From a virus, in the IMG/VR virus record IMGVR_UViG_3300038393_002515: 64,000 nt of DNA; one strand, written 5' to 3'. This document shows, one piece after another, positions 1 to 64,000 of the stretch; positions within the stretch are counted from its first letter, which is position 1, and each line of letters begins with the position of its first letter. The notes beneath the pieces were generated by a model. The model was not told where the DNA came from. It did not search any database and saw only the letters and a list, made by a program, of their open reading frames with translations. The translations under genes were made by a program, and so were the position numbers.

Positions 1-1
1 G

Positions 2-1021
2 CTGGCCGGTGCGTCCTCCGGTGAGACGTACGCGGCCGACGCCCTCAACCGCGACCTGGTCACGCAGATGCTGACCAGTTACCAGAACCTGATCTCCTCC
101 CACTACCGCCAGCGCGCCCTCGTCGTTGCCGAGGCCCAGGAGCACTTCGACTACGAAGAGCGCAACGGCAAGCGGTACGTGAAGATGGAGGAGATCTACG
201 AGGTCGACGAGGAGACCGGCGAGGGCCGGATCGTCGAGCAGCCCAAGCTCCTCATCCCCGACCTGCAGTTCAAGACGATGAGCCTCCAGGACGAGGCCGC
301 GCAGAACGAGTTCTTCGAGGCCCTGCGCGAGGCCGGTGTCCCGATCTCGGTCAAGACCCGCCTGCACAACGTCAACATCGACTTCGACGAGGAGATCGAG
401 AAGTCGCGCGACGAGGCCGTCGAGATGGCGGTCGCCGAACAGGAGACCCGCAAGGCCATCTACATCGCGCTCAAGGACAAGGGCCTGCCGATCCCGCAGG
501 ACCTGCGCTCTGACTTCGAGCCGCGCGCCCTGCCCGAGGATCAGGACCCGAACCAGATGCCGACGGCTCCGTCGCGCATCCCGATCCTCGGCATGGACCC
601 GGTCACCTCGCAGCCCACGCTCGCGCCGACCATGCAGGACCTGACCTCGATCCCGCCGGACGGCGGCGTGGCCATGCCTGGCGGCGTGCCGGAGCCGGTC
701 GACGCCGACCAGGGCGAGGGCGAGCAGCGGCCGGACGAGTCCGACGAGGCGCGAGGCGACATGCCCAAGGAGTCCTCGCTGATCCCGTACCCCCGGCCGC
801 GCCTGGACGACGCCACAGGCCTGTTCCAGAACCACGAGCGGATGAAGGCGCTGGCCGACGAGCACCGGCCCAAGGTCCTGGTGCCCGTCGCCCAGGAGGG
901 CGCGGAAAAGCCCGAGGCGATCCAGCGCAAGCAGGCCGTCGGCCTCTACCAGGGCCCGCGCCACCTCGGCATGCGCCGCCACATCCAGGAGGACGAGATC
1001 AACAAGGAGTTGCAGGCATGA
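2..1021 (+). CDS. Virion-module protein, 5'-partial (possibly the portal C-terminal part)
   Basis: The frame is open from the window edge (LAGASSGETYAADALNRDLVTQM...), so the listed ATG at 68 is internal. Acidic, disordered C-terminus. Stop overlaps the next start (ATGA at 1018-1021). The portal assignment rests on position only. Confidence 0.55.
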   Translation: MAGASSGETYAADALNRDLVTQMLTSYQNLISSHYRQRALVVAEAQEHFDYEERNGKRYVKMEEIYEVDEETGEGRIVEQPKLLIPDLQFKTMSLQDEAAQNEFFEALREAGVPISVKTRLHNVNIDFDEEIEKSRDEAVEMAVAEQETRKAIYIALKDKGLPIPQDLRSDFEPRALPEDQDPNQMPTAPSRIPILGMDPVTSQPTLAPTMQDLTSIPPDGGVAMPGGVPEPVDADQGEGEQRPDESDEARGDMPKESSLIPYPRPRLDDATGLFQNHERMKALADEHRPKVLVPVAQEGAEKPEAIQRKQAVGLYQGPRHLGMRRHIQEDEINKELQA

Positions 1022-3918
1022 CGTTCACCCTGGTCCCGATCACGCGGACCTACCTCGACGGCTCGGGGAACCCGCGTACCGGAACGGTTCGGCTGCAACT
1101 CGTCGGCGTGCTCACCAACAACGGGGAGATCGCCGACCGGCGGCCGTACAGCGCCACGCTGGACGCGCAGGGGAAGATATCCCTGAGCGTCCCGGCCACC
1201 AACGACCCGGACACGCTCCCGGTTGGGGGCGGCACCTACGAGGTGACCGAGACCCTGTCCGGGCTGGCCACGGCCACATACTTCATCGCCGTGCCGTACG
1301 ACGGAGGCCCGATCGACCTGGCGACGGCGCCCCGGCTCGCGCAGGCCCTCGCGCCGGGCATCTTCTTCCAGCCCATCAACCAGCGCGGTCTGCCCAACGG
1401 GTACGCGATCCTGGACGGCTCCGGCCGCGTCCCCTACAGCCAGCTGCCCACCGACATCGGCTCCGGCGGCGGGGGCGGCGGGGGCGCCACCCCGATCAGC
1501 GGCGACGACACCGACATCCAGTCCCTGGGCGTGCGGGCCGCTGGAGCCAGCGGCAAGGCCGCCGACGCCCGGCACGTCCACCAGATGCCGCTCCTGCACC
1601 AGGTGGGCAAGCCGACCTCGGACGTCGATCTGAACGGCAGGCGGATCACGAACGCCGCCGACGGCATCAACCCGCAGGACTACGCCACCGTAGCCCAGCT
1701 CGGCCAGTCTGTCCTCGGCTGGTTCAACGTCAAGGACAAGCAGTACGGCGCCAAGGGCGACGGCACCACGGACGACACGGCGGCCATCCAGGCCGCGATC
1801 GACGCGTGCCCGGCCGGTGGCGTCGTCTACCTGCCGCAGGGCATCTACCGCACCTCCTCGACGCTGTACCCGAAGCCGGGCATCGTCATCCAGGGAGCGC
1901 ACGCGTCCCTGATGTCCGGGGTCAACCTCACCGACCCGCCCTGCTACATCCAGCCGCTGACCTCGTTCACCGGCAACGCGCTGATCACCTTCAAGGACCA
2001 GGCCTCCGGGGGCTACGCGAACCTGCCCGCCGAGCACCGGCTGAACGACATCATGCTCGACGGCTCGACACTGGACGGCACCAAGCCGGTCGACGGCATC
2101 TACGCGGCCGGGAACATCCAGAACGTCGTCATGCGCAACGTGACGATCCGGAAGATGTCGAACAACGGCATCGTCACCGCCGGGATCGACAACGTCTTCC
2201 CCTACAGCTGGCGCCTGCACTCGGTGATGATCGACAACTGCCGTGGCAACGGCATGCTCATCACCCGCATGACCGACCTCACCATGATCGACTGTCAGGC
2301 GATCGGCTGCTGGGCCACCGGCTTCAAGTTCACGAACATCGCCAACTCCACCCTGTCGGTCTGCCGGGCCGAGTGGAACGGCAACCACGGCTTCTGGCTC
2401 ACCGGCTCCTGGGGTAACGCCGCCGGATCCGGCGGCGCCATCCTGTCCGCCTGCAGCACCGACCGCAACGGCTGGGACGGCGTACACGTGGACGCCACCG
2501 GCAACGGCCCGCTCACCATCAGCGCGCTCACCACGCGGCGCGACGGACGCAACGGCGGCTCCGGCGGCGGCGGGTATGCGGGCCTGGCCATCAAGAACGC
2601 CACGCTGCCCGTCGTCGTCGATGGCGTCACCTGCTACACCAGCACCGACGACGACGGTACCGGCGCCCCCTCCCCCGACTACGGCGCCAGCATCACCGGC
2701 AACACCAGCGTGCAGCTGTCCGTCGGCTACCTGCACGGCTTTCTCGGCGGTCTGCACGACGACAACACCAATGCCAGCCTCGTCCTCACCCCGGGCGTCA
2801 CCCTGGTCAGCGGCCCGACCACCAACCCGGCGCGTACGGTGAAGCCCTCACCGACGGACTGGATCAACGCCAAAGACCCCAAGTACGGCGCCAGGGGCGA
2901 CGGCGTCACCGACGACACGGCCGCGCTGCAGGCCGCAGTAAGCGCCGCCGCCGCCCTGAAGACCACCCTCTACATACCCAACGGCACCTACATCGTGTCC
3001 ACGCCCGTCGTCCTCCCGGCCGGAGAGGGCTACTCCATCGTCGGCTCCGGCTGGGGCACGTCCCTGAAGCTGAAGGCAGCCTCCAACTGCTTCATCCTAA
3101 AGATGACCGGCGCCGACACCCGGGTCACCATCCGCGACCTGACCCTCGACGGCAACTGCCTGGAGCAGGGCGCCACCGGCACCTCCGGCGGCATCGACGG
3201 CTCCGGCGCCGTCGCCTGCCGCATCGACAACGTGCACTTCACCGCCTGCCGCGACGACGGGCTCTACCTCGCCGGACAGACGGGCGGAGCGTTCGGGCAC
3301 AACAACCGCATCATCGGCTGCTTGTTCGACCAGTCCATGACGTCGACCGGCCCCGGCCGGGGCATCCAGATGAACAGCAACGACGAGAACCAGATCATCG
3401 GCTGTGACTTCGAGTTCCTCGGCGGCTCCGGCGGCACGGGTGCCGATACCGCCGTGTGCATCCTCGACAAGGCGGGCACGCAGTTCATCTCCGACTGCAA
3501 TTTCGTCGGCGGAGCCACGAACAACACCAAGGGCGTCCGCCTGCAGGACTGCAGCGCAACCAAGATCGAGGGATGCAACTTCGACGGCACCGCCGGTGAC
3601 TCGATCTTCGTCGCCGCCACCGGCAACGTCATCGTCGGCAACACCATCTTCAGCCCCGGCGAAGTCGGCACCCTCAGCGGCCAGGTCTCCGGCATCCACC
3701 TGGAATACGCCACCAAGAACAACCTGATCAGCGCCAACTCCATCGCCTCCTCGCCCACCAACGGCAAGACCCGCAGCCTCATCCGCGAGGAAGCAACAGG
3801 CAGCGCCGGACCCAACCTCATCACCAACAACGTCCTGATCACCAAGGGGACGCTCGCGGTGGCGGCCACCGAGTTCGCGGGCGCCGGATCCATCACGACC
3901 CCCAACCTCGGCGTCTGA
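1018..3918 (+). CDS. Tailspike/depolymerase-like protein with two tandem pectate-lyase-type beta-helix domains
   Basis: Two copies of the beta-helix N-cap signature (YGAKGDGTTDDTAAIQAAIDAC, YGARGDGVTDDTAALQAAV), each followed by Gly/Asn/Thr-rich repeats. Translationally coupled to the upstream ORF. Confidence 0.8.
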   Translation: MTFTLVPITRTYLDGSGNPRTGTVRLQLVGVLTNNGEIADRRPYSATLDAQGKISLSVPATNDPDTLPVGGGTYEVTETLSGLATATYFIAVPYDGGPIDLATAPRLAQALAPGIFFQPINQRGLPNGYAILDGSGRVPYSQLPTDIGSGGGGGGGATPISGDDTDIQSLGVRAAGASGKAADARHVHQMPLLHQVGKPTSDVDLNGRRITNAADGINPQDYATVAQLGQSVLGWFNVKDKQYGAKGDGTTDDTAAIQAAIDACPAGGVVYLPQGIYRTSSTLYPKPGIVIQGAHASLMSGVNLTDPPCYIQPLTSFTGNALITFKDQASGGYANLPAEHRLNDIMLDGSTLDGTKPVDGIYAAGNIQNVVMRNVTIRKMSNNGIVTAGIDNVFPYSWRLHSVMIDNCRGNGMLITRMTDLTMIDCQAIGCWATGFKFTNIANSTLSVCRAEWNGNHGFWLTGSWGNAAGSGGAILSACSTDRNGWDGVHVDATGNGPLTISALTTRRDGRNGGSGGGGYAGLAIKNATLPVVVDGVTCYTSTDDDGTGAPSPDYGASITGNTSVQLSVGYLHGFLGGLHDDNTNASLVLTPGVTLVSGPTTNPARTVKPSPTDWINAKDPKYGARGDGVTDDTAALQAAVSAAAALKTTLYIPNGTYIVSTPVVLPAGEGYSIVGSGWGTSLKLKAASNCFILKMTGADTRVTIRDLTLDGNCLEQGATGTSGGIDGSGAVACRIDNVHFTACRDDGLYLAGQTGGAFGHNNRIIGCLFDQSMTSTGPGRGIQMNSNDENQIIGCDFEFLGGSGGTGADTAVCILDKAGTQFISDCNFVGGATNNTKGVRLQDCSATKIEGCNFDGTAGDSIFVAATGNVIVGNTIFSPGEVGTLSGQVSGIHLEYATKNNLISANSIASSPTNGKTRSLIREEATGSAGPNLITNNVLITKGTLAVAATEFAGAGSITTPNLGV

Positions 3919-3920
3919 CT

Positions 3921-3956
3921 GCTGTCCCGGCCCGGCGGCTCCTCCCCAAGGGGTGA
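3921..3956 (+). promoter_or_regulatory. Bipartite late-gene element copy 1 (GCTGTC-N23-GGGGTGA)
   Basis: GCTGTC 3921-3926 and GGGGTGA 3950-3956. CCTCCC 3941-3946 can pair with the SD GGGAGG 3976-3981. Endolysin ATG is at 3989. Confidence 0.6.
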
Positions 3957-3988
3957 GATCTCACACCACCCCTTCGGGAGGGCACCCC

Positions 3989-4858
3989 ATGACCACGACC
4001 CCCGACTGGCGCCGCCTGGTCGACCACGTCCAGTCCATACCCGAGAAGATCTACGAGACCTGGAACAGCCGCGACGGCTGGGACAACCACACCATCTTCG
4101 GCAAGGAGTACGGCTGGGACGGTGTGGCCTGGTGCTGCATCTTCGACTGGGACATGTACCACGACTGCGGCCTCGACGCGATCGTCCCCAAGACCGCGTC
4201 CGTCGCGGGCATGACCGCCTGGGCCAAGCAGAAGGGCCAGTGGAGCGAGTACCCGAGCATCGGCGCCTGGGTCAACTTCTCCAACGGCGGCCACACCGAG
4301 ATCGTCGTCGGCTTCGACGAGACGTGGGTGTACACCAAGGGCGGCAACAGCATCCAGACCGGGTCCGAGGACAACGGCCAGGGCAACGGCGTCTGGTCCC
4401 ACACCACCGCCCGCCGCGCCACCAAGGTCGTCGGCTACTTCGCCCCGCACTTCCCCGACGGCGTCTGCCCTCCCACCGCCGACCCCAACGACCCGCGCGG
4501 CGGCAAGGCGGTCGCCTCCTGGCGCTGGTCGCCGCAGGTCACCCCCGCGCCGACCAAGCCGACCCCGTCCACCCCGGCGCCGACCAAGCCGAAGTGCCCG
4601 GCCTTCCCCGGCCGCCAGTACTTCAAGCTCGGCGCGAAGAACAAGTACGCCAAGCAGCTGCAGACCTGGCTCGACAAGGGCAACTGGGGCCCCAAGTACG
4701 TCATCGGCCCGTCCGACACCATGACCCAGAAGGACCTCGACAAGGTCAAGGCGCTGCAGGCGCACTACCTCTCCGCGCTCGGCCCGGCCGACGGCCTGTG
4801 CGGCCCGAAGACCTGGCAGTACGCCTTCGAGGTCGCCAACGGTCTGCGCAAGAAGTAG
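3989..4858 (+). CDS. Endolysin: N-terminal CHAP-type amidase/peptidase plus C-terminal peptidoglycan-binding domain
   Basis: Cys (GVAWCCIFDW) and His (GGHTEIVVGFDE) spacing typical of CHAP. Pro/Thr linker with a repeated APTKP. C-terminal LQ..L...GP.DG.CGPKT motif as in PG_binding_1. SD GGGAGGG lies 7 nt before ATG 3989; the listed GTG 3953 sits inside the repeat element. Confidence 0.85.
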   Translation: MTTTPDWRRLVDHVQSIPEKIYETWNSRDGWDNHTIFGKEYGWDGVAWCCIFDWDMYHDCGLDAIVPKTASVAGMTAWAKQKGQWSEYPSIGAWVNFSNGGHTEIVVGFDETWVYTKGGNSIQTGSEDNGQGNGVWSHTTARRATKVVGYFAPHFPDGVCPPTADPNDPRGGKAVASWRWSPQVTPAPTKPTPSTPAPTKPKCPAFPGRQYFKLGAKNKYAKQLQTWLDKGNWGPKYVIGPSDTMTQKDLDKVKALQAHYLSALGPADGLCGPKTWQYAFEVANGLRKK

Positions 4859-4868
4859 CACGCACGGT

Positions 4869-4906
4869 GAAGGCCCGGATTGTGATCATCCGCAATCCGG
4901 GCCTTC
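4869..4906 (+). terminator. Hairpin, intrinsic-terminator-like, after the endolysin gene
   Basis: GAAGGCCCGGATTG (4869-4882) / CAATCCGGGCCTTC (4893-4906): 14-bp perfect stem, 10-nt loop. Confidence 0.6.
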
Positions 4907-4909
4907 GCC

Positions 4910-4945
4910 CTGTCTGGCATGCACGCGGCTGCCGCCAAGGGGTGA
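4910..4945 (+). promoter_or_regulatory. Bipartite late-gene element copy 2 (CTGTC-N24-GGGGTGA)
   Basis: Starts 4 nt after hairpin 4869-4906. GGGGTGA 4939-4945. Next start is ATG 4987. Confidence 0.6.
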
Positions 4946-4986
4946 AGACGCCCCCACACCACCACCCTGAAGCAGGAGTTGCGCCC

Positions 4987-5337
4987 ATGGCCCAGCAGAC
5001 CGACCCCACCACCCTGGGGGACCTGTGGCGGATGATCGAGCGTGACTCGAACCTCACCCGCGAACAGGTCAGGCGTGAGATCGACGACGTCAAGGGTCGT
5101 CTGCAGAGCTTCGTGACACGCGACCACTTCGAGGCCGAGAAGCGGCTGCTGGAGGCCCGCATCGACCACCTGGAGCAGGTCGTCGAGCGCTGGGAGCAAG
5201 AGGCCGAGGAGCAGGCCAGGTCGACCGCCGCCCAGGCCGACTCCCGCAGGCAGAGCCGCCGCGAGTTCGTCTACAAGGGGATCATCCCGGTCCTCGCCCT
5301 CGTTATCGCGGTCGTCTCCATCGTCGCCTCCCGCTGA
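4987..5337 (+). CDS. Tail-anchored membrane protein with coiled-coil (candidate lysis accessory / holin-like)
   Basis: MAQQTDPTT... with a charged heptad-like middle part and one C-terminal hydrophobic helix (GIIPVLALVIAVVSIVA). Sits directly after the endolysin. Function inferred from position only. Confidence 0.6.
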   Translation: MAQQTDPTTLGDLWRMIERDSNLTREQVRREIDDVKGRLQSFVTRDHFEAEKRLLEARIDHLEQVVERWEQEAEEQARSTAAQADSRRQSRREFVYKGIIPVLALVIAVVSIVASR

Positions 5338-5343
5338 GCCCTT

Positions 5344-5379
5344 GCTGTCGCTCCACCGGCGGCAGACCCCAAGGGCTGA
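5344..5379 (+). promoter_or_regulatory. Bipartite late-gene element copy 3 (GCTGTC-N23-GGGCTGA)
   Basis: One mismatch in the 3' box. CCACCGGC 5353-5360 pairs with GCCGGTGG 5404-5411, enclosing the SD GAGGGAGG and the start GTG 5408. Confidence 0.55.
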
Positions 5380-5407
5380 AGGAAACAGGCCGTTGAGGGA
5401 GGCGCCG

Positions 5408-8236
5408 GTGGGCGGCAAGTTCGAGCGCGGCGAGCGCCTGGAGCACCAGACGCTGGGCGTGCAGCGGCTCGCGGTGCGCTCCGAGGACTACTGGGAGTAC
5501 AAGCCCGAGCAGCGCGTCCGGACGATCGACGGCGTCACCGGCGTTGTCAAGCACGTCGAGGACGGACCCTTCCCCGGTGCTGAGGAGTATCACGTCGTCC
5601 TGGACCGGGGCATGGGTGGCGGCCAGTACACCGCCTCGCAGCTCAGCCCGGCCCCCATCACCACCGAGGCCATGGAGCAGACGGCGGCCGCCGACTACCC
5701 CGAGCTCTCCCAGATCCTCGTCGAGCGCCCGGACCCGGCCCGCCAGTTCGTCACGGCGGGCAAGAACCCCTTCGCCGATGACGACAACGACGATGACTCC
5801 TCTGACGAGGGCGACGACTCTCATGACGACTCGCAAGACGACCCACATGACGAGGACGACGACTCCGACGAGGACGACTCGGACGACGACTCCGACGACA
5901 AGGACGCTGACGGCGACGACGCGCCTCCGTGGGCCAAGAAGGCGTCCTCCCTCTTCTCCGACCTGGTTGTGACGGCTGCCACCGATGTCGACTTCCGCTT
6001 CCACATCACGGCCGCCTGGCGCGACGTGGTGGCCAAGGCCAAGCGGATCCGTTCCGAGGGCCGCCTGCGCGTCACTCTCGCCTCCGACGGCTACGTGTTC
6101 GGCGAGGTCAAGGGTGACCACCACGTGTACGAGACCGGCCTGCAGCGCCTGCCTGGCCGGGTGGCCGCGCACTCCTGGTCCTGCGGCTGCAAGTGGGGCG
6201 CCTACCACTGGGGCGCCGACGACGACTTCTCCCGGTTCGCCGGGCGCATGTGCTCCCACGCCCTGGCCCTGCAGTACGAGGCCCAGTCGAGGGGGATGTT
6301 CGGCCGCGACATTCACGTGGACGAGCACAAGCCCACCTGGGTGCCCCGCAAGGTCGTCGTCCGCTACGACATCGACGCCGACACCAACCGGCTCGCGCCG
6401 TCGACCGCCCGCAAGCTCGCCTCGTGGGACGCCCCTGAACCCTCCATGTGGGACATGCATTACGGCGACGACCACGACCACGAAGCCGAGCGCCAGGCCA
6501 AGTCGGACGAGTGGGACAGCATTCACGAGGGACTGGGGGACATCCATCGAGGCGTGAACGTCCACCTGCGCCCCGAGGATCACGCGATCGTCCACGACGA
6601 GTCCCGGCCGCTACACGAGCGCGCCCAGCACCTGCTCAAGTCGCTCCCGCACAGCGACCTGGGCCGTGGCCGCGAGGGCCTGGGACGACACTGGACCGAC
6701 AACGAGGGCGTGGCTGAGTCCTTCGGTGACATGGACGACCGCCCGAACCGGCACGGCACGCACCCGACCTCGGTCATCTTCCACGCCGAGAAGCCCGACC
6801 GGCACGCGATCGACGAGGACCCGGACCAGTCGGACGGGATGATCTACGGCTACCACGACCACGGCGAGAGCGAGATCCCGCTCCACCCTGGGGCCGGGGT
6901 GAACCTCAAGGGCATCTCCTGGAAGAACATGGACACGCCCGACGAGGACTTTCGGACCTTCAAGGGCGACGGCCTCTTCGATCACTACTGGGAGCACCAG
7001 CGTCACGACTTCCCGGGCGGCCAGCACGCCTACGCGTCGCTGAGCAAGGCCCCGTTGTCCACCGTCGCGCGCGCTGCCGTGGCGGCCGGTGAGGACAGTG
7101 CCGAGGTCGAGTTGGCCATGCGCACGGTGGGTATTCGACGGACGGCCAGCAGCTGGGACGAGTACCACGAGGACGAAAACGGCCGCCGGTACACCCTCGA
7201 CGAGGACGGCGAGCCGAACTACACCTGCCACAACAAGTACTGCGACGAGGGCGGCGAGCACGGCGGCGACGGCGAGACCGCACAGCGGCACGACGACGTC
7301 TACACCGACTGGGACACCGTTCACCCGCACCTCGGTCCGCACCTCCACCGGGGCATGGCCGTCAGCCTGCCGGACGACGTGCACGGCGTCGTCCATGACG
7401 ACGGCAGGCCGGTAGAAGAGCGCGCGAGCGCGCTGGCCGACCACCTTCGCGAAGAGGGGCTCGGTACGCACTGGACCCCGAACCACGACCAGGCCAGGCA
7501 CTACTCGGGCATCACCGACGGCCGGGACCGCGACACACACGTCATCCTGCACGCCCACACCCCGGCCAAGGAGCACATCGAGACCGACCCCGACGAGCTG
7601 GCCCGCCAGGACGTCATCGCCATGGGCGACCACGACGACGCCGAGGTGCCTCTGCAGTCCGGCGCCCCGGTGAAACTGAAGGGCATTTCCTGGAGGCACC
7701 GTACCGACAAAAAGTGGACCCGGCACGACTTCCCTGGCGGCCTGCAGCACGAGGCCAACGCCAACGCGCCGTTCGGAGAGCCGTCGGGGACGTCGTACGT
7801 GCTGCCCAAGGCGCCGGGTGCGACGGCGCCGAAGAAGCCGTGGGAGAACCCGGCCTCCGCCGGGCCGCTGGCGGGCGCGGACCCGGCGGGCTGGAACCGG
7901 CAGCTGCCGCTGCAGTCGTACGCGGGCATGGACACCGCGCTGTTCGAGCCCGGCGGTACGGAGGCGACGCTGCACGACGAGCCGGAGGGGGCGCTGCCGT
8001 CCACGGACGGTGCGGTGCCGACGGACGAGGCGTCGGATCTGACGCCGTCGATGACGGCGGGTCTGAAGCGGCAGGCGCTGAAGGACTTCACCTTGGCTGA
8101 GCAGCAGGCGCTGATCAACGAGGGCGAGAACGTGCGGGCGGCGAACCTCGACCGCCTGGACATCAAGGGGACCCACTACGCCGACCTGGAGAGCGTCCTG
8201 GCGGCACAGGAGGAGGACACCACATGGCTGGCCTGA
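5408..8236 (+). CDS. Large SWIM zinc-finger protein with poly-Asp tract and two tandem ~120-aa repeats (polyvalent/ejected-protein-like)
   Basis: SWIM signature SCGCKWGAYHW...RMCSHALAL (nt 6182-6259). Asp-rich run nt 5777-5920. Internal repeat HRG..V.L..D.H..VHD..RP..ERA...GLG.HWT...LKGISW at nt 6545-6928 and 7346-7699. Start taken as GTG 5408 after SD GAGGGAGG. Confidence 0.75.
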   Translation: MGGKFERGERLEHQTLGVQRLAVRSEDYWEYKPEQRVRTIDGVTGVVKHVEDGPFPGAEEYHVVLDRGMGGGQYTASQLSPAPITTEAMEQTAAADYPELSQILVERPDPARQFVTAGKNPFADDDNDDDSSDEGDDSHDDSQDDPHDEDDDSDEDDSDDDSDDKDADGDDAPPWAKKASSLFSDLVVTAATDVDFRFHITAAWRDVVAKAKRIRSEGRLRVTLASDGYVFGEVKGDHHVYETGLQRLPGRVAAHSWSCGCKWGAYHWGADDDFSRFAGRMCSHALALQYEAQSRGMFGRDIHVDEHKPTWVPRKVVVRYDIDADTNRLAPSTARKLASWDAPEPSMWDMHYGDDHDHEAERQAKSDEWDSIHEGLGDIHRGVNVHLRPEDHAIVHDESRPLHERAQHLLKSLPHSDLGRGREGLGRHWTDNEGVAESFGDMDDRPNRHGTHPTSVIFHAEKPDRHAIDEDPDQSDGMIYGYHDHGESEIPLHPGAGVNLKGISWKNMDTPDEDFRTFKGDGLFDHYWEHQRHDFPGGQHAYASLSKAPLSTVARAAVAAGEDSAEVELAMRTVGIRRTASSWDEYHEDENGRRYTLDEDGEPNYTCHNKYCDEGGEHGGDGETAQRHDDVYTDWDTVHPHLGPHLHRGMAVSLPDDVHGVVHDDGRPVEERASALADHLREEGLGTHWTPNHDQARHYSGITDGRDRDTHVILHAHTPAKEHIETDPDELARQDVIAMGDHDDAEVPLQSGAPVKLKGISWRHRTDKKWTRHDFPGGLQHEANANAPFGEPSGTSYVLPKAPGATAPKKPWENPASAGPLAGADPAGWNRQLPLQSYAGMDTALFEPGGTEATLHDEPEGALPSTDGAVPTDEASDLTPSMTAGLKRQALKDFTLAEQQALINEGENVRAANLDRLDIKGTHYADLESVLAAQEEDTTWLA
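5777..5920 (+). repeat. GAC/GAT-rich low-complexity tract encoding ~48 mostly Asp/Ser/Glu residues
   Basis: DDDNDDDSSDEGDDSHDDSQDDPHDEDDDSDEDDSDDDSDDKDADGDD, read directly from the frame of the 5408-8236 CDS. Confidence 0.9.
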
Positions 8237-8658
8237 CGACCGACGACACCGAGTCGATGCCCGCCGAGGCGGCGGTCGACGGTACCGATCCGAAGTGCCC
8301 GTTCCTGGGTGACAGTCAGCGCTTCACCTGGTCCCGTGAGCTGGAGATGGGCCAGCTGCAGGACGAGGTCACCGAGGCCATGGGCTCGGCCGTCCGGCTG
8401 GCGGCGTTCTTCCCGCTCGATGACGAGGGGAACCGGCTCGGGGTGGACGCGCAAAATCCGGTCACCGTGTACGTCACGCCGTCCTCGGCGGACCTGGCGG
8501 CGGTGAAGCAGGTGCTGGCCGCGCACAGGCCGGATCCGTACTACGGCATGACGGACGAGGAGAAGGCGCAGGTGCAGCTGCGGGAGAAGATAGCGGCGGG
8601 CCAGGCGCTGTCTCCGGAGGAGATGACGCTGGCCCTGCAGATGCTGATCTCCGGCTGA
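8224..8658 (+). CDS. Hypothetical protein
   Basis: 144-aa ORF with G/C-rich third positions. Its ATG overlaps the end of the upstream CDS. Followed by a strong hairpin. Confidence 0.7.
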   Translation: MAGLTTDDTESMPAEAAVDGTDPKCPFLGDSQRFTWSRELEMGQLQDEVTEAMGSAVRLAAFFPLDDEGNRLGVDAQNPVTVYVTPSSADLAAVKQVLAAHRPDPYYGMTDEEKAQVQLREKIAAGQALSPEEMTLALQMLISG

Positions 8659-8670
8659 AAAACCGCATTT

Positions 8671-8708
8671 CCGTCGAGCCGCCTTTCCGTTGAAGGGCGG
8701 CTCGACGG
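8671..8708. terminator. Bidirectional terminator-like hairpin between convergent genes
   Basis: CCGTCGAGCCGCC (8671-8683) / GGCGGCTCGACGG (8696-8708): 13-bp perfect stem. Lies between the + gene ending at 8658 and the - gene ending at 8711. Confidence 0.65.
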
Positions 8709-8710
8709 CG

Positions 8711-9283
8711 TTACAGGCCCAGCATGAAAACGGGTCCGGCAACGACGGCGCCGAGGATGGCACCGGCGATCGTCTGGGGGACGGTGTGGTCCTTGAGGTG
8801 CTGCCGAGACCAGGCCACGAGCGGGATGAGCGCGGCGGAGAGAATCCACCAGGGGCCGTAGAGCAGGCCGAGCATGGCGAGTGCGCCCGACAGGACGGAC
8901 GTGTGGAAGCTGATCTTGGTGTACTTCGTGATGGGCCACAGAAGGGCGACGGTGGCCAGCATGGCGCCGACCATGGACAGGACCGGCTTCGGGGCCCCGC
9001 CGACGACCATGAGCGTCAGGCAGGTCAGGACGGACAGGACGATGACCGGGATGACGACCATCCGGCGGGACCGCTCGGGGACGTGCCGGTCGGCGAAGGT
9101 CTTCTTCTCGCCGGTGAGGACGATGAACATGATCGGTATGACGGCGCAGAAGACTATGGCCACCGCACCCCAGCCGAGGCCGGACCAGCCGTAGTTCACG
9201 CCGACGAGCATGCACAGGACGAAGATGACGTTCTTGGGGTCGACGAAGTCGGTCAGGGCTCGTGCGGCCTGGGTGCGGGTCAC
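8711..9283 (-). CDS. Integral membrane protein, PAP2-phosphatase-like
   Basis: About 6 hydrophobic helices. C-terminal half carries SFHTSV ... SRQHLKDH, resembling PAP2 motifs C2 (PSGH) and C3 (SRxxxxxHxxxD). GTGA overlap with the upstream gene. Confidence 0.6.
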   Translation of the reverse strand: MTRTQAARALTDFVDPKNVIFVLCMLVGVNYGWSGLGWGAVAIVFCAVIPIMFIVLTGEKKTFADRHVPERSRRMVVIPVIVLSVLTCLTLMVVGGAPKPVLSMVGAMLATVALLWPITKYTKISFHTSVLSGALAMLGLLYGPWWILSAALIPLVAWSRQHLKDHTVPQTIAGAILGAVVAGPVFMLGL

Positions 9284-10548
9284 GCGTGCACTCCGGTGGA
9301 AAGTCTGCGGTACATGAGCCCCAGCTGAGTCGTGTCGCGGATGGACCGGCCGACGGGGAGGAGCGTGTTCGTGGCGATGAAGGGGTCGGTGGTGCCGGTG
9401 AGAGTCGCCAGCGGCTGGATGGCCACCGGTTCGCCGTCGAACGGCTTCTCTCCGTTCCGCTTAAGCCGCATCGCTTCGCGGAGCAGGTAGGCGGCCACCG
9501 CGTGCTCCGGGAGCTTCAGCGCCCGGCCCGCAGCCCCGGCGCGGCTGTGGAGGTCCGGCGGCACGTAGTAGGCGAGGTTGAGGGCGGCATCGAGAATCTC
9601 GTTGACCCTCCTGCGAAGCCGGGTGTCCAGGTCTCGCCAGTCCCAGTACTCGCGCAGGTGGCTGGTCCGCTTGGGCCGCCGGTGTGCCGGGCAGTCGTAG
9701 ATGGCGGTGGGTACCGCGTCGGTGAGGACGGCCCACAGCGGGCGCAGGTCGTTGATGGCTCCGTGGGCCTTCACTATCTCGTTCAGACGCTCCCACTTCG
9801 GGGCCGCGCCTCCGACGACGACGAGGAGGATGCAGGTGACGAGGCAGAAGTTCGAGGTGAAGTCGACGAAGTGGTCGCCGCCGAGGAACGGTTTGTCGCA
9901 CAGGCGGGTGATCAGGTACCCGGAGCGGAGGATCCCGTACGCCGAGCCGATCGAGCAGCCGAGGGCGACGACCTGCATGCCGTACTTGAAGGGGCCCGGG
10001 GCGGCGGCGCGGGCGGCGTCGAGGCACATCAGGGTCGCGCAGATCAGGCCGAAGACGAGGTAGGCGTAGAAGAGCAGGAGGTGGAGGCTGCCCCAGAGGT
10101 GGCCTGCCTGGACGAAGATGAAGTCGGCGTCGTCCTGGTTTCCCGTCCGTCGCTGGGCGAGGGGGAAGATGGCGGTGATGACGGCGATGGCGGCCCAGGT
10201 GATGATGCGTCGGGGGTTGCTGCTGATGAGCTGCCGGTAGGTGGGCTCCCGGCGGCCGTCCAACCGGCCGGGGACGACATCGGTCACCCAGTGCAGAAGG
10301 AGGGCAACGGCGGCGATCCCCGTGAGGTGCTTGGCGAGGGTGGCGATGTCGTCCACGCCGGTGAGGTGGTAGAGGAAGTCCCCGACCGCCTGGATCTTGG
10401 TGACCATCGAGATGTCGAGGGCCAGGAAGACCATAAAGAGGGTCCGGGAGCGGGGGTTGCGGTAGGCGGCGGGTCCCCTGCGGATGACTTCCTCAGTGAG
10501 GAGGACGACGACGATCCAGGCGGGAAGATCGGAAGGTGTGGCGGGCAC
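9280..10548 (-). CDS. Multi-pass membrane protein with a soluble C-terminal domain (MAB_1171c-like putative transporter architecture)
   Basis: 422 aa. The N-terminal ~250 aa has about 7-8 hydrophobic helices and the C-terminal part is soluble. Lies directly downstream of an XRE + HExxH-protease pair, as known for that actinobacterial family. Family assignment is from memory, not a search. Confidence 0.6.
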   Translation of the reverse strand: MPATPSDLPAWIVVVLLTEEVIRRGPAAYRNPRSRTLFMVFLALDISMVTKIQAVGDFLYHLTGVDDIATLAKHLTGIAAVALLLHWVTDVVPGRLDGRREPTYRQLISSNPRRIITWAAIAVITAIFPLAQRRTGNQDDADFIFVQAGHLWGSLHLLLFYAYLVFGLICATLMCLDAARAAAPGPFKYGMQVVALGCSIGSAYGILRSGYLITRLCDKPFLGGDHFVDFTSNFCLVTCILLVVVGGAAPKWERLNEIVKAHGAINDLRPLWAVLTDAVPTAIYDCPAHRRPKRTSHLREYWDWRDLDTRLRRRVNEILDAALNLAYYVPPDLHSRAGAAGRALKLPEHAVAAYLLREAMRLKRNGEKPFDGEPVAIQPLATLTGTTDPFIATNTLLPVGRSIRDTTQLGLMYRRLSTGVHA

Positions 10549-10561
10549 CGGTTCTCATCTC

Positions 10562-11173
10562 TCAGGTGTCGAGACTTGCTCTCATGTTGTTTTCGAGGAG
10601 GGTTGCCCCACGGGGGGCGTGCTTGGCCATCCAGGTCTCGGCGTAGTACCCGAAGTCCTCGGCTTTGCGTTCGCGGTCCTCGTTGCTGGTGCCGTCGGCG
10701 CGGCACTGGACGCCAGCGGCCGCGAGGGAGTCTGACAGGAGGGCCGCCGATCCGCTGCACACCCCCCTCAGGAGGCGGAGGACGGCGGCGAGGTCGAGCC
10801 GGTTGGGCTCGTCTCCGTTGACCATGTGACCAAGCTCGTGACCGAGGACGTGGTGGTACTGCACAGGCGGGATCGTGGGGTGGGCCCACACCAGGTCGGC
10901 GTCCGGGGTGGGGTACCACATGCCGCTCGGCCCGTTCGGTGAGGTCATCCGGGAGTCGCGGCTCAGGATGAGCTTGCGGCCGCGTACCTGCTCTACATAA
11001 GCGCGCAGCAGGTCCTCAACGGTCCAGGGAGACGTGGGAAGCGCCAGTCCCGTCAGCGCCTGCCCCCAGGTCCCCTTCAGGCCGCTCCGGTTCCGCATCA
11101 GTCCCATCCAAGCCCCCAGTTGATCACTAAGGCCGCCATTTACGCCACTCAGCGTAAGGCAAGGGGCTGACAA
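10562..11173 (-). CDS. ImmA/IrrE-like zinc metalloprotease (HExxH)
   Basis: HHVLGHELGHMVNGDE motif. Sits 5 nt downstream of the XRE gene. Start is uncertain: TTG 11173 or the internal ATG at 11107. Confidence 0.7.
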   Translation of the reverse strand: MSAPCLTLSGVNGGLSDQLGAWMGLMRNRSGLKGTWGQALTGLALPTSPWTVEDLLRAYVEQVRGRKLILSRDSRMTSPNGPSGMWYPTPDADLVWAHPTIPPVQYHHVLGHELGHMVNGDEPNRLDLAAVLRLLRGVCSGSAALLSDSLAAAGVQCRADGTSNEDRERKAEDFGYYAETWMAKHAPRGATLLENNMRASLDT

Positions 11174-11178
11174 TGGCC

Positions 11179-11754
11179 CTACCCGGTCTGGTCCTCCTGG
11201 GCCCCCTGTAGGCCGAGCAGCGCGAGACGCAGGATGGCTCTTGCCTGCCCGGAGTCCGCCCCGTCGAGCCCTCGGAAGAGGGCGCCCATCAACGCCGTGC
11301 CCTGGGTACTCTCATCGCTACCCTCCGTAGTGCTGTCGAGCTTCTGGATGGCCTTGGCCGCTTGCACGCCGAGCTCGATGAGTTCCACTTCGCGCTCGAT
11401 CTGTCTGGTTCTCTCCGTGGCGTCGGTGCCGACGCGCCAGTAGTCCGTCTCGACCCCGAAGAACAGACTGAGCGCCTCGATGATGCTGAACGGCGGGTTC
11501 GTCCGCTTGCCGTCCTTCAGGTCGCTCAGGTACTGGCGGTTGACGGCGTCGGACTCTGCTCGAATCATCTCGCACGCCTGTGCGATTTCCTCCATACTGG
11601 CACCGGCGTCCTGGAGCTCCTGGGTCACCCGCGAAATCTTCTTGTCGCGGTACAACCCTGAGGCCCTCGCGGCGATCTCACTCAACGGGTACGTCTGCCC
11701 GTCCGGTCCGCGCTTGAGGTCACGCAACTTGCGGAACTTCTCACCGAGCGGCAT
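11179..11754 (-). CDS. XRE-family helix-turn-helix regulator (candidate prophage repressor, ImmR-like)
   Basis: N-terminal HTH (KFRKLRDLK...YPLSEIAARASG...ISRVTQ) and a second HTH-like segment (NRQYLSDLKDGKRTNPPFSIIEALSLFFGV). Strong SD GGAGGGGGGAGG before ATG 11754. Divergent from the + strand genes. Confidence 0.75.
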   Translation of the reverse strand: MPLGEKFRKLRDLKRGPDGQTYPLSEIAARASGLYRDKKISRVTQELQDAGASMEEIAQACEMIRAESDAVNRQYLSDLKDGKRTNPPFSIIEALSLFFGVETDYWRVGTDATERTRQIEREVELIELGVQAAKAIQKLDSTTEGSDESTQGTALMGALFRGLDGADSGQARAILRLALLGLQGAQEDQTG

Positions 11755-11870
11755 GGCCTCCCCCCTCCGTGTGTCTAGTTGAAAAAAGTCGGCCCATGGA
11801 GGCGATCCTAGCGCCGCCGTAAGGATTCATGACACCGGGAACCCGGAAACGAGCTGAAGCGTCAGAAAAG

Positions 11871-11901
11871 TTGACACCAGCACCACTTGGCGTCATACGA
11901 T
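11871..11901 (+). promoter_or_regulatory. Possible sigma70(HrdB)-type promoter in the divergent control region
   Basis: TTGACA 11871-11876, then a 19-nt spacer, then TACGAT 11896-11901. The spacer is longer than optimal, so this is tentative. Confidence 0.25.
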
Positions 11902-11992
11902 CAGCTCAACAAACTGACAGACCGCGAACTGACGGGGGTGACGGGGCATGGGCGCAGCGCCGACAACCGCACCGATCCCCTTCTCGTGGATC

Positions 11993-12027
11993 CTGTCCGG
12001 GCGCACCTGTACGTCGGCAAGGGGCGA
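11993..12027 (+). promoter_or_regulatory. Bipartite late-gene element copy 4 (CTGTC-N23-GGGGCGA)
   Basis: CTGTC 11993-11997 and GGGGCGA 12021-12027. Next start is GTG 12053, after SD GAGGAG. Confidence 0.55.
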
Positions 12028-12052
12028 AGAGTCCCCGGCCCGAGGAGACAAG

Positions 12053-12358
12053 GTGCTCACGCCCCCAGCCATCATCCGGACGATCGTCCCCTCGATCGTC
12101 GGCTTCATCCTGGCGTTCCTCGCCTCGCACAACATCCATGTCAGTGCCGAGGTCGAGACGTACCTGACCGGCCTGCTGACCGTGGGTCTCGGCGGCGTCT
12201 ACTACGTCGTCGCCTCTGCTCTGCAGTCGCGCTGGCCGCTCGCGGGCCTGCTCCTCGGCTCCACCGCTCGGCCGACCTACACGGGACGGCACCGCCTGAC
12301 CAGCGCCACCGATCCGACGACCGCCACGTCGGATCCCACTCCGGAAGACCGGCCGTAG
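12053..12358 (+). CDS. Small two-helix membrane protein (holin-like topology)
   Basis: VLTPPAIIRTIVPSIVGFILAFLAS ... LTGLLTVGLGGVYYVVASAL: two hydrophobic helices and a polar tail. SD GAGGAG lies 5 nt before GTG 12053; the listed ATG 11948 extension looks non-coding. Confidence 0.6.
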   Translation: MLTPPAIIRTIVPSIVGFILAFLASHNIHVSAEVETYLTGLLTVGLGGVYYVVASALQSRWPLAGLLLGSTARPTYTGRHRLTSATDPTTATSDPTPEDRP

Positions 12359-12390
12359 ACCGCCATCTACCGCTGACGAAGACCGGAGCC

Positions 12391-12437
12391 GAGCCCCGGC
12401 CGACCCACTTCCTCGCCAGGAAGGTCGGCCGGGGCTC
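12391..12437 (+). terminator. Strong terminator-like hairpin
   Basis: GAGCCCCGGCCGACC (12391-12405) / GGTCGGCCGGGGCTC (12423-12437): 15-bp perfect stem, followed by TCTCTGTATTG. Confidence 0.7.
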
Positions 12438-12494
12438 TCTGTATTGCCGGTCTGCGGGCGTCACGTTCTTCAACGACGCTTCGGGTGAACGGTA

Positions 12495-12525
12495 GCGACA
12501 AACTCTTAATAAGTCTATTTGTCGC
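12495..12525. repeat. AT-rich inverted repeat in a 400-bp non-coding gap
   Basis: GCGACAAA (12495-12502) / TTTGTCGC (12518-12525) around the loop CTCTTAATAAGTCTA. This is one of the most A+T-rich spots I noticed in the window. Confidence 0.8.
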
Positions 12526-12686
12526 CAAAGCGAGGTTCACGCCTCCGCTTCGGCAACAAACCGGTCGCCCAACCTGAATTGTGCCTCAACCCTTGGCCAC
12601 AGGTTCCCCCTTCACGAGGCCTATACAACTCCGTATCGAACCCGTTGCCGCCAACGCCCTCCTGCCCGCCCAGCGCACGAGACCTC

Positions 12687-12721
12687 CTGTTCGTCACACC
12701 CCCTCCGCCCCCAAGGAGCGA
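12687..12721 (+). promoter_or_regulatory. Bipartite late-gene element copy 5 (CTGTT-N23-GGAGCGA, degenerate)
   Basis: CCCTCCGC 12701-12708 can pair with GCGAGGG 12718-12724 (one bulge). Next start is GTG 12762. Confidence 0.45.
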
Positions 12722-12761
12722 GGGCGCACCATGCGCCGCCGCCCGCACAGGAGGACCCGGT

Positions 12762-15700
12762 GTGCTGAAGTTCGCCACGGCCCAGATCATCGCCGCGTCG
12801 CTCGGCGACCAACAGCGCATCACCAGGGCGGCCCACCGCGCGGTCTTCCAGTACGAAGCGCGCCCCGGCTTCTTGTACGTACGCAGCAGGGCCATCAGTT
12901 CACGCTGCAACGACAACTTCGACGAGTTCCCCGCCGAAGAGATCGAAAAGTCGTACAAGACCTTCGTCGGCAAGCCGGTCTTCGTGAACCACGTCAACGA
13001 CAACCACCGGCGCGCCCGGGGCGTCATCATCGACGCCGCCCTCCACCGAGACCGCAACCCCGACGGCACGCCGGACACATGGGCCGAAGTCCTCATGGAA
13101 ATCGACGCCGTCCGGTTCCCGAAGCTGGCCAAGGCGATCCTCGCCGGACACATCGACCGGACCTCCATGGGCTGCGACGTCGAGCGCTCCGTGTGCTCCG
13201 CCTGCGGCAACGAGGCCCGCACGCCCACCGAGTACTGCTCCCACATCCCGCACCTGAAGGGCAAGCGCATCTTCCGCGCCACCGCCAGCGGGAAGAAGGT
13301 CGGCGAGCTCGTCCGCGAGACCTGCTTCGGCCTCCGGTTCTTCGAGAACAGCGTGCTCGTCGAGCCCCCGGCGGACCCGACTGCTCATTTCCTCGGCGTG
13401 GACTCTTCCGGCCTCGGCAAGGCCGCCTCGAAGAGCGCCGCGATCGACTACTCCGCCTTCGAGGACAACGACGACCTGGAGGCGGACGACGACGGCGAGG
13501 ACACCGCGCCTCAGCCGAAGCCCGCCTACCCGGCCTCGCACGCCAAGTCGCCGGTGCCGCATGTCCCGTTCGAGGGCACCACGCACGACCACCAGCGCCG
13601 CCAGGACGCGGTGCAGCACGCCCGGCCCTTCACGCCGCTCAAGCCGAGCCTCAACGGCCTGCAGGCGACGGCGGCCGCGAAGAAGCCCGCGCCCAAGGCG
13701 GCCGAGCCCGAGGTGGACGAGTACGGCACCCCGAAGCCGAAGCGAGGCCAGCCGTACGAGCCTGCGGGAGACCACCCCTGGTACAAGCAGGTCCCGCTGC
13801 ACCACTCCAACATCGTCGACCACTGGGACAAGGCCACCGACGAGGAGAAGGACTCGGGCATGCGCTGGTACAGCGACGCCCACCACGTCGCCAAGGCCAT
13901 CGCCCGCCTCGACCCGCGCATCAAGACCGACGAGGAGGCCGCCCACAAGGGCGCCGGTGTCCTGTCGGCCTACAGCCCGCGCACCAACTGGCCGCAGAAC
14001 ATGTTCAACGCGGCCCACTCCTTCCACCGCCAGGCCGCCGTCCGCCCTCTCAAGGACGACCCGGACAAGCCCGCCCACGTCACCACCATGGGTATGCACG
14101 CCGACAAGGCGCAGCGCATCATGGACGGCGAGCACCACCAGCCGGTCCTGAACTCGCCCAAGACGCAGGACTTCGCCCACCTCATCGAGCACGGCGGCTA
14201 CGAGCCGCAGACCGAGGAGGAGAAGAAGTCCGGTGCCGAACGGCGGCACAGCGGCCGCGTGGTCATCGACCGCCACGCGCTGTCCGTGGCGGCCGGGCGC
14301 CGGATCACCGACGTCGAGAACGACGCCCACCAGGGCTTCCCCGGCGCCTCCAGCGGCAAGCACGCACGGCACTACTACGAGCACGCCGCCAACACCTACC
14401 GCAACGCGGCCGCCGCCATCTCCGAGAAGGAGGGCAAGCCGGTCGCCGCGCACCAGGTGCAGGCGGTGACCTGGCTGGTGCGCCAACGGCTCAACACCGC
14501 CGAGGACCAGGCCAACGCGAACGCCAGCGCGAAGAACCTGGGCGCGGGCCGCAACAAGGCCGAGGAGAACATCAAGGGCCACTGGAAGGACTTCGCGGGC
14601 GAGCACACGCCGGAGCTGAAGGAAAAGGGCAACTCCCACGTGGCCAGGCTCATTGACGCCACGTACATCAACGACGACGGCACGATCCGCGCCATCGCGT
14701 ACGGGGAGATCAAGGCACCGGCCGACGTCGACACGCTCCGCGAGGAGAACTGCCCGGTCTGCGGCGACAAGGACACCTTCGACGGTATCCAGTGCCAGAT
14801 CTGCGGGTTCATCAACCCGCCCGAGCAGTTCCGTGACCCCGACCTCGACAAGGCCAAGACCCTCGACCTGCGCAAGCAGATCGTCGACCCCAGCCTCGTC
14901 GACGACAACGGCGAGCTGCAGCGTGTCAACGACGACGGCACCGGCATGCCGCAGGAAGACGGCATGCCTGGCGACGAGGAACAGCAGCTGGGCCCCGACG
15001 GTCAGCCGCTCGACGAGGACGGCCCGCAGATGGTCGACCCCGAGCAGCTCGACGAGAACGGCCTGCCGCCCTCCCCGTGGGGCGACCAGACCCTCGACGG
15101 CACGATGCAGGGTGCCCCGACCTTCTCCGACCGCAACGGCGACGGCATGATCCAGCCGGACGAGATCGACCCCGACGGCAACGTCAACGTCCAGCAGAAC
15201 ATGATGGTCGACCCCGAGCAGGGCGGCCAGGCAGGCCCGCGCGAGCTGCCCGGCCGCGCCAGGGACCGCACGGGCGACCCGTTCACCCCCGGCCCCGACA
15301 TGCCCCGCCTCCAGGGCCCCGAAGGACCGGAAGACGGACTGGACGACGAAGACACCTTCCAGGCCGGTCCCGGCATGGGAGCTCCGCAGGAGCCGATCCT
15401 GGCGCACCCCGGCGACTACACCGGCGACGAGAGCGAGACGCCGCACTGGTCCTGGAACAGGGACGTGGACGAGGAACCCCAGGCGCCCAACGAGGACGAG
15501 GACCCGCAAGACCCGCGTCGCCGACGCCTTGGGATGTCGGCGGCCCCGCGCACCCCGAAGGACGGACAGCCGAACGACGGCGCGCCCGACCTGAGCTGCC
15601 CCCACTGCGGATTCGGAGCGGACGCCACCGCCCCGCAGACCCAGGACATGGGCAACCCGCAAGGCGCGACCGACGGCATCGTCGCCGGAGACGTCTGCCC

Positions 15701-15794
15701 GAACTGCCGCAAGGCCCAGCTGCTCACCCCCGCCGAGCTGCAGGGCGAGTCTTCCGTCCCTCCGCCTGCTGTCCCGCAGCTGTCCCGGAGCTGA
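12762..15794 (+). CDS. Giant head-module fusion protein: N-terminal prohead-protease-like domain, central helical domain, Asp/Glu/Pro/Gly-rich tract, two zinc ribbons
   Basis: Start at GTG 12762, 7 nt after AGGAGG; the upstream part of the listed ORF is low-complexity and non-coding-like. N-terminal region FVGKPVFVNHVNDNHRRARGVIIDA...TSMGCDVERSVCSACG. CxxC pairs at nt 14751-14804 and 15598-15707. Sits directly upstream of the scaffold-like and capsid genes. The protease call is positional and motif-level only. Confidence 0.7.
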   Translation: MLKFATAQIIAASLGDQQRITRAAHRAVFQYEARPGFLYVRSRAISSRCNDNFDEFPAEEIEKSYKTFVGKPVFVNHVNDNHRRARGVIIDAALHRDRNPDGTPDTWAEVLMEIDAVRFPKLAKAILAGHIDRTSMGCDVERSVCSACGNEARTPTEYCSHIPHLKGKRIFRATASGKKVGELVRETCFGLRFFENSVLVEPPADPTAHFLGVDSSGLGKAASKSAAIDYSAFEDNDDLEADDDGEDTAPQPKPAYPASHAKSPVPHVPFEGTTHDHQRRQDAVQHARPFTPLKPSLNGLQATAAAKKPAPKAAEPEVDEYGTPKPKRGQPYEPAGDHPWYKQVPLHHSNIVDHWDKATDEEKDSGMRWYSDAHHVAKAIARLDPRIKTDEEAAHKGAGVLSAYSPRTNWPQNMFNAAHSFHRQAAVRPLKDDPDKPAHVTTMGMHADKAQRIMDGEHHQPVLNSPKTQDFAHLIEHGGYEPQTEEEKKSGAERRHSGRVVIDRHALSVAAGRRITDVENDAHQGFPGASSGKHARHYYEHAANTYRNAAAAISEKEGKPVAAHQVQAVTWLVRQRLNTAEDQANANASAKNLGAGRNKAEENIKGHWKDFAGEHTPELKEKGNSHVARLIDATYINDDGTIRAIAYGEIKAPADVDTLREENCPVCGDKDTFDGIQCQICGFINPPEQFRDPDLDKAKTLDLRKQIVDPSLVDDNGELQRVNDDGTGMPQEDGMPGDEEQQLGPDGQPLDEDGPQMVDPEQLDENGLPPSPWGDQTLDGTMQGAPTFSDRNGDGMIQPDEIDPDGNVNVQQNMMVDPEQGGQAGPRELPGRARDRTGDPFTPGPDMPRLQGPEGPEDGLDDEDTFQAGPGMGAPQEPILAHPGDYTGDESETPHWSWNRDVDEEPQAPNEDEDPQDPRRRRLGMSAAPRTPKDGQPNDGAPDLSCPHCGFGADATAPQTQDMGNPQGATDGIVAGDVCPNCRKAQLLTPAELQGESSVPPPAVPQLSRS

Positions 15795-15859
15795 AGCGGT
15801 GAAAACCCGCCCACGGCAAGTCGTCGTGAGCTGAAACAGGCTTTGAAGGAGTAACCAGT

Positions 15860-16729
15860 ATGAGCCGACCGCTCATGACCGCCGTGGCCGCCCAGCAGGC
15901 CGTCATCGACGAGCAGCGCCAGCAGCTGGCCGCCGCCCACCGGCGACTGGCCGTCCAGGGGCAGCAGATCGCGCTGATCGCCCGGCTGGCCGGTGTCACC
16001 GACGAGGTCGAAGCCCTCGCCAAGACCGCCGACATCGCCAACCCCGCCCAGCCCATCCCGGACGGACCGGAGCAGGCGCCCTCGGAGACCACCGAGCAGG
16101 CCGCCACCCCCGAGACCAACGACGACGTCCGCTCCCCGGGCCAGACCGGCAACTCCACCCAGGGCGTCCCGGCCGCCGCGACCGACACCGCCCTCACCCC
16201 CGGCGGCACCATCCCGGCCGAGCCCTACGGCAACCTGCAGGACGTCACCTCCCCGGTCTCCGGCGTCAACACCGGCGAGATCCCGCTGGACGAAACCCGC
16301 ATCGAATCCGACGTCCGCGTCGGCAACCCGGCCAACTGGGACGTCGCCTTCCCCTGGACCATGGGCGACAACAAGTCCAACAGCAACCCGGTGACCACCG
16401 GCGAGATGGCCGGGGCATCGCCGTCGCGTACCCACGCCTGCCTCCGCCTGGCACGCCTGCAGATCCAGGCCGGACTCACCCCCGGCGCCGACGACCTGCA
16501 GCTGGCCGCGAGCCTGGAAGCCGACACCAACCGCACCGACACGATGATCAACCACGAGATCGGCGTCCTCACCGGAGTCGTCAAGGCCGCGACCGCCCGG
16601 ACCGCGCCGTCGGGCGCCCGCGTCGCAACCCGCAGCGCGGAGCGCGTCGCCCCCTCCCTGGCGTCCCAGGCGACCGCCTCGGCGGCCCCGCTCGCGGGCG
16701 ACGACGGACTCTCCGACCTGTTCGAGTGA
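15860..16729 (+). CDS. Scaffolding-like protein
   Basis: SD GAAGGAG before ATG 15860. N-terminal coiled-coil (QQAVIDEQRQQLAAAHRRLAVQGQQIALI) followed by a long Pro/Thr/Gly-rich region. Lies between the protease-like and capsid genes. Confidence 0.6.
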   Translation: MSRPLMTAVAAQQAVIDEQRQQLAAAHRRLAVQGQQIALIARLAGVTDEVEALAKTADIANPAQPIPDGPEQAPSETTEQAATPETNDDVRSPGQTGNSTQGVPAAATDTALTPGGTIPAEPYGNLQDVTSPVSGVNTGEIPLDETRIESDVRVGNPANWDVAFPWTMGDNKSNSNPVTTGEMAGASPSRTHACLRLARLQIQAGLTPGADDLQLAASLEADTNRTDTMINHEIGVLTGVVKAATARTAPSGARVATRSAERVAPSLASQATASAAPLAGDDGLSDLFE

Positions 16730-16741
16730 GCCACTGAGCGC

Positions 16742-16771
16742 AGAGGGCCTGGCACTTACGCCAGGCCCTCT
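16742..16771 (+). terminator. Terminator-like hairpin
   Basis: AGAGGGCCTGGC (16742-16753) / GCCAGGCCCTCT (16760-16771): 12-bp perfect stem, 6-nt loop. Confidence 0.65.
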
Positions 16772-16804
16772 CGCATGTCCCCAGAAATTCCTTGCGGTTC
16801 GGCA

Positions 16805-16840
16805 CTGTCTCCCACCCCATTGCCAGCGCCTAGGGGGTGA
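16805..16840 (+). promoter_or_regulatory. Bipartite late-gene element copy 6 (CTGTC-N24-GGGGTGA)
   Basis: Follows hairpin 16742-16771. GGGGTGA 16834-16840. Next start is ATG 16896. Confidence 0.6.
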
Positions 16841-16895
16841 AGACGGCCTGCCGGTCCCTCGGCGGCCAGCCGAGACCCACTGGAGGGCGGAACAC

Positions 16896-17408
16896 ATGAT
16901 CCGCGTGCGGGCAAACCTGGCCCACATCAAGCGCACCCTGCGCCCGCTGTACGCCTGGACCCAGGCAACTCCCGCGTCCGTGTTCCTTGACCCGGCGTGG
17001 GACCGCAGCATCCCGATCTACCCCGGCATGGTCCTGGCCCAGACCGCAGGCGAGACGGTCAGCCTCATCGGCGCCTCCGGCGTCCCCTACGGCCTCGCCG
17101 GTGACTACGTCGGCGGCGACGGCTTCGACCCGCTGCTCGACGTCGGCGTCAACGCCACCTCCGTGTGGATGCTCGGCTCGGACGCTCAGTTCGAGGTCCT
17201 CTCGCCCGCGTTCGACGACACCCAGACCTGGACCGAGCCGACCGGCACCACCGAGAAGCTCGTCTACGCGATCACCGCCGGTACCGGCCGAGGCAAGCTC
17301 GCGCTCGCCACCAACGGCGCCGTCGCCACCGCGATCTCCACGCTGCCGGTCGCCCGACTGGTCCGGGTCAACTCCCCGTCCAAGATCACCATCGGCGGCC
17401 TGCGCTGA
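16896..17408 (+). CDS. Head-associated protein (possible decoration/auxiliary capsid protein)
   Basis: 170-aa ORF immediately upstream of the major capsid gene. No recognisable enzymatic motif; the call is positional. Confidence 0.6.
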   Translation: MIRVRANLAHIKRTLRPLYAWTQATPASVFLDPAWDRSIPIYPGMVLAQTAGETVSLIGASGVPYGLAGDYVGGDGFDPLLDVGVNATSVWMLGSDAQFEVLSPAFDDTQTWTEPTGTTEKLVYAITAGTGRGKLALATNGAVATAISTLPVARLVRVNSPSKITIGGLR

Positions 17409-17442
17409 CGCGCCTGAGCCGAGCGAGAGGACTCAACTCACC

Positions 17443-18429
17443 ATGACCGCAGCGCCCGCCGCCACCGGCCACGTCCGCACCGCCAGGAAGTCGGACGACT
17501 ACGTCGCCGAGATCCTCGCCCGACGCGAGCAGCGCGGCAACCAGCCGCTCTCCTTCGAGGCCAAGCGCCAGCGCCTCCAGGCCGTCGCCAGCGACTCCGT
17601 CAACGGCATCAAGCGCCTCGGCGTCGGCATGATCGGCCCCATCCAGCTCAAGCTCCGCTACCAGGGCATCACCCGAAACGTCCTGGTCGAGGACCCCTGC
17701 ACCCCCGGCACCCCGGTCGAGTACGACGTCTGGGATGACCTCGGACAGGCCTACATCATGTCCGGCACGGACGGCGAAGTCCGCATCACGCCGTTCGAAG
17801 GCAAGCGCATCCAGGTGCGGTTCTTCCGCATCGCCAGCCGCCCGGCCATCCGCAAGGAAGACCTGCTCTACCTGCGCATCAACGCCGTCGAGCAGGCCCA
17901 GGACGAGACCAAGCAGGCCATCCTCAAGCAGGAAGACTCGCGCCTCGTTACCATCCTGCAGGCCGCGATCTCCGACTACGCGACCCGCTCCGACCACACG
18001 GTCACCCCGAACCACACGATCACCGAAGCGTCGGGCTACCTGACCCCGGGCTCGCTGTACTCGGCCGTCTCCATGACGGACATGCACGAGCTGCAGTCCA
18101 GCCGGATCCTCATCAACCCGATGGACTACCGGGACATGTACCGGTGGGACATCAACCAGACCGGCTGGGCGTTCAAGGACCGAGTCGTCGCAGGTGAGAC
18201 CATCACCAGCTTCGGCGAGTTCCAGATCCAGCGCTCCATCGTCATCCCGCAGAACAAGATCTTCCTGACGCCGGACCCGCAGTTCCTGGGCGTCTTCCCG
18301 GTCCTGTACTCGCTGGACGTCGAGGAAAACCACCGTGTCGAGTCCTTCTGGAAGGGCTGGGTGTTCGACGAGATGGTGAGCATGCTGATCCTCAATCCGC
18401 GCGGTTTGGCGGTCATTCAGAAGAGTTGA
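17443..18429 (+). CDS. Major capsid protein (HK97-fold type)
   Basis: 328 aa starting at ATG 17443. Position after the scaffold/decoration genes, typical length, and a C-terminal pattern (...FLGVFPVLYSLDVEENHRVESFWKGWVFDEMV...) resembling HK97-like/encapsulin-like shell proteins. Followed by strong hairpins. Confidence 0.8.
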   Translation: MTAAPAATGHVRTARKSDDYVAEILARREQRGNQPLSFEAKRQRLQAVASDSVNGIKRLGVGMIGPIQLKLRYQGITRNVLVEDPCTPGTPVEYDVWDDLGQAYIMSGTDGEVRITPFEGKRIQVRFFRIASRPAIRKEDLLYLRINAVEQAQDETKQAILKQEDSRLVTILQAAISDYATRSDHTVTPNHTITEASGYLTPGSLYSAVSMTDMHELQSSRILINPMDYRDMYRWDINQTGWAFKDRVVAGETITSFGEFQIQRSIVIPQNKIFLTPDPQFLGVFPVLYSLDVEENHRVESFWKGWVFDEMVSMLILNPRGLAVIQKS

Positions 18430-18476
18430 TCATGAACCCCTAACGGGGGATCGACTCCTGGATCTGGCATGATCAA

Positions 18477-18511
18477 CGAAGGCCCCCTCGGTCGCTGCGA
18501 GGGGGCCTTCG
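18477..18511 (+). terminator. Strong terminator-like hairpin after the capsid gene
   Basis: CGAAGGCCCCCTCG (18477-18490) / CGAGGGGGCCTTCG (18498-18511): 14-bp perfect stem, 7-nt loop. Confidence 0.7.
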
Positions 18512-18744
18512 TCATGCCCACTGGCTTCGGGGGCGCCGCCATAGGCTCTGGCCTTCCAGCTCGTGGGCGGTGGCTGGTGGCCATCGTGAGCCCTGGCCCC
18601 CGAAGGGGGACCAGGGTCACCGCCGGGCGTTGCGCTCGGTGTGTCGTCTGGCGGGTGACATATTCTCACCTTGGCACAGTCGGGGCGTAGTTGGAACCCC
18701 ACCTTCAGTAATTCTGGCCGCTGGAGAGAATTTTGGCCATGGTC

Positions 18745-18780
18745 GCTGTCTCCTGGCCCGCTGAGATCCTTAGGGGGTGA
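18745..18780 (+). promoter_or_regulatory. Bipartite late-gene element copy 7 (GCTGTC-N23-GGGGTGA), orphan copy inside the non-coding spacer
   Basis: GGGGTGA 18774-18780 followed by GGAGGG, but no convincing ORF. The next feature is hairpin 18832-18866. Confidence 0.55.
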
Positions 18781-18831
18781 GGAGGGTTTGTGGTGGGCCC
18801 TCTGTGCGGCTCCGTTCTCCGGCCGCTGGGC

Positions 18832-18866
18832 CTCGACCCCCGGGTTCCCCCTTCCCGGGGGTCGAG
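18832..18866 (+). terminator. Terminator-like hairpin
   Basis: CTCGACCCCCGG (18832-18843) / CCGGGGGTCGAG (18855-18866): 12-bp perfect stem. Confidence 0.6.
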
Positions 18867-18867
18867 T

Positions 18868-18903
18868 GCTGTCTGGGGTGGGGTTGGGCTGCTCAAGGGG
18901 TGA
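18868..18903 (+). promoter_or_regulatory. Bipartite late-gene element copy 8 (GCTGTC-N23-GGGGTGA)
   Basis: Begins 2 nt after hairpin 18832-18866. Next start is ATG 18937, after SD AGGAGG. Confidence 0.6.
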
Positions 18904-18936
18904 CGGAGGATCCGTCCCTTTGATCTAGGAGGCGTC

Positions 18937-19320
18937 ATGCCTGTCCAGCAGCTCCAGGTGTCCAACCCGTCGGATGGTGTCACGGTCGTGACTCCAGACC
19001 CTGACAAGCCGAAGTCGTACCTGCGTTTCGAGGGCAAGGGCGATGAAGCGGGTGGCGATGTCCTGTTCGTGTCCCGTGACACGGCGCTGCTGGCGCCTTT
19101 CGTGCGTGCGGTGCGCAACGGGACGCTGGTCATCGACGACGACATCTCGGCCGACCCGGAGCTGCTGCGTGTCCTCGGCACGGTCAAGGAGCGTCAGCCG
19201 GAGGCTCAGGCGCCGTTGACCGCGATCCGTGTGGTCAGCGAGTGGGACGAGGCTGACGAGTCTTACAAGTCTGTCGACAAGCCCCTCCGTGTCGTCATCG
19301 AACCCCTCTTCAAGGCGTGA
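18937..19320 (+). CDS. Hypothetical virion-module protein
   Basis: 127-aa ORF with SD TAGGAGG 6 nt upstream and G/C-rich third positions. Confidence 0.7.
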   Translation: MPVQQLQVSNPSDGVTVVTPDPDKPKSYLRFEGKGDEAGGDVLFVSRDTALLAPFVRAVRNGTLVIDDDISADPELLRVLGTVKERQPEAQAPLTAIRVVSEWDEADESYKSVDKPLRVVIEPLFKA

Positions 19321-19325
19321 GTCAC

Positions 19326-19610
19326 ATGAGCATGAGCGATCACGAGCGGGCGTTGCTGGTCACCGGCACGCTCGACACTTCCGGCGTCGGCGGCAGCCCG
19401 TACGCGCGCCTCGACATGGTCGCCGTGGCGTTCGGCGCCGAGACGGCCGAGGCTTCGGTGGCCGAGGAGGTCGCGGAGCCGGAGGAGAAGGCGGCCGAAA
19501 ACAGCCCCTCGGTGCCGGAGCCCAAGGTCGAGGAAAGGGCTCAGGCGCGTACCACGACCAAGCGTTCCCCGGCGAAGAAGGCGCAGGCGTCCGCGCCTGC
19601 TGAGAAGTAA
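19326..19610 (+). CDS. Hypothetical acidic/Ala-rich protein
   Basis: ORF in the gap between flanking genes. ATG 19326 is preferred over the listed GTG 19317, which overlaps the upstream stop. Confidence 0.55.
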   Translation: MSMSDHERALLVTGTLDTSGVGGSPYARLDMVAVAFGAETAEASVAEEVAEPEEKAAENSPSVPEPKVEERAQARTTTKRSPAKKAQASAPAEK

Positions 19611-19622
19611 AGGAGTGGGCTG

Positions 19623-20630
19623 ATGGCCGCATCTGACCAGACAGGCACCTACCAGACCGACGGGTCGATCGGCACCAAGGGTCTGCCGGGTGCGGCCCCC
19701 AGCCCGGTCACGGCGCCCGACACCAGTGGCGTGGCCCTTGGTACCTCCGCAGGCTGGGCGCCGACGTCGACCAATCTGTCGGGTACCAAGGACACGCTGT
19801 ACGGGCCGGTGGTCGACAAGTACCCGGCGCCGCATGCGCAGCCGGTGCCTTCGGCGGCGTCGAACGCGGACACCACGAAGACGGACTCGCCCGTGGGTAA
19901 CGGCATCACTCAGCCGATCAACCCGATCGTCTGGATGTCCGGTACGACGGACACTGCAGCGTTCGGCGCTGTTCCGGCGGGCACCACGACCGTACCGGCC
20001 GCACCCGCCGCGCCCACGGCTGTCGCTGGGGACCGCTACATTCAGGTGTCCTGGACGCCGGTTTCCAACCCGGGCGCGGACGCCAAGGTCACCCAGTACG
20101 TCATCGAGTCGGACACCGGCGGCCACGTCTTCGCGGCCGCCAATGCGACCTCTGTCCGGTTCGACAACGTCAAGGGCGGCCAGGCGTACAAGTTCCGTGT
20201 CTGCGCGGTCAACAAGAACGGCGACGGCCCGTTCAGCCCGTTCTCGGCGGCCGCCGTCGCGCCTGGCAACGAGGACGAGGTCCGTCCCGTGTCGCTGGCT
20301 GCCGACAACGCCGTGAACCCGATCTACAACCAGGACGGCTCGATCAAGCCGGGTTCGTACGGGGCACCGACCGCGCCCGGCAAGCCGACCGTGGCGGCCG
20401 GTGCAACGACCACCGCCAACGTCACTTGGACGGCGCCGTCCACTGGTCAGCCGTCTGGCGGCTACGACGTGAAGGCCTCCTCGGGCCAGACCGTCCACGT
20501 CGGTCCGGCCGTCCTGACGGTCAACGTGCCCGGTCTGACGGTGTCGCAGGTGATCACGTTCACCGTCACCGCGATCGGCCAGCTGCAGAACGCCACGTCG
20601 ACTCCGTCGAACAACTACACCGTGGTCTGA
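19623..20630 (+). CDS. Protein with two fibronectin type III-like domains (virion surface/decoration candidate)
   Basis: Two segments with the FN3 pattern (...IQVSWTPVSNPGADAKVTQYVIE...YKFRVCAVNKNGDGPFS and ...ANVTWTAPSTGQPSGGYDVKA...ITFTVTAIGQL). SD AAGGAG before the ATG. Confidence 0.75.
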   Translation: MAASDQTGTYQTDGSIGTKGLPGAAPSPVTAPDTSGVALGTSAGWAPTSTNLSGTKDTLYGPVVDKYPAPHAQPVPSAASNADTTKTDSPVGNGITQPINPIVWMSGTTDTAAFGAVPAGTTTVPAAPAAPTAVAGDRYIQVSWTPVSNPGADAKVTQYVIESDTGGHVFAAANATSVRFDNVKGGQAYKFRVCAVNKNGDGPFSPFSAAAVAPGNEDEVRPVSLAADNAVNPIYNQDGSIKPGSYGAPTAPGKPTVAAGATTTANVTWTAPSTGQPSGGYDVKASSGQTVHVGPAVLTVNVPGLTVSQVITFTVTAIGQLQNATSTPSNNYTVV

Positions 20631-20648
20631 GTTCAGCTGGTCTGGCGG

Positions 20649-20674
20649 CCCCGTCCCACGACTCCGGGACGGGG
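20649..20674 (+). terminator. Terminator-like hairpin
   Basis: CCCCGTCCC (20649-20657) / GGGACGGGG (20666-20674), followed by CTGCTTGCTGTT. Confidence 0.6.
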
Positions 20675-20680
20675 CTGCTT

Positions 20681-20716
20681 GCTGTTCGTGGCCCTCTCGC
20701 GGCCGCCAAGGGGCGA
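20681..20716 (+). promoter_or_regulatory. Bipartite late-gene element copy 9 (GCTGTT-N23-GGGGCGA)
   Basis: GCCCTCTC 20691-20698 pairs perfectly with GAGAGGGC 20729-20736, which is the SD of ATG 20741. Confidence 0.55.
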
Positions 20717-20740
20717 AGGCGACATGAGGAGAGGGCGGCG

Positions 20741-21400
20741 ATGTCCGGTACGACACCACGGCTGGGGCTGAAGACGTGGGATCAGTCCGATCCCTTCCTC
20801 CGCCAGGACTTCAACGACAACAACGGGCGCCTGGACGCCTATCCCGGTACCTACATCTGCACGTCTGGTTCCCGGCCCGCCTGGGGTGGCGCGCAGTCGG
20901 GCATGCGTATCTTCGAGACGGACACGCGGCGTGAGCTGATGTGGAACGGCACGGCGTGGCGGGAGCCTTTGGTCACGCCGCCGGTGTGGACGGGGTATAT
21001 CCAGCCCCAGGCCACGATGGGCAAGGACACGCACGTCTACTACAAGCTGGCGACGTTTCAGGTCAACCGGCCGGGTGCGCTTCTGGTGCACCTGGAGGTC
21101 GAGGTCACGGTCCAGTCTCTGTATACGGCGAACATGTCGGCGCGGCCGCAGGTGGATGGTGGTGACTGTCAGATCGGCAGTACGGCGTCGTACATGCGGG
21201 TGGCGCAGACGAACACTTCTGGCAGTGGTTGGCAGAGGCACTGGATGATGGGTGCGGTCGGCCTGCGTTCGGTTGGTGTGGGCTCGCACAACTTCGGTCT
21301 CCACTTCTACACGACGCCGACGTCGACCACGTCTTCGGTGTCGGTGATGCTGTCGTCGGTGCGTGGCTACGCAATGCTCGTCAACTCGCAGGACACCTGA
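20741..21400 (+). CDS. Minor tail/fibre-like protein
   Basis: N-terminus MSGTTPRLGLKTWDQSDPFLRQDFNDNNGRLD resembles the conserved N-terminal motif of actinophage minor tail proteins (from memory). Internal start in the listed ORF was chosen from the SD and repeat-element position. Confidence 0.6.
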   Translation: MSGTTPRLGLKTWDQSDPFLRQDFNDNNGRLDAYPGTYICTSGSRPAWGGAQSGMRIFETDTRRELMWNGTAWREPLVTPPVWTGYIQPQATMGKDTHVYYKLATFQVNRPGALLVHLEVEVTVQSLYTANMSARPQVDGGDCQIGSTASYMRVAQTNTSGSGWQRHWMMGAVGLRSVGVGSHNFGLHFYTTPTSTTSSVSVMLSSVRGYAMLVNSQDT

Positions 21401-22275
21401 TGGCGATCGACGAGTACACGGACCGGGCCTACGTCTCTCGTTATGCGGCGGCGGACTTCGGGCTGCAGGTCATGCGGGATGGCGTGCCGGGCGAGGCTGA
21501 CGGTGACGTCACGGTGGCGCTGCTGCACGACACCGATGCGCAGACGCAGGTGTTCTCCCGGGCGGCCGACCATCCTGGTGTCGGTCAGTACACGGTGCGC
21601 TTGTCGTCGAAGGAGACGGCTGCTCCGGGTCCGTACGTGCTGGTGTGGACGTACGCCGTGGCCGGGTCCGCCGAGGAGTGGCGGTACTGGCTGGAGGTCG
21701 GCAAGGCGGCTCCGGAGTACGACCGGCTGGCCGACTCGATGAAGGCGGTGATCGAGACCACGTGGAACCGGTTCAGCGACCTGTTCGACTACGCCACCGA
21801 AGGCCCGCACCTGCAGTCGTACGTCCAGTCGAACTTCGGCCGGAACCGTCTCGCTCAGCTGCTCAGGATCGCCGTCGGCCGCCTGAACACGGTGGCGCAG
21901 CCGTACCAGACGTACACCCTCGACGGTGACGGCGGCGCAACGTTCCCGGTGCAGCAGTGGGGCTCTCTGCTGGAGTCCGCGCTGTATGTGGAGTGTCTGA
22001 AGCACTTGATGCGCTCCTACGTCGAGCAGCCTGAGGTGCAGTCCGGTTCGGGGGTCTCGCGGCTGGACCGGCGGGACTACATGGATCGTTGGGGCACCGT
22101 GCTGCAGGGCGAGGACCAGGTCCTGAAGTCCCAGCTGGACACCTTCAAGATCGCCCACATGGGGCTCGGTACCGCCCGGGTCCTGGTCTCCGGCGGTGCC
22201 TATGGCAGGTGGGGTCCGACCCGGCTGCCGCTGTCTGAGGCCGCACGGCCTCGTTGGCTCACTCGGTTCTACTGA
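21400..22275 (+). CDS. Hypothetical virion protein (head-tail connector region)
   Basis: 291 aa. TGATG overlap with the upstream gene. No enzymatic motif. Confidence 0.65.
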   Translation: MAIDEYTDRAYVSRYAAADFGLQVMRDGVPGEADGDVTVALLHDTDAQTQVFSRAADHPGVGQYTVRLSSKETAAPGPYVLVWTYAVAGSAEEWRYWLEVGKAAPEYDRLADSMKAVIETTWNRFSDLFDYATEGPHLQSYVQSNFGRNRLAQLLRIAVGRLNTVAQPYQTYTLDGDGGATFPVQQWGSLLESALYVECLKHLMRSYVEQPEVQSGSGVSRLDRRDYMDRWGTVLQGEDQVLKSQLDTFKIAHMGLGTARVLVSGGAYGRWGPTRLPLSEAARPRWLTRFY

Positions 22276-22294
22276 TCGGTAACAAGGAGGGGCC

Positions 22295-22471
22295 ATGTCC
22301 GGTGGCGCCCAAGAAGGTCCTGCACCGTCCGTCGAATTCGACCTGGGTGTTCTCGCCCCGGGCCAGGTGGTGGTCTCGCACCGCACCTGCACCTACGGCG
22401 AGATCGTCGAGTCCCTCTACGACGCCGAGAAGTTCCGCATCCTGCACATCTGCCCCGGCCCGCAAGCCTGA
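22295..22471 (+). CDS. Small hypothetical protein (58 aa, not in the supplied ORF track)
   Basis: AAGGAGG lies 5 nt before ATG 22295. Reads MSGGAQEGPAPSVEFDLGVLAPGQVVVSHRTCTYGEIVESLYDAEKFRILHICPGPQA, with G/C-rich third positions. Fills an otherwise empty gap. Confidence 0.5.
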   Translation: MSGGAQEGPAPSVEFDLGVLAPGQVVVSHRTCTYGEIVESLYDAEKFRILHICPGPQA

Positions 22472-22482
22472 CGGGAGAACCC

Positions 22483-23040
22483 ATGTACAGCGTCACCCTC
22501 AAGGCCGGTCTGGTCGACGTCGTCCTGCCCAACGGCAACCGCTACCAGGGCGGCGACACCGTCGCCCTGTCCGACACGCACTACGGCCAGATGTCGGCGG
22601 CCACACGTGCGGCCGTATTCGCCACCGCGCCTTCGCCCGCCTCCTCGGCCACGCAGGAGCTGTTCCGGGCAACCGGGCTGACCCTGAACGCCAGTTCAGA
22701 CATCGTGACAGCGAATACCGTCAACCAGGCCACGGGCAAGACCGGCGTGATCGATGTGTCGGCCGTCCAGAACGGCCTCCTCGTCGTCAGCGTGGCCTCC
22801 GTATCCGGCACCACCCCTGGTCTGGCAGTCTTCTTCGACTGCCAGGACGCCGCCGGGAACTGGGTGCAGACCTCCGCGCCAACGTCGATCGGCGGAGTCG
22901 TCCTGAACGCCTCCGGCTACACCTACGGCGTCATCAACAACGGCTACCGCCTCACGCACAAGGGCCGTATCCGCTGGACCGTCACCGGCACCGGCAGCCC
23001 CACGTTCAACGGCGTCACCTTCAGCCTGTTCGGCAGCTGA
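22483..23040 (+). CDS. Hypothetical virion protein
   Basis: 185-aa ORF, SD GGGAGA, tightly packed with its neighbours. Confidence 0.65.
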   Translation: MYSVTLKAGLVDVVLPNGNRYQGGDTVALSDTHYGQMSAATRAAVFATAPSPASSATQELFRATGLTLNASSDIVTANTVNQATGKTGVIDVSAVQNGLLVVSVASVSGTTPGLAVFFDCQDAAGNWVQTSAPTSIGGVVLNASGYTYGVINNGYRLTHKGRIRWTVTGTGSPTFNGVTFSLFGS

Positions 23041-23042
23041 CG

Positions 23043-23708
23043 ATGAGAACGACCCGAGGCACGTACGTACGGGCCCAGCAGAACTGGGCCGTCGACCAGG
23101 AACGCCAGCGGCACGATCAAGCCCTGTGGGCTCTTGGAGAGAGCACTCTGTTCTGCCTGCTCTGGACGGCCCGGGACTACGACAACGGGCTCGTCGGCCT
23201 GTGCACGGTGTGCGCGTCCGACCGCATCTCCAAGGCGTACGGGCAGCCGACCCGGAACAAGTGCCCGAACTGCTTCGGCACCCGCTTCGAGGGTGGCTAC
23301 CGGGCGCTCATCGTCCGCCCGGCCATCTTCACGGACGCCGACGACGGCCAGTCCTTCACCGCCCGGGGTGTCGTCTCGCCGCAGGAGGTCCATCTGGAGA
23401 CCACCAGCGACTTCCGCGTCCACGGCGGCGACTACGCTATGCGCGCCACCGGTGAGCGCCTGCAGCTGCGCACCCCGCAGCGCACCACGCTGCGCACCGG
23501 CTTCGGGACCCCGCACCAGCGCGACGTCGGCACGGCGTACAACCTGACCCGGGCGGCCGTCGAGGACGAGGACTCCGTGGCCTACACGATCCCGCCGAAC
23601 ACCACCGACCTCATCACCATCCTGTCCCGTTCTGGGTCAACTCCTCCCAGTTGGTCCGACGTGGAAGTAATTCGGGCTCCGCTGATTCCGCTGTACGAGC
23701 GAGACTGA
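23043..23708 (+). CDS. Hypothetical virion protein with a CxxC...CxxC zinc-ribbon
   Basis: LCTVCASDRISKAYGQPTRNKCPNCFG. Internal ATG 23043 is 2 nt after the upstream stop. Confidence 0.65.
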   Translation: MRTTRGTYVRAQQNWAVDQERQRHDQALWALGESTLFCLLWTARDYDNGLVGLCTVCASDRISKAYGQPTRNKCPNCFGTRFEGGYRALIVRPAIFTDADDGQSFTARGVVSPQEVHLETTSDFRVHGGDYAMRATGERLQLRTPQRTTLRTGFGTPHQRDVGTAYNLTRAAVEDEDSVAYTIPPNTTDLITILSRSGSTPPSWSDVEVIRAPLIPLYERD

Positions 23709-23741
23709 GCCCGCCACACCACCACACCAAGGGGTACCGCC

Positions 23742-24461
23742 ATGCCCGAGCCCACCTTCCGCGACGACGTCACCGTCGAGCTGGTCAAGCACACCGCGTC
23801 CGACGCCGATGTTCTCTTCGCCGCCCGGGTATCCACCGGTACACCCACTGCTCTCGAAGAGATCGGCGCTCTCACAGACCGCGACACCGGCCTCATCAAC
23901 TACCTGATGAGAGACCGTCATGGCAGCCCCTTCGAGCACAACTCGATGACGTTCTTCGTCAGCGCGCCGATCTTCGTGTTCCGCGAGTTCATGCGCCACA
24001 GGGTCGGGTTCTCCTACAACGAGGAGAGCGGGAGGTACCGCGAACTGCAGCCGGTCTTCTACGTGCCCGGGGAGGACCGCAAGCTCGTTCAGACCGGCAA
24101 GCCGGGTGCGTACACCTTCCTCCCCGGCCCGAAGAGCCTGCACGAGCAGGTGTACCGCGAGATGGCCGAGGCCTACGACCGGTCGTACGCGCACTACGTG
24201 AGCCTGCTGGGCAAGGGCGTCGCCCGCGAGGTCGCCCGCGCCGTCCTGCCGGTGGGTCTGTTCTCGTCGATGTACGTCACCTGCAACGCGCGCTCGCTGA
24301 TGCACTTCCTCGGCCTGCGCACGACCCACCCGGACGCCAAGGTGCCCTCGTTCCCGCAGCGTGAGATCGAGATGGTGGCCGAGCAGATGGAGGCCGCCTG
24401 GGCCGAGCTGATGCCGGTCACCTACGCCGCCTTCAACGCCAACGGCCGCGTCGCACCGTAG
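23742..24461 (+). CDS. thyX: FAD-dependent thymidylate synthase ThyX
   Basis: ThyX signature RHRVGFSYNEESGRYRE (RHRxxSxNExSxRY) plus the second conserved Arg-rich C-terminal block (ARSLMHFLGLRT). SD AAGGGG 7 nt before the ATG. Confidence 0.9.
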   Translation: MPEPTFRDDVTVELVKHTASDADVLFAARVSTGTPTALEEIGALTDRDTGLINYLMRDRHGSPFEHNSMTFFVSAPIFVFREFMRHRVGFSYNEESGRYRELQPVFYVPGEDRKLVQTGKPGAYTFLPGPKSLHEQVYREMAEAYDRSYAHYVSLLGKGVAREVARAVLPVGLFSSMYVTCNARSLMHFLGLRTTHPDAKVPSFPQREIEMVAEQMEAAWAELMPVTYAAFNANGRVAP

Positions 24462-24495
24462 CGCTCTGGATAAAAATTGGGTACGATCTGGATTC

Positions 24496-24828
24496 ATGAC
24501 GGATATCAAGCGTGTTCGTACGTCCAGTGGGGATGTAGTCGACGTCAAGGAACGCATCCGCGAGGGCGTGCCTGAAGGCGATGTTGGTGACGCGGTGGCC
24601 GAGGTGGCCGAGCTGCGTGGCAGGAGTGGCGACGTACAGCTGCACACCAAGCTCGTCCCGGATGCCAACCAGGCCCTCGTCGAGGCGATCGTCCGAAGCG
24701 GTCTCGGCAAGTCGGAAGCGGTCAACCGACTCATCATGATCGGTGGCTTCTTCGACAAGATGAAGAGGCAGGGCTACGACCTGCTGCTCAGCAAGGACGG
24801 CGCGACCGAGAAGGTCCACATCGTCTGA
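24496..24828 (+). CDS. Ribbon-helix-helix-like small protein
   Basis: Segment VQLHTKLVPDANQALVEAIVRSGLGKSEAVNRLIMIG fits the strand-helix-helix pattern of CopG/Arc-type proteins. Preceded by an AT-rich patch and has no repeat element. Confidence 0.55.
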   Translation: MTDIKRVRTSSGDVVDVKERIREGVPEGDVGDAVAEVAELRGRSGDVQLHTKLVPDANQALVEAIVRSGLGKSEAVNRLIMIGGFFDKMKRQGYDLLLSKDGATEKVHIV

Positions 24829-24844
24829 TCATCTGAGCCCTGCA

Positions 24845-24879
24845 CTGTCCGCGCCTCCTCCGCCGCCCTCAAGGGGTGA
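24845..24879 (+). promoter_or_regulatory. Bipartite late-gene element copy 10 (CTGTC-N23-GGGGTGA)
   Basis: GCGCCTCCTC 24851-24860 pairs perfectly with GAGGAGGCGC 24883-24892 (SD). Start GTG 24894 follows directly. Confidence 0.65.
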
Positions 24880-24893
24880 GCAGAGGAGGCGCC

Positions 24894-25565
24894 GTGCTTG
24901 TTTCGTTGGCCGCGTGGTGGACGACAGATCCCGATGAGTACCGCGAGTACGAGAACATGCACGACCCGGACTACCGGCTGCGCGACCCCAAGGAGACGCC
25001 GGTAGCCCGGCGCAACCGGTTCATCAAGCACGTCTCCGACGCCCATGGCGTGGATGAGAAGGCGGCCACCAACGCCCTCAAGCACGTCGTCACGCGCGGC
25101 CTCGGCGGCTTCGACGACCCGGAGAGCTACGGCTTCGCCAGCTCGGCGAACCAGATGACGCACTACTCCCACAGCACTCGCCAGAAGCTGATGGACCCGA
25201 AGACCTGGGCGGGCAAGAAGGAGGAGAGCATCCCCCTTCACCAGGAGATTCACGCCAGCCAGAACTTCATCCGGCCGGACTCCGTGGCGCACAACCTCTT
25301 CCACCCTGGCAAGCGCCAGGCATATGACCACGAGGCCGTTGGCGACCCGGACTACGACCCGAGCTGGGACGAGGACTCACACCGCGAAGAGGACGAAGGG
25401 TCGGAGTCCACGCCCGAGGAGCGCGCTCTGCATGGCACCGCGCGGTTCATGCGGCGCAACAGCGGTCGCCTGGAGGTCGTGGACGGGCATCACCGGGTCG
25501 CTGCCGACATGCTGCTCGGCAAGCCCCACACCAAGGGTGTGATCATCCACGAGCGGGACCTGTAA
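24894..25565 (+). CDS. ParB/sulfiredoxin-like nuclease-domain protein
   Basis: C-terminal LEVVDGHHRVAADMLLG (the DGxHR core of the ParB/Srx fold), preceded by IPLHQEIHASQNFIRPDSV. Start chosen at GTG 24894 after SD GAGGAGG. Confidence 0.65.
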   Translation: MLVSLAAWWTTDPDEYREYENMHDPDYRLRDPKETPVARRNRFIKHVSDAHGVDEKAATNALKHVVTRGLGGFDDPESYGFASSANQMTHYSHSTRQKLMDPKTWAGKKEESIPLHQEIHASQNFIRPDSVAHNLFHPGKRQAYDHEAVGDPDYDPSWDEDSHREEDEGSESTPEERALHGTARFMRRNSGRLEVVDGHHRVAADMLLGKPHTKGVIIHERDL

Positions 25566-26290
25566 TGCTGGTCGAGGTCCCGGAGGTCCACCTGGTCACC
25601 CATCCCGACCGCATGATCATGGTCGAGAAGGGGCTGTCGCCGAAGCGCGCCCGTGCCGCCGCGCTGGAGGCCGTACGACAGGCCCGGCGCCGGATGCCGA
25701 AGCTCACCGGCGCCGCCGCGCGCGGGCTGCAGCCGCTGTACGGCAAGGGGTACTTCGGGCTCTCCTGGGCCACCGAGGTCGTCTGGTACCAGGACCACGG
25801 CACCAAGCCGTTCACCATGCGCTCGCTGGCCGGGCGGGTCATCCCGATGTGGATCGACGACCCGACCGGCCAGGAGCGGCGCGACAACCCCAAGGCCAAG
25901 ACGCGCACCACGGAGTCCGGGAAGGTGCAGGTGCTGATCTTCCGGCGCGCGGCCCGCATCGGGGAGCGGAAGAAGGTCTACCGCAAGGACCCGAAGACGG
26001 GTCTGAAGGTGCTGGTCTCCGACACCCCGGCCCACTACCCGGGCGCGCCGGGCCGCATCGGCTGGCGTGAGGCCAAGCAGCCCTGGACCAGGCCGGGAAA
26101 GCGGCCGGGCGCCATCCACCCGGGCAACATCGGCGTCTGGTGGCGCCACCCGGGCCTGAAGCCCCGGAGTTTTTTGAACACGTCCATGACCCTCGCGGCG
26201 CAGAAGAACGGCCTGGTGGCCGAGCGGGTCTACGTCGCCGACCGGTCCTGGAGAAACAGCGTCCGCCTGCACGGCGAGGAGTTCCGGTAG
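25565..26290 (+). CDS. HK97 gp10-like head-tail/tail-completion protein with a basic insertion
   Basis: RRMPKLTGAAARGLQPLYGKGYFGLSWATEVVWYQDHGTKPF resembles the gp10-family core (aP..TG.L..S...yGT). TAATG overlap with the upstream gene. Confidence 0.5.
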   Translation: MLVEVPEVHLVTHPDRMIMVEKGLSPKRARAAALEAVRQARRRMPKLTGAAARGLQPLYGKGYFGLSWATEVVWYQDHGTKPFTMRSLAGRVIPMWIDDPTGQERRDNPKAKTRTTESGKVQVLIFRRAARIGERKKVYRKDPKTGLKVLVSDTPAHYPGAPGRIGWREAKQPWTRPGKRPGAIHPGNIGVWWRHPGLKPRSFLNTSMTLAAQKNGLVAERVYVADRSWRNSVRLHGEEFR

Positions 26291-26293
26291 GGA

Positions 26294-26328
26294 GCTGTCC
26301 GGCCCGCCTCTCGCACCCCAAGGGGTGA
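26294..26328 (+). promoter_or_regulatory. Bipartite late-gene element copy 11 (GCTGTC-N22-GGGGTGA)
   Basis: GCCCGCCTC 26302-26310 / GAGGAGGGC 26331-26339 (one mismatch) sequesters the SD of ATG 26344. Confidence 0.6.
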
Positions 26329-26343
26329 CGGAGGAGGGCTGCC

Positions 26344-27099
26344 ATGACCTTGGTGTGGTCGCAGATCATTCGGCTGAGCCAGTGGGGCGACGACTGGGCG
26401 CCGAAGGACAGCGACGAGGACGTCCACCCGGGCGAGATCGAGAGTCACCGGGGCAGCTGGGAGCTGAACCAGCATCATGTCAACCGGCTGGCCGACTCCA
26501 TCCGGCAGCACGGCTACAGCCCGGAGCGGCACGGCGTGCTGGGGTGGAACTTCCACCAGGGCGGCGAGAACGTCTACAACCACGCCTCGGGCACCGAGAC
26601 CGACCCCAACGACCACCTGCACCACGAGCATCTGCTGCAGGCGCTCAAGGACGTCGGGCACGGCCCGGTACGGGTGCACATCCACGATCAAGACTCGGAC
26701 GAGCGCGGCAACTCGCCTCGGTACTACCACGGCACCACGGTCGAGGATCTCAAAGAGGTCAAGCCCAACCACAGCACGCGGGGCTCCTTCGGGAACAACG
26801 GAGCGATCCACGAGCCGGGCTACGCCTACGCCACCAGCCGCGAGAACGCTGAGAGCTACGCCGAGAGCAAGGCCGAAATCCATGGCGGTCGCCCTCTCGT
26901 CTACCGCGTCTCGCCGCTGGGTCCGGTCGAGAAGGACCCTTCGCACGACGCGCAGGGGCGCAGCAGGGCTAACTACGAATCGGACGTCCGGTCCAAGCAC
27001 GGCTTCCAGGTCCTGGACCACGTCTGGTCCGGCGAGCACCCGGACGGCGACGAGGCATGGCACGACGATGAGGATGATTACGACGGCGGGTGGCACTGA
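26344..27099 (+). CDS. Fusion protein: N-terminal ParB-like segment plus C-terminal Arr-type (rifampin-ADP-ribosyltransferase-like) domain
   Basis: The C-terminal half YYHGTTVEDL...GYAYATSRENAESYAE...GRPLVYRVSPLGPVEKDPSH aligns by eye with the Arr core (FYHGT...YFSA...A.WGAE...IYIVEPTGPFEDDPN). The N-terminal NQHHVNRLADSIRQHGYSPE is ParB-N-like. Confidence 0.65.
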   Translation: MTLVWSQIIRLSQWGDDWAPKDSDEDVHPGEIESHRGSWELNQHHVNRLADSIRQHGYSPERHGVLGWNFHQGGENVYNHASGTETDPNDHLHHEHLLQALKDVGHGPVRVHIHDQDSDERGNSPRYYHGTTVEDLKEVKPNHSTRGSFGNNGAIHEPGYAYATSRENAESYAESKAEIHGGRPLVYRVSPLGPVEKDPSHDAQGRSRANYESDVRSKHGFQVLDHVWSGEHPDGDEAWHDDEDDYDGGWH

Positions 27100-27734
27100 T
27101 GTACATCACCCGGGTCAAGGCCCTCGCCATCGAGGCGCTGCAGGCGGTCTTCGACAGCCAGTATCCCGTGACGGAGTTCCGGGGTCTGCACTGCTCGCTG
27201 GAGTACCCGGTCGAGAAGTCGTCGTTCCCCGAGGTCTGGGTGCGCTACAACGACACCGGCCCGCTGCGGCGGGCGGGCGTCTCACACGTCGAGGACACCG
27301 ATCCGGGTGACGGTGGCCGGGTGCCGCCGTACACGCGTTTCCGGTTCGAGGGCTCCTGGGAGTTCGTTGTCGTCGCGCTGTCGAGCGTGGAGCGGGACCG
27401 GGTCTACGACGAGCTGGTCGCGACGATCGCCTTCTCCGGCTTCGATCCGTTGCGCAGCCGGTTCCGGTCGTACCTGGAGAACAACGACCTGATCGACCTG
27501 ACAATCCGGACGGACGAGATCGAGTCGACCGGCGAGTCGGCTGAGCCGGGCACGCCGTGGGGGACGGACGAGGTCGTCTACGAGCGGACGTTGGCCATCG
27601 ACCTGATCGGGGACTTCACGCCGGACCCGATGCAGGCCGGAGTGATCGTGCCTCTGTCGAAGATCGTGGTCACGCCGACCGCCGACCCCACCCTCGACGA
27701 CCTCAGCGACAGCGGCTTCGACTCCTGGCACTGA
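27099..27734 (+). CDS. Tail-completion/terminator-type protein (positional)
   Basis: 211 aa. TGATG overlap with the upstream gene. Last + strand gene before the sheath gene. Confidence 0.55.
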   Translation: MYITRVKALAIEALQAVFDSQYPVTEFRGLHCSLEYPVEKSSFPEVWVRYNDTGPLRRAGVSHVEDTDPGDGGRVPPYTRFRFEGSWEFVVVALSSVERDRVYDELVATIAFSGFDPLRSRFRSYLENNDLIDLTIRTDEIESTGESAEPGTPWGTDEVVYERTLAIDLIGDFTPDPMQAGVIVPLSKIVVTPTADPTLDDLSDSGFDSWH

Positions 27735-27736
27735 GA

Positions 27737-27982
27737 TCAGGACCCTAGCGATCCGCCTTCGTTCTCCCAGACCTCCACCATCGTCCTCCAGGAGGCTTCC
27801 TTGCGCCTTCGCTTCGAGCGGTTCAGAGTGTGCCACCAGCCACATACGCACTGGTAGGGCTTGTGGACGTCGCCGTCCCTCTCGTGTAGCTCCTGGCACT
27901 TCAGGAGAGCCAAGTCCTTGCTGAACTTCCGCTTCTTCGTCGGGCATGGAACGTACCGCCTGCGCCCACCTCTCCTCGCCAT
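27737..27982 (-). CDS. Small basic Cys/His-containing protein on the opposite strand
   Basis: 81 aa, Arg/Lys-rich, with C..(x)..C..H and YQCVCGWWH motifs (possible zinc-binding nucleic-acid binder). It is the only reverse-strand ORF wedged between the tail-completion and sheath genes. Third-position G/C is moderately high. Confidence 0.45.
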   Translation of the reverse strand: MARRGGRRRYVPCPTKKRKFSKDLALLKCQELHERDGDVHKPYQCVCGWWHTLNRSKRRRKEASWRTMVEVWENEGGSLGS

Positions 27983-28005
27983 GCCAGGACTCTAGCGATC
28001 CGCTC

Positions 28006-28039
28006 CTGTCCACCGCCGCCCCGTCAGCCCAAGGGGTGA
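28006..28039 (+). promoter_or_regulatory. Bipartite late-gene element copy 12 (CTGTC-N22-GGGGTGA)
   Basis: GTCAGC 28023-28028 / GCTGAC 28042-28047 places CCAAGGGGTGACA in a loop. Sheath ATG is at 28068. Confidence 0.6.
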
Positions 28040-28067
28040 CAGCTGACCGACGCGACTGGTGGGTGGC

Positions 28068-29594
28068 ATGCCCGACATCTCTTCTGCGACGTACACGCCG
28101 CCCGGCGTGTACGTCAGCGACGAATCGACTCCCACGGTCACCCCGCGCGGTGTGTCGACCACGACCGTCACGGTGATCGGCCCGGCCCTGGGCTACCAGA
28201 CGACCAGCGAGGTCGTCACCGTCAACTCCGCCTCGGCGACCGCGCTGTCGCAGCGCGGCGTGTACACCACGGCCGTCGTGGGCCCGCCTGCCATCGCGGC
28301 GCCCGTGGTCACGACCCTGTCGGGCACGGCCATGGTCTACAACACCGACTACACCTTCGTGGTGACCGCCGGTTCCGGCGGTGCGGCGACGGCGGTCACC
28401 TCGATCAAGCGGCTGTCGGCCAGCCAGAGTGACCTGACCCAGCCGTCGCCGAACGGTCTGAAGGACGGCGACCAGGTCCGGGTGACGTACGCGTTCACCA
28501 ACGCGACGTACTACGAGCCGACCGAGTTCGAGGACTACGACCAGATCGTGGCCACGTACGGGCAGGCGATGGTGACGACCGCGCCGACGAGCCCGACCGC
28601 GTCGCAGGTCGCCTCGGCGCTGACGCTGGCGGCGAAGATCGCCCTGGAGAACGGCGCGGCCAGCGTCCTGTGCGTCGCCACCAACCCGTCGGCCGGGGAC
28701 TACAGGGCGCAGCTGCAGGCGGCGTACAGCAAGCTGGAGGCGGACTACCGGGCGCAGATCCTGGTGCCGCTGTTCGTGGACGGTGCGTACAACGCGCACA
28801 CGCCGACGAACGTGGCGAACCTGCTGGCCGACGTCAAGAATCACTGCGAGACGGCGGCGGCCGACGGCTACGGGCGCCTGGCGTTCACCGGCCTGGCCAC
28901 GAACTACGACAACACGGTCGGTCACGACCAGCTGGCGCTGGCGCAGGCCAGCAAGCGGCTGGTGCTGTGTTACCCGAACCGGCTGTTGGCCTTCAACTCG
29001 GCTGTGAACGCCTCTACGGAGGTCGACGGCTTCTACCTGGCCGCCGCGATGGCCGGGCGTCTGGCGCGGAACGCGGTCGCGCGTGGGCTGACGAACCAGT
29101 CGCTGACGTCGTTCACCGGTCTGCCCGCGACGATCGCGCAGGCCATGACCCGGACCTTCCGTAACAACCTGTCGAAGTCCGGTGTGAACGTCGCGGAGAT
29201 CAACCAGAACGGCCAGCTGGTCGCCCGGCACGGCGTCTCGACGAACATGTCGTCGATCCTGACGCAGGAGATCTCGCTGACCCGGATCGGCGACGTCCTG
29301 CTGCAGATGATCCAGGTCGGCATGTCCAACGCCGGGCTGATCGGTGAGCCGATCACGGCCGAGACAACGATCAACGTGAAGTCGGCGCTGATCGGCCTGC
29401 TGGAGCAGGCGGTCTCCGACTCGATCATCGTCTCCTACGCGAACGCGCAGGTGCGGCAGCAGTCGGCGGACCCCTCGGTGATCGAGGGGACCTTCAGCTA
29501 CAAGCCCCCGATCCCGATGAACTACGTCGTCGTGAAGTTCGCCGTCGACCTGACAACCGGCGACACGACCACGGAGACGGACCAGAACGCCTGA
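28068..29594 (+). CDS. Tail sheath protein
   Basis: N-terminus MPDISSATYTPPGVYVSDE carries the PGVYV motif typical of contractile-tail sheath proteins. 508 aa, followed by the tube and chaperone genes. Confidence 0.85.
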   Translation: MPDISSATYTPPGVYVSDESTPTVTPRGVSTTTVTVIGPALGYQTTSEVVTVNSASATALSQRGVYTTAVVGPPAIAAPVVTTLSGTAMVYNTDYTFVVTAGSGGAATAVTSIKRLSASQSDLTQPSPNGLKDGDQVRVTYAFTNATYYEPTEFEDYDQIVATYGQAMVTTAPTSPTASQVASALTLAAKIALENGAASVLCVATNPSAGDYRAQLQAAYSKLEADYRAQILVPLFVDGAYNAHTPTNVANLLADVKNHCETAAADGYGRLAFTGLATNYDNTVGHDQLALAQASKRLVLCYPNRLLAFNSAVNASTEVDGFYLAAAMAGRLARNAVARGLTNQSLTSFTGLPATIAQAMTRTFRNNLSKSGVNVAEINQNGQLVARHGVSTNMSSILTQEISLTRIGDVLLQMIQVGMSNAGLIGEPITAETTINVKSALIGLLEQAVSDSIIVSYANAQVRQQSADPSVIEGTFSYKPPIPMNYVVVKFAVDLTTGDTTTETDQNA

Positions 29595-29640
29595 GCCCGC
29601 GCGACAGGCGCTGTGACGGGCCGCCTGCCGCGCTCTTGGA

Positions 29641-29670
29641 GGACCCCCGGTGTGAGGGCGCCGGGGGTCC
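29641..29670 (+). terminator. Terminator-like hairpin after the sheath gene
   Basis: GGACCCCCGG (29641-29650) / CCGGGGGTCC (29661-29670): 10-bp perfect stem, followed by TCTGCTGT. Confidence 0.65.
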
Positions 29671-29673
29671 TCT

Positions 29674-29709
29674 GCTGTCCGTGGTCGCCCTCCCCGCCGT
29701 AGGGGGTGA
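29674..29709 (+). promoter_or_regulatory. Bipartite late-gene element copy 13 (GCTGTC-N23-GGGGTGA)
   Basis: Begins 4 nt after hairpin 29641-29670. CCGTAGG 29697-29703 / CCTACGG 29712-29718. Tube ATG is at 29734. Confidence 0.6.
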
Positions 29710-29733
29710 GACCTACGGATGGGGTGGTGAGCA

Positions 29734-30237
29734 ATGCCTGCAGGCAAGGTCCGCGTCACCGGCTCCGGCTACAGCACGTTCGTGTACGCCGGTAAGCCGA
29801 TCGCGTTCCTCAACTCGGTGGAGGACTCCGGCCAGCGGGCGTGGAGCGACAAGGGGCAGGCGTACAGCTTCATCCAGCCCCTCGGCTCGCGCACGCCGGT
29901 GGAGATCGCGACCTCCCGCGTTCTGGGCGGCGGCACGCTGCAGCTGACGATCCAGGAGCTGTGGAACCAGGCGATCTGGGAGCAGCTGGCCGGTCTGGCC
30001 GGAACGAACAACATCGTCGAGATCTTCGACCGCCTGGCGCGGACGCCGAACTACGTCACCGCGCAGACGATCATCAAGCCGCCGGGCACCGAGGCAACCC
30101 CCTCGAAGTGGCGCGGCAAGATCTATCACAACGTCACCGTGGTCGACATCGCCGACGGCGACACCTTGACGGTCGGCGGCCTGGACGTCGCCAAGCCCGT
30201 GGTCTGCGCCTACACCCACACATCCCGACTGCGCTGA
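29734..30237 (+). CDS. Tail tube protein
   Basis: 167-aa ORF directly after the sheath gene and before the frameshifted chaperone pair. Confidence 0.7.
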   Translation: MPAGKVRVTGSGYSTFVYAGKPIAFLNSVEDSGQRAWSDKGQAYSFIQPLGSRTPVEIATSRVLGGGTLQLTIQELWNQAIWEQLAGLAGTNNIVEIFDRLARTPNYVTAQTIIKPPGTEATPSKWRGKIYHNVTVVDIADGDTLTVGGLDVAKPVVCAYTHTSRLR

Positions 30238-30251
30238 CCAGGAGCGACGCG

Positions 30252-30767
30252 ATGACGGACACCTACGGCACCTTCGACCCCGCCGACCGGCCGGGCCGTA
30301 AGGCCGCCATGCCGGAGGCCAAGCCGAGCCTGAAGGCCGAGGACGGCACGGAGCTGCCCGGCTTCGACCCGCGCTACACCGAGGCGTTCGAGGGGCTCGC
30401 TTTCCTGGGCTCGCTGACCGAGAGCTTCTCCTGGCTCGGGCACGAGTTCGTGATCCGCACCCTCGGCGTGGACGAGCAGCTCGCCGTCGCCCAGGTCACC
30501 GCCCGGTACAAAGACGGCGGCGAGCAACTCGCCTACGTCGCGGCCGTGGTGGCCATGTCGATCGTGACGGTCGACGGCGAGGAGCTGCCTACGCCGATCG
30601 GTGAGGACCAGCAGCTGGCGGAATGGGCGCACCGGCGGTTCGCCTACGTCAAGGCCAACTGGTTCCAGCCGACGATCAACGAGGTGTTCCAGCGCTACCT
30701 GAAGCTGGAGGACACGGTCGCCCAGGTCGTCGAGGCCATGGGAAAAGCGTTCGCCCCGGCCGCATAG
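30252..30767 (+). CDS. Tail assembly chaperone (G-like, zero-frame product)
   Basis: 171 aa, located between the tube and tape-measure genes. Has a slippery heptamer 21 nt before its stop. Confidence 0.8.
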   Translation: MTDTYGTFDPADRPGRKAAMPEAKPSLKAEDGTELPGFDPRYTEAFEGLAFLGSLTESFSWLGHEFVIRTLGVDEQLAVAQVTARYKDGGEQLAYVAAVVAMSIVTVDGEELPTPIGEDQQLAEWAHRRFAYVKANWFQPTINEVFQRYLKLEDTVAQVVEAMGKAFAPAA

Positions 30768-31180
30768 ATCCGTGGCTGGAGCGCCGTCTGCGGATCGCTG
30801 AGCGGCGGGGGCTGCTGTCGGGGCGGCACCTGTCTCGGGTGCAGGAGTTCGGCCTGGAGCTGCTCATCCTCGCCGACGGCTGGAAGGCGGCCGAGCAGGA
30901 CGAGAAGGCGTTCGAGGACCAGCTGAAGTTCGCCCTGGTGGCTGCGGGCGTGGACGCGCCCGATCTGTGGCCGAGGGACGCCGCCGACGTCCCGGACGAC
31001 GAGGACGTCGACTACGACTACTCCGCCGTCGACTGGCAGCAGGGGTCGACGGACGACTGGGAGCGCATGCAGCAGGCTCTCTCGGCCTCGCGGGTGCAGG
31101 TGTCCGGGGACCGGCAGGAGCCGGAGGACGAGCCGCCGGTGCCGGACATGGACGACGGATTCGATCGGGAGTGGCAGTAG
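30252..31180 (+). CDS. Tail assembly chaperone, -1 frameshift fusion product (G-T-like)
   Basis: After G_GGA_AAA (30740-30746) the -1 frame reads GKSVRPGRIDPWLERRL... and stays open to 31180, ending 1 nt before the tape-measure ATG. Confidence 0.7.
30740..30746 (+). other. -1 programmed ribosomal frameshift slippery site G_GGA_AAA
   Basis: Fits the X_XXY_YYZ pattern in the zero frame (atG GGA AAA Gcg). The canonical position is conserved in tailed phages between the tube and tape-measure genes. Confidence 0.7.
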
Positions 31181-33313
31181 ATGGCGACCCCTCCGCCGCC
31201 CCCTCCGGGTGGCAGCACTCCGCCGGGCGGCCTGACGGGCGCCCTGCAGTCGTTGGCCATGCAGCTGCAGGCGCTGCTGCACCAGAACCAGACGTTGCAG
31301 AACCTGCCGTCCAGCACGGCCAACGCGCTGCGACAGGCGCGACAGAACATCCTGAACCCGCAGGCGCTGATGGGCGGCCAGGTGCCTGCTCCCGTCGCGC
31401 CGAACGCGCAGTGGCTGCAGCAGACGGCCGCGCAGTTCCTGAGCCAGGTGGTGCTCAACCAGCCTCAGCGTTCGACGGGATCGGGGCCGACGCCGCCTGG
31501 GCCGACGCCTCCGACCACACCGCCTCCGCCCGCGCCCTTGGGTATGCCGTACCCGTACCCCTTCCCGTACGTGAGCCCGTATGGGCACCCGCACATGCCG
31601 TACACCGGCCCCATGCCGGGCTACGGCGGCCCTCTCGTTGCGCCGTCGCACCCGGGCAGCAGCGGCGGCCACTCCTCGGGCATCGGCTCGTGGACGAAGT
31701 CGATGCTGCCCCGTGTCGGCGCGGCCATCGGCGGCCCCTGGGGCGCCGTCGCGGGTGCCGCTGTCGCTGCGGCCACGGACATCCCGGCAGAGATCCGCAG
31801 CCAGCGCGACAAGAACGCCTACTACCAGTCGATCGAGGGCGGCTCGAACTTCGACGGCTTCGGCGAGCGCCTCCACGAGGAGGCGTACCGGTGGACGACG
31901 TTCGGTGTGCTCTCCTCCGACGAGGCCCGCCAGGCATTCAAGGGCGTCACGAAGTTGGGCTACAACTCCAAGGTGGAGGGCGGCATCGGCCGCCAGGACG
32001 CGCTGAACTTCATCTATCACGGCAAGACCCGGCGCGGTGAGACCGTCGGCGAGTCCCTGCAGCAGCTGCAGGTGAACTCGAAGAACGCCCTGGGGTCGCT
32101 CAACGATCTCAACGATGCCCTGAACGCGGTCTCCGACAGCGCGGGCAAGGCCGGGGTCAACGCGCAGCAGGCGCGCGCCGAGTTCACCCAGCTGATGGAC
32201 CAGGCGATCAAGAGCGGCTACGGCTCGTCATCGACGGACGTGGCACGCCAGGAACAGGACCTGAAGAACAGCTACGGCCGGTCGTTCCAGGACATCGACG
32301 CCTCGGGCCGTCTGTCGCAGTCGCACGCCTACATGGCGGCTTCCCTCAGCGGGATCTCCGTCTCTCAGTACCTCACTGGAGGGGTGGAGACGAAGGCGCA
32401 CGCCGATCAGGTCCTGGACCGGGCCACGGTGAAGGCCGCACTGAAGCCGGGCGTCGAGGACTGGATCAAGGCGCACGTCAAGGCTGCCGGAGGGAAGCTC
32501 GACGAGCAGGCGGCGACCCAGCTCGGCCAGGAGATGCTCCAGCAGTTCTACCCCAACGACCCTTACGCTCTCTCGGCTGTCGTGGCGTCGCTGTCCGGGT
32601 ACTCGAACCTGGGAAGCGACCCGGTCAAGGCCGCTACGTGGCTCGTTCAGCAGTACAACGGCAAGGGTGCGCTGGCCACGGCCAAGGCGGACGAGAAGAA
32701 GACCAGCAAGTCGAACGCGGTCAAGACCGGGCTGACCAGCATCAGCTACCCGGACCAGGAGAAGCACGGCGGCTTCCTGGGCTTCGGCGCCAGCAACTCC
32801 AAGGCGTGGGACGCCTACTCGAAGTGGGTGCACGAGAAGGGCCACGGCAAGCTGCAGGACGACCCTGTCATCGACAGCCTGCTCAACAAGATCAAGGGCG
32901 ACGACAAGACGAAGGTCGCCGTCACCACGAAGTCCGGCAAGCGGGTGGTGTCGCTGGCCGACGCGATCAAGAACCACCGCAACGAGCTGGCGTCCGGCAA
33001 GGCCGTCATCGTCGAGGGAGACCAGGCGGGCAAGTCCGTCGCCGACATCCTCGGCAAGGGCGGTGTCGACCCGCTGCGCGACTTCTCCAAGGAGGCCAAG
33101 GCCACCGACAAGTCCGGCGAGTCGTACGCCAAGTGGGAGCAGGGCAGCAACGCCAAGGAGAGGAAGGCGCGGCAGAACCTGCAGCTCACTCTGACGCCGG
33201 AGGCGCGGCGCCTGCTGACCGTCCTGGACTCCACCGGTGTGGCCGGGTCCTCCGCGACCGCCACGCCGCCGCTGAGCCCGTACGCCTCGAACCCCAGCTA
33301 CGGCGGGGAGTAG
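31181..33313 (+). CDS. Tape measure protein
   Basis: 710 aa directly after the G/G-T pair. Pro/Gly-rich N-terminus, then long helical Ala/Gln/Lys-rich segments. Confidence 0.8.
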   Translation: MATPPPPPPGGSTPPGGLTGALQSLAMQLQALLHQNQTLQNLPSSTANALRQARQNILNPQALMGGQVPAPVAPNAQWLQQTAAQFLSQVVLNQPQRSTGSGPTPPGPTPPTTPPPPAPLGMPYPYPFPYVSPYGHPHMPYTGPMPGYGGPLVAPSHPGSSGGHSSGIGSWTKSMLPRVGAAIGGPWGAVAGAAVAAATDIPAEIRSQRDKNAYYQSIEGGSNFDGFGERLHEEAYRWTTFGVLSSDEARQAFKGVTKLGYNSKVEGGIGRQDALNFIYHGKTRRGETVGESLQQLQVNSKNALGSLNDLNDALNAVSDSAGKAGVNAQQARAEFTQLMDQAIKSGYGSSSTDVARQEQDLKNSYGRSFQDIDASGRLSQSHAYMAASLSGISVSQYLTGGVETKAHADQVLDRATVKAALKPGVEDWIKAHVKAAGGKLDEQAATQLGQEMLQQFYPNDPYALSAVVASLSGYSNLGSDPVKAATWLVQQYNGKGALATAKADEKKTSKSNAVKTGLTSISYPDQEKHGGFLGFGASNSKAWDAYSKWVHEKGHGKLQDDPVIDSLLNKIKGDDKTKVAVTTKSGKRVVSLADAIKNHRNELASGKAVIVEGDQAGKSVADILGKGGVDPLRDFSKEAKATDKSGESYAKWEQGSNAKERKARQNLQLTLTPEARRLLTVLDSTGVAGSSATATPPLSPYASNPSYGGE

Positions 33314-33316
33314 GCC

Positions 33317-33976
33317 ATGGCTCTCGCGTCCCTGGGCTTCGCGGGCGGCCCGCAGATCACGTTCCGGATCAACCCCACGTCGATCGACTGGGGGTTCGAC
33401 ATCCACACCTCGGTCACCCCGACCGTAGGCGGCAGGGTCGTGCAGATCACCGGCGCGACCCTGCGGGACGTGACGGTCGTCGGCTACCTCGGCGAAAACC
33501 GGAAGGCAGGAGCGGCCCCACGCGGCCAGGACCACCACGGGGCCAGCTGGCGCCTGCACGAGGCCTTCATCGCCAAGTGCCGAGCCATCATGGAGCACCA
33601 GTCCCGGGACTCCCGTACGCCCGGCAAGATGCACGCCCCGGCGGTCTTCAACTACCCGCCGCACGGCTGGCGCTGGCAGGTCTACCTCACCGAGGTCTCC
33701 GACATCGACGGCCAGGCCTCGATCGAGCACCGCACCGGGAAGTACTCCCACGGCTACCAGCTGAGGCTGTTCATCGTGCAGGTCGGCTCCGACTCGCTGG
33801 TCAAGGCGGGCACCTCGAAGAACGCGGTCGACGCCGCCCAGGAGAAGGCCATCGCCTCCTACATCGCCCGCATCAGTGAGGGCATCGGCTGGCGCCAGAC
33901 CGAGTACAACGGCGGCCTCATCGACGACGGCCAGACCAGCAAGGAAAGCGACAAAGGCCAGAAGGAGGACAAGTAG
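33317..33976 (+). CDS. Baseplate/tail assembly protein
   Basis: 219-aa ORF between the tape-measure and hub genes. Positional call. Confidence 0.6.
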   Translation: MALASLGFAGGPQITFRINPTSIDWGFDIHTSVTPTVGGRVVQITGATLRDVTVVGYLGENRKAGAAPRGQDHHGASWRLHEAFIAKCRAIMEHQSRDSRTPGKMHAPAVFNYPPHGWRWQVYLTEVSDIDGQASIEHRTGKYSHGYQLRLFIVQVGSDSLVKAGTSKNAVDAAQEKAIASYIARISEGIGWRQTEYNGGLIDDGQTSKESDKGQKEDK

Positions 33977-34197
33977 TGGCCAACCAGTGGGGCGCCGACG
34001 TGCCCGTCTCCATGCCGCAGCCGCTGCGCGCCGACCAGAAGGCCATCGTGCCCATGGGCGGCTTCGTGATGACCCTCGACGGCCTCTTCCCGGACATGTC
34101 CGCCGCCGACCACGAGCGGCTCGCCACGCCCTCCTACGCCCCCTACAACCCGCACCGGCCGGTCCAGGAGACGATCCCCGACCCCGAGGAGGAGTGA
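33976..34197 (+). CDS. Small hypothetical tail-module protein
   Basis: 73 aa. GTG overlaps the upstream TAG. SD GAAGGAGG 7 nt upstream. Confidence 0.55.
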   Translation: MANQWGADVPVSMPQPLRADQKAIVPMGGFVMTLDGLFPDMSAADHERLATPSYAPYNPHRPVQETIPDPEEE

Positions 34198-34200
34198 GCC

Positions 34201-34854
34201 GTGGCCGACACCCGCAAGGGCCTGAACTGCACGCTCACCTACCCCAAGGACGGAACGAACCACACCTTCCGGGTGCGCGCCGACGTCCTCGGCCACGGCA
34301 TGACGATGGTCGCCGACTCCTCCAGCGCACGGAACGCGCGCGCGTACTACCCGCACCGGCCGACCCCGTCCCGCTTCTACCTGCGGGTGCTGCTCAAGGG
34401 GTACAGCGAACGGAAGGCGTTCGCCGACTGGATGCAGGGCTACGCGAACTTCGTCATGAACCCCGGCCTGCCCGCCGGAGACAAGTTCCCCGACATGCGA
34501 GTACTCCTCCCCGCCCGGGGCTTCGACCGGGAAGGTGTGCCGCTGTCGGGCTTCGAGTGGGGCAACACGGTGGGAGCCATGGTGTGGACGCCGGTCATCA
34601 CGTTCGAGTGCACCCGGGAGCCGCAGGACACCGAGTCCTGGGCGCCGAGCAAGTTCGTGGACGCCAAGGACCCGGACATGAAGTACTTCTGGCCCATGGG
34701 CACACAGCTCGGCGGCAACGCGGTCCCGTCCGGCAACTACCAGACCATCGACCCCAGCAGCGACGGCGGCTCCGACCCCGGCCAGACCGAGCCCAGCACC
34801 CCAATGCCCAACGAGGGCACCCCGCCGAACGAGCGGTACGACTACGGGAACTAG
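34201..34854 (+). CDS. Hypothetical tail-module protein
   Basis: 217 aa. GTG 34201 after SD GAGGAGGAG. Confidence 0.65.
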   Translation: MADTRKGLNCTLTYPKDGTNHTFRVRADVLGHGMTMVADSSSARNARAYYPHRPTPSRFYLRVLLKGYSERKAFADWMQGYANFVMNPGLPAGDKFPDMRVLLPARGFDREGVPLSGFEWGNTVGAMVWTPVITFECTREPQDTESWAPSKFVDAKDPDMKYFWPMGTQLGGNAVPSGNYQTIDPSSDGGSDPGQTEPSTPMPNEGTPPNERYDYGN

Positions 34855-34903
34855 GCCTTGACGGGAATAGGCCGACACACTGGTCATCCTTCCAGAAGCC
34901 TCA

Positions 34904-34938
34904 CTGTGAAGAGACCTCTTTCGCCCACCAAGGGGCGG
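34904..34938 (+). promoter_or_regulatory. Bipartite late-gene element copy 14 (CTGTG-N23-GGGGCGG)
   Basis: CCACC 34925-34929 / GGTGG 34940-34944, plus outer GAGA/TCTC pairing. Start is GTG 34949. Confidence 0.5.
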
Positions 34939-34948
34939 AGGTGGTCTC

Positions 34949-37432
34949 GTGCCGAATTTCGTCCTGGCCCCGGGCGTGAAGGCATACATCGCGACGGAGA
35001 AGCACGGAATCATCGACGTCTCGGACGACCTTGTCGAGGGCTCGATGACGCGCCGGTCGGACGGCGTCAGCTCATTCAATTTCAGCCTGCAGAACACCCG
35101 GCGGAAGTACGACGGCGTGCTCACCCCGAACGACCGCATCTCGGTGCAGATGAAGCGGCTGAAGTGGGTGCAGGTCTTCACCGGCTACCTGAACAAGGTG
35201 CCGCTCGTGACGGCCTGGCCGCGTGTCGTCCACCTGACCGCTTCGTGCTCGCTGAAGCGGCTGCAGTACTGGTACTGGGACTCCCACGCCGAGGCGTCGC
35301 AGGCCATGGTGCGCCAGGCCCTGGAGGACGCGGGGAAGGACACCGGTGTCTCCGACGGCGGCATGACGAATGTCGCGCTCACCGTGCTGAAGAAGGTCGT
35401 CGGCTGGCCCGAGTCGAAGGTCCACATCGCCCGTATCCCGGGCACCTGGTTCTCCGTCGTCGAGACCCTGGCCAAGCAGATCAACGCCCAGCTCGACGAC
35501 GCCGACGAGATCGCGCGTGCCCTGTTCGAGCAGCTTGGCACCGCGTCCGTCGGCGGTACGGGCGGTGCCGACGCCAGCTCGCTGAACGGCACCTACGGCG
35601 GGTTCAACAACCCGGACCAGAAGGCCAACGCCGCGATCATCTACAACGTCGGCAAGGAGAAGGGCGGCTCCGGCCGCGACTGCATCATCGCGATCATGGT
35701 GGCGATGCAGGAGTCAGGCCTGCGCAACCTCAAGGGGGGCGACCGGGACAGCGCAGGCCTGTTCCAGCAGCGGCCCTCACAGGGCTGGGGTACGTACGAG
35801 CAGGTGACGGACCCTCGGTACGCGTCGGGGAAGTTCTTCGACGCCCTCTTCGAGGTCAAGAACCGCAACAGCATGGAGCTGTGGCAGGCATGCCAGGCCG
35901 TGCAGCGCTCCGGGGTCCCGAGGGCGTACGCGAAGCGCGAGAAGCCTGCGACCGCCATGGTGCGCGACCTGGAAAAGGGCGGCGGGAAGTACGGGGACCT
36001 CAAGTCGAAGCCCCAGGGCACCATCTCCGGCGTCGACCTGGCCCAGCTCGCGGTGAACTTCTGCCAGAAGTACCCGAACATCCCGTACACCCAGAAGTAC
36101 GGCGGCACCCAGCTCGACGTACTCTCGCAGAACCCCCCGCCCGGCCTGGACTGCTCCAGCTTCGTGCAGGCCATGTACCTGCGCGCGTTGGGCTCGCTGT
36201 ACGGCCTGCCGCGCGTGGCGTCCGCGCAGTACGACGCCTGCAAGAAGGTGTCGGTGGAGAAGGCGCTGAAGACGCCCGGGGCGCTCGTCTTCAAGGGGTC
36301 CTCGCCGGACGGCATCTACCACGTCGAGATGAGCCTGGGTGACGGCAAGAGCACGATCGGCGCGCACCGCGCCGGGGCCAAGCCGCACGACGTCGGCATC
36401 AACCCGCCGTCGGCGCCGTCGTACTGGGACTACGGCGGCTTCCTGCCTCGCGTCGCGTACACCACCGGCGCGGGCACGGTCATCTTCGAGGGGTCGGACG
36501 GCACCAGCGGCGGCGTCAACGACATGAGCGGCGATCCCGGGGTCGAGCTGTCCACCGGCGCCGACGCGCCTGGGTACAACCCCAAGGACCCGTTCGACAA
36601 GATGTTCGGCGACAACGCCTGGGCGCCGATCTCGACGGCGGAGAACGACCCGAACTACTTCCTGGCCCAGGCTCTGGCCGGACCGCGTGCGCTGCTGAAC
36701 GACCAGCCGCTGCTGCCTTACCTGAAGAACCTGTTCAACTCGACGATGCGGAGCTTCTGCAGCGCACCGAATGGTGACCTGATCGCCTGGTACCCGGACT
36801 ACTACGGGATGTGGGGCACGGCCGCCAAGATGGTCATCCAGCCCATCGAGGTGCAGGACTTCGAGGTGTCCTGGTCGGACGACTACATGGTCACCCACCA
36901 GTTCGTCGTCACCTCGCCGCAGACGCGAAACCTCTTCGACCCGGCGACTGGAACCGTGCAGCAGTCCGTCGCTGACTCCGTCCTGGCGAACATGGCCGTC
37001 TTCACCACGGGCGTCGTCACCGTCGACTTCCCGGGCGTGTGGAAGGCCCTGTTCGGGATGGACATGACGGAGAAGCAGGCGAAGGCGTACGCGGACTCGA
37101 TCAAGCAGCGGTTCGGTGCCCGGCCGGACTACCAGCAGCTCCCTGGTCTCGTCGGCCCGAAGGCGCAGCTGTTCACTGCGATCTTCCTGTTCATGCGGCA
37201 GTTCGCCTTCCAGTACCAGGCGTCCATTCCGTTGACCTTCATGCCGGAGCTGTGGCCGGGCATGCTGCTGCAGTTCCCGGCCTTCAACTTCCAGGCGTAC
37301 GTCACGACGGTGACGCACAGCTTCAAGTTCGGCGAGGGCGGTTACTTCAACACCTCGGTCAGCATCGCGGCCCCGGCCCGTCTCACCGGTGACAAGAAGC
37401 TGCTCGGCCTGCCGATGGCGGGAGGCAACTGA
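34949..37432 (+). CDS. Baseplate hub (gpD/gp27-like N-terminus) carrying two cell-wall hydrolase domains including NlpC/P60
   Basis: N-terminus resembles late-control-D/hub proteins. Middle region has ...MVAMQESGLRNLKGGDRDSAGLFQQRPSQGWGT (muralytic-domain-like). NlpC/P60 signature GLDCSSFVQAMY...GIYHVEMSLGDGKSTIGAH. Confidence 0.8.
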   Translation: MPNFVLAPGVKAYIATEKHGIIDVSDDLVEGSMTRRSDGVSSFNFSLQNTRRKYDGVLTPNDRISVQMKRLKWVQVFTGYLNKVPLVTAWPRVVHLTASCSLKRLQYWYWDSHAEASQAMVRQALEDAGKDTGVSDGGMTNVALTVLKKVVGWPESKVHIARIPGTWFSVVETLAKQINAQLDDADEIARALFEQLGTASVGGTGGADASSLNGTYGGFNNPDQKANAAIIYNVGKEKGGSGRDCIIAIMVAMQESGLRNLKGGDRDSAGLFQQRPSQGWGTYEQVTDPRYASGKFFDALFEVKNRNSMELWQACQAVQRSGVPRAYAKREKPATAMVRDLEKGGGKYGDLKSKPQGTISGVDLAQLAVNFCQKYPNIPYTQKYGGTQLDVLSQNPPPGLDCSSFVQAMYLRALGSLYGLPRVASAQYDACKKVSVEKALKTPGALVFKGSSPDGIYHVEMSLGDGKSTIGAHRAGAKPHDVGINPPSAPSYWDYGGFLPRVAYTTGAGTVIFEGSDGTSGGVNDMSGDPGVELSTGADAPGYNPKDPFDKMFGDNAWAPISTAENDPNYFLAQALAGPRALLNDQPLLPYLKNLFNSTMRSFCSAPNGDLIAWYPDYYGMWGTAAKMVIQPIEVQDFEVSWSDDYMVTHQFVVTSPQTRNLFDPATGTVQQSVADSVLANMAVFTTGVVTVDFPGVWKALFGMDMTEKQAKAYADSIKQRFGARPDYQQLPGLVGPKAQLFTAIFLFMRQFAFQYQASIPLTFMPELWPGMLLQFPAFNFQAYVTTVTHSFKFGEGGYFNTSVSIAAPARLTGDKKLLGLPMAGGN

Positions 37433-37665
37433 TGATGGGTCCGGGGAACGCCGCTACGCACGGGATCGGCTGGACGGTCAAGCAGGTCCGGGTCCGCGAG
37501 CTGATAGCGGGCAAGAAGCTCGCTCTGTGCGTGGACACCGAGGGCACGCAGATCGAGGTCACCACGGCCATCCACCGCACCGGCATCACGCCGGTTGTCG
37601 GTCAGGACTGGCTGGTCGACCGCACATACGGGGTATGGAGCTTCGCCGCCTGGCTGGACGTGTAA
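37432..37665 (+). CDS. Small baseplate-associated protein (spike/OB-fold-like, positional)
   Basis: 77 aa. TGATG overlap with the hub gene. Confidence 0.55.
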   Translation: MMGPGNAATHGIGWTVKQVRVRELIAGKKLALCVDTEGTQIEVTTAIHRTGITPVVGQDWLVDRTYGVWSFAAWLDV

Positions 37666-37686
37666 AAAACTGACGGCCCGGAAACC

Positions 37687-37702
37687 GTGACATGCATGTC
37701 AC
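37687..37702. repeat. Palindrome copy 1: GTGACATGCATGTCAC (parS-like candidate)
   Basis: 16-bp perfect palindrome, 22 nt after the + gene stop (37665). Confidence 0.9.
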
Positions 37703-37720
37703 AGAATCCGAGCCGTCCAA

Positions 37721-37744
37721 ATCTGTGACATGCATGTCACAGAT
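37721..37744. repeat. Palindrome copy 2: ATCTGTGACATGCATGTCACAGAT (parS-like candidate)
   Basis: 24-bp perfect palindrome with the same 16-bp core, 7 nt beyond the parB-like stop (37751). Confidence 0.9.
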
Positions 37745-37750
37745 CCTGAG

Positions 37751-38635
37751 TCAGCCGGTGAGCAGGCCTTCGGCCTCGGCCACCCTCTTCTTCATGTCCT
37801 CGACGTACTCCTCGGCGGACTGCCGGTCGACCTTGACCAGCTCCTGGAGGAGCGCCAGGTCGATCTTCCCGGCGGCACGGGCCTCCTTCAGGCGGACGTC
37901 GACAGGACGCGGCTGGCGAGCGGTGATCTCCTTGGGCCCTTTGGCGGCCAGGGCGGTGGCCTCCATGAGGCGGCGGAGGTGCCTCACCGCCGAGATGGTC
38001 ACCGGGCCCTCCTTTGCCAGCTCGGTGTACTTGGCGCGGAGGAGGTCGTGGTCGTCCTTGCCAATGGTGTACAGCTCGTCCACGACGTTCTGGGCCAGCG
38101 GCTCGGTCAGCAGGCCATCGAGCGCGGTGTAGACGACGTGATGCTTGATCGCGCGGTAGTAGGTGTGCCGCTCGATGCCGATGGAGTGGGCGAACTTCTC
38201 GACGGACTTGTGGCCGCCCGCCTTGTAGCTGCCCTTGGCCTGGACCTCGGCGAGCCAGCGGCCGGTGAGGGTCCAGTAGTTCTTCTCGATCTCGGCGAAC
38301 CCGCTGCCAGCCGCCTCGCCGATCTTGCGGATCTGGCGTTCCGCGTGCGCGAGGTGCTGCAGGTCGCTGATGTCGTCCGGCGCGGGGACGTACTGGAAGG
38401 GGTCGGCGGGCTCCGGGGAGTGGACGATCCCTTCAAGAGGCGCCTGAGCGACCTGGTGGGGCACCTGCGGCTCATCGGCCGGTTCGCTCACAGCGGCGGC
38501 GGCAGCGGCTTCCAGCTCATCGTCCTCGCCTCGGCGGGCCTGAGAGCTGACGGCCTGAGCGGCGGCCAGCGCCGCTGCGGCCCGCTTCTGGGCGGCGGTC
38601 TGCTTCGGCTTCGGTGCGACAGTCACTCGGCCCAT
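37751..38635 (-). CDS. Partition-operon partner protein (ParB-analogue/centromere-binding candidate) with an HTH
   Basis: Translationally coupled to the ParA gene (TGATG at 38633-38637). Ala-rich acidic N-terminus and an HTH-like segment KSVEKFAHSIGIERHTYYRAIKH. No classical ParB GxxRxxA box seen. Confidence 0.6.
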   Translation of the reverse strand: MGRVTVAPKPKQTAAQKRAAAALAAAQAVSSQARRGEDDELEAAAAAAVSEPADEPQVPHQVAQAPLEGIVHSPEPADPFQYVPAPDDISDLQHLAHAERQIRKIGEAAGSGFAEIEKNYWTLTGRWLAEVQAKGSYKAGGHKSVEKFAHSIGIERHTYYRAIKHHVVYTALDGLLTEPLAQNVVDELYTIGKDDHDLLRAKYTELAKEGPVTISAVRHLRRLMEATALAAKGPKEITARQPRPVDVRLKEARAAGKIDLALLQELVKVDRQSAEEYVEDMKKRVAEAEGLLTG

Positions 38636-39432
38636 CAGGCGGCCAGTCCCTTCATGAGGTGGCGGAACAGCAGGCCGAACTCTTCGAGGTGGCCTCGCTT
38701 CGGGGTGGTCTCCCAGGCGCGCGGGTAGTCCGGGGAACCGCTGATCTGGAACTCCTTCGGCACGACGGCTGCCTTAACCCGGGAGGGGTCCTCGGCTTTG
38801 ACGATGGCCTCCAGGACGGGGCGCTGCTCGTCGGCGAGCGTGTTGTTGCCGGAGCACTTCACCAGGAAGACCGAGACGGCGAGATCCGGGTTGGCCTTGG
38901 TGCCCTTGGCTGCCTGGCGGATCGACGCCTTGATGCGGGAGATCTCGAAGCCGGACGGGGCGACGGGGAGGATCACCATGTTGGCGACCTTGCACATCTC
39001 CCAGTACGTCTCCTTGCCTGCGCCGCCGATGTCGACGATGACGACCTGGTAGGACTTCTTGAGTTCCTCGATCACGTCGTCGAGGTCCGGTCCGTCTTCG
39101 TCCTTGGGGTCGTAGTTGACGAGGTCGAAGGGGACGTGCTCGGGGGCGGGGTTCCCCTCGTCGTCGACTCGGTTCTCGCGGATCCGGTACCAGTTGTCGA
39201 CCGTCTGGGAGTTGTCGTCGGTGTCGACCACCGCAACCTTCAGGCCGAGGAGGATGGACAGGTACAGCGCCAGGAAGATCGCGCTGGTCGTCTTGCCGGT
39301 GCCTCCCTTGAGGACGCCGATCCCGATGACGAGGCAGCCGTTCTCGTCGAGCCACGCGAAGATCTCCTCGCGCGACGCGGCCTGTGCCATCACCTTCTTG
39401 TGCTGTTGTCTGGGGAGCGTAGAAGTCTTCAC
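38635..39432 (-). CDS. parA: ParA/Soj-family partition ATPase
   Basis: Deviant Walker A VLKGGTGKTTSAIFLA, then VVDTDDNSQ and VIVDIGGAG boxes. Start placed at GTG 39432 (SD AGGAAGG 6 nt upstream); ATG 39390 is an alternative. The listed start 39552 would overlap the divergent gene. Confidence 0.8.
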   Translation of the reverse strand: MKTSTLPRQQHKKVMAQAASREEIFAWLDENGCLVIGIGVLKGGTGKTTSAIFLALYLSILLGLKVAVVDTDDNSQTVDNWYRIRENRVDDEGNPAPEHVPFDLVNYDPKDEDGPDLDDVIEELKKSYQVVIVDIGGAGKETYWEMCKVANMVILPVAPSGFEISRIKASIRQAAKGTKANPDLAVSVFLVKCSGNNTLADEQRPVLEAIVKAEDPSRVKAAVVPKEFQISGSPDYPRAWETTPKRGHLEEFGLLFRHLMKGLAA

Positions 39433-39504
39433 TCCGGGTCCCTTCCTAGGCGGTTGTCGCCCCACATCTTGCCGCACCGGCGTTGCCCGGGTGCGCAGGA
39501 CCCC

Positions 39505-39539
39505 GTGTTTCACCCCCGATTTGAAGCGGAAGGGGGTGA
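39505..39539 (+). promoter_or_regulatory. Bipartite late-gene element copy 15 (GTGTT-N23-GGGGTGA, degenerate 5' box)
   Basis: TCACCCCC 39510-39517 pairs with GGGGGTGA 39532-39539. SD GGAGGTGG and ATG 39551 follow. Confidence 0.45.
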
Positions 39540-39550
39540 GGAGGTGGCTC

Positions 39551-39979
39551 ATGAAGACGCTGGCTCTCGTCGGCGGTGACCTGGCACTGGGGGATGGCGG
39601 CTACCGGACGCTCACCGGCGCGGCCCGCATCCGGCAGGACCTGGCGCTCGCGCTCGCCGAGCCGTACGGCCACGACACCTACCACCCGCAGTTCGGGTCG
39701 GTGCTGGCCGCGCACATCGGTGAGCCGCTGACGCCGGAATTGGAGCTGCTGGTCCGCGCGGAGGTCGTGCGGGTGGTCCAGCAGTACGTGGACGGCCAGC
39801 AGGCTCAGATCGCAGCCGACGCCCTGTCCGGTTCCCGGTCACGGTTCAGCTTCCAGGATGTGGTGCAGTCGGTGCAGTCCATCAGTACGGACATCCAGTA
39901 CGACACGATCAAGGTGACCATCGCGCTGAAGACGCAGTCCGGCGGTACGGTCCGAGTGCTGCGGACGGTGAGCACCTGA
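39551..39979 (+). CDS. Baseplate wedge protein, gp25/GPW-like
   Basis: 142 aa. MKTLALVGGDLALGDGGY...IRQDLALAL...G...P.FGS pattern typical of the GPW/gp25 family. Precedes the J-like gene. Confidence 0.7.
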   Translation: MKTLALVGGDLALGDGGYRTLTGAARIRQDLALALAEPYGHDTYHPQFGSVLAAHIGEPLTPELELLVRAEVVRVVQQYVDGQQAQIAADALSGSRSRFSFQDVVQSVQSISTDIQYDTIKVTIALKTQSGGTVRVLRTVST

Positions 39980-39981
39980 TT

Positions 39982-40001
39982 CTGTGACATGCATGTCACA
40001 G
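39982..40001. repeat. Palindrome copy 3: CTGTGACATGCATGTCACAG (parS-like candidate)
   Basis: 20-bp perfect palindrome identical to the core of copy 2, 3 nt after the gp25-like stop. Confidence 0.9.
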
Positions 40002-40135
40002 GTCCGCTGAATCGGTATGGTGGTGCGCCTCGGGCGACGCGCGTCCGATTCAGCAGAAGACCTCACCGCTCCGAACCGGGTGACGCCGGGGAGCACCGGG
40101 GTCGGCGCGGCCCCCAGTTCCAGCTGGAGGCAGAA

Positions 40136-40172
40136 GGCGGAGTCCACCCATAGGGACTCCGCCTTCATTTTT
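40136..40172 (+). terminator. Canonical rho-independent terminator
   Basis: GGCGGAGTCC (40136-40145) / GGACTCCGCC (40154-40163), followed by TTCATTTTT. Confidence 0.75.
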
Positions 40173-40208
40173 GCTGTGCGGTGCCTTCCTCTCGTCCTCA
40201 AGGGGTGA
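40173..40208 (+). promoter_or_regulatory. Bipartite late-gene element copy 16 (GCTGTG-N23-GGGGTGA)
   Basis: Abuts the terminator's T-tract. GCCTTCCTCTCGTC 40183-40196 pairs with GACGAGAAGGAGGGC 40207-40221 (one bulged A), burying the SD AAGGAGG. ATG is at 40227. Confidence 0.65.
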
Positions 40209-40226
40209 CGAGAAGGAGGGCGCCGC

Positions 40227-42077
40227 ATGGGTGTTTCCAGGGACGACATCGTCTCGCAGATGCGTGACGCGCTGCTGGTGTCCGACCCGGAGCTGGACAC
40301 GTCCATCGGCACCCCGGTGCGGAAGATCCTGGACGCGGTCGCAGCGTCGCTGGCCGACGCCTACGTCGAGAACCACCTGCTGTCGTACGCCTACGACATC
40401 GACAGCAAGACGGACGCCGACCTGGACTCCTTCTGCCAACTGTTCGGCATCGCGCGGATCGCGGCCCGGCGCTCGGTCGGCACGGTGACCTTCTCCCGGA
40501 CCGGCGACCTGACCCCGACCGTGTTCATCCCGGTCGGCACGGAGATCGCGTCCTCGTCGGACTCCTCGGTCGTGGTCACCACGGTGGTCGGCGGCACGCT
40601 CATGCCGGGCGCCTCGTCGGTCACGGTGCCAGTCCAGGCCGTGACGGCCGGTCCGGAGGGCAACCTGGGTGCGGGGATGGCCACCCAGATCACCTCCCCG
40701 ATCCAGGGCGTCAACACCGTCACGAACACGGCTGCCTTGACCGGTGGCCTGTCCCGGGAGACCGACTCGGAGCTGCGGACCCGCTGGAAGTCGACCGTGT
40801 TCCGGTCGCTTGCCGGTACGGAGCAGATGTACCGGGGCGTGGCCCTGGACGACACCGACTGCTACGCGGTGTCCGTCGTCGGCTCCTCCCGGACACGATC
40901 GGAGATCCTGCAGGTGCCCGCGACCGGCAACACGGTCTGCCAGATCACGGACGCCCGCTACATCTACTCCTCGCCGGTGCAGGTGACGAAGTCCGACGGC
41001 ACGCCGCTGATCAAGGACTACGACTACACGTGGATCCCGTCGAATCCGCCCGCCATCGCCGGACTGTCGGCGTCGTTCCCTGCGGCCGGTGAGCTGCTCA
41101 CGGTCGAGTACCAGTACCTGCCGGTAGTGAGCCGGAACGACCCGGCGAACAACATCACGAACCGGGTGGACATTTTCGTCGGCGGCACCCGGGCGCAGTC
41201 GGCCCAGACGTCGCTGGTGTTCAAGCAGACGAAGAGGTTCCAGACCGTCTCGACTGTGGACCTGTACACCGGGGCGTGGCTGCGGTCGGACCAGACACGG
41301 CCGGACGCGAACAACGTCTTCGTGCCGCTGCCGTTCGGGCCGATCGTGACCGTGCCGTCCACGATGTCGGTCGCGGGCACGACGTACGGTCTGGCTACGA
41401 CGGCACACCCGCTGGGTACGGTGGCCAACGGCGTGACGTACGCGTACACGGTTGTCCATGAGGACACGGTGGACGGCTGGACGCCGACCTCGCGCTTCGG
41501 CCTGGAGTGGCACCGCACCTACCTGCCCGCCGACAACTCGCCGGTCTCCGTCGGCGGTAACGGCGACTACACCTACAACGAGGTACCCGCCTCGGTGCAG
41601 GACGCGGTCAACCGGTGGCGGTTGACAGGGATCGACGCCCAGGTTCACCAGGCAAAACAGCGCTGGCTGCGGTTCGCGCTGGGCGTGATGTACACGGCGT
41701 CGTCGACTGGGTCGGTTGACTCGGTCCAGGACGCCATCCGGTCCGCCTTGAGTGACTACCTGAACCGGATGGACTTCAACTCCAACGTCCAGATCAGCGA
41801 CGTCCTCACAGTCATCCACCAGGTACCCGGCGTGGACAACTGCCGCCTGCTCAACGGCGCGGACGTGACCGGCTACACCTCGGCCAACCCGAACGCGTCG
41901 ATCGTGGGCGTCCAGCAGATCGCTCCGAACGCGGCTCCGAACTCCGCCGCGCTGTTCTCCCACGTCGACCCGGCAACCGGCCGGGCCAAGGACATCTACT
42001 TCCGCGACGACGAACTGCCCGTGCTCGGAGGCGTGGTCTTCAAGACCCTCGCCCGCAACTCCTTCGGGGTGCTGTGA
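40227..42077 (+). CDS. Baseplate J-like protein
   Basis: 616 aa. N-terminal third matches the Baseplate_J pattern (...GTPVRKILDAVA...DLDSFCQLFGIARI.A..SVGTVTF...VPVQAVTAGPEGN...ALTGG...ETDSELR.R). Confidence 0.8.
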   Translation: MGVSRDDIVSQMRDALLVSDPELDTSIGTPVRKILDAVAASLADAYVENHLLSYAYDIDSKTDADLDSFCQLFGIARIAARRSVGTVTFSRTGDLTPTVFIPVGTEIASSSDSSVVVTTVVGGTLMPGASSVTVPVQAVTAGPEGNLGAGMATQITSPIQGVNTVTNTAALTGGLSRETDSELRTRWKSTVFRSLAGTEQMYRGVALDDTDCYAVSVVGSSRTRSEILQVPATGNTVCQITDARYIYSSPVQVTKSDGTPLIKDYDYTWIPSNPPAIAGLSASFPAAGELLTVEYQYLPVVSRNDPANNITNRVDIFVGGTRAQSAQTSLVFKQTKRFQTVSTVDLYTGAWLRSDQTRPDANNVFVPLPFGPIVTVPSTMSVAGTTYGLATTAHPLGTVANGVTYAYTVVHEDTVDGWTPTSRFGLEWHRTYLPADNSPVSVGGNGDYTYNEVPASVQDAVNRWRLTGIDAQVHQAKQRWLRFALGVMYTASSTGSVDSVQDAIRSALSDYLNRMDFNSNVQISDVLTVIHQVPGVDNCRLLNGADVTGYTSANPNASIVGVQQIAPNAAPNSAALFSHVDPATGRAKDIYFRDDELPVLGGVVFKTLARNSFGVL

Positions 42078-43411
42078 TGGCAGACGACCAGCTCCACCAA
42101 GGCGACGGAACCTTCGGAACGGCCGTCATCTCCGGCGGCCTGATCCCGTTGCAGGCCGACGTCACCGTGCCGCAGTCCACCGCGCTGGCCAGCGGCACGG
42201 GCATGCTCGTGGCCGACACGGCCGTCGCCGAGCAGCTGCGGCACTTCCCCGAGGAGGTCTACGACCTCCGGCCCACCTCGCACCTGGTCCGTCTGATGCA
42301 GGCTCTCCTCGGGGACTCGGGCGTCGGCCAGCTCCGCAAGCGGCTGCTGGTGGCCCAGATGCAGAGCCTGTCCGCCTCCGGGGCAAGGTTTTTCGATCTC
42401 GACCGGTTCTACGGGGCGATCTTCAACGCCACCCGGAACGACGCCGAGGTCCTGCCGATCAACCCCATGGAGACGTCGGCCGCCACGGCCGCCGAGTGGG
42501 ACTCGATCGAGGCCGCCGATGCCTCCTTCCGGGACCGGATGACCGCGCTGGCCAAGGCAATTGCCATGGGCGGCACCGTGCCGGGCCTCAAGGCGGCCGC
42601 CGAGGCCATCACCGGCGTCGAGGCCGACGTCTACGAGTCCTGGGCCCTGATCGACGCCGCCGGAGACACCGACGAGACCGCACACACCTGGGAGTGGATG
42701 GAGGGCGGCACCTGGGGGGACTACGAGGGCGAGATCTGGGGTGCGCTGGAGGGCACACCGTTCTACGGCCGCTCCGGCTCCCTGACCCGCAGCGAGGTCC
42801 TGGTCCGGGTCAACCGCGACTACCCGACCACTCCGGAGGGCCGGGCGCAGCAGGCCAGCGACGAGTCGGCGCTGGTGCGCGTCCTTGAGCGGCTCAAGCC
42901 CGCTCACCTGCTTCTCACGGTGGACACGCAGGGCACCTCGGCCCTCGTGGCACGCGGAATCGCCGGTGTGCGCGCGGACAGCGAGAACTGGGAGATCGTC
43001 CCTCAGGTCACCCCGAGCCAGGTGCCGACCAGCACGAACCCCTACCCGCTGTCGGCGATCCAACAGCAGGACGGCGTGGACCCGAGTTCTCCCCGCGTGC
43101 TGCCGCGCCCGCCACTGACCGCCCGGCTCGGAGACCAGTGGTCCTACGGACAGCAGGTCCCCACCTGCCGCTCCTACGCAGTCGCCCCGGATGACACGGC
43201 CGACTTCACTACGCCCGGAACCGTCCCGGACGCCGACCTCGGCTCGATTGACCAGACGGTTGTCTGGCGCGACGGCACCTCGACCGTCTACCGGGCCTCG
43301 CTCGGCGCGCTCGACCCGCTGCTGAGCCATGCCGCCCGCGCCGGAGGCGACGGCGTGCTGATCGCCAATCCGTACTCCGGCGACCGGCGGACGGTCCTTA
43401 CCACTGACTGA
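42074..43411 (+). CDS. Baseplate protein (gpI-like position)
   Basis: 445 aa, overlapping the J-like stop (GTGATG). Start is GTG 42074 or ATG 42077. Confidence 0.65.
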   Translation: MMADDQLHQGDGTFGTAVISGGLIPLQADVTVPQSTALASGTGMLVADTAVAEQLRHFPEEVYDLRPTSHLVRLMQALLGDSGVGQLRKRLLVAQMQSLSASGARFFDLDRFYGAIFNATRNDAEVLPINPMETSAATAAEWDSIEAADASFRDRMTALAKAIAMGGTVPGLKAAAEAITGVEADVYESWALIDAAGDTDETAHTWEWMEGGTWGDYEGEIWGALEGTPFYGRSGSLTRSEVLVRVNRDYPTTPEGRAQQASDESALVRVLERLKPAHLLLTVDTQGTSALVARGIAGVRADSENWEIVPQVTPSQVPTSTNPYPLSAIQQQDGVDPSSPRVLPRPPLTARLGDQWSYGQQVPTCRSYAVAPDDTADFTTPGTVPDADLGSIDQTVVWRDGTSTVYRASLGALDPLLSHAARAGGDGVLIANPYSGDRRTVLTTD

Positions 43412-43423
43412 CAGACTGGCGCG

Positions 43424-43693
43424 GTGAAGAAGTTCAACGGCTCCGCTAAACAGCGGAGAAAGGCGAAGTCGCAGGTCTATCACCTTCAGGAGGGGCGCTG
43501 CGCCGAGTGTCGGCGCTCCCTTGTGATCGAGCAGATGCGAATCACGCGCATCGACAACAGCACGAAGTCGTGCGCACGGGCGAACCTGCGCGTGGTGTGC
43601 GAGCTGTGCCTGGAGTTCATCGACCGAGAGCGCCACGAAGCGGCGATGGCACGGCGTGCGGCACGTGAGCAGGAAGCCGTACCTCCCGCGTAG
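43424..43693 (+). CDS. Small HNH-like zinc-ribbon protein (catalytic His apparently missing)
   Basis: CAEC...NLRVVCELC spacing as in HNH ββα-Me fingers, but RITRID sits where H-x-x-H is expected. Visibly more A/T-ending codons than its neighbours. Weak SD. Confidence 0.45.
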   Translation: MKKFNGSAKQRRKAKSQVYHLQEGRCAECRRSLVIEQMRITRIDNSTKSCARANLRVVCELCLEFIDRERHEAAMARRAAREQEAVPPA

Positions 43694-43697
43694 GCCT

Positions 43698-43733
43698 GCT
43701 GTTCTTCAACCCTCCGGCGTCACCAAGGGGTGC
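43698..43733 (+). promoter_or_regulatory. Bipartite late-gene element copy 17 (GCTGTT-N23-GGGGTGC)
   Basis: CCCTCCGGCGTC 43710-43721 pairs perfectly (12 bp) with GACGCCGGAGGG 43739-43750, which contains the SD. The loop is ACCAAGGGGTGCAAGGA. ATG is at 43763. Confidence 0.65.
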
Positions 43734-43762
43734 AAGGAGACGCCGGAGGGAGCCACACCGAC

Positions 43763-46700
43763 ATGGCCGACCTGTACGCCAACTACGCCGCGCTGGCCGC
43801 CGCGCGGCAGATCGGTGTGGACTACCGGATCCTGGTCCGTACGCCTCCGGGCTCCCGGCTGGCGCACATCGCCATCCACGGTGGCGGCATCGAGCCGGGC
43901 ACCACGGAGGTCGCGGACTACCTGGCCGGGTCAGCCAGCCGGTTCTACTCCTTCGACGGCATGCTGACGTCGGGAAACAGCGACCTACACATCACCTCGA
44001 CGAACTTCGACGAGCCGCAGGCCCTGGACCTGGTCGCGGCCGCCGACTACGTCATCTCCTGGCACGGCGCGGCCGGGGCCGAGCCGATCACTTACGTCGG
44101 CGGCCTGGACACAGAGACGGCTGAGCGGATCAAGGAGGCTCTGGAGCAGGCAGGATTCACGGTGTCGCCTGCCAGCGAGGAGCTGAACGGCGGCGACCCG
44201 GCGAACATCTGCAACAAGGGCACCCGGCTCATGGGCGTGCAGATGGAGCTGTCGCTGGGCCTGCGGCAGTCCTTCTTCGAGGACTTCACCCGGCCCGGCC
44301 GGGACAGCGGCGCGCGCACCTCGGTCTTCTACGCCTACATGGTCGCGATCCAGACGGCACTCAACGGCCTGGACGTGCCGGGCAAGGCGATCGGGTCGGC
44401 GTGGAAGGGCCGGGTTGCCCAGCCCGTGACCGGCACCGGGTCGGCGTCCGGAGACTTCGGTATTCCGGCCCTGGCGCCGTTGACCGTGGACGGCATGCCG
44501 CTTGACTCGCTCAAGGACGCGTTGCGCCTGTCAACTCAGCGGCAGGCGTCGGGCAACATGGAGCGGTTCTGGTCAAGTGCCCCCCGCGACAACGGTGACC
44601 CGGTGCGGGAGGTGTTCGAGTTCTCGCTGGCCACGGCCCGGCCGGTCAACCGCGTCTCGTTCTCTCTCGCGCGGTTCCCGCAGCGGGCCTGGGTGCAGTA
44701 CCGCGACGCCGACGGGCTGTGGCGGCCGCTGCAGAACGCGCGCCTGGGCGGCCCGGTCCAGATCAGCATCCTGGACTCGGTCCCGGCGGTGATCCCGGCC
44801 GGTGTGGCCGACGACGTGAAGCTGCACCCGCAGCACTTCGGTGCCGGGCACTGGATGGCGCAGGAGGTCGACGTCCAGCCGGTCACGGCGAGCCGGTTCC
44901 GGATCGTCATGACCCGGCTGCCGTCGTCGGCGTACCCGCGCGGCTCGGACAACCAGCCGGTTGCCTACTCACTCGGGGTCAAGGACGCGCTGGTGTCCTA
45001 CCGCGCCTCCAGCTTGACCGACCTGCCGTGGCTGCCGCAGCAGGACGCCGAGCACACGGTGCCGATTGCCGGGTCAACCGACCTGCTCGGCTCCCAGGTT
45101 GACTACCTGCTCCGGCGCAACCGGGCGGACAACCTGGTACCACCCGCGAGCGGCGTGTGGCGTTGCGCACCGCAGCCGGTCCCGAACGCCGTGGTGAGCC
45201 TGTACCTGGACCTGCGGACCTCGGACGGCAGCGCTCAGGTCGTGGACCGGCTCTACGTTGACCCGGTCACGTCGGGTGTGTCGTGCAACCTGTACTACAC
45301 CGACGCCACGGTGGTGCCTGAGCGGTTCGAGCCGTCCGACGCGCCCTTGACCTTGCCTCTTGTCCGGGCAAGCACGGACACCCCGGTCGTTGACAGCGAG
45401 GGCGTGCTCTTTGACTCGGCCGACTCCTACCTCGACGTGGACAACAGGGCCTGCCAGTTCGACCCGGGCCAGCCGTTCCTGATGGGCATGGTGGTCTACC
45501 CCCAGTTCACCTCCGGCGACACCGGTCAATTCACCGTCCTGGACACCCCGGCCATGACCATCTGGTTCGAGGCCGGGTCGGTCAAGGTGCGCCTGGGTGA
45601 CCGCACAGTGGAGATGGACCCGGTCACGTTCGGAGTCAACGAGCGGATCCCGCTGGCGGTTGCCTACGACGGGTCGACGTTGACCGTGCGCACCCCGTGG
45701 TCAACCCGGATTCAGGAGGCAACTCACGTCGTTGCCCAGGCACCGCCGAACGTGATCCGGCTCGGCGGCCCGCTCTCGGGTCCGGGCGGCTCGATCCGGT
45801 TGCGCAACCTCTTCCTCGCGCTCGGGCGCGCCGCCGACGTCGACACCATCGAGGCCTACTGGGACGACCCGGCGGCCTACGCCCTCAGCCCCGGCTACGG
45901 GCAGGACGGGACCGCGCACACCAGCGCCAGCGCGATCTTGCGGATGGACCCCAGCCTGATCACGGCTGGGCAGGAGTCGGTGTGTCCGTGGGGGCTGATC
46001 GGTGGCCCGCCGGTCGCTCTGGACGACCTGGTGTGGACACCGGTCCCCGGGGACTTCACCCTGCGCAAGGGGCTGATGAAGTTCCGGCCGATCAAAGCCC
46101 GGCATCTGAAGATGGAGTTCACCAACCTCCAGCCGATGGTGCTGACGCCGTCGCAGGCCTCGCCGCTGGTGGAGACCAGGCTGTTCCCGGCCGACACCGG
46201 GCAGGGGTCCAGCATCGTCGCGTCCGGCGCGACCGTCTCCGGCGCGGCCCCGGCGGGCGCCCGGGTCGCCACCGAGCAGGGCGCGGTCTACCAGTACGTG
46301 GACGCCAACCGGATCGTGTCCTCCACGTCCAGCAGCGCCCCGTACCTGCCCACGGAGGCCCTGTACGCGCCGGATCCGCTCGCAGCGCAGCAGCTGCGCC
46401 GCTCGGGCCAGCGGTTCCCGTACATGCCGCTGCCGGGCACCAAGGCGCCGCGCTTCACCAGCACGGGAGTGCACCGCTACCACGTGGTCCAGCTGGCCAT
46501 GGACACCAAGGTCGGCTACACCGTCGCTCTGTCCCAGGTCCTGGCCTACCTGGCCGACCCGGTCGCGCAGCGCGACACCGAGCAGTACGTCGAGCTGTTC
46601 CACGACACGGCCTACCTGTCCGGCTACGACGCGTCCCAGCAGGGCGGATGGAAGCACACCGGCACTGCGATGGTCACCACCGATCAGCCGCCGTCCCAGG

Positions 46701-47944
46701 GTGCGCAGGCCGTCTCCAAGACGTTCGTCAGCAAGCGCCGTGTCCTGGCGGTGCAGTTCGCCGCGCAGACCTCCCAGCCCAAGCAGCTGGTCGCCGATCC
46801 GGACTTCGACGACCCGAGCCTGCACTTCTGGCGGCCGGTCGGTGACGCCACGGCGGAGTCCTCGACCCAGTACGCCTCCACGATCGGCCGCATGGCCAAG
46901 GTCACGCGTGGCCACGCGGCGTCCTCCTGGGGCTCCCTGGAGTCCCGCTTCCCCACCTGGGGGGACATCGAGGACTCCGACCCGCTGCCGAACCGGCCGC
47001 TGTGGTGGGAGATCGAGAACGCCACCAGCTCGGCCGACTTCGGCGGCATCGAGTCGCTGTGGCCGGTGAACCCGGCGCCGCGCGGCCGCCTGTACGCGGC
47101 GGCCCGGGTCTACACCGACGCCCCGCTGGCCGCCCCACTGCTGCTGCAGCTCGTCAACGGCGACGGCCGGATCATCGCCTCGACCGCGCGCAGCTTCGAC
47201 TCGGCGCAGGTCGGCGAGTGGTACGTCGGCGCCACCATCGACACCAGTCCGCCCAACCCGCTCACCTGGGACACCGTGTCGGCCCACGACACTCGCACGT
47301 GGTCGGACATGGAAGCCCTCGGCATGTGGGGTGACGTCGCCCAGGACTGGGACGTGGATGACGTCCACGATGTCCGCGTCCGCGTCATCCAGGAGGGCAG
47401 CGCGGGCACCGGCGTGTGGCACGTCGACAGCCTCGCCATCTTCAACGACCCGATCGTCTGGGAGATCTCCCGCGACGGCGGCGTGAACTGGTACGAGATG
47501 ATCGACATCAAGAACAACCCGCGCGGCGTGTTCCAGTTCCCGGATCTGCCCAACACCGACCGCTCCGGCGGCACTCAGCTGCGGTGGAGGGCCACCGGCT
47601 ACGCCCCGGGTCTCTCGCTGTCCTCGGTCGTCCTGCGGCCGTGGTACGCCACGCTGACCGGCGCGGTCCCGTACCAGGACACCCTGCAGGCGGCTGGGGC
47701 GGCGAGTTCGCTGGCCGACTACTACCCGCCGGTCGATTCCGATCCGCTGTTCCAGGGGTGGAAGAGCCCTATCCCCGAGGACTGGTGGCTGGCGTTCCGC
47801 CAGTGGATGCAGCAGAACGCCCCGAAGACCGACCCGCTGCCCGCGATCACTCTGCCCGAGGCGGTGGCCGAGGGCACCAACGAGGGCGCTCCGCCCGCGC
47901 TGGCTCGCCACGTCCTGTCCGACGCCTTCGTCCTCAACCGCTAA
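43763..47944 (+). CDS. Giant tail fibre/host-recognition protein with an N-terminal poly-gamma-glutamate-hydrolase-like (DUF867/PghP-type) domain
   Basis: N-terminal ~175 aa: IHGGGIEPGTTEVA...LHITSTNFDEP...ISWHG...VGGLD...LNGGDPANICN...GVQMELS..LRQSFF matches the PghP/UPF0714 signature blocks. The remaining ~1200 aa are beta-rich. Confidence 0.8.
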   Translation: MADLYANYAALAAARQIGVDYRILVRTPPGSRLAHIAIHGGGIEPGTTEVADYLAGSASRFYSFDGMLTSGNSDLHITSTNFDEPQALDLVAAADYVISWHGAAGAEPITYVGGLDTETAERIKEALEQAGFTVSPASEELNGGDPANICNKGTRLMGVQMELSLGLRQSFFEDFTRPGRDSGARTSVFYAYMVAIQTALNGLDVPGKAIGSAWKGRVAQPVTGTGSASGDFGIPALAPLTVDGMPLDSLKDALRLSTQRQASGNMERFWSSAPRDNGDPVREVFEFSLATARPVNRVSFSLARFPQRAWVQYRDADGLWRPLQNARLGGPVQISILDSVPAVIPAGVADDVKLHPQHFGAGHWMAQEVDVQPVTASRFRIVMTRLPSSAYPRGSDNQPVAYSLGVKDALVSYRASSLTDLPWLPQQDAEHTVPIAGSTDLLGSQVDYLLRRNRADNLVPPASGVWRCAPQPVPNAVVSLYLDLRTSDGSAQVVDRLYVDPVTSGVSCNLYYTDATVVPERFEPSDAPLTLPLVRASTDTPVVDSEGVLFDSADSYLDVDNRACQFDPGQPFLMGMVVYPQFTSGDTGQFTVLDTPAMTIWFEAGSVKVRLGDRTVEMDPVTFGVNERIPLAVAYDGSTLTVRTPWSTRIQEATHVVAQAPPNVIRLGGPLSGPGGSIRLRNLFLALGRAADVDTIEAYWDDPAAYALSPGYGQDGTAHTSASAILRMDPSLITAGQESVCPWGLIGGPPVALDDLVWTPVPGDFTLRKGLMKFRPIKARHLKMEFTNLQPMVLTPSQASPLVETRLFPADTGQGSSIVASGATVSGAAPAGARVATEQGAVYQYVDANRIVSSTSSSAPYLPTEALYAPDPLAAQQLRRSGQRFPYMPLPGTKAPRFTSTGVHRYHVVQLAMDTKVGYTVALSQVLAYLADPVAQRDTEQYVELFHDTAYLSGYDASQQGGWKHTGTAMVTTDQPPSQGAQAVSKTFVSKRRVLAVQFAAQTSQPKQLVADPDFDDPSLHFWRPVGDATAESSTQYASTIGRMAKVTRGHAASSWGSLESRFPTWGDIEDSDPLPNRPLWWEIENATSSADFGGIESLWPVNPAPRGRLYAAARVYTDAPLAAPLLLQLVNGDGRIIASTARSFDSAQVGEWYVGATIDTSPPNPLTWDTVSAHDTRTWSDMEALGMWGDVAQDWDVDDVHDVRVRVIQEGSAGTGVWHVDSLAIFNDPIVWEISRDGGVNWYEMIDIKNNPRGVFQFPDLPNTDRSGGTQLRWRATGYAPGLSLSSVVLRPWYATLTGAVPYQDTLQAAGAASSLADYYPPVDSDPLFQGWKSPIPEDWWLAFRQWMQQNAPKTDPLPAITLPEAVAEGTNEGAPPALARHVLSDAFVLNR

Positions 47945-47953
47945 GGAGCCTCT

Positions 47954-48775
47954 GTGCGCGCGCACTTCAACCGCGCCCTGCTCGACCTGCAGGGCAACCA
48001 GGTCCCCACCGCCACGGTGCGGCTCCTGGCCCCTGGCACCACCACGCCGTACGGCCAGACCATCTACGCCGACGCGACCAGCGGTACGACCCGCACCAAC
48101 CCGTGGACGACCACGACCGGCGAGGTGGACTTCTACCTCGACGCCCCGGACCGCGTACGGATCGGTGTCCAGGTCGGCACAGACCCGGAGGAGTTCTGGG
48201 ACAACGTCGATGTGACGGCCGTCGGTACCGACTCCACCCATCCCGGCTCGGGCAACCAATCCCTGCAGATCGGTGTCGGCGCGGCCGCCACCGGTGTGCA
48301 CTCCGCCGCGCTGGGGCAGGGCGCCCAGGCCACCGCTGACTCCACCGTGGCGGTGGGCGAGCAGGCGACGGCCTCCGGCGTCGGGGCTGTCGCCACAGGC
48401 TCCCAGGCGGACGCCACGGCGCCCGGCGCGGTTGCGCTCGGCCAGTCGGCGCTGGCGCAGGGCACCCAGGCCACGGCCATCGGCGATGCCGCGAAGTCGC
48501 AGTGGAACCATTCCACCGCCGTCGGCGCGGGCGCCCAGACCGACCGCCCCCACCAGGTCGTCATCGGCACGTCGGCCGAGACTGTCTTCTTGCCCGGCGG
48601 GATCGCGCTGCAGAGCCCCAACGGCAGCACCTTCATGGTCGGCGTCACGAACGACGGTCTGCTGTACACCCAGCAGCTGCCCACCTACGTGCCGCCGCCG
48701 GTACCGGACGAGGGCTCGGGCGAGAGCACGGGAGACGGCGGGGACACGCTCCCGGGCGACGTCAGCGGGGGCTGA
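47954..48775 (+). CDS. Tail fibre protein with Ala/Gly-rich YadA-head-like repeats
   Basis: SD AAGGAG before GTG 47954. Repeats of the form S.A.G..A.A....(S/T)VAVG. N-terminal domain is paralogous to those of the 48843 and 51790 products. Confidence 0.7.
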   Translation: MRAHFNRALLDLQGNQVPTATVRLLAPGTTTPYGQTIYADATSGTTRTNPWTTTTGEVDFYLDAPDRVRIGVQVGTDPEEFWDNVDVTAVGTDSTHPGSGNQSLQIGVGAAATGVHSAALGQGAQATADSTVAVGEQATASGVGAVATGSQADATAPGAVALGQSALAQGTQATAIGDAAKSQWNHSTAVGAGAQTDRPHQVVIGTSAETVFLPGGIALQSPNGSTFMVGVTNDGLLYTQQLPTYVPPPVPDEGSGESTGDGGDTLPGDVSGG

Positions 48776-48794
48776 CGCCGGTTATCTACTCCTT

Positions 48795-48829
48795 GCTGTG
48801 CCGCGCCTCCCTCGTGACTGAAGAGGTGA
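48795..48829 (+). promoter_or_regulatory. Bipartite late-gene element copy 18 (GCTGTG-N22-GAGGTGA)
   Basis: CCTCCCTCGT 48806-48815 pairs perfectly with ACGAGGGAGG 48829-48838 (SD). Start is GTG 48843. Confidence 0.55.
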
Positions 48830-48842
48830 CGAGGGAGGCGAA

Positions 48843-50456
48843 GTGGCGCGAGCACATGTGATGCGGCCGATCATCGGTGACACGGGCGACCTGTTGTACG
48901 GCGCGCAGGTCACCGTGCGCGAGGCCGGACAGTCGGTGAAGGTGGCTCAGCCGATGTATGCGGGGCCCACCGGTGAAGAGCAGCTGACGAACCCGTTCAT
49001 CACCGCCAACGGCGTGATCGACTTCTGGATGGACACCCCGCAGCGGGTGTCGGTCCTGGTCCAGAAGGACGGCTTCTCCGACATCCTGGTCTACCTCGAC
49101 GCCGCGCCGCCGCCGGAGGAGACCGCCCGGACCGACAGTCCGCTGCTGATCGTCGGCGACCAGGTACCGGGTAACGTGCTGCTCGCCGGTGACACTCCTG
49201 GGCAGGCCGTGTGGGGGCCGGTCCCGGCCAACTCCGGCGTCACCCCGAGGGTCACCGTCATCAACGAGGACTTCGACCTCGCCCGTGACCCGGCAGGCTG
49301 GACATTCACTCAGGCCGCGACCAGCACCCGCGACTACCCGGCCGAAGCACCCACCGACTGGGGCTACAGCCGGTCTCTGCACGGCAAGCACACCGGCAAC
49401 GCGGGCGACCTCGTCGTCGTCACGCCGGGCTTCACCCTCACCGAGGCAGGCTTCGTCTCCCTGTGGGTGCGGCCGACCCTGGCCACCGGAGAGAGCGTCA
49501 TCATCGCCGCCACCACCCAGGGCGGCACGAAGACCGTGCTGGAGACGCTCACGCAGACCCGGCCGTGGGGCTTCTACCGGTACCCGCTCGCCGCTGGCAC
49601 CTACCAGTCGGTCTCTGTCGAGTTCAAGGGCGCGGCCGCCTTCGTGGCGGGCTCCGGCCACGAGATGTGGACAACCGGCCTGCAGGTCCTGTACGGCGGC
49701 ACGGTTCCCACGCACACCCACTCCGGCTCCGGCACCGGCTCCGTCGCACTGGGCACTTCGGCCGCCGCCTCCGGTGTCGCCTCCGTCGCCATCGGCACCT
49801 CCGCTCAGGCCACTGCCAGCAACGCCACCGCGTTCGGAGCCCGCGCGCAGGCCACCGCCACCGATGCCGTTGCCGTCGGCCCGGACTCCAAGGCGCTGTC
49901 CCAGAACGGCGTCGCGGTCGGGGCACGGGCCAACGGTTCGCTGGCGGCCACCGGATGGACGGCTGTCGGCGCGGACGCCTACGTCGACTCCACCGACGGC
50001 ACCGCGATCGGCCGCCAGGCCAAGGTGTACGGGCAGTCCGGGGCCGCGATCGGTCCCACCGCGTATGTCGGCCCCAGCGCGACCGGCGCCGTCGCGCTGG
50101 GGCAGAACGCGCAGGCCCTGGCCAGTGGCGGCGTGGCGCTCGGGCCGAACTCCGTCGTGGGGTCCACCCACAGCAACGCCACGGCGATCGGCAGCAACGC
50201 CAAGACCAGCGCGGCCCTGCAGACGATGTTCGGCAACCCCAGCGTCACCAGCGGTGCCGTGATCTTCTGCGGCAAGCTCTACGCCCTCTCCGCCGTCAAC
50301 CTGGGCACCGACGCCAGCTCCAGGCTGGGCTTCTTCGGCGCGGAGGGCACCGTCAAGCCCACCGTGACCGGCTCGGACGGCAGCAACCTCGCGCTGCGCA
50401 ACCTCATCTCCGCGCTGGCCGGACTCGGCCTGCTGATCAACAACACCACGAGCTGA
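48843..50456 (+). CDS. Tail fibre protein (paralogue 2) with YadA-head-like repeats
   Basis: N-terminal domain similar to the 47954 and 51790 products. Long run of (A/S).A.G..A.A repeats. C-terminal FFGAEGTVKPTVTGSDGSNLALRNLISALAGLGLL motif. Confidence 0.7.
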   Translation: MARAHVMRPIIGDTGDLLYGAQVTVREAGQSVKVAQPMYAGPTGEEQLTNPFITANGVIDFWMDTPQRVSVLVQKDGFSDILVYLDAAPPPEETARTDSPLLIVGDQVPGNVLLAGDTPGQAVWGPVPANSGVTPRVTVINEDFDLARDPAGWTFTQAATSTRDYPAEAPTDWGYSRSLHGKHTGNAGDLVVVTPGFTLTEAGFVSLWVRPTLATGESVIIAATTQGGTKTVLETLTQTRPWGFYRYPLAAGTYQSVSVEFKGAAAFVAGSGHEMWTTGLQVLYGGTVPTHTHSGSGTGSVALGTSAAASGVASVAIGTSAQATASNATAFGARAQATATDAVAVGPDSKALSQNGVAVGARANGSLAATGWTAVGADAYVDSTDGTAIGRQAKVYGQSGAAIGPTAYVGPSATGAVALGQNAQALASGGVALGPNSVVGSTHSNATAIGSNAKTSAALQTMFGNPSVTSGAVIFCGKLYALSAVNLGTDASSRLGFFGAEGTVKPTVTGSDGSNLALRNLISALAGLGLLINNTTS

Positions 50457-50463
50457 GCGAGAC

Positions 50464-51780
50464 ATGGCCACGAACTCCGTACCTGGGCAGGTCGCCGCCG
50501 GACTCATCGACGGCTACCTCCGCGACGACGCAGACGACGGCACCCTCGGCCTGCCCGACTACTCCCCGGTCCCGTACACGTACTCCCAGATGCTCGGGGA
50601 CGTCAGCTCCAGCCCCCAGTGGTTCGTCACCCAGTACAAGTCCACGTCGTTCGCCGGGTTCAAGGGCAGCCCGGACGGCTACGGCGCGCTGCGGGACACC
50701 GGCGGGGTGCGGGGCGCGGCCAGCATCACCGTCGTTCCGCAGGCCACGGGCACCCTCACGTCCAGTCCGGACGGCAGCCGTGCACCGGACTACACCTGGG
50801 GGCCTCGCGACTTCGCCTTCGCCGTGAGACACCCGGGCACACTGTGGACGTCGGCCAGCGTGGCCCGTACCTACGTAGCTCTCACCCAGGGCACCAACAC
50901 CGTCGGTATCCGGCAGACCGTCCCCAGCTCCGCGCTGGGCCCGTGGGACGCAGAGAAGGCCGACTCGGCGGCCGTGGCCCTTCCCTCGGCGATCAACGTG
51001 TGGGACGGCAACCCGCACGTCTTCACCCTAGGGACCTTCGGCCAGAACGTCTTCTGCCTCGTGGACGGCGCCTTCTGCGTACCGTTCCGCTCGCCCAGGG
51101 CCTACAAGCGCAACGCCGACGGCTCGACGAACACCGGCGTGTTCTCGGACATGTCGTCGACCGGCAGCTTCGTCGGCGTCGACTGGCGAGGCTCGGACAC
51201 CAACCTCTACGAGTGGGTCGCGCACCAGCAGCCCAGCGGCGACTTCTTCCTGCACGACATGGGCCCGACCACGGTGCAGGCCGCCCCGAGCACGACCTAC
51301 ACGCCGACCACCACGGCGTCCGGCGAGACCTGGTCGCTGTCCGGCACCGTCACCGGCAGCAAGGACGGCATCCTGCTCGCCGCCAATGCCACGGCCTCGT
51401 TCAACGTGCCCTGGCCGTACGGCATCCTGTGCACCCGCTGGGGCACGGCCACGGCCGAGGGCGGCCTGGTCTTCCGCAAGCAAGATGCAAACAACTTCTA
51501 CCAAATCACCTCGACCGGCATCTACAGCTGCATCGGCGGCACGCTGACGAAGTTCTTCACCTTCACCACGGCGCTGACCTCCGGCTCCCACGTCGCCGCC
51601 AAGGTCAGCCCCACCAACCTCCGGGTGTTCAACAACGGCGTCCTGATCGCGAACGTCACCATCTCCAGCTTCCAGACGGCCACCGGAATCGGGTTCCGCA
51701 GCCCCTCCACCGGTACCTCGCAGTGGCGCTACATCACCTACCTGCCGCTGGTCTCCGACATCGTCCTGCCCACTTCCTGA
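50464..51780 (+). CDS. Tail fibre-associated / receptor-binding candidate
   Basis: 438-aa beta-rich ORF between two fibre paralogues. No enzymatic motif recognised. Confidence 0.6.
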   Translation: MATNSVPGQVAAGLIDGYLRDDADDGTLGLPDYSPVPYTYSQMLGDVSSSPQWFVTQYKSTSFAGFKGSPDGYGALRDTGGVRGAASITVVPQATGTLTSSPDGSRAPDYTWGPRDFAFAVRHPGTLWTSASVARTYVALTQGTNTVGIRQTVPSSALGPWDAEKADSAAVALPSAINVWDGNPHVFTLGTFGQNVFCLVDGAFCVPFRSPRAYKRNADGSTNTGVFSDMSSTGSFVGVDWRGSDTNLYEWVAHQQPSGDFFLHDMGPTTVQAAPSTTYTPTTTASGETWSLSGTVTGSKDGILLAANATASFNVPWPYGILCTRWGTATAEGGLVFRKQDANNFYQITSTGIYSCIGGTLTKFFTFTTALTSGSHVAAKVSPTNLRVFNNGVLIANVTISSFQTATGIGFRSPSTGTSQWRYITYLPLVSDIVLPTS

Positions 51781-51789
51781 GAGGCCATC

Positions 51790-53385
51790 GTGGACCGCTG
51801 CCACCTGTACCTGCCACTGGTCGACTCCTCCGGCGTCACCTATCCGTACGCGGAGGTGACACTGCTCGACCTGGAGACGGGGAACCCGATCGACGAGCCG
51901 GTCTATCTCGACCCGTACGGCGGCGCACCGCAGGGGTGGCCCATCCTGATCGACCCGGCCGTCATCAGCTTCTGGACGGACAACCCGCTGCGGGTGACCG
52001 TGCAGGCGCTGCTGCCCGGTGGCGTGACCTACACCCGGTCCGGCGTCGACATCGTCCCGGCTCCGGCCGCCAGTGTGCGCAGCAAGGACCCGGTGCACAT
52101 CGGGTCGGCCGACGGACTGTCCGGCGATGCCATGCTGGCCGTCTCCCCGGACGGCTCGGCCGTCTGGCAGGTGCTGGATGTTCTGCGCTTCCACGAGCAC
52201 GAGGGTGACGCCCCGGACTCCACGGTGCTGGGCAGCCCCGACCTCACCGACATCTACCCGGGTCAGACGTGGCTCGGCAGGACCCCCTCCGGCGCACAGG
52301 GCGAGGACACGGCGGTCCTCGGCGCCGACGCTCACCCTGGCGGAGACGACGCGGTCGCCCTCGGCCGGGCCACCGCCGGACCCAACGCGGTCGCCGCCGG
52401 TGCCACGGCCAACGCCACCGACTCCAGCGTCGCCCTCGGCGCAGCAACCAACACTGGCCAGCCCGAGCAGGTCGTCCTCGGCCGCGCCGCCACGGCGGCC
52501 GCAGCACCCGCCGGAGCCATGGTGATCGGCGCGGGCATCACCGCGCCCGCTGCCAACCTCGCCAACGTCGGCTCCGGCATCCAGATCACCGCCGACGGAA
52601 AGATCATCATCGGGCAGGGCACCCTGCCCGACCTGAGCTGGGCCACCTGGGCGGCCGCCGTCCTCGGCAGCGGCGTCATCCCCCGGTACTGCGGTGTCCG
52701 CGCGGACGCAGTCCTCGGCTCGACGACCGGCACTCTCGGCGCGTACGGCGCAGCCGGGACCGTCCAACCGCTGGTGGACAGCAGCGGCGTCACCACGTCC
52801 ACACCGGGCCGGGCCGCTCTGCTGTCCTTGCTGTCCGCCCTCGACCAGCTCGGGCTCGTCTACCTGACCGACGGCGCGGTCGACGACCAGCTCGCCGACT
52901 TCACGAAGTCGTTCGCCCACGACAGCAACCTGATCCTGGAGACCGGTGACGCCGACGGCTCGAAGGCGGGCGACCTGAACCGGGCCCGGCGCAACGCCGC
53001 CGGTACGGGCTCGGTCACCTACCAGCGCACCACCGGGCTCCGGGACTTCCGTGCCCGGATCTTCGCATTGCAGCCGAGCGGGCCGGACCTGGCCGCCCTC
53101 GCCAACGAGGTGGTCGCCGACGTCTCCCCGGACAACACGGTCTGGACTCGTATCCCGCTGGGCTTCCAGACGATGACGGCAACGACGAACTCCTGGTACC
53201 AGACCTGGGTGGCCAACGCGCGCCCGCTGCCGACCGGAATGAAGTACCTGCGCCTGACAGTCCAGGTGAACACCACCGTCTCCACCCCACAGATCGGCCG
53301 GGTCATCGTCCGCGCCGTCGATCCTGCCTCTCCCGCTGGCTTCGGTAACAGCGGCTTCGGCACCGGCCCCTTCGGAGGTAGCTAG
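51790..53385 (+). CDS. Tail fibre protein (paralogue 3)
   Basis: SD GAGAGG before GTG 51790. N-terminal anchor domain and Ala/Gly repeats as in the 47954 and 48843 products. Has a YGAAGTVQPLVDSSG...ALLSLLSALDQLGLV motif. Confidence 0.7.
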   Translation: MDRCHLYLPLVDSSGVTYPYAEVTLLDLETGNPIDEPVYLDPYGGAPQGWPILIDPAVISFWTDNPLRVTVQALLPGGVTYTRSGVDIVPAPAASVRSKDPVHIGSADGLSGDAMLAVSPDGSAVWQVLDVLRFHEHEGDAPDSTVLGSPDLTDIYPGQTWLGRTPSGAQGEDTAVLGADAHPGGDDAVALGRATAGPNAVAAGATANATDSSVALGAATNTGQPEQVVLGRAATAAAAPAGAMVIGAGITAPAANLANVGSGIQITADGKIIIGQGTLPDLSWATWAAAVLGSGVIPRYCGVRADAVLGSTTGTLGAYGAAGTVQPLVDSSGVTTSTPGRAALLSLLSALDQLGLVYLTDGAVDDQLADFTKSFAHDSNLILETGDADGSKAGDLNRARRNAAGTGSVTYQRTTGLRDFRARIFALQPSGPDLAALANEVVADVSPDNTVWTRIPLGFQTMTATTNSWYQTWVANARPLPTGMKYLRLTVQVNTTVSTPQIGRVIVRAVDPASPAGFGNSGFGTGPFGGS

Positions 53386-53387
53386 TC

Positions 53388-55028
53388 ATGTTCGTCAAGA
53401 TCCCCAGAGGCCAGACCCCATGGGACGACTCGGTCAACAACGCCTTCACGGATCTGCAGAGCCAGATCACGGCGCTGCAGACCAAGTCGGGCAACCTGCC
53501 CTTCATCTCCGTGCTGGACTACGGCGCCAAGGGCGACGGCACCACGGACGACATGGCCGCCATCCAGTCGGCGCTCGACGCGGTGTTCACGGCGGGCGGC
53601 GGCACGGTGTACTTCCCGCCCGGCCGCACCTACGCCCTCAGCGACTACCTGCACATCCTGACCGGCACCACCGTCATCGCCTACGGGGCAACGATCAAGG
53701 GGATAGCCAACCGGGGCCTGGTCAAGCTGTACAAGGACTCTGACACGACGTTCACCGGGTACACCGGGCACTCCCGGATCCGCGTGTTCGGCGGCGTCTG
53801 GGACGCCAACGCGGCGGACGCAGGCGTCGGCACGGTGACTGCGATCGTGGACGCCTTCCTGCTGTCCCACAACAACGACGTCGTGTTCGAGCACGTCACC
53901 TTCCGAAACGTCTCCAGTGGCCACGCCCTCGACATAGTCGGCTCGCAGAACGTGCGCATCCTGGACTGCCGGTTCGAGGGGTTCAAGGACAACACCTCTG
54001 ACCAGTCCAGCAGCTTCCGCGAGGCCATCCAGGTCGACTTCGCCATCTCCGGCTCGGGCAGCAACGGCGCCTTCGACAACACCCCCTGCAAGAACATCCG
54101 CGTCCAGGGCTGCTGGTTCGGCGCCTCCGTCCGGCTGGGCGGCTTCGGCCGGGCCGTCGGCTCCCACACCAGCGCCAACGCCACCACCTGGGCCGACGGC
54201 ATCCAGATCCTCGGCAACAGGATCGAGGCCACGCTGCAGGAGGGCATCCGAGCCTACGCCTGGCGCAACGCCACCATCGCCGACAACAACATCTCCGGCA
54301 CCGGCCTGTCCGGCATCATGGTCACCGGCCCGGACCCGGCCGTCGCCGGATACGCCATCGCCTGCCAGAACATCTCCGTCCACGACAACACGGTCGCCGC
54401 CCCGGCCTCCGCCTCCGCCAGCCCGATCCGCGTGATCGGCTTCGCCACCGCCCGGCCCACTGGCGTGACGATCACGAAGAACACGGTCTCCGGCTCGCTG
54501 TCGACCGGCATCTACGTCTCGCAGGCCGACACCCCCCAGATCTCCGTCAACCGGGTCCTGGCGTGCACGACGTCCAGCATCTACGCGATCACCTGCGTGT
54601 CCCCGGCCATCACCGGCAACCACGTCAACAGCGCGGGCGGGGCCAGCATCGGCGCCGACACCTGCACCGGAGGCCACGTCTCCGCCAACAACGTCGAGAA
54701 CGCAGGCGGCCACGGGATCCTCGTGACGGCCGGGTCGGACGTCATGGTCTCCGCCAACCGGGTCTACGCCGCGAACAACTCCGGCATCCGCGCAACCACC
54801 AGCACCGCGCGGGCCCGGATCATGGGCAACACGATCATCCGGGGTGGGACCACCGACATCGGCCTGGACGTCACGGCGTCCGCCACCGACTGCCTGATCG
54901 TGAACAACGACCTCACCGGCGGCGGCTGGACGGCTGCCGGAGCGCAGGCGTACAACCTGGTCGGCACCCGCCAGATCACCGACTTTGCCGGGGGCTCCGC
55001 CGTCCCGGGCCAGAACATCGCCAACTGA
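53388..55028 (+). CDS. Beta-helix tailspike/depolymerase (pectate-lyase superfamily)
   Basis: YGAKGDGTTDDMAAIQSALDAV...GGGTVYFPPG N-cap signature. Repeated N-I-x-I/V beta-helix rungs (NVRILDCRF, NIRVQGCWF, NISVHDN...). Confidence 0.8.
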   Translation: MFVKIPRGQTPWDDSVNNAFTDLQSQITALQTKSGNLPFISVLDYGAKGDGTTDDMAAIQSALDAVFTAGGGTVYFPPGRTYALSDYLHILTGTTVIAYGATIKGIANRGLVKLYKDSDTTFTGYTGHSRIRVFGGVWDANAADAGVGTVTAIVDAFLLSHNNDVVFEHVTFRNVSSGHALDIVGSQNVRILDCRFEGFKDNTSDQSSSFREAIQVDFAISGSGSNGAFDNTPCKNIRVQGCWFGASVRLGGFGRAVGSHTSANATTWADGIQILGNRIEATLQEGIRAYAWRNATIADNNISGTGLSGIMVTGPDPAVAGYAIACQNISVHDNTVAAPASASASPIRVIGFATARPTGVTITKNTVSGSLSTGIYVSQADTPQISVNRVLACTTSSIYAITCVSPAITGNHVNSAGGASIGADTCTGGHVSANNVENAGGHGILVTAGSDVMVSANRVYAANNSGIRATTSTARARIMGNTIIRGGTTDIGLDVTASATDCLIVNNDLTGGGWTAAGAQAYNLVGTRQITDFAGGSAVPGQNIAN

Positions 55029-55031
55029 GAA

Positions 55032-55057
55032 GCCGCATCAACGGAAATGCGGTTTTC
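55032..55057 (+). terminator. Rho-independent terminator at the end of the tail module
   Basis: GCCGCAT (55032-55038) / ATGCGGT (55047-55053, one G·U pair) followed by TTTTC. Confidence 0.6.
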
Positions 55058-55126
55058 TCGATGGATCGGCAGATGGATAAATCTCCTAATCCATCCCGGT
55101 CCGCCCTGGTGGCTACGGTGACCTGC

Positions 55127-56677
55127 ATGGATGCCCCGGTCTTCCACAGCCCGCACGGCCTCTTCCCGTGCCAGCAGGAAGGCACCGCGTTCGCCTACAT
55201 GCAGCGCTCCGGCCTGCTCGTGGCCGACACCGGCATCGGCAAGTCCGTCATCGCCATGGCGCTCGCCGCCCTGCTCTCCGAGGACGGCGCCGAGGACCTC
55301 GTGCTGCTCGTGTGCAAGCAGAACAAGATCGCCGAGTGGCACGAGGACTTCGGCTCCTTCACCACGCTGGCGGCCGCCGTCCACCACGGCCCCAGCCGGA
55401 TGAAGGCCCTGCAGCGCGGCCTGCCTCACGTCGTGATCAGCACCTACGAGACGCTCCGCGCCGACCTGGCCCGCTTCTCCATCCCACCGGGCAAGCGCAC
55501 CAAGGTCGCCACCCCCGGGCCGTTCCTGGAGGCCCTGCTGGCCGCCCAGGCCGACGGCCGCCGCGTCCTCGTGGTCTACGACGAGATGTCCGACAAGCTG
55601 CGCAACCGCTCCAGCCAGCTCTACAAGGCCCACGGCTTCGCCCTCGCCCAGCTGCGCCGACGCCAGAAGGACCTACGGGTCGTCGGCCTGACCGCCACCC
55701 CGATCAGCCGCTCTTACGAGGACGGCTTCAACCTGCTCCGGCTCGCGGTCCCGGCCGCCATGCCGACGGTGAAGGCGTTCGAGGACACGGTGATCAGGAG
55801 CCGGGACGACTACGGCCGCCCGCGCTACGACGACGCCGGGGTCGAGTGGTTCGTCTCTCTGGCCCAGCCGCACATCTGGCGCAAGCGCAAGACCGACCCG
55901 GACGTCCGCGACCTGTTCCCCCGCCGTATCGAGGAGTTCCGCACGCTGCAGATGGGCCGGGAGCAGGAGCGGTTCTACGCCGAAGTGGCGTCCCTCCAGG
56001 GCGGCTTCGAGGAGCCCGTTCCCGGCCTGCACGCGGCCCTGAGGCAGATCGCCGCCCACCCGATGGCCCTGGCCCACTCGGCGGCCGCAGGGACCTCCCG
56101 GCTGGCCATGGAGCTCGTCGAGGCGTACGGCGTGGACCACCTGCGGTCGCTGCCCTCGCGGAAGACCGAAGAGCTTGTCGAGTACCTGTCATCCATCGTG
56201 CACGGGCAAGGCGACAAGGCCGTGGTCTTCTCCCAGTTCGGGCCATCCGTCCTGCCACTGCTGGAGGAGGCCCTGCGCAAGGAGGGCATCCGCTCCTACC
56301 TCTACACCGGCGCCCTCGACGGCGCCGACCGCGAGCGCGCCCGCACCGGCTTCCGCGCCGACCCCGACCCCTGCGTGTTCCTGACCTCGGACGCGGGCAA
56401 GGACGGCATCAACCTGCCCGAGGCAACCTACCTGGTCGAGTACGAGTCGGCCCTGACCTACGAAACCCGCACCCAGCGCCTCGGCCGGATCGACCGCATC
56501 ACCTCACAGGCCGCCTCCATCACCTGCACCACGTTCGTCCTGCAGGACACCGTGGAGGAGGGCATCGTCGAGTCCATGCTGGCTCGGAACGAGATGGCCG
56601 ATCGGTTCCTCGGTGACACCGGCGCGGACGGTCACGTGGGGGCCCTGCAACGGCGTCGAAGCTACCTGGTGGCGTAA
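55127..56677 (+). CDS. SNF2/Rad54-family helicase
   Basis: Motif I LVADTGIGKSV, motif II VVYDEMSDKL, motif III GLTATPISRS, C-terminal helicase motifs FLTSDAGKDGINLP and RTQRLGRIDRITSQ. Start ATG 55127 chosen; the in-frame ATG 55061 and GTGs at 55109/55118 are possible alternatives. Confidence 0.8.
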   Translation: MDAPVFHSPHGLFPCQQEGTAFAYMQRSGLLVADTGIGKSVIAMALAALLSEDGAEDLVLLVCKQNKIAEWHEDFGSFTTLAAAVHHGPSRMKALQRGLPHVVISTYETLRADLARFSIPPGKRTKVATPGPFLEALLAAQADGRRVLVVYDEMSDKLRNRSSQLYKAHGFALAQLRRRQKDLRVVGLTATPISRSYEDGFNLLRLAVPAAMPTVKAFEDTVIRSRDDYGRPRYDDAGVEWFVSLAQPHIWRKRKTDPDVRDLFPRRIEEFRTLQMGREQERFYAEVASLQGGFEEPVPGLHAALRQIAAHPMALAHSAAAGTSRLAMELVEAYGVDHLRSLPSRKTEELVEYLSSIVHGQGDKAVVFSQFGPSVLPLLEEALRKEGIRSYLYTGALDGADRERARTGFRADPDPCVFLTSDAGKDGINLPEATYLVEYESALTYETRTQRLGRIDRITSQAASITCTTFVLQDTVEEGIVESMLARNEMADRFLGDTGADGHVGALQRRRSYLVA

Positions 56678-56695
56678 GAGCTACTTTCTCAGCAA

Positions 56696-56743
56696 CGACA
56701 CACCCCCAGGGGGCGCAGCCTGGGGGGTCACATTGAATGTGTC
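56696..56743. repeat. Inverted-repeat element copy A (~48 nt, internally self-complementary)
   Basis: CGACACACCCCCAGGGGGCGCAGCCTGGGGGGTCACATTGAATGTGTC. Inner hairpin is CCCCCAGG 56703-56710 / CCTGGGGG 56719-56726; outer pairing is GACACA/TGTGTC. Sits between convergent genes. Confidence 0.85.
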
Positions 56744-57006
56744 AGAGCTGAGAATCCCCAGTTCAGAGGGTTGTTGCTGGGCTTCTTGGCGGCTATCTCC
56801 AGCGCGGCGAGGGCCCTGGGGAGGTCGGCATCGGGCTGGAACCCGACGTATACCGCGAAGCCTTGGCCGTAGGAGTCGATCTTGGCGCACATTTCGTAGG
56901 GCTTCCTGAAAAACCCTTGGCGCTTCATGTCCTTGCGTATGCGTGTGAGGGCTGCCTTGGCTTCAGCGCGGGGCAGGCTCCGAGTGGCGGGGATCGGTCG
57001 CTGCAT
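56728..57006 (-). CDS. Hypothetical small protein, probably leaderless
   Basis: 92-aa ORF with no SD. A TTGTCA-N18-TAGTGT promoter-like pair ends 6 nt before the ATG. The 3' end runs into repeat copy A. Confidence 0.5.
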   Translation of the reverse strand: MQRPIPATRSLPRAEAKAALTRIRKDMKRQGFFRKPYEMCAKIDSYGQGFAVYVGFQPDADLPRALAALEIAAKKPSNNPLNWGFSALTHSM

Positions 57007-57012
57007 GTCGGC

Positions 57013-57042
57013 ACACTAAGCGCACCGAAAACAAGCTGACAA
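57013..57042 (-). promoter_or_regulatory. Sigma70(HrdB)-like promoter candidate giving a leaderless transcript
   Basis: On the minus strand: TTGTCA (57042-57037), 18-nt spacer, TAGTGT (57018-57013), then 6 nt to ATG 57006. Confidence 0.35.
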
Positions 57043-57088
57043 GACCACGTATCGGCTCTGACCAGCGGAAAGATCGCCACATGAGGGG

Positions 57089-58321
57089 TCAGGCTGCGCA
57101 GGCGAGGGCATTCCGACGAAGCAGCTCGTCGTAGTCCGGCTCGTCAACCACCAGCAGGAACCGGCCATCTGACGCCACGACCAGGTCCTCGATGATCTCG
57201 CCGGTGGCCGGATTGAACGCGCAGCCGTCGACCACCCAGCTCTCCTGAACCTCATCCCCCCGGATCGGCACCACGTCGGGCATCCGGCGCTCCCGCAGGC
57301 GGGGGACGACCATGCCGCGCCAGACCGCCCGCTGGTCCTTGTGGGCCTGCTGACGGCGCCAGGCGGTCCCGTACGTGCCGATCTCGGCCGCCACGGTGTC
57401 CCAGCCCTCCCAGGCCCCCGCGAGGGCCTCAGCGGCCGTCTCAGTGAGCGCCCACAGGCCGTCCTCACGAGCAACCAGGCCGTACTCGGCAAGGCGCTTG
57501 AGGTGCCGGTACGCGGTCGCCTGGCTGACCATGGCGGTCTCGGTCAGCTCTGCCACGGACTGGGGATCCCGCAGGTGAAGGGCGGCCAGCATCTTCAGGG
57601 AGGAGGCACCCAGGCCCCGGTGGGCGAAGGCGTCCAGGCTCATCAGACGCTCGATGACGGCACCGTCCAGTTCACCGTTTCTCACCGTCGACACATTCGA
57701 CTGTGCCCCCCCAGGCTGCGCCCCCCTGAGGGTGTGTCGCTCGTGAGAACCGTCTCGCAGGCACCAGGTGGAGCCCTTGTCGGCGGTGCCGACCTCAACG
57801 AGACGGAGCCAGGCCCAGGAGACCAGGCGCTTGGCGGCCAGGTAGGCCGTGCGGGCGGTGCACCCGGCGATCTCGGCCGCCTCACGGTGAGACAGGGTGT
57901 ACATCCGCCCACCGGCCTTCTTCGCGGCGTGCCAGTGAGCCATCAGCACACGCAGAGCGGTGGAACCAGCCAGGCCACGCCAGCAGTTGGCGGAGGCGAT
58001 CTTGTCGCGGAGGGCAACGAGATCGACAATCGCGTCCTGACGGGAGCCGATCGGGGTGCTGTAGCGAACGTGTCGGCGGGCGCGCTCCCAGATCTTGTCC
58101 AGGCGCCGGTGGGCCGAGGTCATGCTCATCCCGCGCACGAAGCTGCCGGGACGCGAGGGCCAGTCGATCATGGCCTCGATGAACTGCTTACGGGTCCAGC
58201 CGTAGCGGACGCATCCAGCGGCAGCGGCGGCCAGGACGGCGTGCTGGTGCTGGGCCTTGGTCCTCTTGCTGGACTTCGAGGTGGAGGAGCCGTAGCGCAG
58301 GCCGGTGTCGCCGTCGGTCAT
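57089..58321 (-). CDS. DNA-binding protein with two winged-helix (MarR/ArsR-like) modules; candidate replication initiator or regulator
   Basis: HTH segments LSHREAAEIAGCTARTAYLAAKRLVSWAWL and SVAELTETAMVSQATAYRHLKRLAEYGLV. Start set at ATG 58321 because codons upstream (to 58609) lose the G/C third-position bias. Repeat copy B lies in-frame in the linker. Confidence 0.6.
   Translation of the reverse strand: MTDGDTGLRYGSSTSKSSKRTKAQHQHAVLAAAAAGCVRYGWTRKQFIEAMIDWPSRPGSFVRGMSMTSAHRRLDKIWERARRHVRYSTPIGSRQDAIVDLVALRDKIASANCWRGLAGSTALRVLMAHWHAAKKAGGRMYTLSHREAAEIAGCTARTAYLAAKRLVSWAWLRLVEVGTADKGSTWCLRDGSHERHTLRGAQPGGAQSNVSTVRNGELDGAVIERLMSLDAFAHRGLGASSLKMLAALHLRDPQSVAELTETAMVSQATAYRHLKRLAEYGLVAREDGLWALTETAAEALAGAWEGWDTVAAEIGTYGTAWRRQQAHKDQRAVWRGMVVPRLRERRMPDVVPIRGDEVQESWVVDGCAFNPATGEIIEDLVVASDGRFLLVVDEPDYDELLRRNALACAA
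57689..57739. repeat. Inverted-repeat element copy B (reverse orientation, inside a CDS)
   Basis: The reverse complement CGACACACCCTCAGGGGGGCGCAGCCTGGGGGGGCACAGTCGAATGTGTCG is ~90% identical to copy A. Translated as ...HTLRGAQPGGAQSNVSTV... in the winged-helix protein. Confidence 0.85.
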
Positions 58322-59340
58322 CAGCGTCGTGATGTGCGCCGAGAGCGCAGGAAAGCGGCGGAGCCAGTGCTGCGGGTGAAGATTCGGTAGAGACGCGCAG
58401 GACAGCGGCGCGGTTGCCCCAACATTGGCGAGATTTTCGCCATGGGTGGCGTGCGGCACGGGCAGGTGGCCCGTAGACTGACGTGGCACGGCGGGGGTGC
58501 CCTTTCCTGGAGGTTGTGGGCCGAACCAACACCGTGCTGGCGGCGGTCTGGCCGAATAGGTCGCGTCGCCTGGCGGAAGAACTTGCACTGTTCTTCCCGG
58601 GAGGTCCACTCGTGGCGGAGAGAACCTCCCACGGCCCAGGCAGGGCCGTTATGCGGCGAGGGGCGTCGCGGAGATGGCGATCTCCGGGCGCCCCTCAAGC
58701 CTTTCTGCAGGAAGTTCGTAAGCCATCGTCAGCCCCCTTGGCGGGTTCGGGCACGCGTGTGCCCGGGGGTGGTTCGTGGTGGTGGTGCCAGGCTGGCGGG
58801 CCCGGTCTGGAAGACATTGAACATCATCGACGGCGGAAAAGGACAGCCGCGCTCCGAACGGGTTGCGGGCGCTGGCCTGCGGCGGCGTGTCGTCACCTCG
58901 GGTCGTGTACACCGAGGGCAGTTCTTGGGTAGGCTGGCCCATGCCAGCGACCTCCAGAGGCGTAGCTCGATCTGATGGGTATGAGGTTGTTGGCCCCACC
59001 GACAGATCGACCGGCCAAAGTTTCTCTGTCGGAAGGCCGCCAAGGGATCAAGATCCCGAGGGCGGCCGTGGTGTTTCTGGAGCCAGGTGAAGCGGACGCG
59101 ACCCTCGGTGGGCGGAACCGACGATGGTCGCGTGGGTCACCCTAGTACCTTCCGAGTGCTCGATGCACGGACCCCGCGCACGAAATCTGCGAGCGCGCCT
59201 CCACCTGACGGCCCGTCGCCCCCCGGCAAATCCGTCGGACGAAAAACGCGACTTCGCCCGGAGTGCTGTGTAGCGTCGCGAACGCCGCAAGGAACTTCCT
59301 GCTCACCGCCATGAGCATCACCACCCTCAAGGGGCCCATC

Positions 59341-61431
59341 ATGTCGTCCGCGACGTCTGCGACCTTTTTGTCCCTGCAAGAGCTGTTCGCGAAACACCTC
59401 CCGGGTTACCGCCGTCGCCCGCAGCAGGAACACCTGGCACAGGCCGTCGAGCTGACACTGACCCAGGACCTCACCGAGCACGACCCCATGCACCTGCTCG
59501 CCGAGGCGGGCACCGGGACCGGCAAGTCGTACGCCGCCCTCGTCGCCGCGATCCTCGCCAGCCGGGCCGGGGGAGAGGGCCGGAAGCGGTTCGTCGTCGC
59601 CACGGCCACGAACGCCCTGCTGACCCAGTACACGAAGAAGGACCTCCCGTGGCTGGAGGAGGTCCTGGCCGAGGTCGGCATCGACTTCACCTGGGCCCCG
59701 CTCAAGGGCGTCGCCAACTTCGTCTGTCTGGCCAAGATGCACGACCAGCCCAAGATCGAGAACGTCCTGGGCCTGATGAAGGAGATCAGCGTCGAGGGCC
59801 ACACCGGCGACCGCGACGACGTCACCACCCCGGTCGACCAGCGACGCGAGTGGCCCCTGGTCTCCTCCACCAGCGACGAGTGCCCCGGCCGGGGGAAGTG
59901 CTCCTTCGCCGACCAGTGCTTCGCCCTGAAGCACAAGGAGGCCGCCATGGGGGCCGACATCGTCGCGACCAATATGGCCGTCCTGCTCACCGACACCAAG
60001 ATCGCCCGGGAGACCGCCGGAGAGGACGGCGAGGGCCCCCGTCAGCACCTTCTCCTCGGAGACTACGACGGTCTCATCATCGACGAGGCCCACGAGCTGG
60101 AGGACCAGGCCACTAGCCACCTCGGCTTCGACATCAAGCAGGGCGGCCTGCTCAAGTGGGCCGACCAGGCCATGAGCTTCCTCGCCGTCCACGAGGGCGT
60201 GGACGAGCAGCGCGCAGGGAAGAGCTACGACGCCCACCAGGACGTCCTGAACGCCATCGACGCCCTCACCCAGCCGATCGCCGACCAGCTGGAGCACGAC
60301 CAGACCGGCGGCATCGACGCCGACTTCATCAGCACCCACGCCGACAAGTTCGTCGCGCTGTGGATGAACCTCGAAGTCCTGCGCCAGCGCGTCATCAAGC
60401 GGAAGATCGCCGACTCCTCCGACCAGGAGAAGGAGGAGGCCATCCGGAACCGGATCATCACCGTCGGCCGGAACTTCCTCGCCAACATCAAGGCCGTCCT
60501 CCTCGCCGACCCCAACGAGATGGTCCGCTGGGCCGAGATGTACGGCCACGAGCGCATGACCATCGGCAAGCGCTGGATGATCAAGACCGCGCCCATCAAC
60601 GTCGGCCCGTACCTGCGCGAGGAGCTCTGGAGCCGCTACCCGGCCGTCCTGATGTCCGCCACCCTCAGCGCGGGCACCGGCGAGCACCGCTTCGACTACA
60701 TCGCCGGACGCCTCGGCCTGAAGGACACCGCCGCCACCCTCGACGTCGGCAGCCCCTTCGACTACCGCCACCAGGCCCTCACCTTCCACCCCGACAAGTC
60801 CGTCCCCGCCCCGGCCGGACAGACCCGCAGCGAGTGGGAGAACTGGGTCACCGCCGCCACCCTCGAACTCGTCCGCGCCGCCGGAGGAGGAGCCCTCCTC
60901 CTCTACACCTCCCGCAAGGCCATGAACGAGGCCTACGACGTCATCGGCCGCCAGCTGCGCGCCGACGGCATCAACTCCTTCGTCCAGGGCGGCGACATGA
61001 GCGTCAAGGAGATGGCCGACCGCTTCCGAGCCGACAAGGACAGCGTCCTGTTCGGCCTGCGCTCCTTCATGACCGGCATGGACTTCCCCGGCAACACCTG
61101 CCGCCTGGTCGTCGTCGACAAGCTCCCCTTCGCCGTCCCCACCGACCCCATCCACAAGGCCCGCGCCGAGGCCATCGAGCGCCAGGGCGGCAACGCCTTC
61201 GCCGACCTGGTCGTGCCGTCCATGACCCTCACGCTCCTGCAGGCCTACGGCCGCCTCATCCGCAGCGTGGGTGACTCCGGCGTCGTCGCCCTCATGGACC
61301 CGCGCCTGGCCAGCAAGGGCTACGGCCGGGGCATCGTCAAGGCGCTCCCGCCCGCGCCTGTCACCACGGCACTGGCCGACGTCGTCGACTTCTACAAGGG
61401 GTTCCAGGTCGAGCTGACCGCCGCCGCTTGA
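59341..61431 (+). CDS. DinG/XPD(Rad3)-family Fe-S DNA helicase
   Basis: Walker A AEAGTGTGKSYA, DEAH box IIDEAHELED, Cys cluster (FVCLAKM...SDECPGRGKCSFADQCF), C-terminal helicase motifs (LLYTSRKAM..., FGLRSFMTGMDFPG, QAYGRLIRS). ATG 59341 follows AAGGGG by 6 nt; ATG 59311 is an alternative. Confidence 0.85.
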   Translation: MSSATSATFLSLQELFAKHLPGYRRRPQQEHLAQAVELTLTQDLTEHDPMHLLAEAGTGTGKSYAALVAAILASRAGGEGRKRFVVATATNALLTQYTKKDLPWLEEVLAEVGIDFTWAPLKGVANFVCLAKMHDQPKIENVLGLMKEISVEGHTGDRDDVTTPVDQRREWPLVSSTSDECPGRGKCSFADQCFALKHKEAAMGADIVATNMAVLLTDTKIARETAGEDGEGPRQHLLLGDYDGLIIDEAHELEDQATSHLGFDIKQGGLLKWADQAMSFLAVHEGVDEQRAGKSYDAHQDVLNAIDALTQPIADQLEHDQTGGIDADFISTHADKFVALWMNLEVLRQRVIKRKIADSSDQEKEEAIRNRIITVGRNFLANIKAVLLADPNEMVRWAEMYGHERMTIGKRWMIKTAPINVGPYLREELWSRYPAVLMSATLSAGTGEHRFDYIAGRLGLKDTAATLDVGSPFDYRHQALTFHPDKSVPAPAGQTRSEWENWVTAATLELVRAAGGGALLLYTSRKAMNEAYDVIGRQLRADGINSFVQGGDMSVKEMADRFRADKDSVLFGLRSFMTGMDFPGNTCRLVVVDKLPFAVPTDPIHKARAEAIERQGGNAFADLVVPSMTLTLLQAYGRLIRSVGDSGVVALMDPRLASKGYGRGIVKALPPAPVTTALADVVDFYKGFQVELTAAA

Positions 61432-61450
61432 GAATTCCGAATTTCTTGCG

Positions 61451-61472
61451 CTTACCCCATCAGTGGGGTAAG
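61451..61472 (+). terminator. Terminator-like hairpin after the helicase gene
   Basis: CTTACCCCA (61451-61459) / TGGGGTAAG (61464-61472), 4-nt loop. Confidence 0.55.
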
Positions 61473-61527
61473 TTGAGATCACGCTCTCCGCCAAGAGCGC
61501 ACAACCTCACACGCACAGGAGCATCAC

Positions 61528-62280
61528 GTGACTTCCGCCCCCGCTACGGAAACCACCAGCACCGAACTCGTCCCGACCTTCGACTTCAGCAAGGCCATCT
61601 CCGTCCTCGAAAAGGACGAGAGCGTCAACCTCTCCGACGTGCTGGCCCAGCTGGCCACCATCCCGGTCGTCGCACCCCCCGCCGTCAAGAAGAAGGTCGA
61701 CAAGGACGCCGTCGCCCGCAAGCTCGAAGAGGACCGTGCAGCCCTCACTGCCCTCCCGGACGCCTTCGGCGTCGTCGAAGAGCCCGCTTCCCGTCGCCTC
61801 CTCAGCAAAGCAGAACTGGCTCAGGCGATGAAGGAGAAGACCGCCCTCTCCGAGGCGAAGAAGGCCGTCACCGCGCGCGAGGCAAAGCTGAACGAGTGGC
61901 TCTCCACCCACTTCGACGTGTACGCCGAAAAGCTGAATCTGGTCGACCCGGAGAAGACGCCCAAGGACGCCAAGGGGCATTACCTGATCGGCGCCATGGG
62001 CAACCGGCTGGAGCAGGCCGTCGAGGGAGCGGACAAGATCTTCACCCGCGAGAAGGACGCGGACAAGGCTCCCATGAGCCACGAACTCCTGCTCGCCGCC
62101 TTCGAGGACGGGAAGATCACTCGCGCTGAGTACCTCGCGTTCACGACGACCGTTCGCGTCCTCGACGAGAAGAAGATCCGCACGGCGATGCTCTCGAAGG
62201 CCAGGCGCGAGCGGGCCCAGGAGATCATCGCGATGATCACTCAGGTCAAGCCGGGCAGGCTCAGCGTCCACGTGCGCTAG
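61528..62280 (+). CDS. Hypothetical coiled-coil protein (early/recombination module)
   Basis: 250 aa. GTG 61528 lies 7 nt after AGGAG. The central Lys/Glu/Ala-rich helix is followed by a globular C-terminus. Function not assigned. Confidence 0.65.
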   Translation: MTSAPATETTSTELVPTFDFSKAISVLEKDESVNLSDVLAQLATIPVVAPPAVKKKVDKDAVARKLEEDRAALTALPDAFGVVEEPASRRLLSKAELAQAMKEKTALSEAKKAVTAREAKLNEWLSTHFDVYAEKLNLVDPEKTPKDAKGHYLIGAMGNRLEQAVEGADKIFTREKDADKAPMSHELLLAAFEDGKITRAEYLAFTTTVRVLDEKKIRTAMLSKARRERAQEIIAMITQVKPGRLSVHVR

Positions 62281-62320
62281 GAATCACGCGATCTCTACGA
62301 CAACATTGCAACCCCGCCAC

Positions 62321-62341
62321 CTCCGCCCCGCCAGGGCGGAG
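62321..62341 (+). terminator. Terminator-like hairpin
   Basis: CTCCGCCC (62321-62328) / GGGCGGAG (62334-62341), extended by CCAC/GTGG with a 2-nt bulge. Confidence 0.5.
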
Positions 62342-62365
62342 GTAGTGGCATGTGGAAGGACGAAT

Positions 62366-62833
62366 ATGCCTCCCCTGACCATGGAGCCCATCATCGTCGA
62401 GCCCGAGCGCCAGCAAAGAGACCACCTGGCCAGCTGCCAGGCAGGACAATTCTCGCTGCACGACTACGACTTCCCCGTGGAGAAGGACCCGAGGTACAAG
62501 GTGCCATCGGGCATGCCACCACTGCGCCGTCCGCACTTCCAGCCGGGAGTGGTCGCCGAGGTGTTCTTCGGACGGACCCCGGAATGGATGAAGGAACGGC
62601 TCAAGGGACCGCCCTACCAGAAGACCCCCCTGATGGTGGACGACGAGACCCCGCTGGTGATCCGCATTGTCCCCCGGGGCAAGACCGGCGAACGCCGCTT
62701 CACCCTGGCAGACATCGAGCGACTCGCCTGGGCCCTCTACCAACGCGGCGACATCGACGGCCACACCCTCCAGGGCGCCTGCGAGATCCTGCACGCGGTC
62801 GCTGAACTGCACAAGCGGAAGCCGACGTCCTGA
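62366..62833 (+). CDS. Protein with a C-terminal MerR/excisionase-type HTH
   Basis: ATG 62366 after GGAAGGA. Segment RRFTLADIERLAWALYQRGDID resembles excisionase/MerR-family DNA-binding helices. Confidence 0.55.
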   Translation: MPPLTMEPIIVEPERQQRDHLASCQAGQFSLHDYDFPVEKDPRYKVPSGMPPLRRPHFQPGVVAEVFFGRTPEWMKERLKGPPYQKTPLMVDDETPLVIRIVPRGKTGERRFTLADIERLAWALYQRGDIDGHTLQGACEILHAVAELHKRKPTS

Positions 62834-63711
62834 TGCGACCCACCCTGCTCATCGACGGCAACAACATCCTGATACGCGCCGTCGAGGCCACACGCCGAAC
62901 CTCCATGCACAGCGACGACGGCACCGACACCAGCGGCCTCGTCGTCTTCATCAACACCATCTCCCGCTACATACGCGAGGTGAAGCCCTTCCGCGTCATG
63001 GTGCTCTGGGACAGCGGCCCGGACTGGCGCAAGCAGATCTACCCGGCCTACAAGGCCAACCGGCCCCAGGTCACCGACGAGTACCGCAGCGTCACGCGCC
63101 GACTCGTCCGCCAGTTCCTCTCCCTCGCCCGCGTCCCCTGGACCTACCTCCCCGGGTACGAAGCCGACGACCTCATCGCTGCCCACTGGCGCCACGCCTA
63201 CGCGCCGGTCGTCATCCTCTCCAGCGACAAGGACCTCCTGCAGCTCGTCGGCGAGACCCCAAACGGGTACGAGTGCACGCAGATCCGCGTCTCCAGCGCC
63301 AACACCCCCACCGACCGATGGGACGAGGCCAAGGTCATCGAGCACTACGGCTGCACGCCCGCCCAACGCCCCCTCGTGATGTCCCTGACCGGCGACGCCA
63401 CCGACGGCATCCCCGGCGTCAAGGGCATCGGCGACGTCTACGCCCTCAAGCACCTCACGGCCGCCGACTGGGACCTGGACTCCGTCGAGCACCAGGCCAT
63501 CGCCGAGGCCCGCGACAAGGGCGAGATCGCCGTCTACCGCCAGCTCGTCGACCTCCGCGACGCCCCCTACGAGATCATCCCCACCGGCCCCGGCCCGTTC
63601 ATGCCCGTCACCCCCGGCACGGACGCCGCCTGGCAGGCCCTGTGGAAGTTCCTGAACGAACTCCAGCTCCGCGACATCCAACGCCGTCTGATGGCCGGAG
63701 AACTCTGGTAG
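62833..63711 (+). CDS. 5'-3' exonuclease (FEN/Pol I N-terminal domain family)
   Basis: LLIDGNNILIRA, YKANR, GYEADDLIA, SSDKDLLQLV and TGDATDGIPGVKGIGDV motifs. TGATG overlap with the upstream gene. Confidence 0.9.
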   Translation: MRPTLLIDGNNILIRAVEATRRTSMHSDDGTDTSGLVVFINTISRYIREVKPFRVMVLWDSGPDWRKQIYPAYKANRPQVTDEYRSVTRRLVRQFLSLARVPWTYLPGYEADDLIAAHWRHAYAPVVILSSDKDLLQLVGETPNGYECTQIRVSSANTPTDRWDEAKVIEHYGCTPAQRPLVMSLTGDATDGIPGVKGIGDVYALKHLTAADWDLDSVEHQAIAEARDKGEIAVYRQLVDLRDAPYEIIPTGPGPFMPVTPGTDAAWQALWKFLNELQLRDIQRRLMAGELW

Positions 63712-63834
63712 GCCACTTTCTTGCTCTCGACCTGGACCGGCGGTTAGCGTCAAAACGCCTCACCGCCAAGAGGCCCTCTTCCACGGCAGACCGCCATCTT
63801 GCCGTGCCCAGCCACCGCCAGGTTGGAGACCCCT

Positions 63835-64000
63835 GTGCTCGACTTCTCTGCTGCTGCCTACGGCAAGGCCGCCATGGCGTCCGCGCCGCTGGCGACCATC
63901 CGTCCCGCCACTGCGCCCGGCCCCGTGTCCATGGCCGCCACCGACCTCCTCGACGCCCCCATGGACTGGTCCTGGGAGCAGCTGCGCGACTACGTCATGC
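63835..64000 (+). CDS. Hypothetical protein, 3'-partial
   Basis: GTG 63835 lies 5 nt after GGAGA. The frame stays open to the window end with strongly G/C-rich third positions (VLDFSAAAYGKAAMASAPLATIRP...). Confidence 0.45.
   Translation, partial: MLDFSAAAYGKAAMASAPLATIRPATAPGPVSMAATDLLDAPMDWSWEQLRDYVM

Follow-up and report, generated by a model that had tools for sequence, protein, structure and literature searches.

A ParA-partner cassette of two exchangeable modules, probably a partition system, among the baseplate genes of Streptomyces phage-plasmids

Partition systems of type Ib, such as ParF-ParG-parH of TP228 and delta-omega of pSM19035, combine a small Walker ParA without an N-terminal helix-turn-helix (HTH) domain, a downstream co-expressed centromere-binding protein, whose flexible arginine-containing N-terminal peptide is expected to stimulate the ATPase, and short repeated DNA sites. 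The locus described here resembles them in its small ParA, in its downstream co-expressed partner, a putative centromere-binding protein of this kind, and in its short repeated sites, and ParF is the best PDB match of its ParA. However, it differs from them in its partner protein, which is a 294-aa all-helical protein with a predicted HTH rather than a small ribbon-helix-helix protein, in the placement of its sites, which lie downstream of the operon and at a remote position rather than at the promoter, and in having no evident operator upstream of parA. In mycobacteriophages of Cluster A and in Gordonia phages (RedRock, Miko and others), parABS maintains extrachromosomal prophages, and the centromere-binding protein belongs to several families, which was read as escape from incompatibility (PMC7157519). 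Those phages, too, are temperate actinobacteriophages with a ParA/centromere-binding-protein/site system, in which two parS clusters flank genes. They are siphoviruses of ~52 kb with the cassette in place of the integrase in their lysogeny region, whereas the present cassette occupies a baseplate slot of a ~155-kb myovirus. They use ParB-type proteins and parS arrays of 8-bp direct repeats, whereas here an orphan helical partner is accompanied by palindromes of 16-20 bp, and here, unlike there, ParA is diversified as well and is reshuffled independently of the putative DNA-binding module. Membership in the Cluster A parABS group was rejected because of the palindromic sites, the baseplate location and a tblastn search with ParA against 50,697 phage records, which gave no match. 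The enterobacterial phage-plasmids P1 and P7 (type Ia) are similar in that the plasmid prophage is that of a contractile-tailed phage and parS lies downstream of the centromere-binding-protein gene. In hybrids of P1 and P7, ParA recognition by the N-terminus was reportedly separable from parS specificity, which resides in the rest of the protein, as is proposed here. P1 differs in its large ParA with an N-terminal HTH, in the ParB/Srx fold of its ParB, which has no detectable sequence or fold relationship to the partner here, and in its additional use of Cre-lox for dimer resolution.

We interpret the cassette as the active-partition module of a ~155-kb circular plasmid-prophage, that of a myovirus-type Streptomyces phage-plasmid, and give this reading, including its mechanism and modules, a probability of about 0.75. 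In the proposed mechanism, a small ParF/Soj-like Walker ATPase would be co-translated with a 294-aa all-helical centromere-binding partner, a dimer of which would read the 16-20 bp palindromes through its HTH at two sites just beyond the partner stop codon and at one site 2.2 kb off, after gp25. The N-terminal basic helix of the partner and its arginine motif ARRGE would touch ParA and raise its ATPase activity, and the low-copy replicon would thereby be spread over the nucleoid(s) and delivered to daughter compartments or spores. The cassette is antisense to late structural genes, would have its own promoter and is apparently bracketed by terminators on both sides, so that expression in the prophage state independently of the virion genes would be possible. 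Module 1 (the proposed parS and the partner body) and Module 2 (the N-terminal peptide, ParA and its presumed promoter) recombine at the ARRGE/linker junction, which would yield many combinations of specificity. Type-Ib-like partition of a phage-plasmid would be a known kind of system, and the partner would be a new kind of DNA-binding component within it.

The window, which is the whole stretch of 64,000 nucleotides analyzed (IMG/VR record IMGVR_UViG_3300038393_002515), carries the genes for ParA and the 294-aa partner on the reverse strand, between a 77-aa small gene and a gp25-like gene (Table 1). The initial annotation had placed an opposite-strand partition-type cassette inside a baseplate block, and the ORFs, their coupling and the flanking genes were found as it described. 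The cassette is one of three reverse-strand islands in the window, the other two lying at 8711-12135 and 57089-58609. The block is also otherwise contiguous, as had been supposed: in outgroup L022 the small gene leads directly to the gp25 ribosome-binding site (RBS). Both reverse-strand ORFs are real genes, with GC contents of 0.90 at third and 0.41-0.44 at second codon positions, and the 77-aa ORF also has a third-position GC content of 0.90. The Baseplate J-like gene was taken as the right flank and as the marker for recovering relatives. In the divergent intergenic region, two motifs, GAAACACGG and GCGGCAAGAT, are conserved and present with all ParA types (13 loci compared); as recurrent phage promoter elements they were ruled out, both being unique to the locus within the window. 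A scan for sigma-70 promoters gave no consensus match at the locus. Because no palindrome copy is present in this promoter region, the sequence gives no sign of the autoregulation that is typical of type Ib systems. On the reverse strand, the hairpin beyond the partner gene probably ends the parA-partner transcript, and it is part of an imperfect inverted repeat of greater length (37672-37717), inside which palindrome 1 lies. On the forward strand, a second hairpin closes the gp25 transcript ahead of the J gene (terminator scan, folding), and its T-tract context is common to loci with palindromes of type T2. ARAGORN and Rfam searches of the locus and of the spacer inserts gave no match, and a fragment of L021 and L024 that resembles a tRNA by eye is, by the same programs, not a tRNA gene.

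Table 1. Positions of genes, predicted sites and hairpins at the cassette and its flanks in the window.
Feature	Position	Strand	Remarks
NlpC/P60 hub-like protein	34949-37432		Upstream flank; profile searches (Pfam, PHROG)
77-aa small gene	37432..37665	+	Ends hub transcription unit; left flank of cassette
Terminator-like hairpin, then TTTTTT	37673..37688	-	Terminator scan; 3' of palindrome 1, partly overlapping it
Palindrome 1 (proposed parS)	37684..37705	.	Core GTGACATGCATGTCAC at 37687-37702; nested in longer hairpin
Palindrome 2 (proposed parS)	37721..37744	.	38 bp from palindrome 1; 7 bp beyond partner stop
Partner ORF, 294 aa	37751-38635	-	Downstream of ParA
Partner body, putatively DNA-binding (about aa 52-294)	37751..38480	-	All-helical; Module 1 with palindromes 1 and 2
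Partner N-terminal basic peptide, ARRGE and start of acidic disordered linker	38480..38635	-	Module 2
ParA-family Walker ATPase	38635..39432	-	GTG start 39432, 265 aa
Divergent intergenic region, 118 nt	39433..39550	.	parA RBS, presumed parA promoter, gp25 RBS
gp25-like baseplate wedge gene	39551..39979	+	phrog_2669, 1.7e-20
Palindrome 3 (proposed second parS site)	39982..40001	.	Optional insert between gp25 stop codon and conserved TTTTGCTGTGCG
Strong intrinsic-terminator-like hairpin	40133..40166	+	13 pairs, about -28 kcal/mol, then ATTTTTGCTGTGCG
Baseplate J-like gene	40227..42077	+	Pfam Baseplate_J, 5e-26
DUF7297 (I-like) gene	42074-43411		Profile searches (Pfam, PHROG)

The description of the first gene as a ParA with a deviant Walker A motif, translationally coupled to its partner, is confirmed by translation, Pfam and PHROG. 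The translation contains GVLKGGTGKTT, VAVVDTDDN and VVIVDIGG, with the signature lysine and the Walker A' and Walker B aspartates, and the deviant Walker A motif KGGTGKTT lies at nt 39286-39309. ParA scored above the Pfam gathering cut-offs for MipZ (40.2, cut-off 20.7), CbiA (35.3, cut-off 25.4) and AAA_31 (34.7, cut-off 27), and matched phrog_164, 'ParA-like partition protein' (2.9e-20). Its best NCBIfam family is NF041546, ParA_partition (69.8 bits, E = 2.2e-19), and since this score is far under the equivalog cut-off of 180 bits, ParA belongs to a divergent lineage. Among solved structures, ParF of TP228, a ParA (5u1g), Soj and MipZ come closest to it. The protein has 251-265 aa, with Walker A from about residue 40, and is type-Ib-like because it has no N-terminal HTH domain. 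Gene callers chose the alternative start ATG at 39390 (251 aa); the RBS of the GTG start is kept in relatives.

The ATG of the partner gene overlaps the ParA stop codon (TGATG), and the same overlap was seen in 13 of 13 variant loci, so the two genes are translationally coupled. The partner had been taken for a ParB, which the searches contradict: no ParB domain was detected by Pfam, PHROG or NCBIfam, and no PDB match was obtained. Partners of types T1, T2 and T3 and of the outgroup likewise had no match in Pfam, NCBIfam or PHROG, the ParB/Srx-like PF02195 included. A PDB profile search with the partner returned noise only, a fold search with its model against PDB and BFVD found nothing at E ≤ 0.001, and 16 matches were obtained among 1.84 billion representative proteins. 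AlphaFold2 models the partner as helical throughout, with pLDDT above 90 over aa 91-231, and predicts an HTH at aa 142-171 (nt 38123-38212) as well as C-terminal helices. A ribbon-helix-helix protein of the ParG or omega type was rejected on this all-helical model and the length of 294 aa. The N-terminal part contains a helix at aa 14-30 and the invariant ARRGE motif at aa 33-37 (nt 38525-38539), and we propose that this segment contacts ParA and stimulates its ATPase. With an HTH known as a feature of the model and no detectable kinship to known centromere-binding proteins, the partner would add a candidate centromere-binding protein without detectable relative.

Comparison of relatives showed that the cassette consists of two parts. 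Module 1 comprises palindromes 1 and 2 and the putative DNA-binding body of the partner, Module 2 comprises the N-terminal peptide of the partner and ParA, and the two meet at the invariant ARRGE motif. The N-terminal peptide type tracks the ParA type in all 13 loci, irrespective of palindrome type, and all six combinations of ParA types a1, a2 and b with palindrome types T1 and T2 were found. Nucleotide breakpoints were mapped to the stop codon of the small gene, to about 38,480-38,540 (ARRGE) and to about 39,540. In total, at least three ParA types and at least six DNA-binding/palindrome types are joined at one defined recombination junction. These sequence data strongly support the view that the locus is a recombination hotspot with two exchangeable modules. 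A hotspot had been suspected in the initial annotation, and the module swaps, the breakpoints and the identity profiles of relatives bear this out. Most plausibly, module swapping would serve to avoid partition incompatibility among co-resident related phages. The clade would then offer a natural experiment in partition specificity, with ParA types and DNA-binding/palindrome types recombined at a single junction. The alignments give a putative ParA-recognition peptide, a candidate arginine motif (ARRGE), a predicted recognition helix and its cognate sites for direct testing, and the variants may provide stabilisation cassettes, mutually compatible and orthogonal, for Streptomyces vectors of low copy number.

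The 20-bp palindrome CTGTGACATGCATGTCACAG occurs in three copies at the locus and nowhere else in the 64-kb window, against 0.01 copies expected, and none of 100 shuffles reached three. In the entire 154-kb plasmid pRLB1-9.1, a relative discussed below, only two copies were found, both adjacent to the partner gene. The 16-bp core of T1 is invariant in 18 of 18 copies (nine non-redundant loci), and third-codon positions of the gene adjoining it are only 72% identical over the same divergence. The outer stem of palindrome 1, which varies with compensatory changes, provides an internal control for the invariance of the core. Loci of types T1, T2 and T3 alike have copies in pairs, spaced 36-38 bp apart. 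Furthermore, palindrome type tracks the type of the partner body perfectly (at least 13 loci; T1, T2 and T3), the predicted recognition helix of the partner is type-specific and co-varies with the palindromes, and the intact palindrome after gp25 is of the partner's type in all six loci whose partner is known, despite reassorted ParA types in between. One further locus (L020) has a degenerate post-gp25 palindrome of a type that does not match its partner. The comparison suggests that the partner would bind the palindromes in a sequence-specific manner.

The palindromes might alternatively be bidirectional terminators or insulators linked to the partner gene, with ParA and the partner still forming a partition system whose true centromere is elsewhere or different. 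Several palindrome types do look like bidirectional terminators between convergent genes: T2 to T6 are hairpins of A-tract, stem and T-tract, and their folds are stable at about -19 to -23 kcal/mol (T2, T3, T5 and T6), except for T4 (-6). In addition, three divergent loci (L036, L038 and L039) have one palindrome copy each. Because of this terminator-like form and these single copies, simple linkage could explain why the two adjacent copies co-vary with the 3' half of the partner gene. The T2 copies at the 3' end of gp25 occupy the exact spot of a bare T-tract in other loci, and in L019 an intact T2-type hairpin persists beside a T1 partner. However, T1 copies are free of T-tracts and their folds are weak (-12 to -13 kcal/mol), and transcripts in the window would end at the two separate T-run hairpins, one on each strand (Table 1). 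Termination would also demand neither duplicate copies at a fixed spacing of 36-38 bp nor a core sequence that stays fixed while its enclosing stem changes by compensation. Remote copies that fit the partner type across reassorted ParA modules, and a predicted recognition helix that changes together with the palindrome, likewise argue against a role in termination only. The outgroup L040/L022 has a distantly homologous cassette in a different slot, and the palindrome peculiar to it forms two clusters separated by 7.2 kb (four copies against 0.16 expected). One of these is a remote pair, and the pair beside the partner gene flanks a separate GC-rich hairpin. On balance we regard terminators as an unlikely account of the palindromes.

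The partition complex may also double as a chromatin-like insulator or silencer of virion genes. Partner-palindrome complexes would bracket the cassette and gp25, on or beside the terminators of the late units, and in the prophage they would block read-through or silence baseplate expression, so tying maintenance to lytic repression. If true, this would explain why the slot is retained clade-wide while its contents keep swapping, and the partner would represent a class of centromere-binding proteins, new and structurally orphan, in which a ParA-docking peptide and a DNA-reading body are combined in a plug-and-play manner. Such a double role seems decidedly doubtful.

The plasmid-prophage lifestyle suggested by the initial annotation is borne out for relatives by pRLB1-9.1 and by stand-alone contigs, the genome of the window itself being known from metagenome contigs. 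The closest annotated relative is pRLB1-9.1 (NZ_CP041653.1) of Streptomyces sp. RLB1-9, with which the window is collinear at 79-94% nucleotide identity. It is circular and extrachromosomal, a configuration tested by PFGE (PMC6753273). Like the window, it has the cassette in the same slot with the same T1 partner and palindromes; unlike the window, it has a beta-type ParA (about 40% identical to that of the window) and no third palindrome. At least 20 Streptomyces isolates have relatives of ParA or of the partner, nearly always on contigs of 148-158 kb and never on Mb-scale contigs, and a cg35 plasmid is known among the relatives. Virion genes in the window include those for the major head protein, sheath, tube-like protein, hub, gp25, J and tail spike, and pRLB1-9.1 encodes an HK97 capsid and other virion genes. 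This plasmid has been deposited and discussed as a plasmid only; a survey supplement flagged it as 100% prophage-predicted, without analysis (PMC10023795). These elements would constitute a widespread family of ~155-kb contractile-tailed Streptomyces phage-plasmids that has so far escaped description, its members being now deposited as 'plasmids' or anonymous contigs. They raise the question of how a multigenomic host that sporulates segregates a plasmid prophage of this size.

An integrase had been reported as not visible, which holds within the window, spanning only about 40% of the ~155-kb genome. Two weakly Xer-like tyrosine recombinases are encoded by pRLB1-9.1 (at 67 and 74 kb), neither of them in the part with homology to the window. 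Both were sought in the metagenome contigs by scans that detect close relatives only, and both scans were empty; they appear to be non-conserved accessory genes. The gene called rep-like in the initial annotation encodes no more than a winged-helix protein, whose PHROG match is marginal (E = 5.5e-4), and no iterons or origin were found beside it.

ParA and its HTH partner could instead act on the host, on superinfecting phages or on late-gene regulation rather than in phage segregation, for instance by interfering with host ParA/ParB segregation or sporulation, or in exclusion or defence. Partition-like genes of large virulent Bacillus phages have been suggested to affect host sporulation (PMC7969092), the cassette lies among structural genes rather than within a lysogeny module, and the nearest deposited phages (Bxz1-like, Cluster C; ~155-kb myoviruses) have no detectable homologue of ParA. 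Against this, cultured isolates stably carry relatives as circular plasmids (PMC6753273), and the element carries the cognate palindromes in cis, with no further copies elsewhere on it. Moreover, PADLOC matched no defence-system model to the cassette, partner included, and shuffling of specificity in two modules is what selection against partition incompatibility predicts. A role outside segregation is highly improbable, and partition of the phage-plasmid remains the preferred reading.

Deposited phages were useless for comparing synteny, since megablast of the 11-kb region against phages and tblastn with ParA found nothing; no isolated phage of the clade is present in GenBank. Among the recovered relatives, the same slot is filled in every one with a J identity of 74-100%, which contradicts the earlier suggestion of a recent insertion. 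That the cassette is a recent mobile-element insertion in this genome, bounded by palindromes, is hardly credible in spite of its inverted strand, the palindromes on both sides and the more distant outgroups without a cassette at this position (L022, L025, L026 and L028), given that the occupied slots hold six or more partner types, that base composition and codon bias of the cassette are like those of the rest of the genome, and that no transposase or recombinase is associated with it. Clean junctions at the palindromes had been suggested as a point to check by synteny; instead, the right edge lies immediately upstream of the gp25 RBS, and palindrome 3 follows the gp25 stop codon as an independent insert, which is optional. 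Judged by its sequence, the gp25-like gene is outside the exchangeable cassette, being 76-100% identical among clade members regardless of cassette type. At the left edge, the 77-aa gene is conserved in all relatives, and its product reaches 202-220 aa in the more divergent ones.

Within the window (GC 68%, with composition unbroken at the cassette), two minus-strand genes lie between the 77-aa small gene ending at 37665 and the gp25-like gene of a myovirus structural region, and their third-position GC of 0.90 is a typical coding bias. The first encodes a ParA-family ATPase with the Walker A motif KGGTGKTT, which scores above the Pfam gathering cut-offs for MipZ, CbiA and AAA_31 and matches phrog_164; its closest solved structures are ParF, Soj and MipZ. 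ORFs, coding bias and Pfam/PHROG matches to ParA thus bear out the reverse-strand ParA and partner genes that the initial annotation placed between the hub/small gene and the gp25-like gene. Its ParA start, GTG 39432, is most likely correct, because RBS and GTG are kept in relatives (automated gene callers chose ATG 39390). The ATG of the partner (294 aa) overlaps the ParA stop codon (TGATG).

Table. Features of the window (nt)
Feature	Position	Strand	Remark
Five-gene antisense island	8711-12135	-	between tail-spike and head genes
1091-aa protein	12519-15794	+	just upstream of head genes
Major head protein	16987-18429		myovirus structural region
Tail sheath	28059-29594		myovirus structural region
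NlpC/P60 hub-like protein	34949-37432		myovirus structural region
Small gene	37432-37665		left of cassette
Breakpoint	~37,650		small-gene stop codon; nucleotide identity profiles
Terminator-like hairpin with T-run	37673-37688	-	separate from palindromes
Breakpoint	~38,480-38,540		ARRGE/linker region; nucleotide identity profiles
Breakpoint	~39,540		just upstream of gp25 RBS; nucleotide identity profiles
gp25-like gene	39551-39979		myovirus structural region
Spacer	40002-40132		between palindrome 3 and gp25 terminator
Terminator-like hairpin with T-run	40133-40166	+	separate from palindromes
Baseplate_J gene	40227-42077		myovirus structural region
DUF7297 (I-like) gene	42074-43411		myovirus structural region
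Extra segment	43413-43763		between I-like and 1404-aa tail genes
89-aa ORF	43424-43693	+	within extra segment
1404-aa tail protein	43730-47944	+	

The partner had been taken for a ParB, an identity that did not hold: no family was found in Pfam, PHROG, NCBIfam or PADLOC, no match in PDB by sequence or fold, and none in BFVD. Since no such match was found, the partner, an orphan predicted centromere-binding protein, would be functionally analogous to ParB or ParG but a member of neither family. In its AlphaFold2 model (mean pLDDT 78), an N-terminal helix (aa 14-30) is followed by an acidic, disordered linker (31-65); the helical core (91-231) is modelled with confidence (pLDDT >90) and includes a helix-turn-helix at ~142-171, and further helices lie at the C-terminus. 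Searching 1.84 billion representative proteins with a profile retrieved 16 members, and all three divergent members whose genomic context was examined occupy the same slot in related elements.

A perfect palindrome, CTGTGACATGCATGTCACAG, is found twice just past the partner stop codon (38 bp apart) and once right after the gp25 stop codon, with no further copy in 64 kb (3 observed vs 0.01 expected). IMG/VR, GTDB genomes and PLSDB yielded ~30 related loci. Palindrome type (T1, CTGTGACATGCATGTCACAG; T2, GTGAGACCCA(G)TGGGTCTCAC; T3, GTGTGGCCCAGTGGGCCACAC) agrees with partner type in all loci, and the predicted recognition helix differs accordingly by type (ERHTYYRAIKHH in T1, TKQDVYRLRRAV in T2, TRDDVYRVRRAV in T3). 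The 16-bp T1 core is unchanged in 18 of 18 copies, with just 72% identity at third-codon positions of the neighbouring gene, and compensatory changes alter the outer stem that surrounds palindrome 1. Copy pairs at a fixed spacing of 36-38 bp recur in T1, T2 and T3. The third copy, inserted precisely 3' of the gp25 stop codon, is optional; where intact, it agrees with the partner type (6/6 loci with known partner), although the ParA modules in between have been reassorted. That of locus L020 is degenerate and of a type not matching its partner. The entire pRLB1-9.1, a Streptomyces plasmid and the closest annotated relative, holds just two copies of the T1 core.

A centromere role is also favoured by an outgroup element (L040/L022, a 155,259-bp contig of an IMG genome), where a distantly homologous ParA-partner cassette (L040 5890-7760), likewise antisense, occupies another slot that precedes the tape-measure region. 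Its partner resembles that of the window in the HTH region only (E = 1e-6), and it has a palindrome of its own, GTTCCGCGCGGAAC, in four copies forming two clusters 7.2 kb apart (the second at 465-525), the partner-adjacent pair flanking a separate GC-rich hairpin. Against such a role count the A- and T-tracts of T2 to T6, most of which are stable hairpins resembling bidirectional terminators, and the single palindrome copy in each divergent locus. So does locus L019, whose partner is T1: just upstream of its two T1 palindromes, a T2-type palindrome (7676-7703) has stayed intact, A- and T-tracts included. This relic of module exchange shows that T2 hairpins are able to persist without the cognate protein. 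We consider the palindromes to be putative partner-binding sites, often embedded in or doubling as terminators, with a probability of roughly 0.7.

The typing cleanly resolved a two-module specificity architecture. In 13 of 13 loci, the N-terminal ~35 residues of the partner track the type of ParA (...KPKxTAAxKRA... with a1, ...LTARE[KR]R... with a2, ...[KR]FGGRG...AAAR... with b), while the remainder, of type T1, T2, T3 or further types, tracks the palindrome, and an invariant ARRGE motif separates the two parts. Each of the six possible pairings of {a1, a2, b} with {T1, T2} was seen.

ParA and partner occupy the identical slot in all relatives whose J identity is 74-100%, so the recent insertion suggested initially was not borne out; nor were clean junctions at the palindromes, the outer breakpoints falling at the small-gene stop codon and just upstream of the gp25 RBS. 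The slot is empty in L022 (J identity 65%), where the small gene directly abuts the gp25 RBS, and the cassette is absent from it in three loci with J identity of 44-51% (L025, L026, L028). The proposal of a recombination hotspot is strongly supported: within the clade, identity to the window is 76-100% for flanking structural proteins vs 38-88% for ParA and 25-82% for the partner, and modules are reassorted. The slot is conserved and its content rapidly exchanged.

The small gene encodes 77 aa in the window subclade and 202-220 aa in more divergent relatives (L022 8791-9445, L036, L038, L039), and in four loci (L017, L019, L020, L035) an additional 0.4-1.2 kb separates it from the palindromes, so that the left junction varies as well. 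The gp25-J spacer is a second insertion hotspot. It measures 63 nt in most relatives, which lack the ~130-nt spacer of the window; this stretch is common only to L018 (68-83% identity), contains an inverted repeat (GCTGAATCGG...CCGATTCAGC) and has no Rfam match. Other inserts occur in L021 (~9810-9990) and L024 (~9410-9990), including a reverse-strand fragment like a tRNA 3' end (GGGGGTCGGCGGGGACTCGAACCCC), in which ARAGORN calls no tRNA and which could be an att-site remnant. A further ~400-nt stretch in L024 may hold a reverse-strand ORF.

The nearest deposited phages are Bxz1-like Cluster C mycobacteriophages, none of them close (J-protein identity 29%). pRLB1-9.1 (NZ_CP041653.1, circular, 154,158 bp, Streptomyces sp. 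RLB1-9) is collinear with the window over 127,061-154,158 and 1-33,810 at 79-94% nucleotide identity; a survey supplement entered CP041653 as a 100% prophage-predicted plasmid, without further analysis (PMC10023795). At least 20 Streptomyces isolates have ParA and partner homologues, nearly all on 148-158 kb contigs; two contigs are about twice that size, a few measure 122-239 kb and none is Mb-scale. Because pRLB1-9.1 is circular and relatives occupy stand-alone contigs, the extrachromosomal, plasmid-like prophage proposed initially is supported for the family, the window's own genome being metagenomic, and a Streptomyces phage-plasmid family is here recognised as widespread. Two contigs with the cassette, Ga0395903_0000032 (309,833 bp) and one of Streptomyces sp. 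NPDC048281 (303,881 bp), are about two units of 152-155 kb long; they may be dimers/concatemers, or may reflect misassembly of a genome that is circular or has terminal redundancy. As first noted, no integrase is visible, with no recombinase in the 64-kb window; the gene at 57089-58321, called rep-like, is weakly supported as a rep. pRLB1-9.1 carries two weakly Xer-like tyrosine recombinases (67-74 kb), for which no close relatives were found in the metagenome collection. They lie in a reverse-strand accessory block (66.6-77.2 kb; L030 16624-27187) beyond the window-homologous region, together with an ATP-grasp RiPP pair (tgmA and an MvdC/D-like gene), a Sco1979-family HTH regulator and a DUF397 gene.

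The model with the best support makes the cassette a type-Ib-like partition system belonging to a circular plasmid prophage. Its expression would run antisense to the late genes, driven by a promoter of its own within the 118-nt divergent region, where conserved motifs are present and no sigma-70 consensus is recognisable. The closest described actinobacteriophage analogue is the parABS of Cluster A, whose ParB also diversifies, presumably escaping incompatibility (PMC7157519). The two differ in phage type and genome size, in location, and in the nature of the (predicted) centromere-binding protein and sites, and here ParA itself reassorts too.

Elsewhere in the window, the pRLB1-9.1 homologue of the 1091-aa protein is annotated as a 'ParB/RepB/Spo0J family partition protein'. 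The protein has only Pfam DUF7178 and PHROG matches to a protease/methyltransferase-like N-terminal region, with no NCBIfam match, and possibly harbours a ParB-like nuclease domain that has nothing to do with partition. One gene of the five-gene island encodes a DUF6545/MAB_1171c-family membrane protein, the others being assigned to no family; the three antisense islands (this one, 37751-39432 and 57089-58609) might comprise genes expressed in the carried state. Having a poly-gamma-glutamate hydrolase domain at its N-terminus, the 1404-aa tail protein might act as a host-envelope depolymerase. The extra segment preceding it is without counterpart in pRLB1-9.1, and its ORF is Cys-rich (CxxC...CxxC), possibly a small mobile HNH-like gene; in Cluster C mycobacteriophages an HNH endonuclease often directly follows the J gene.
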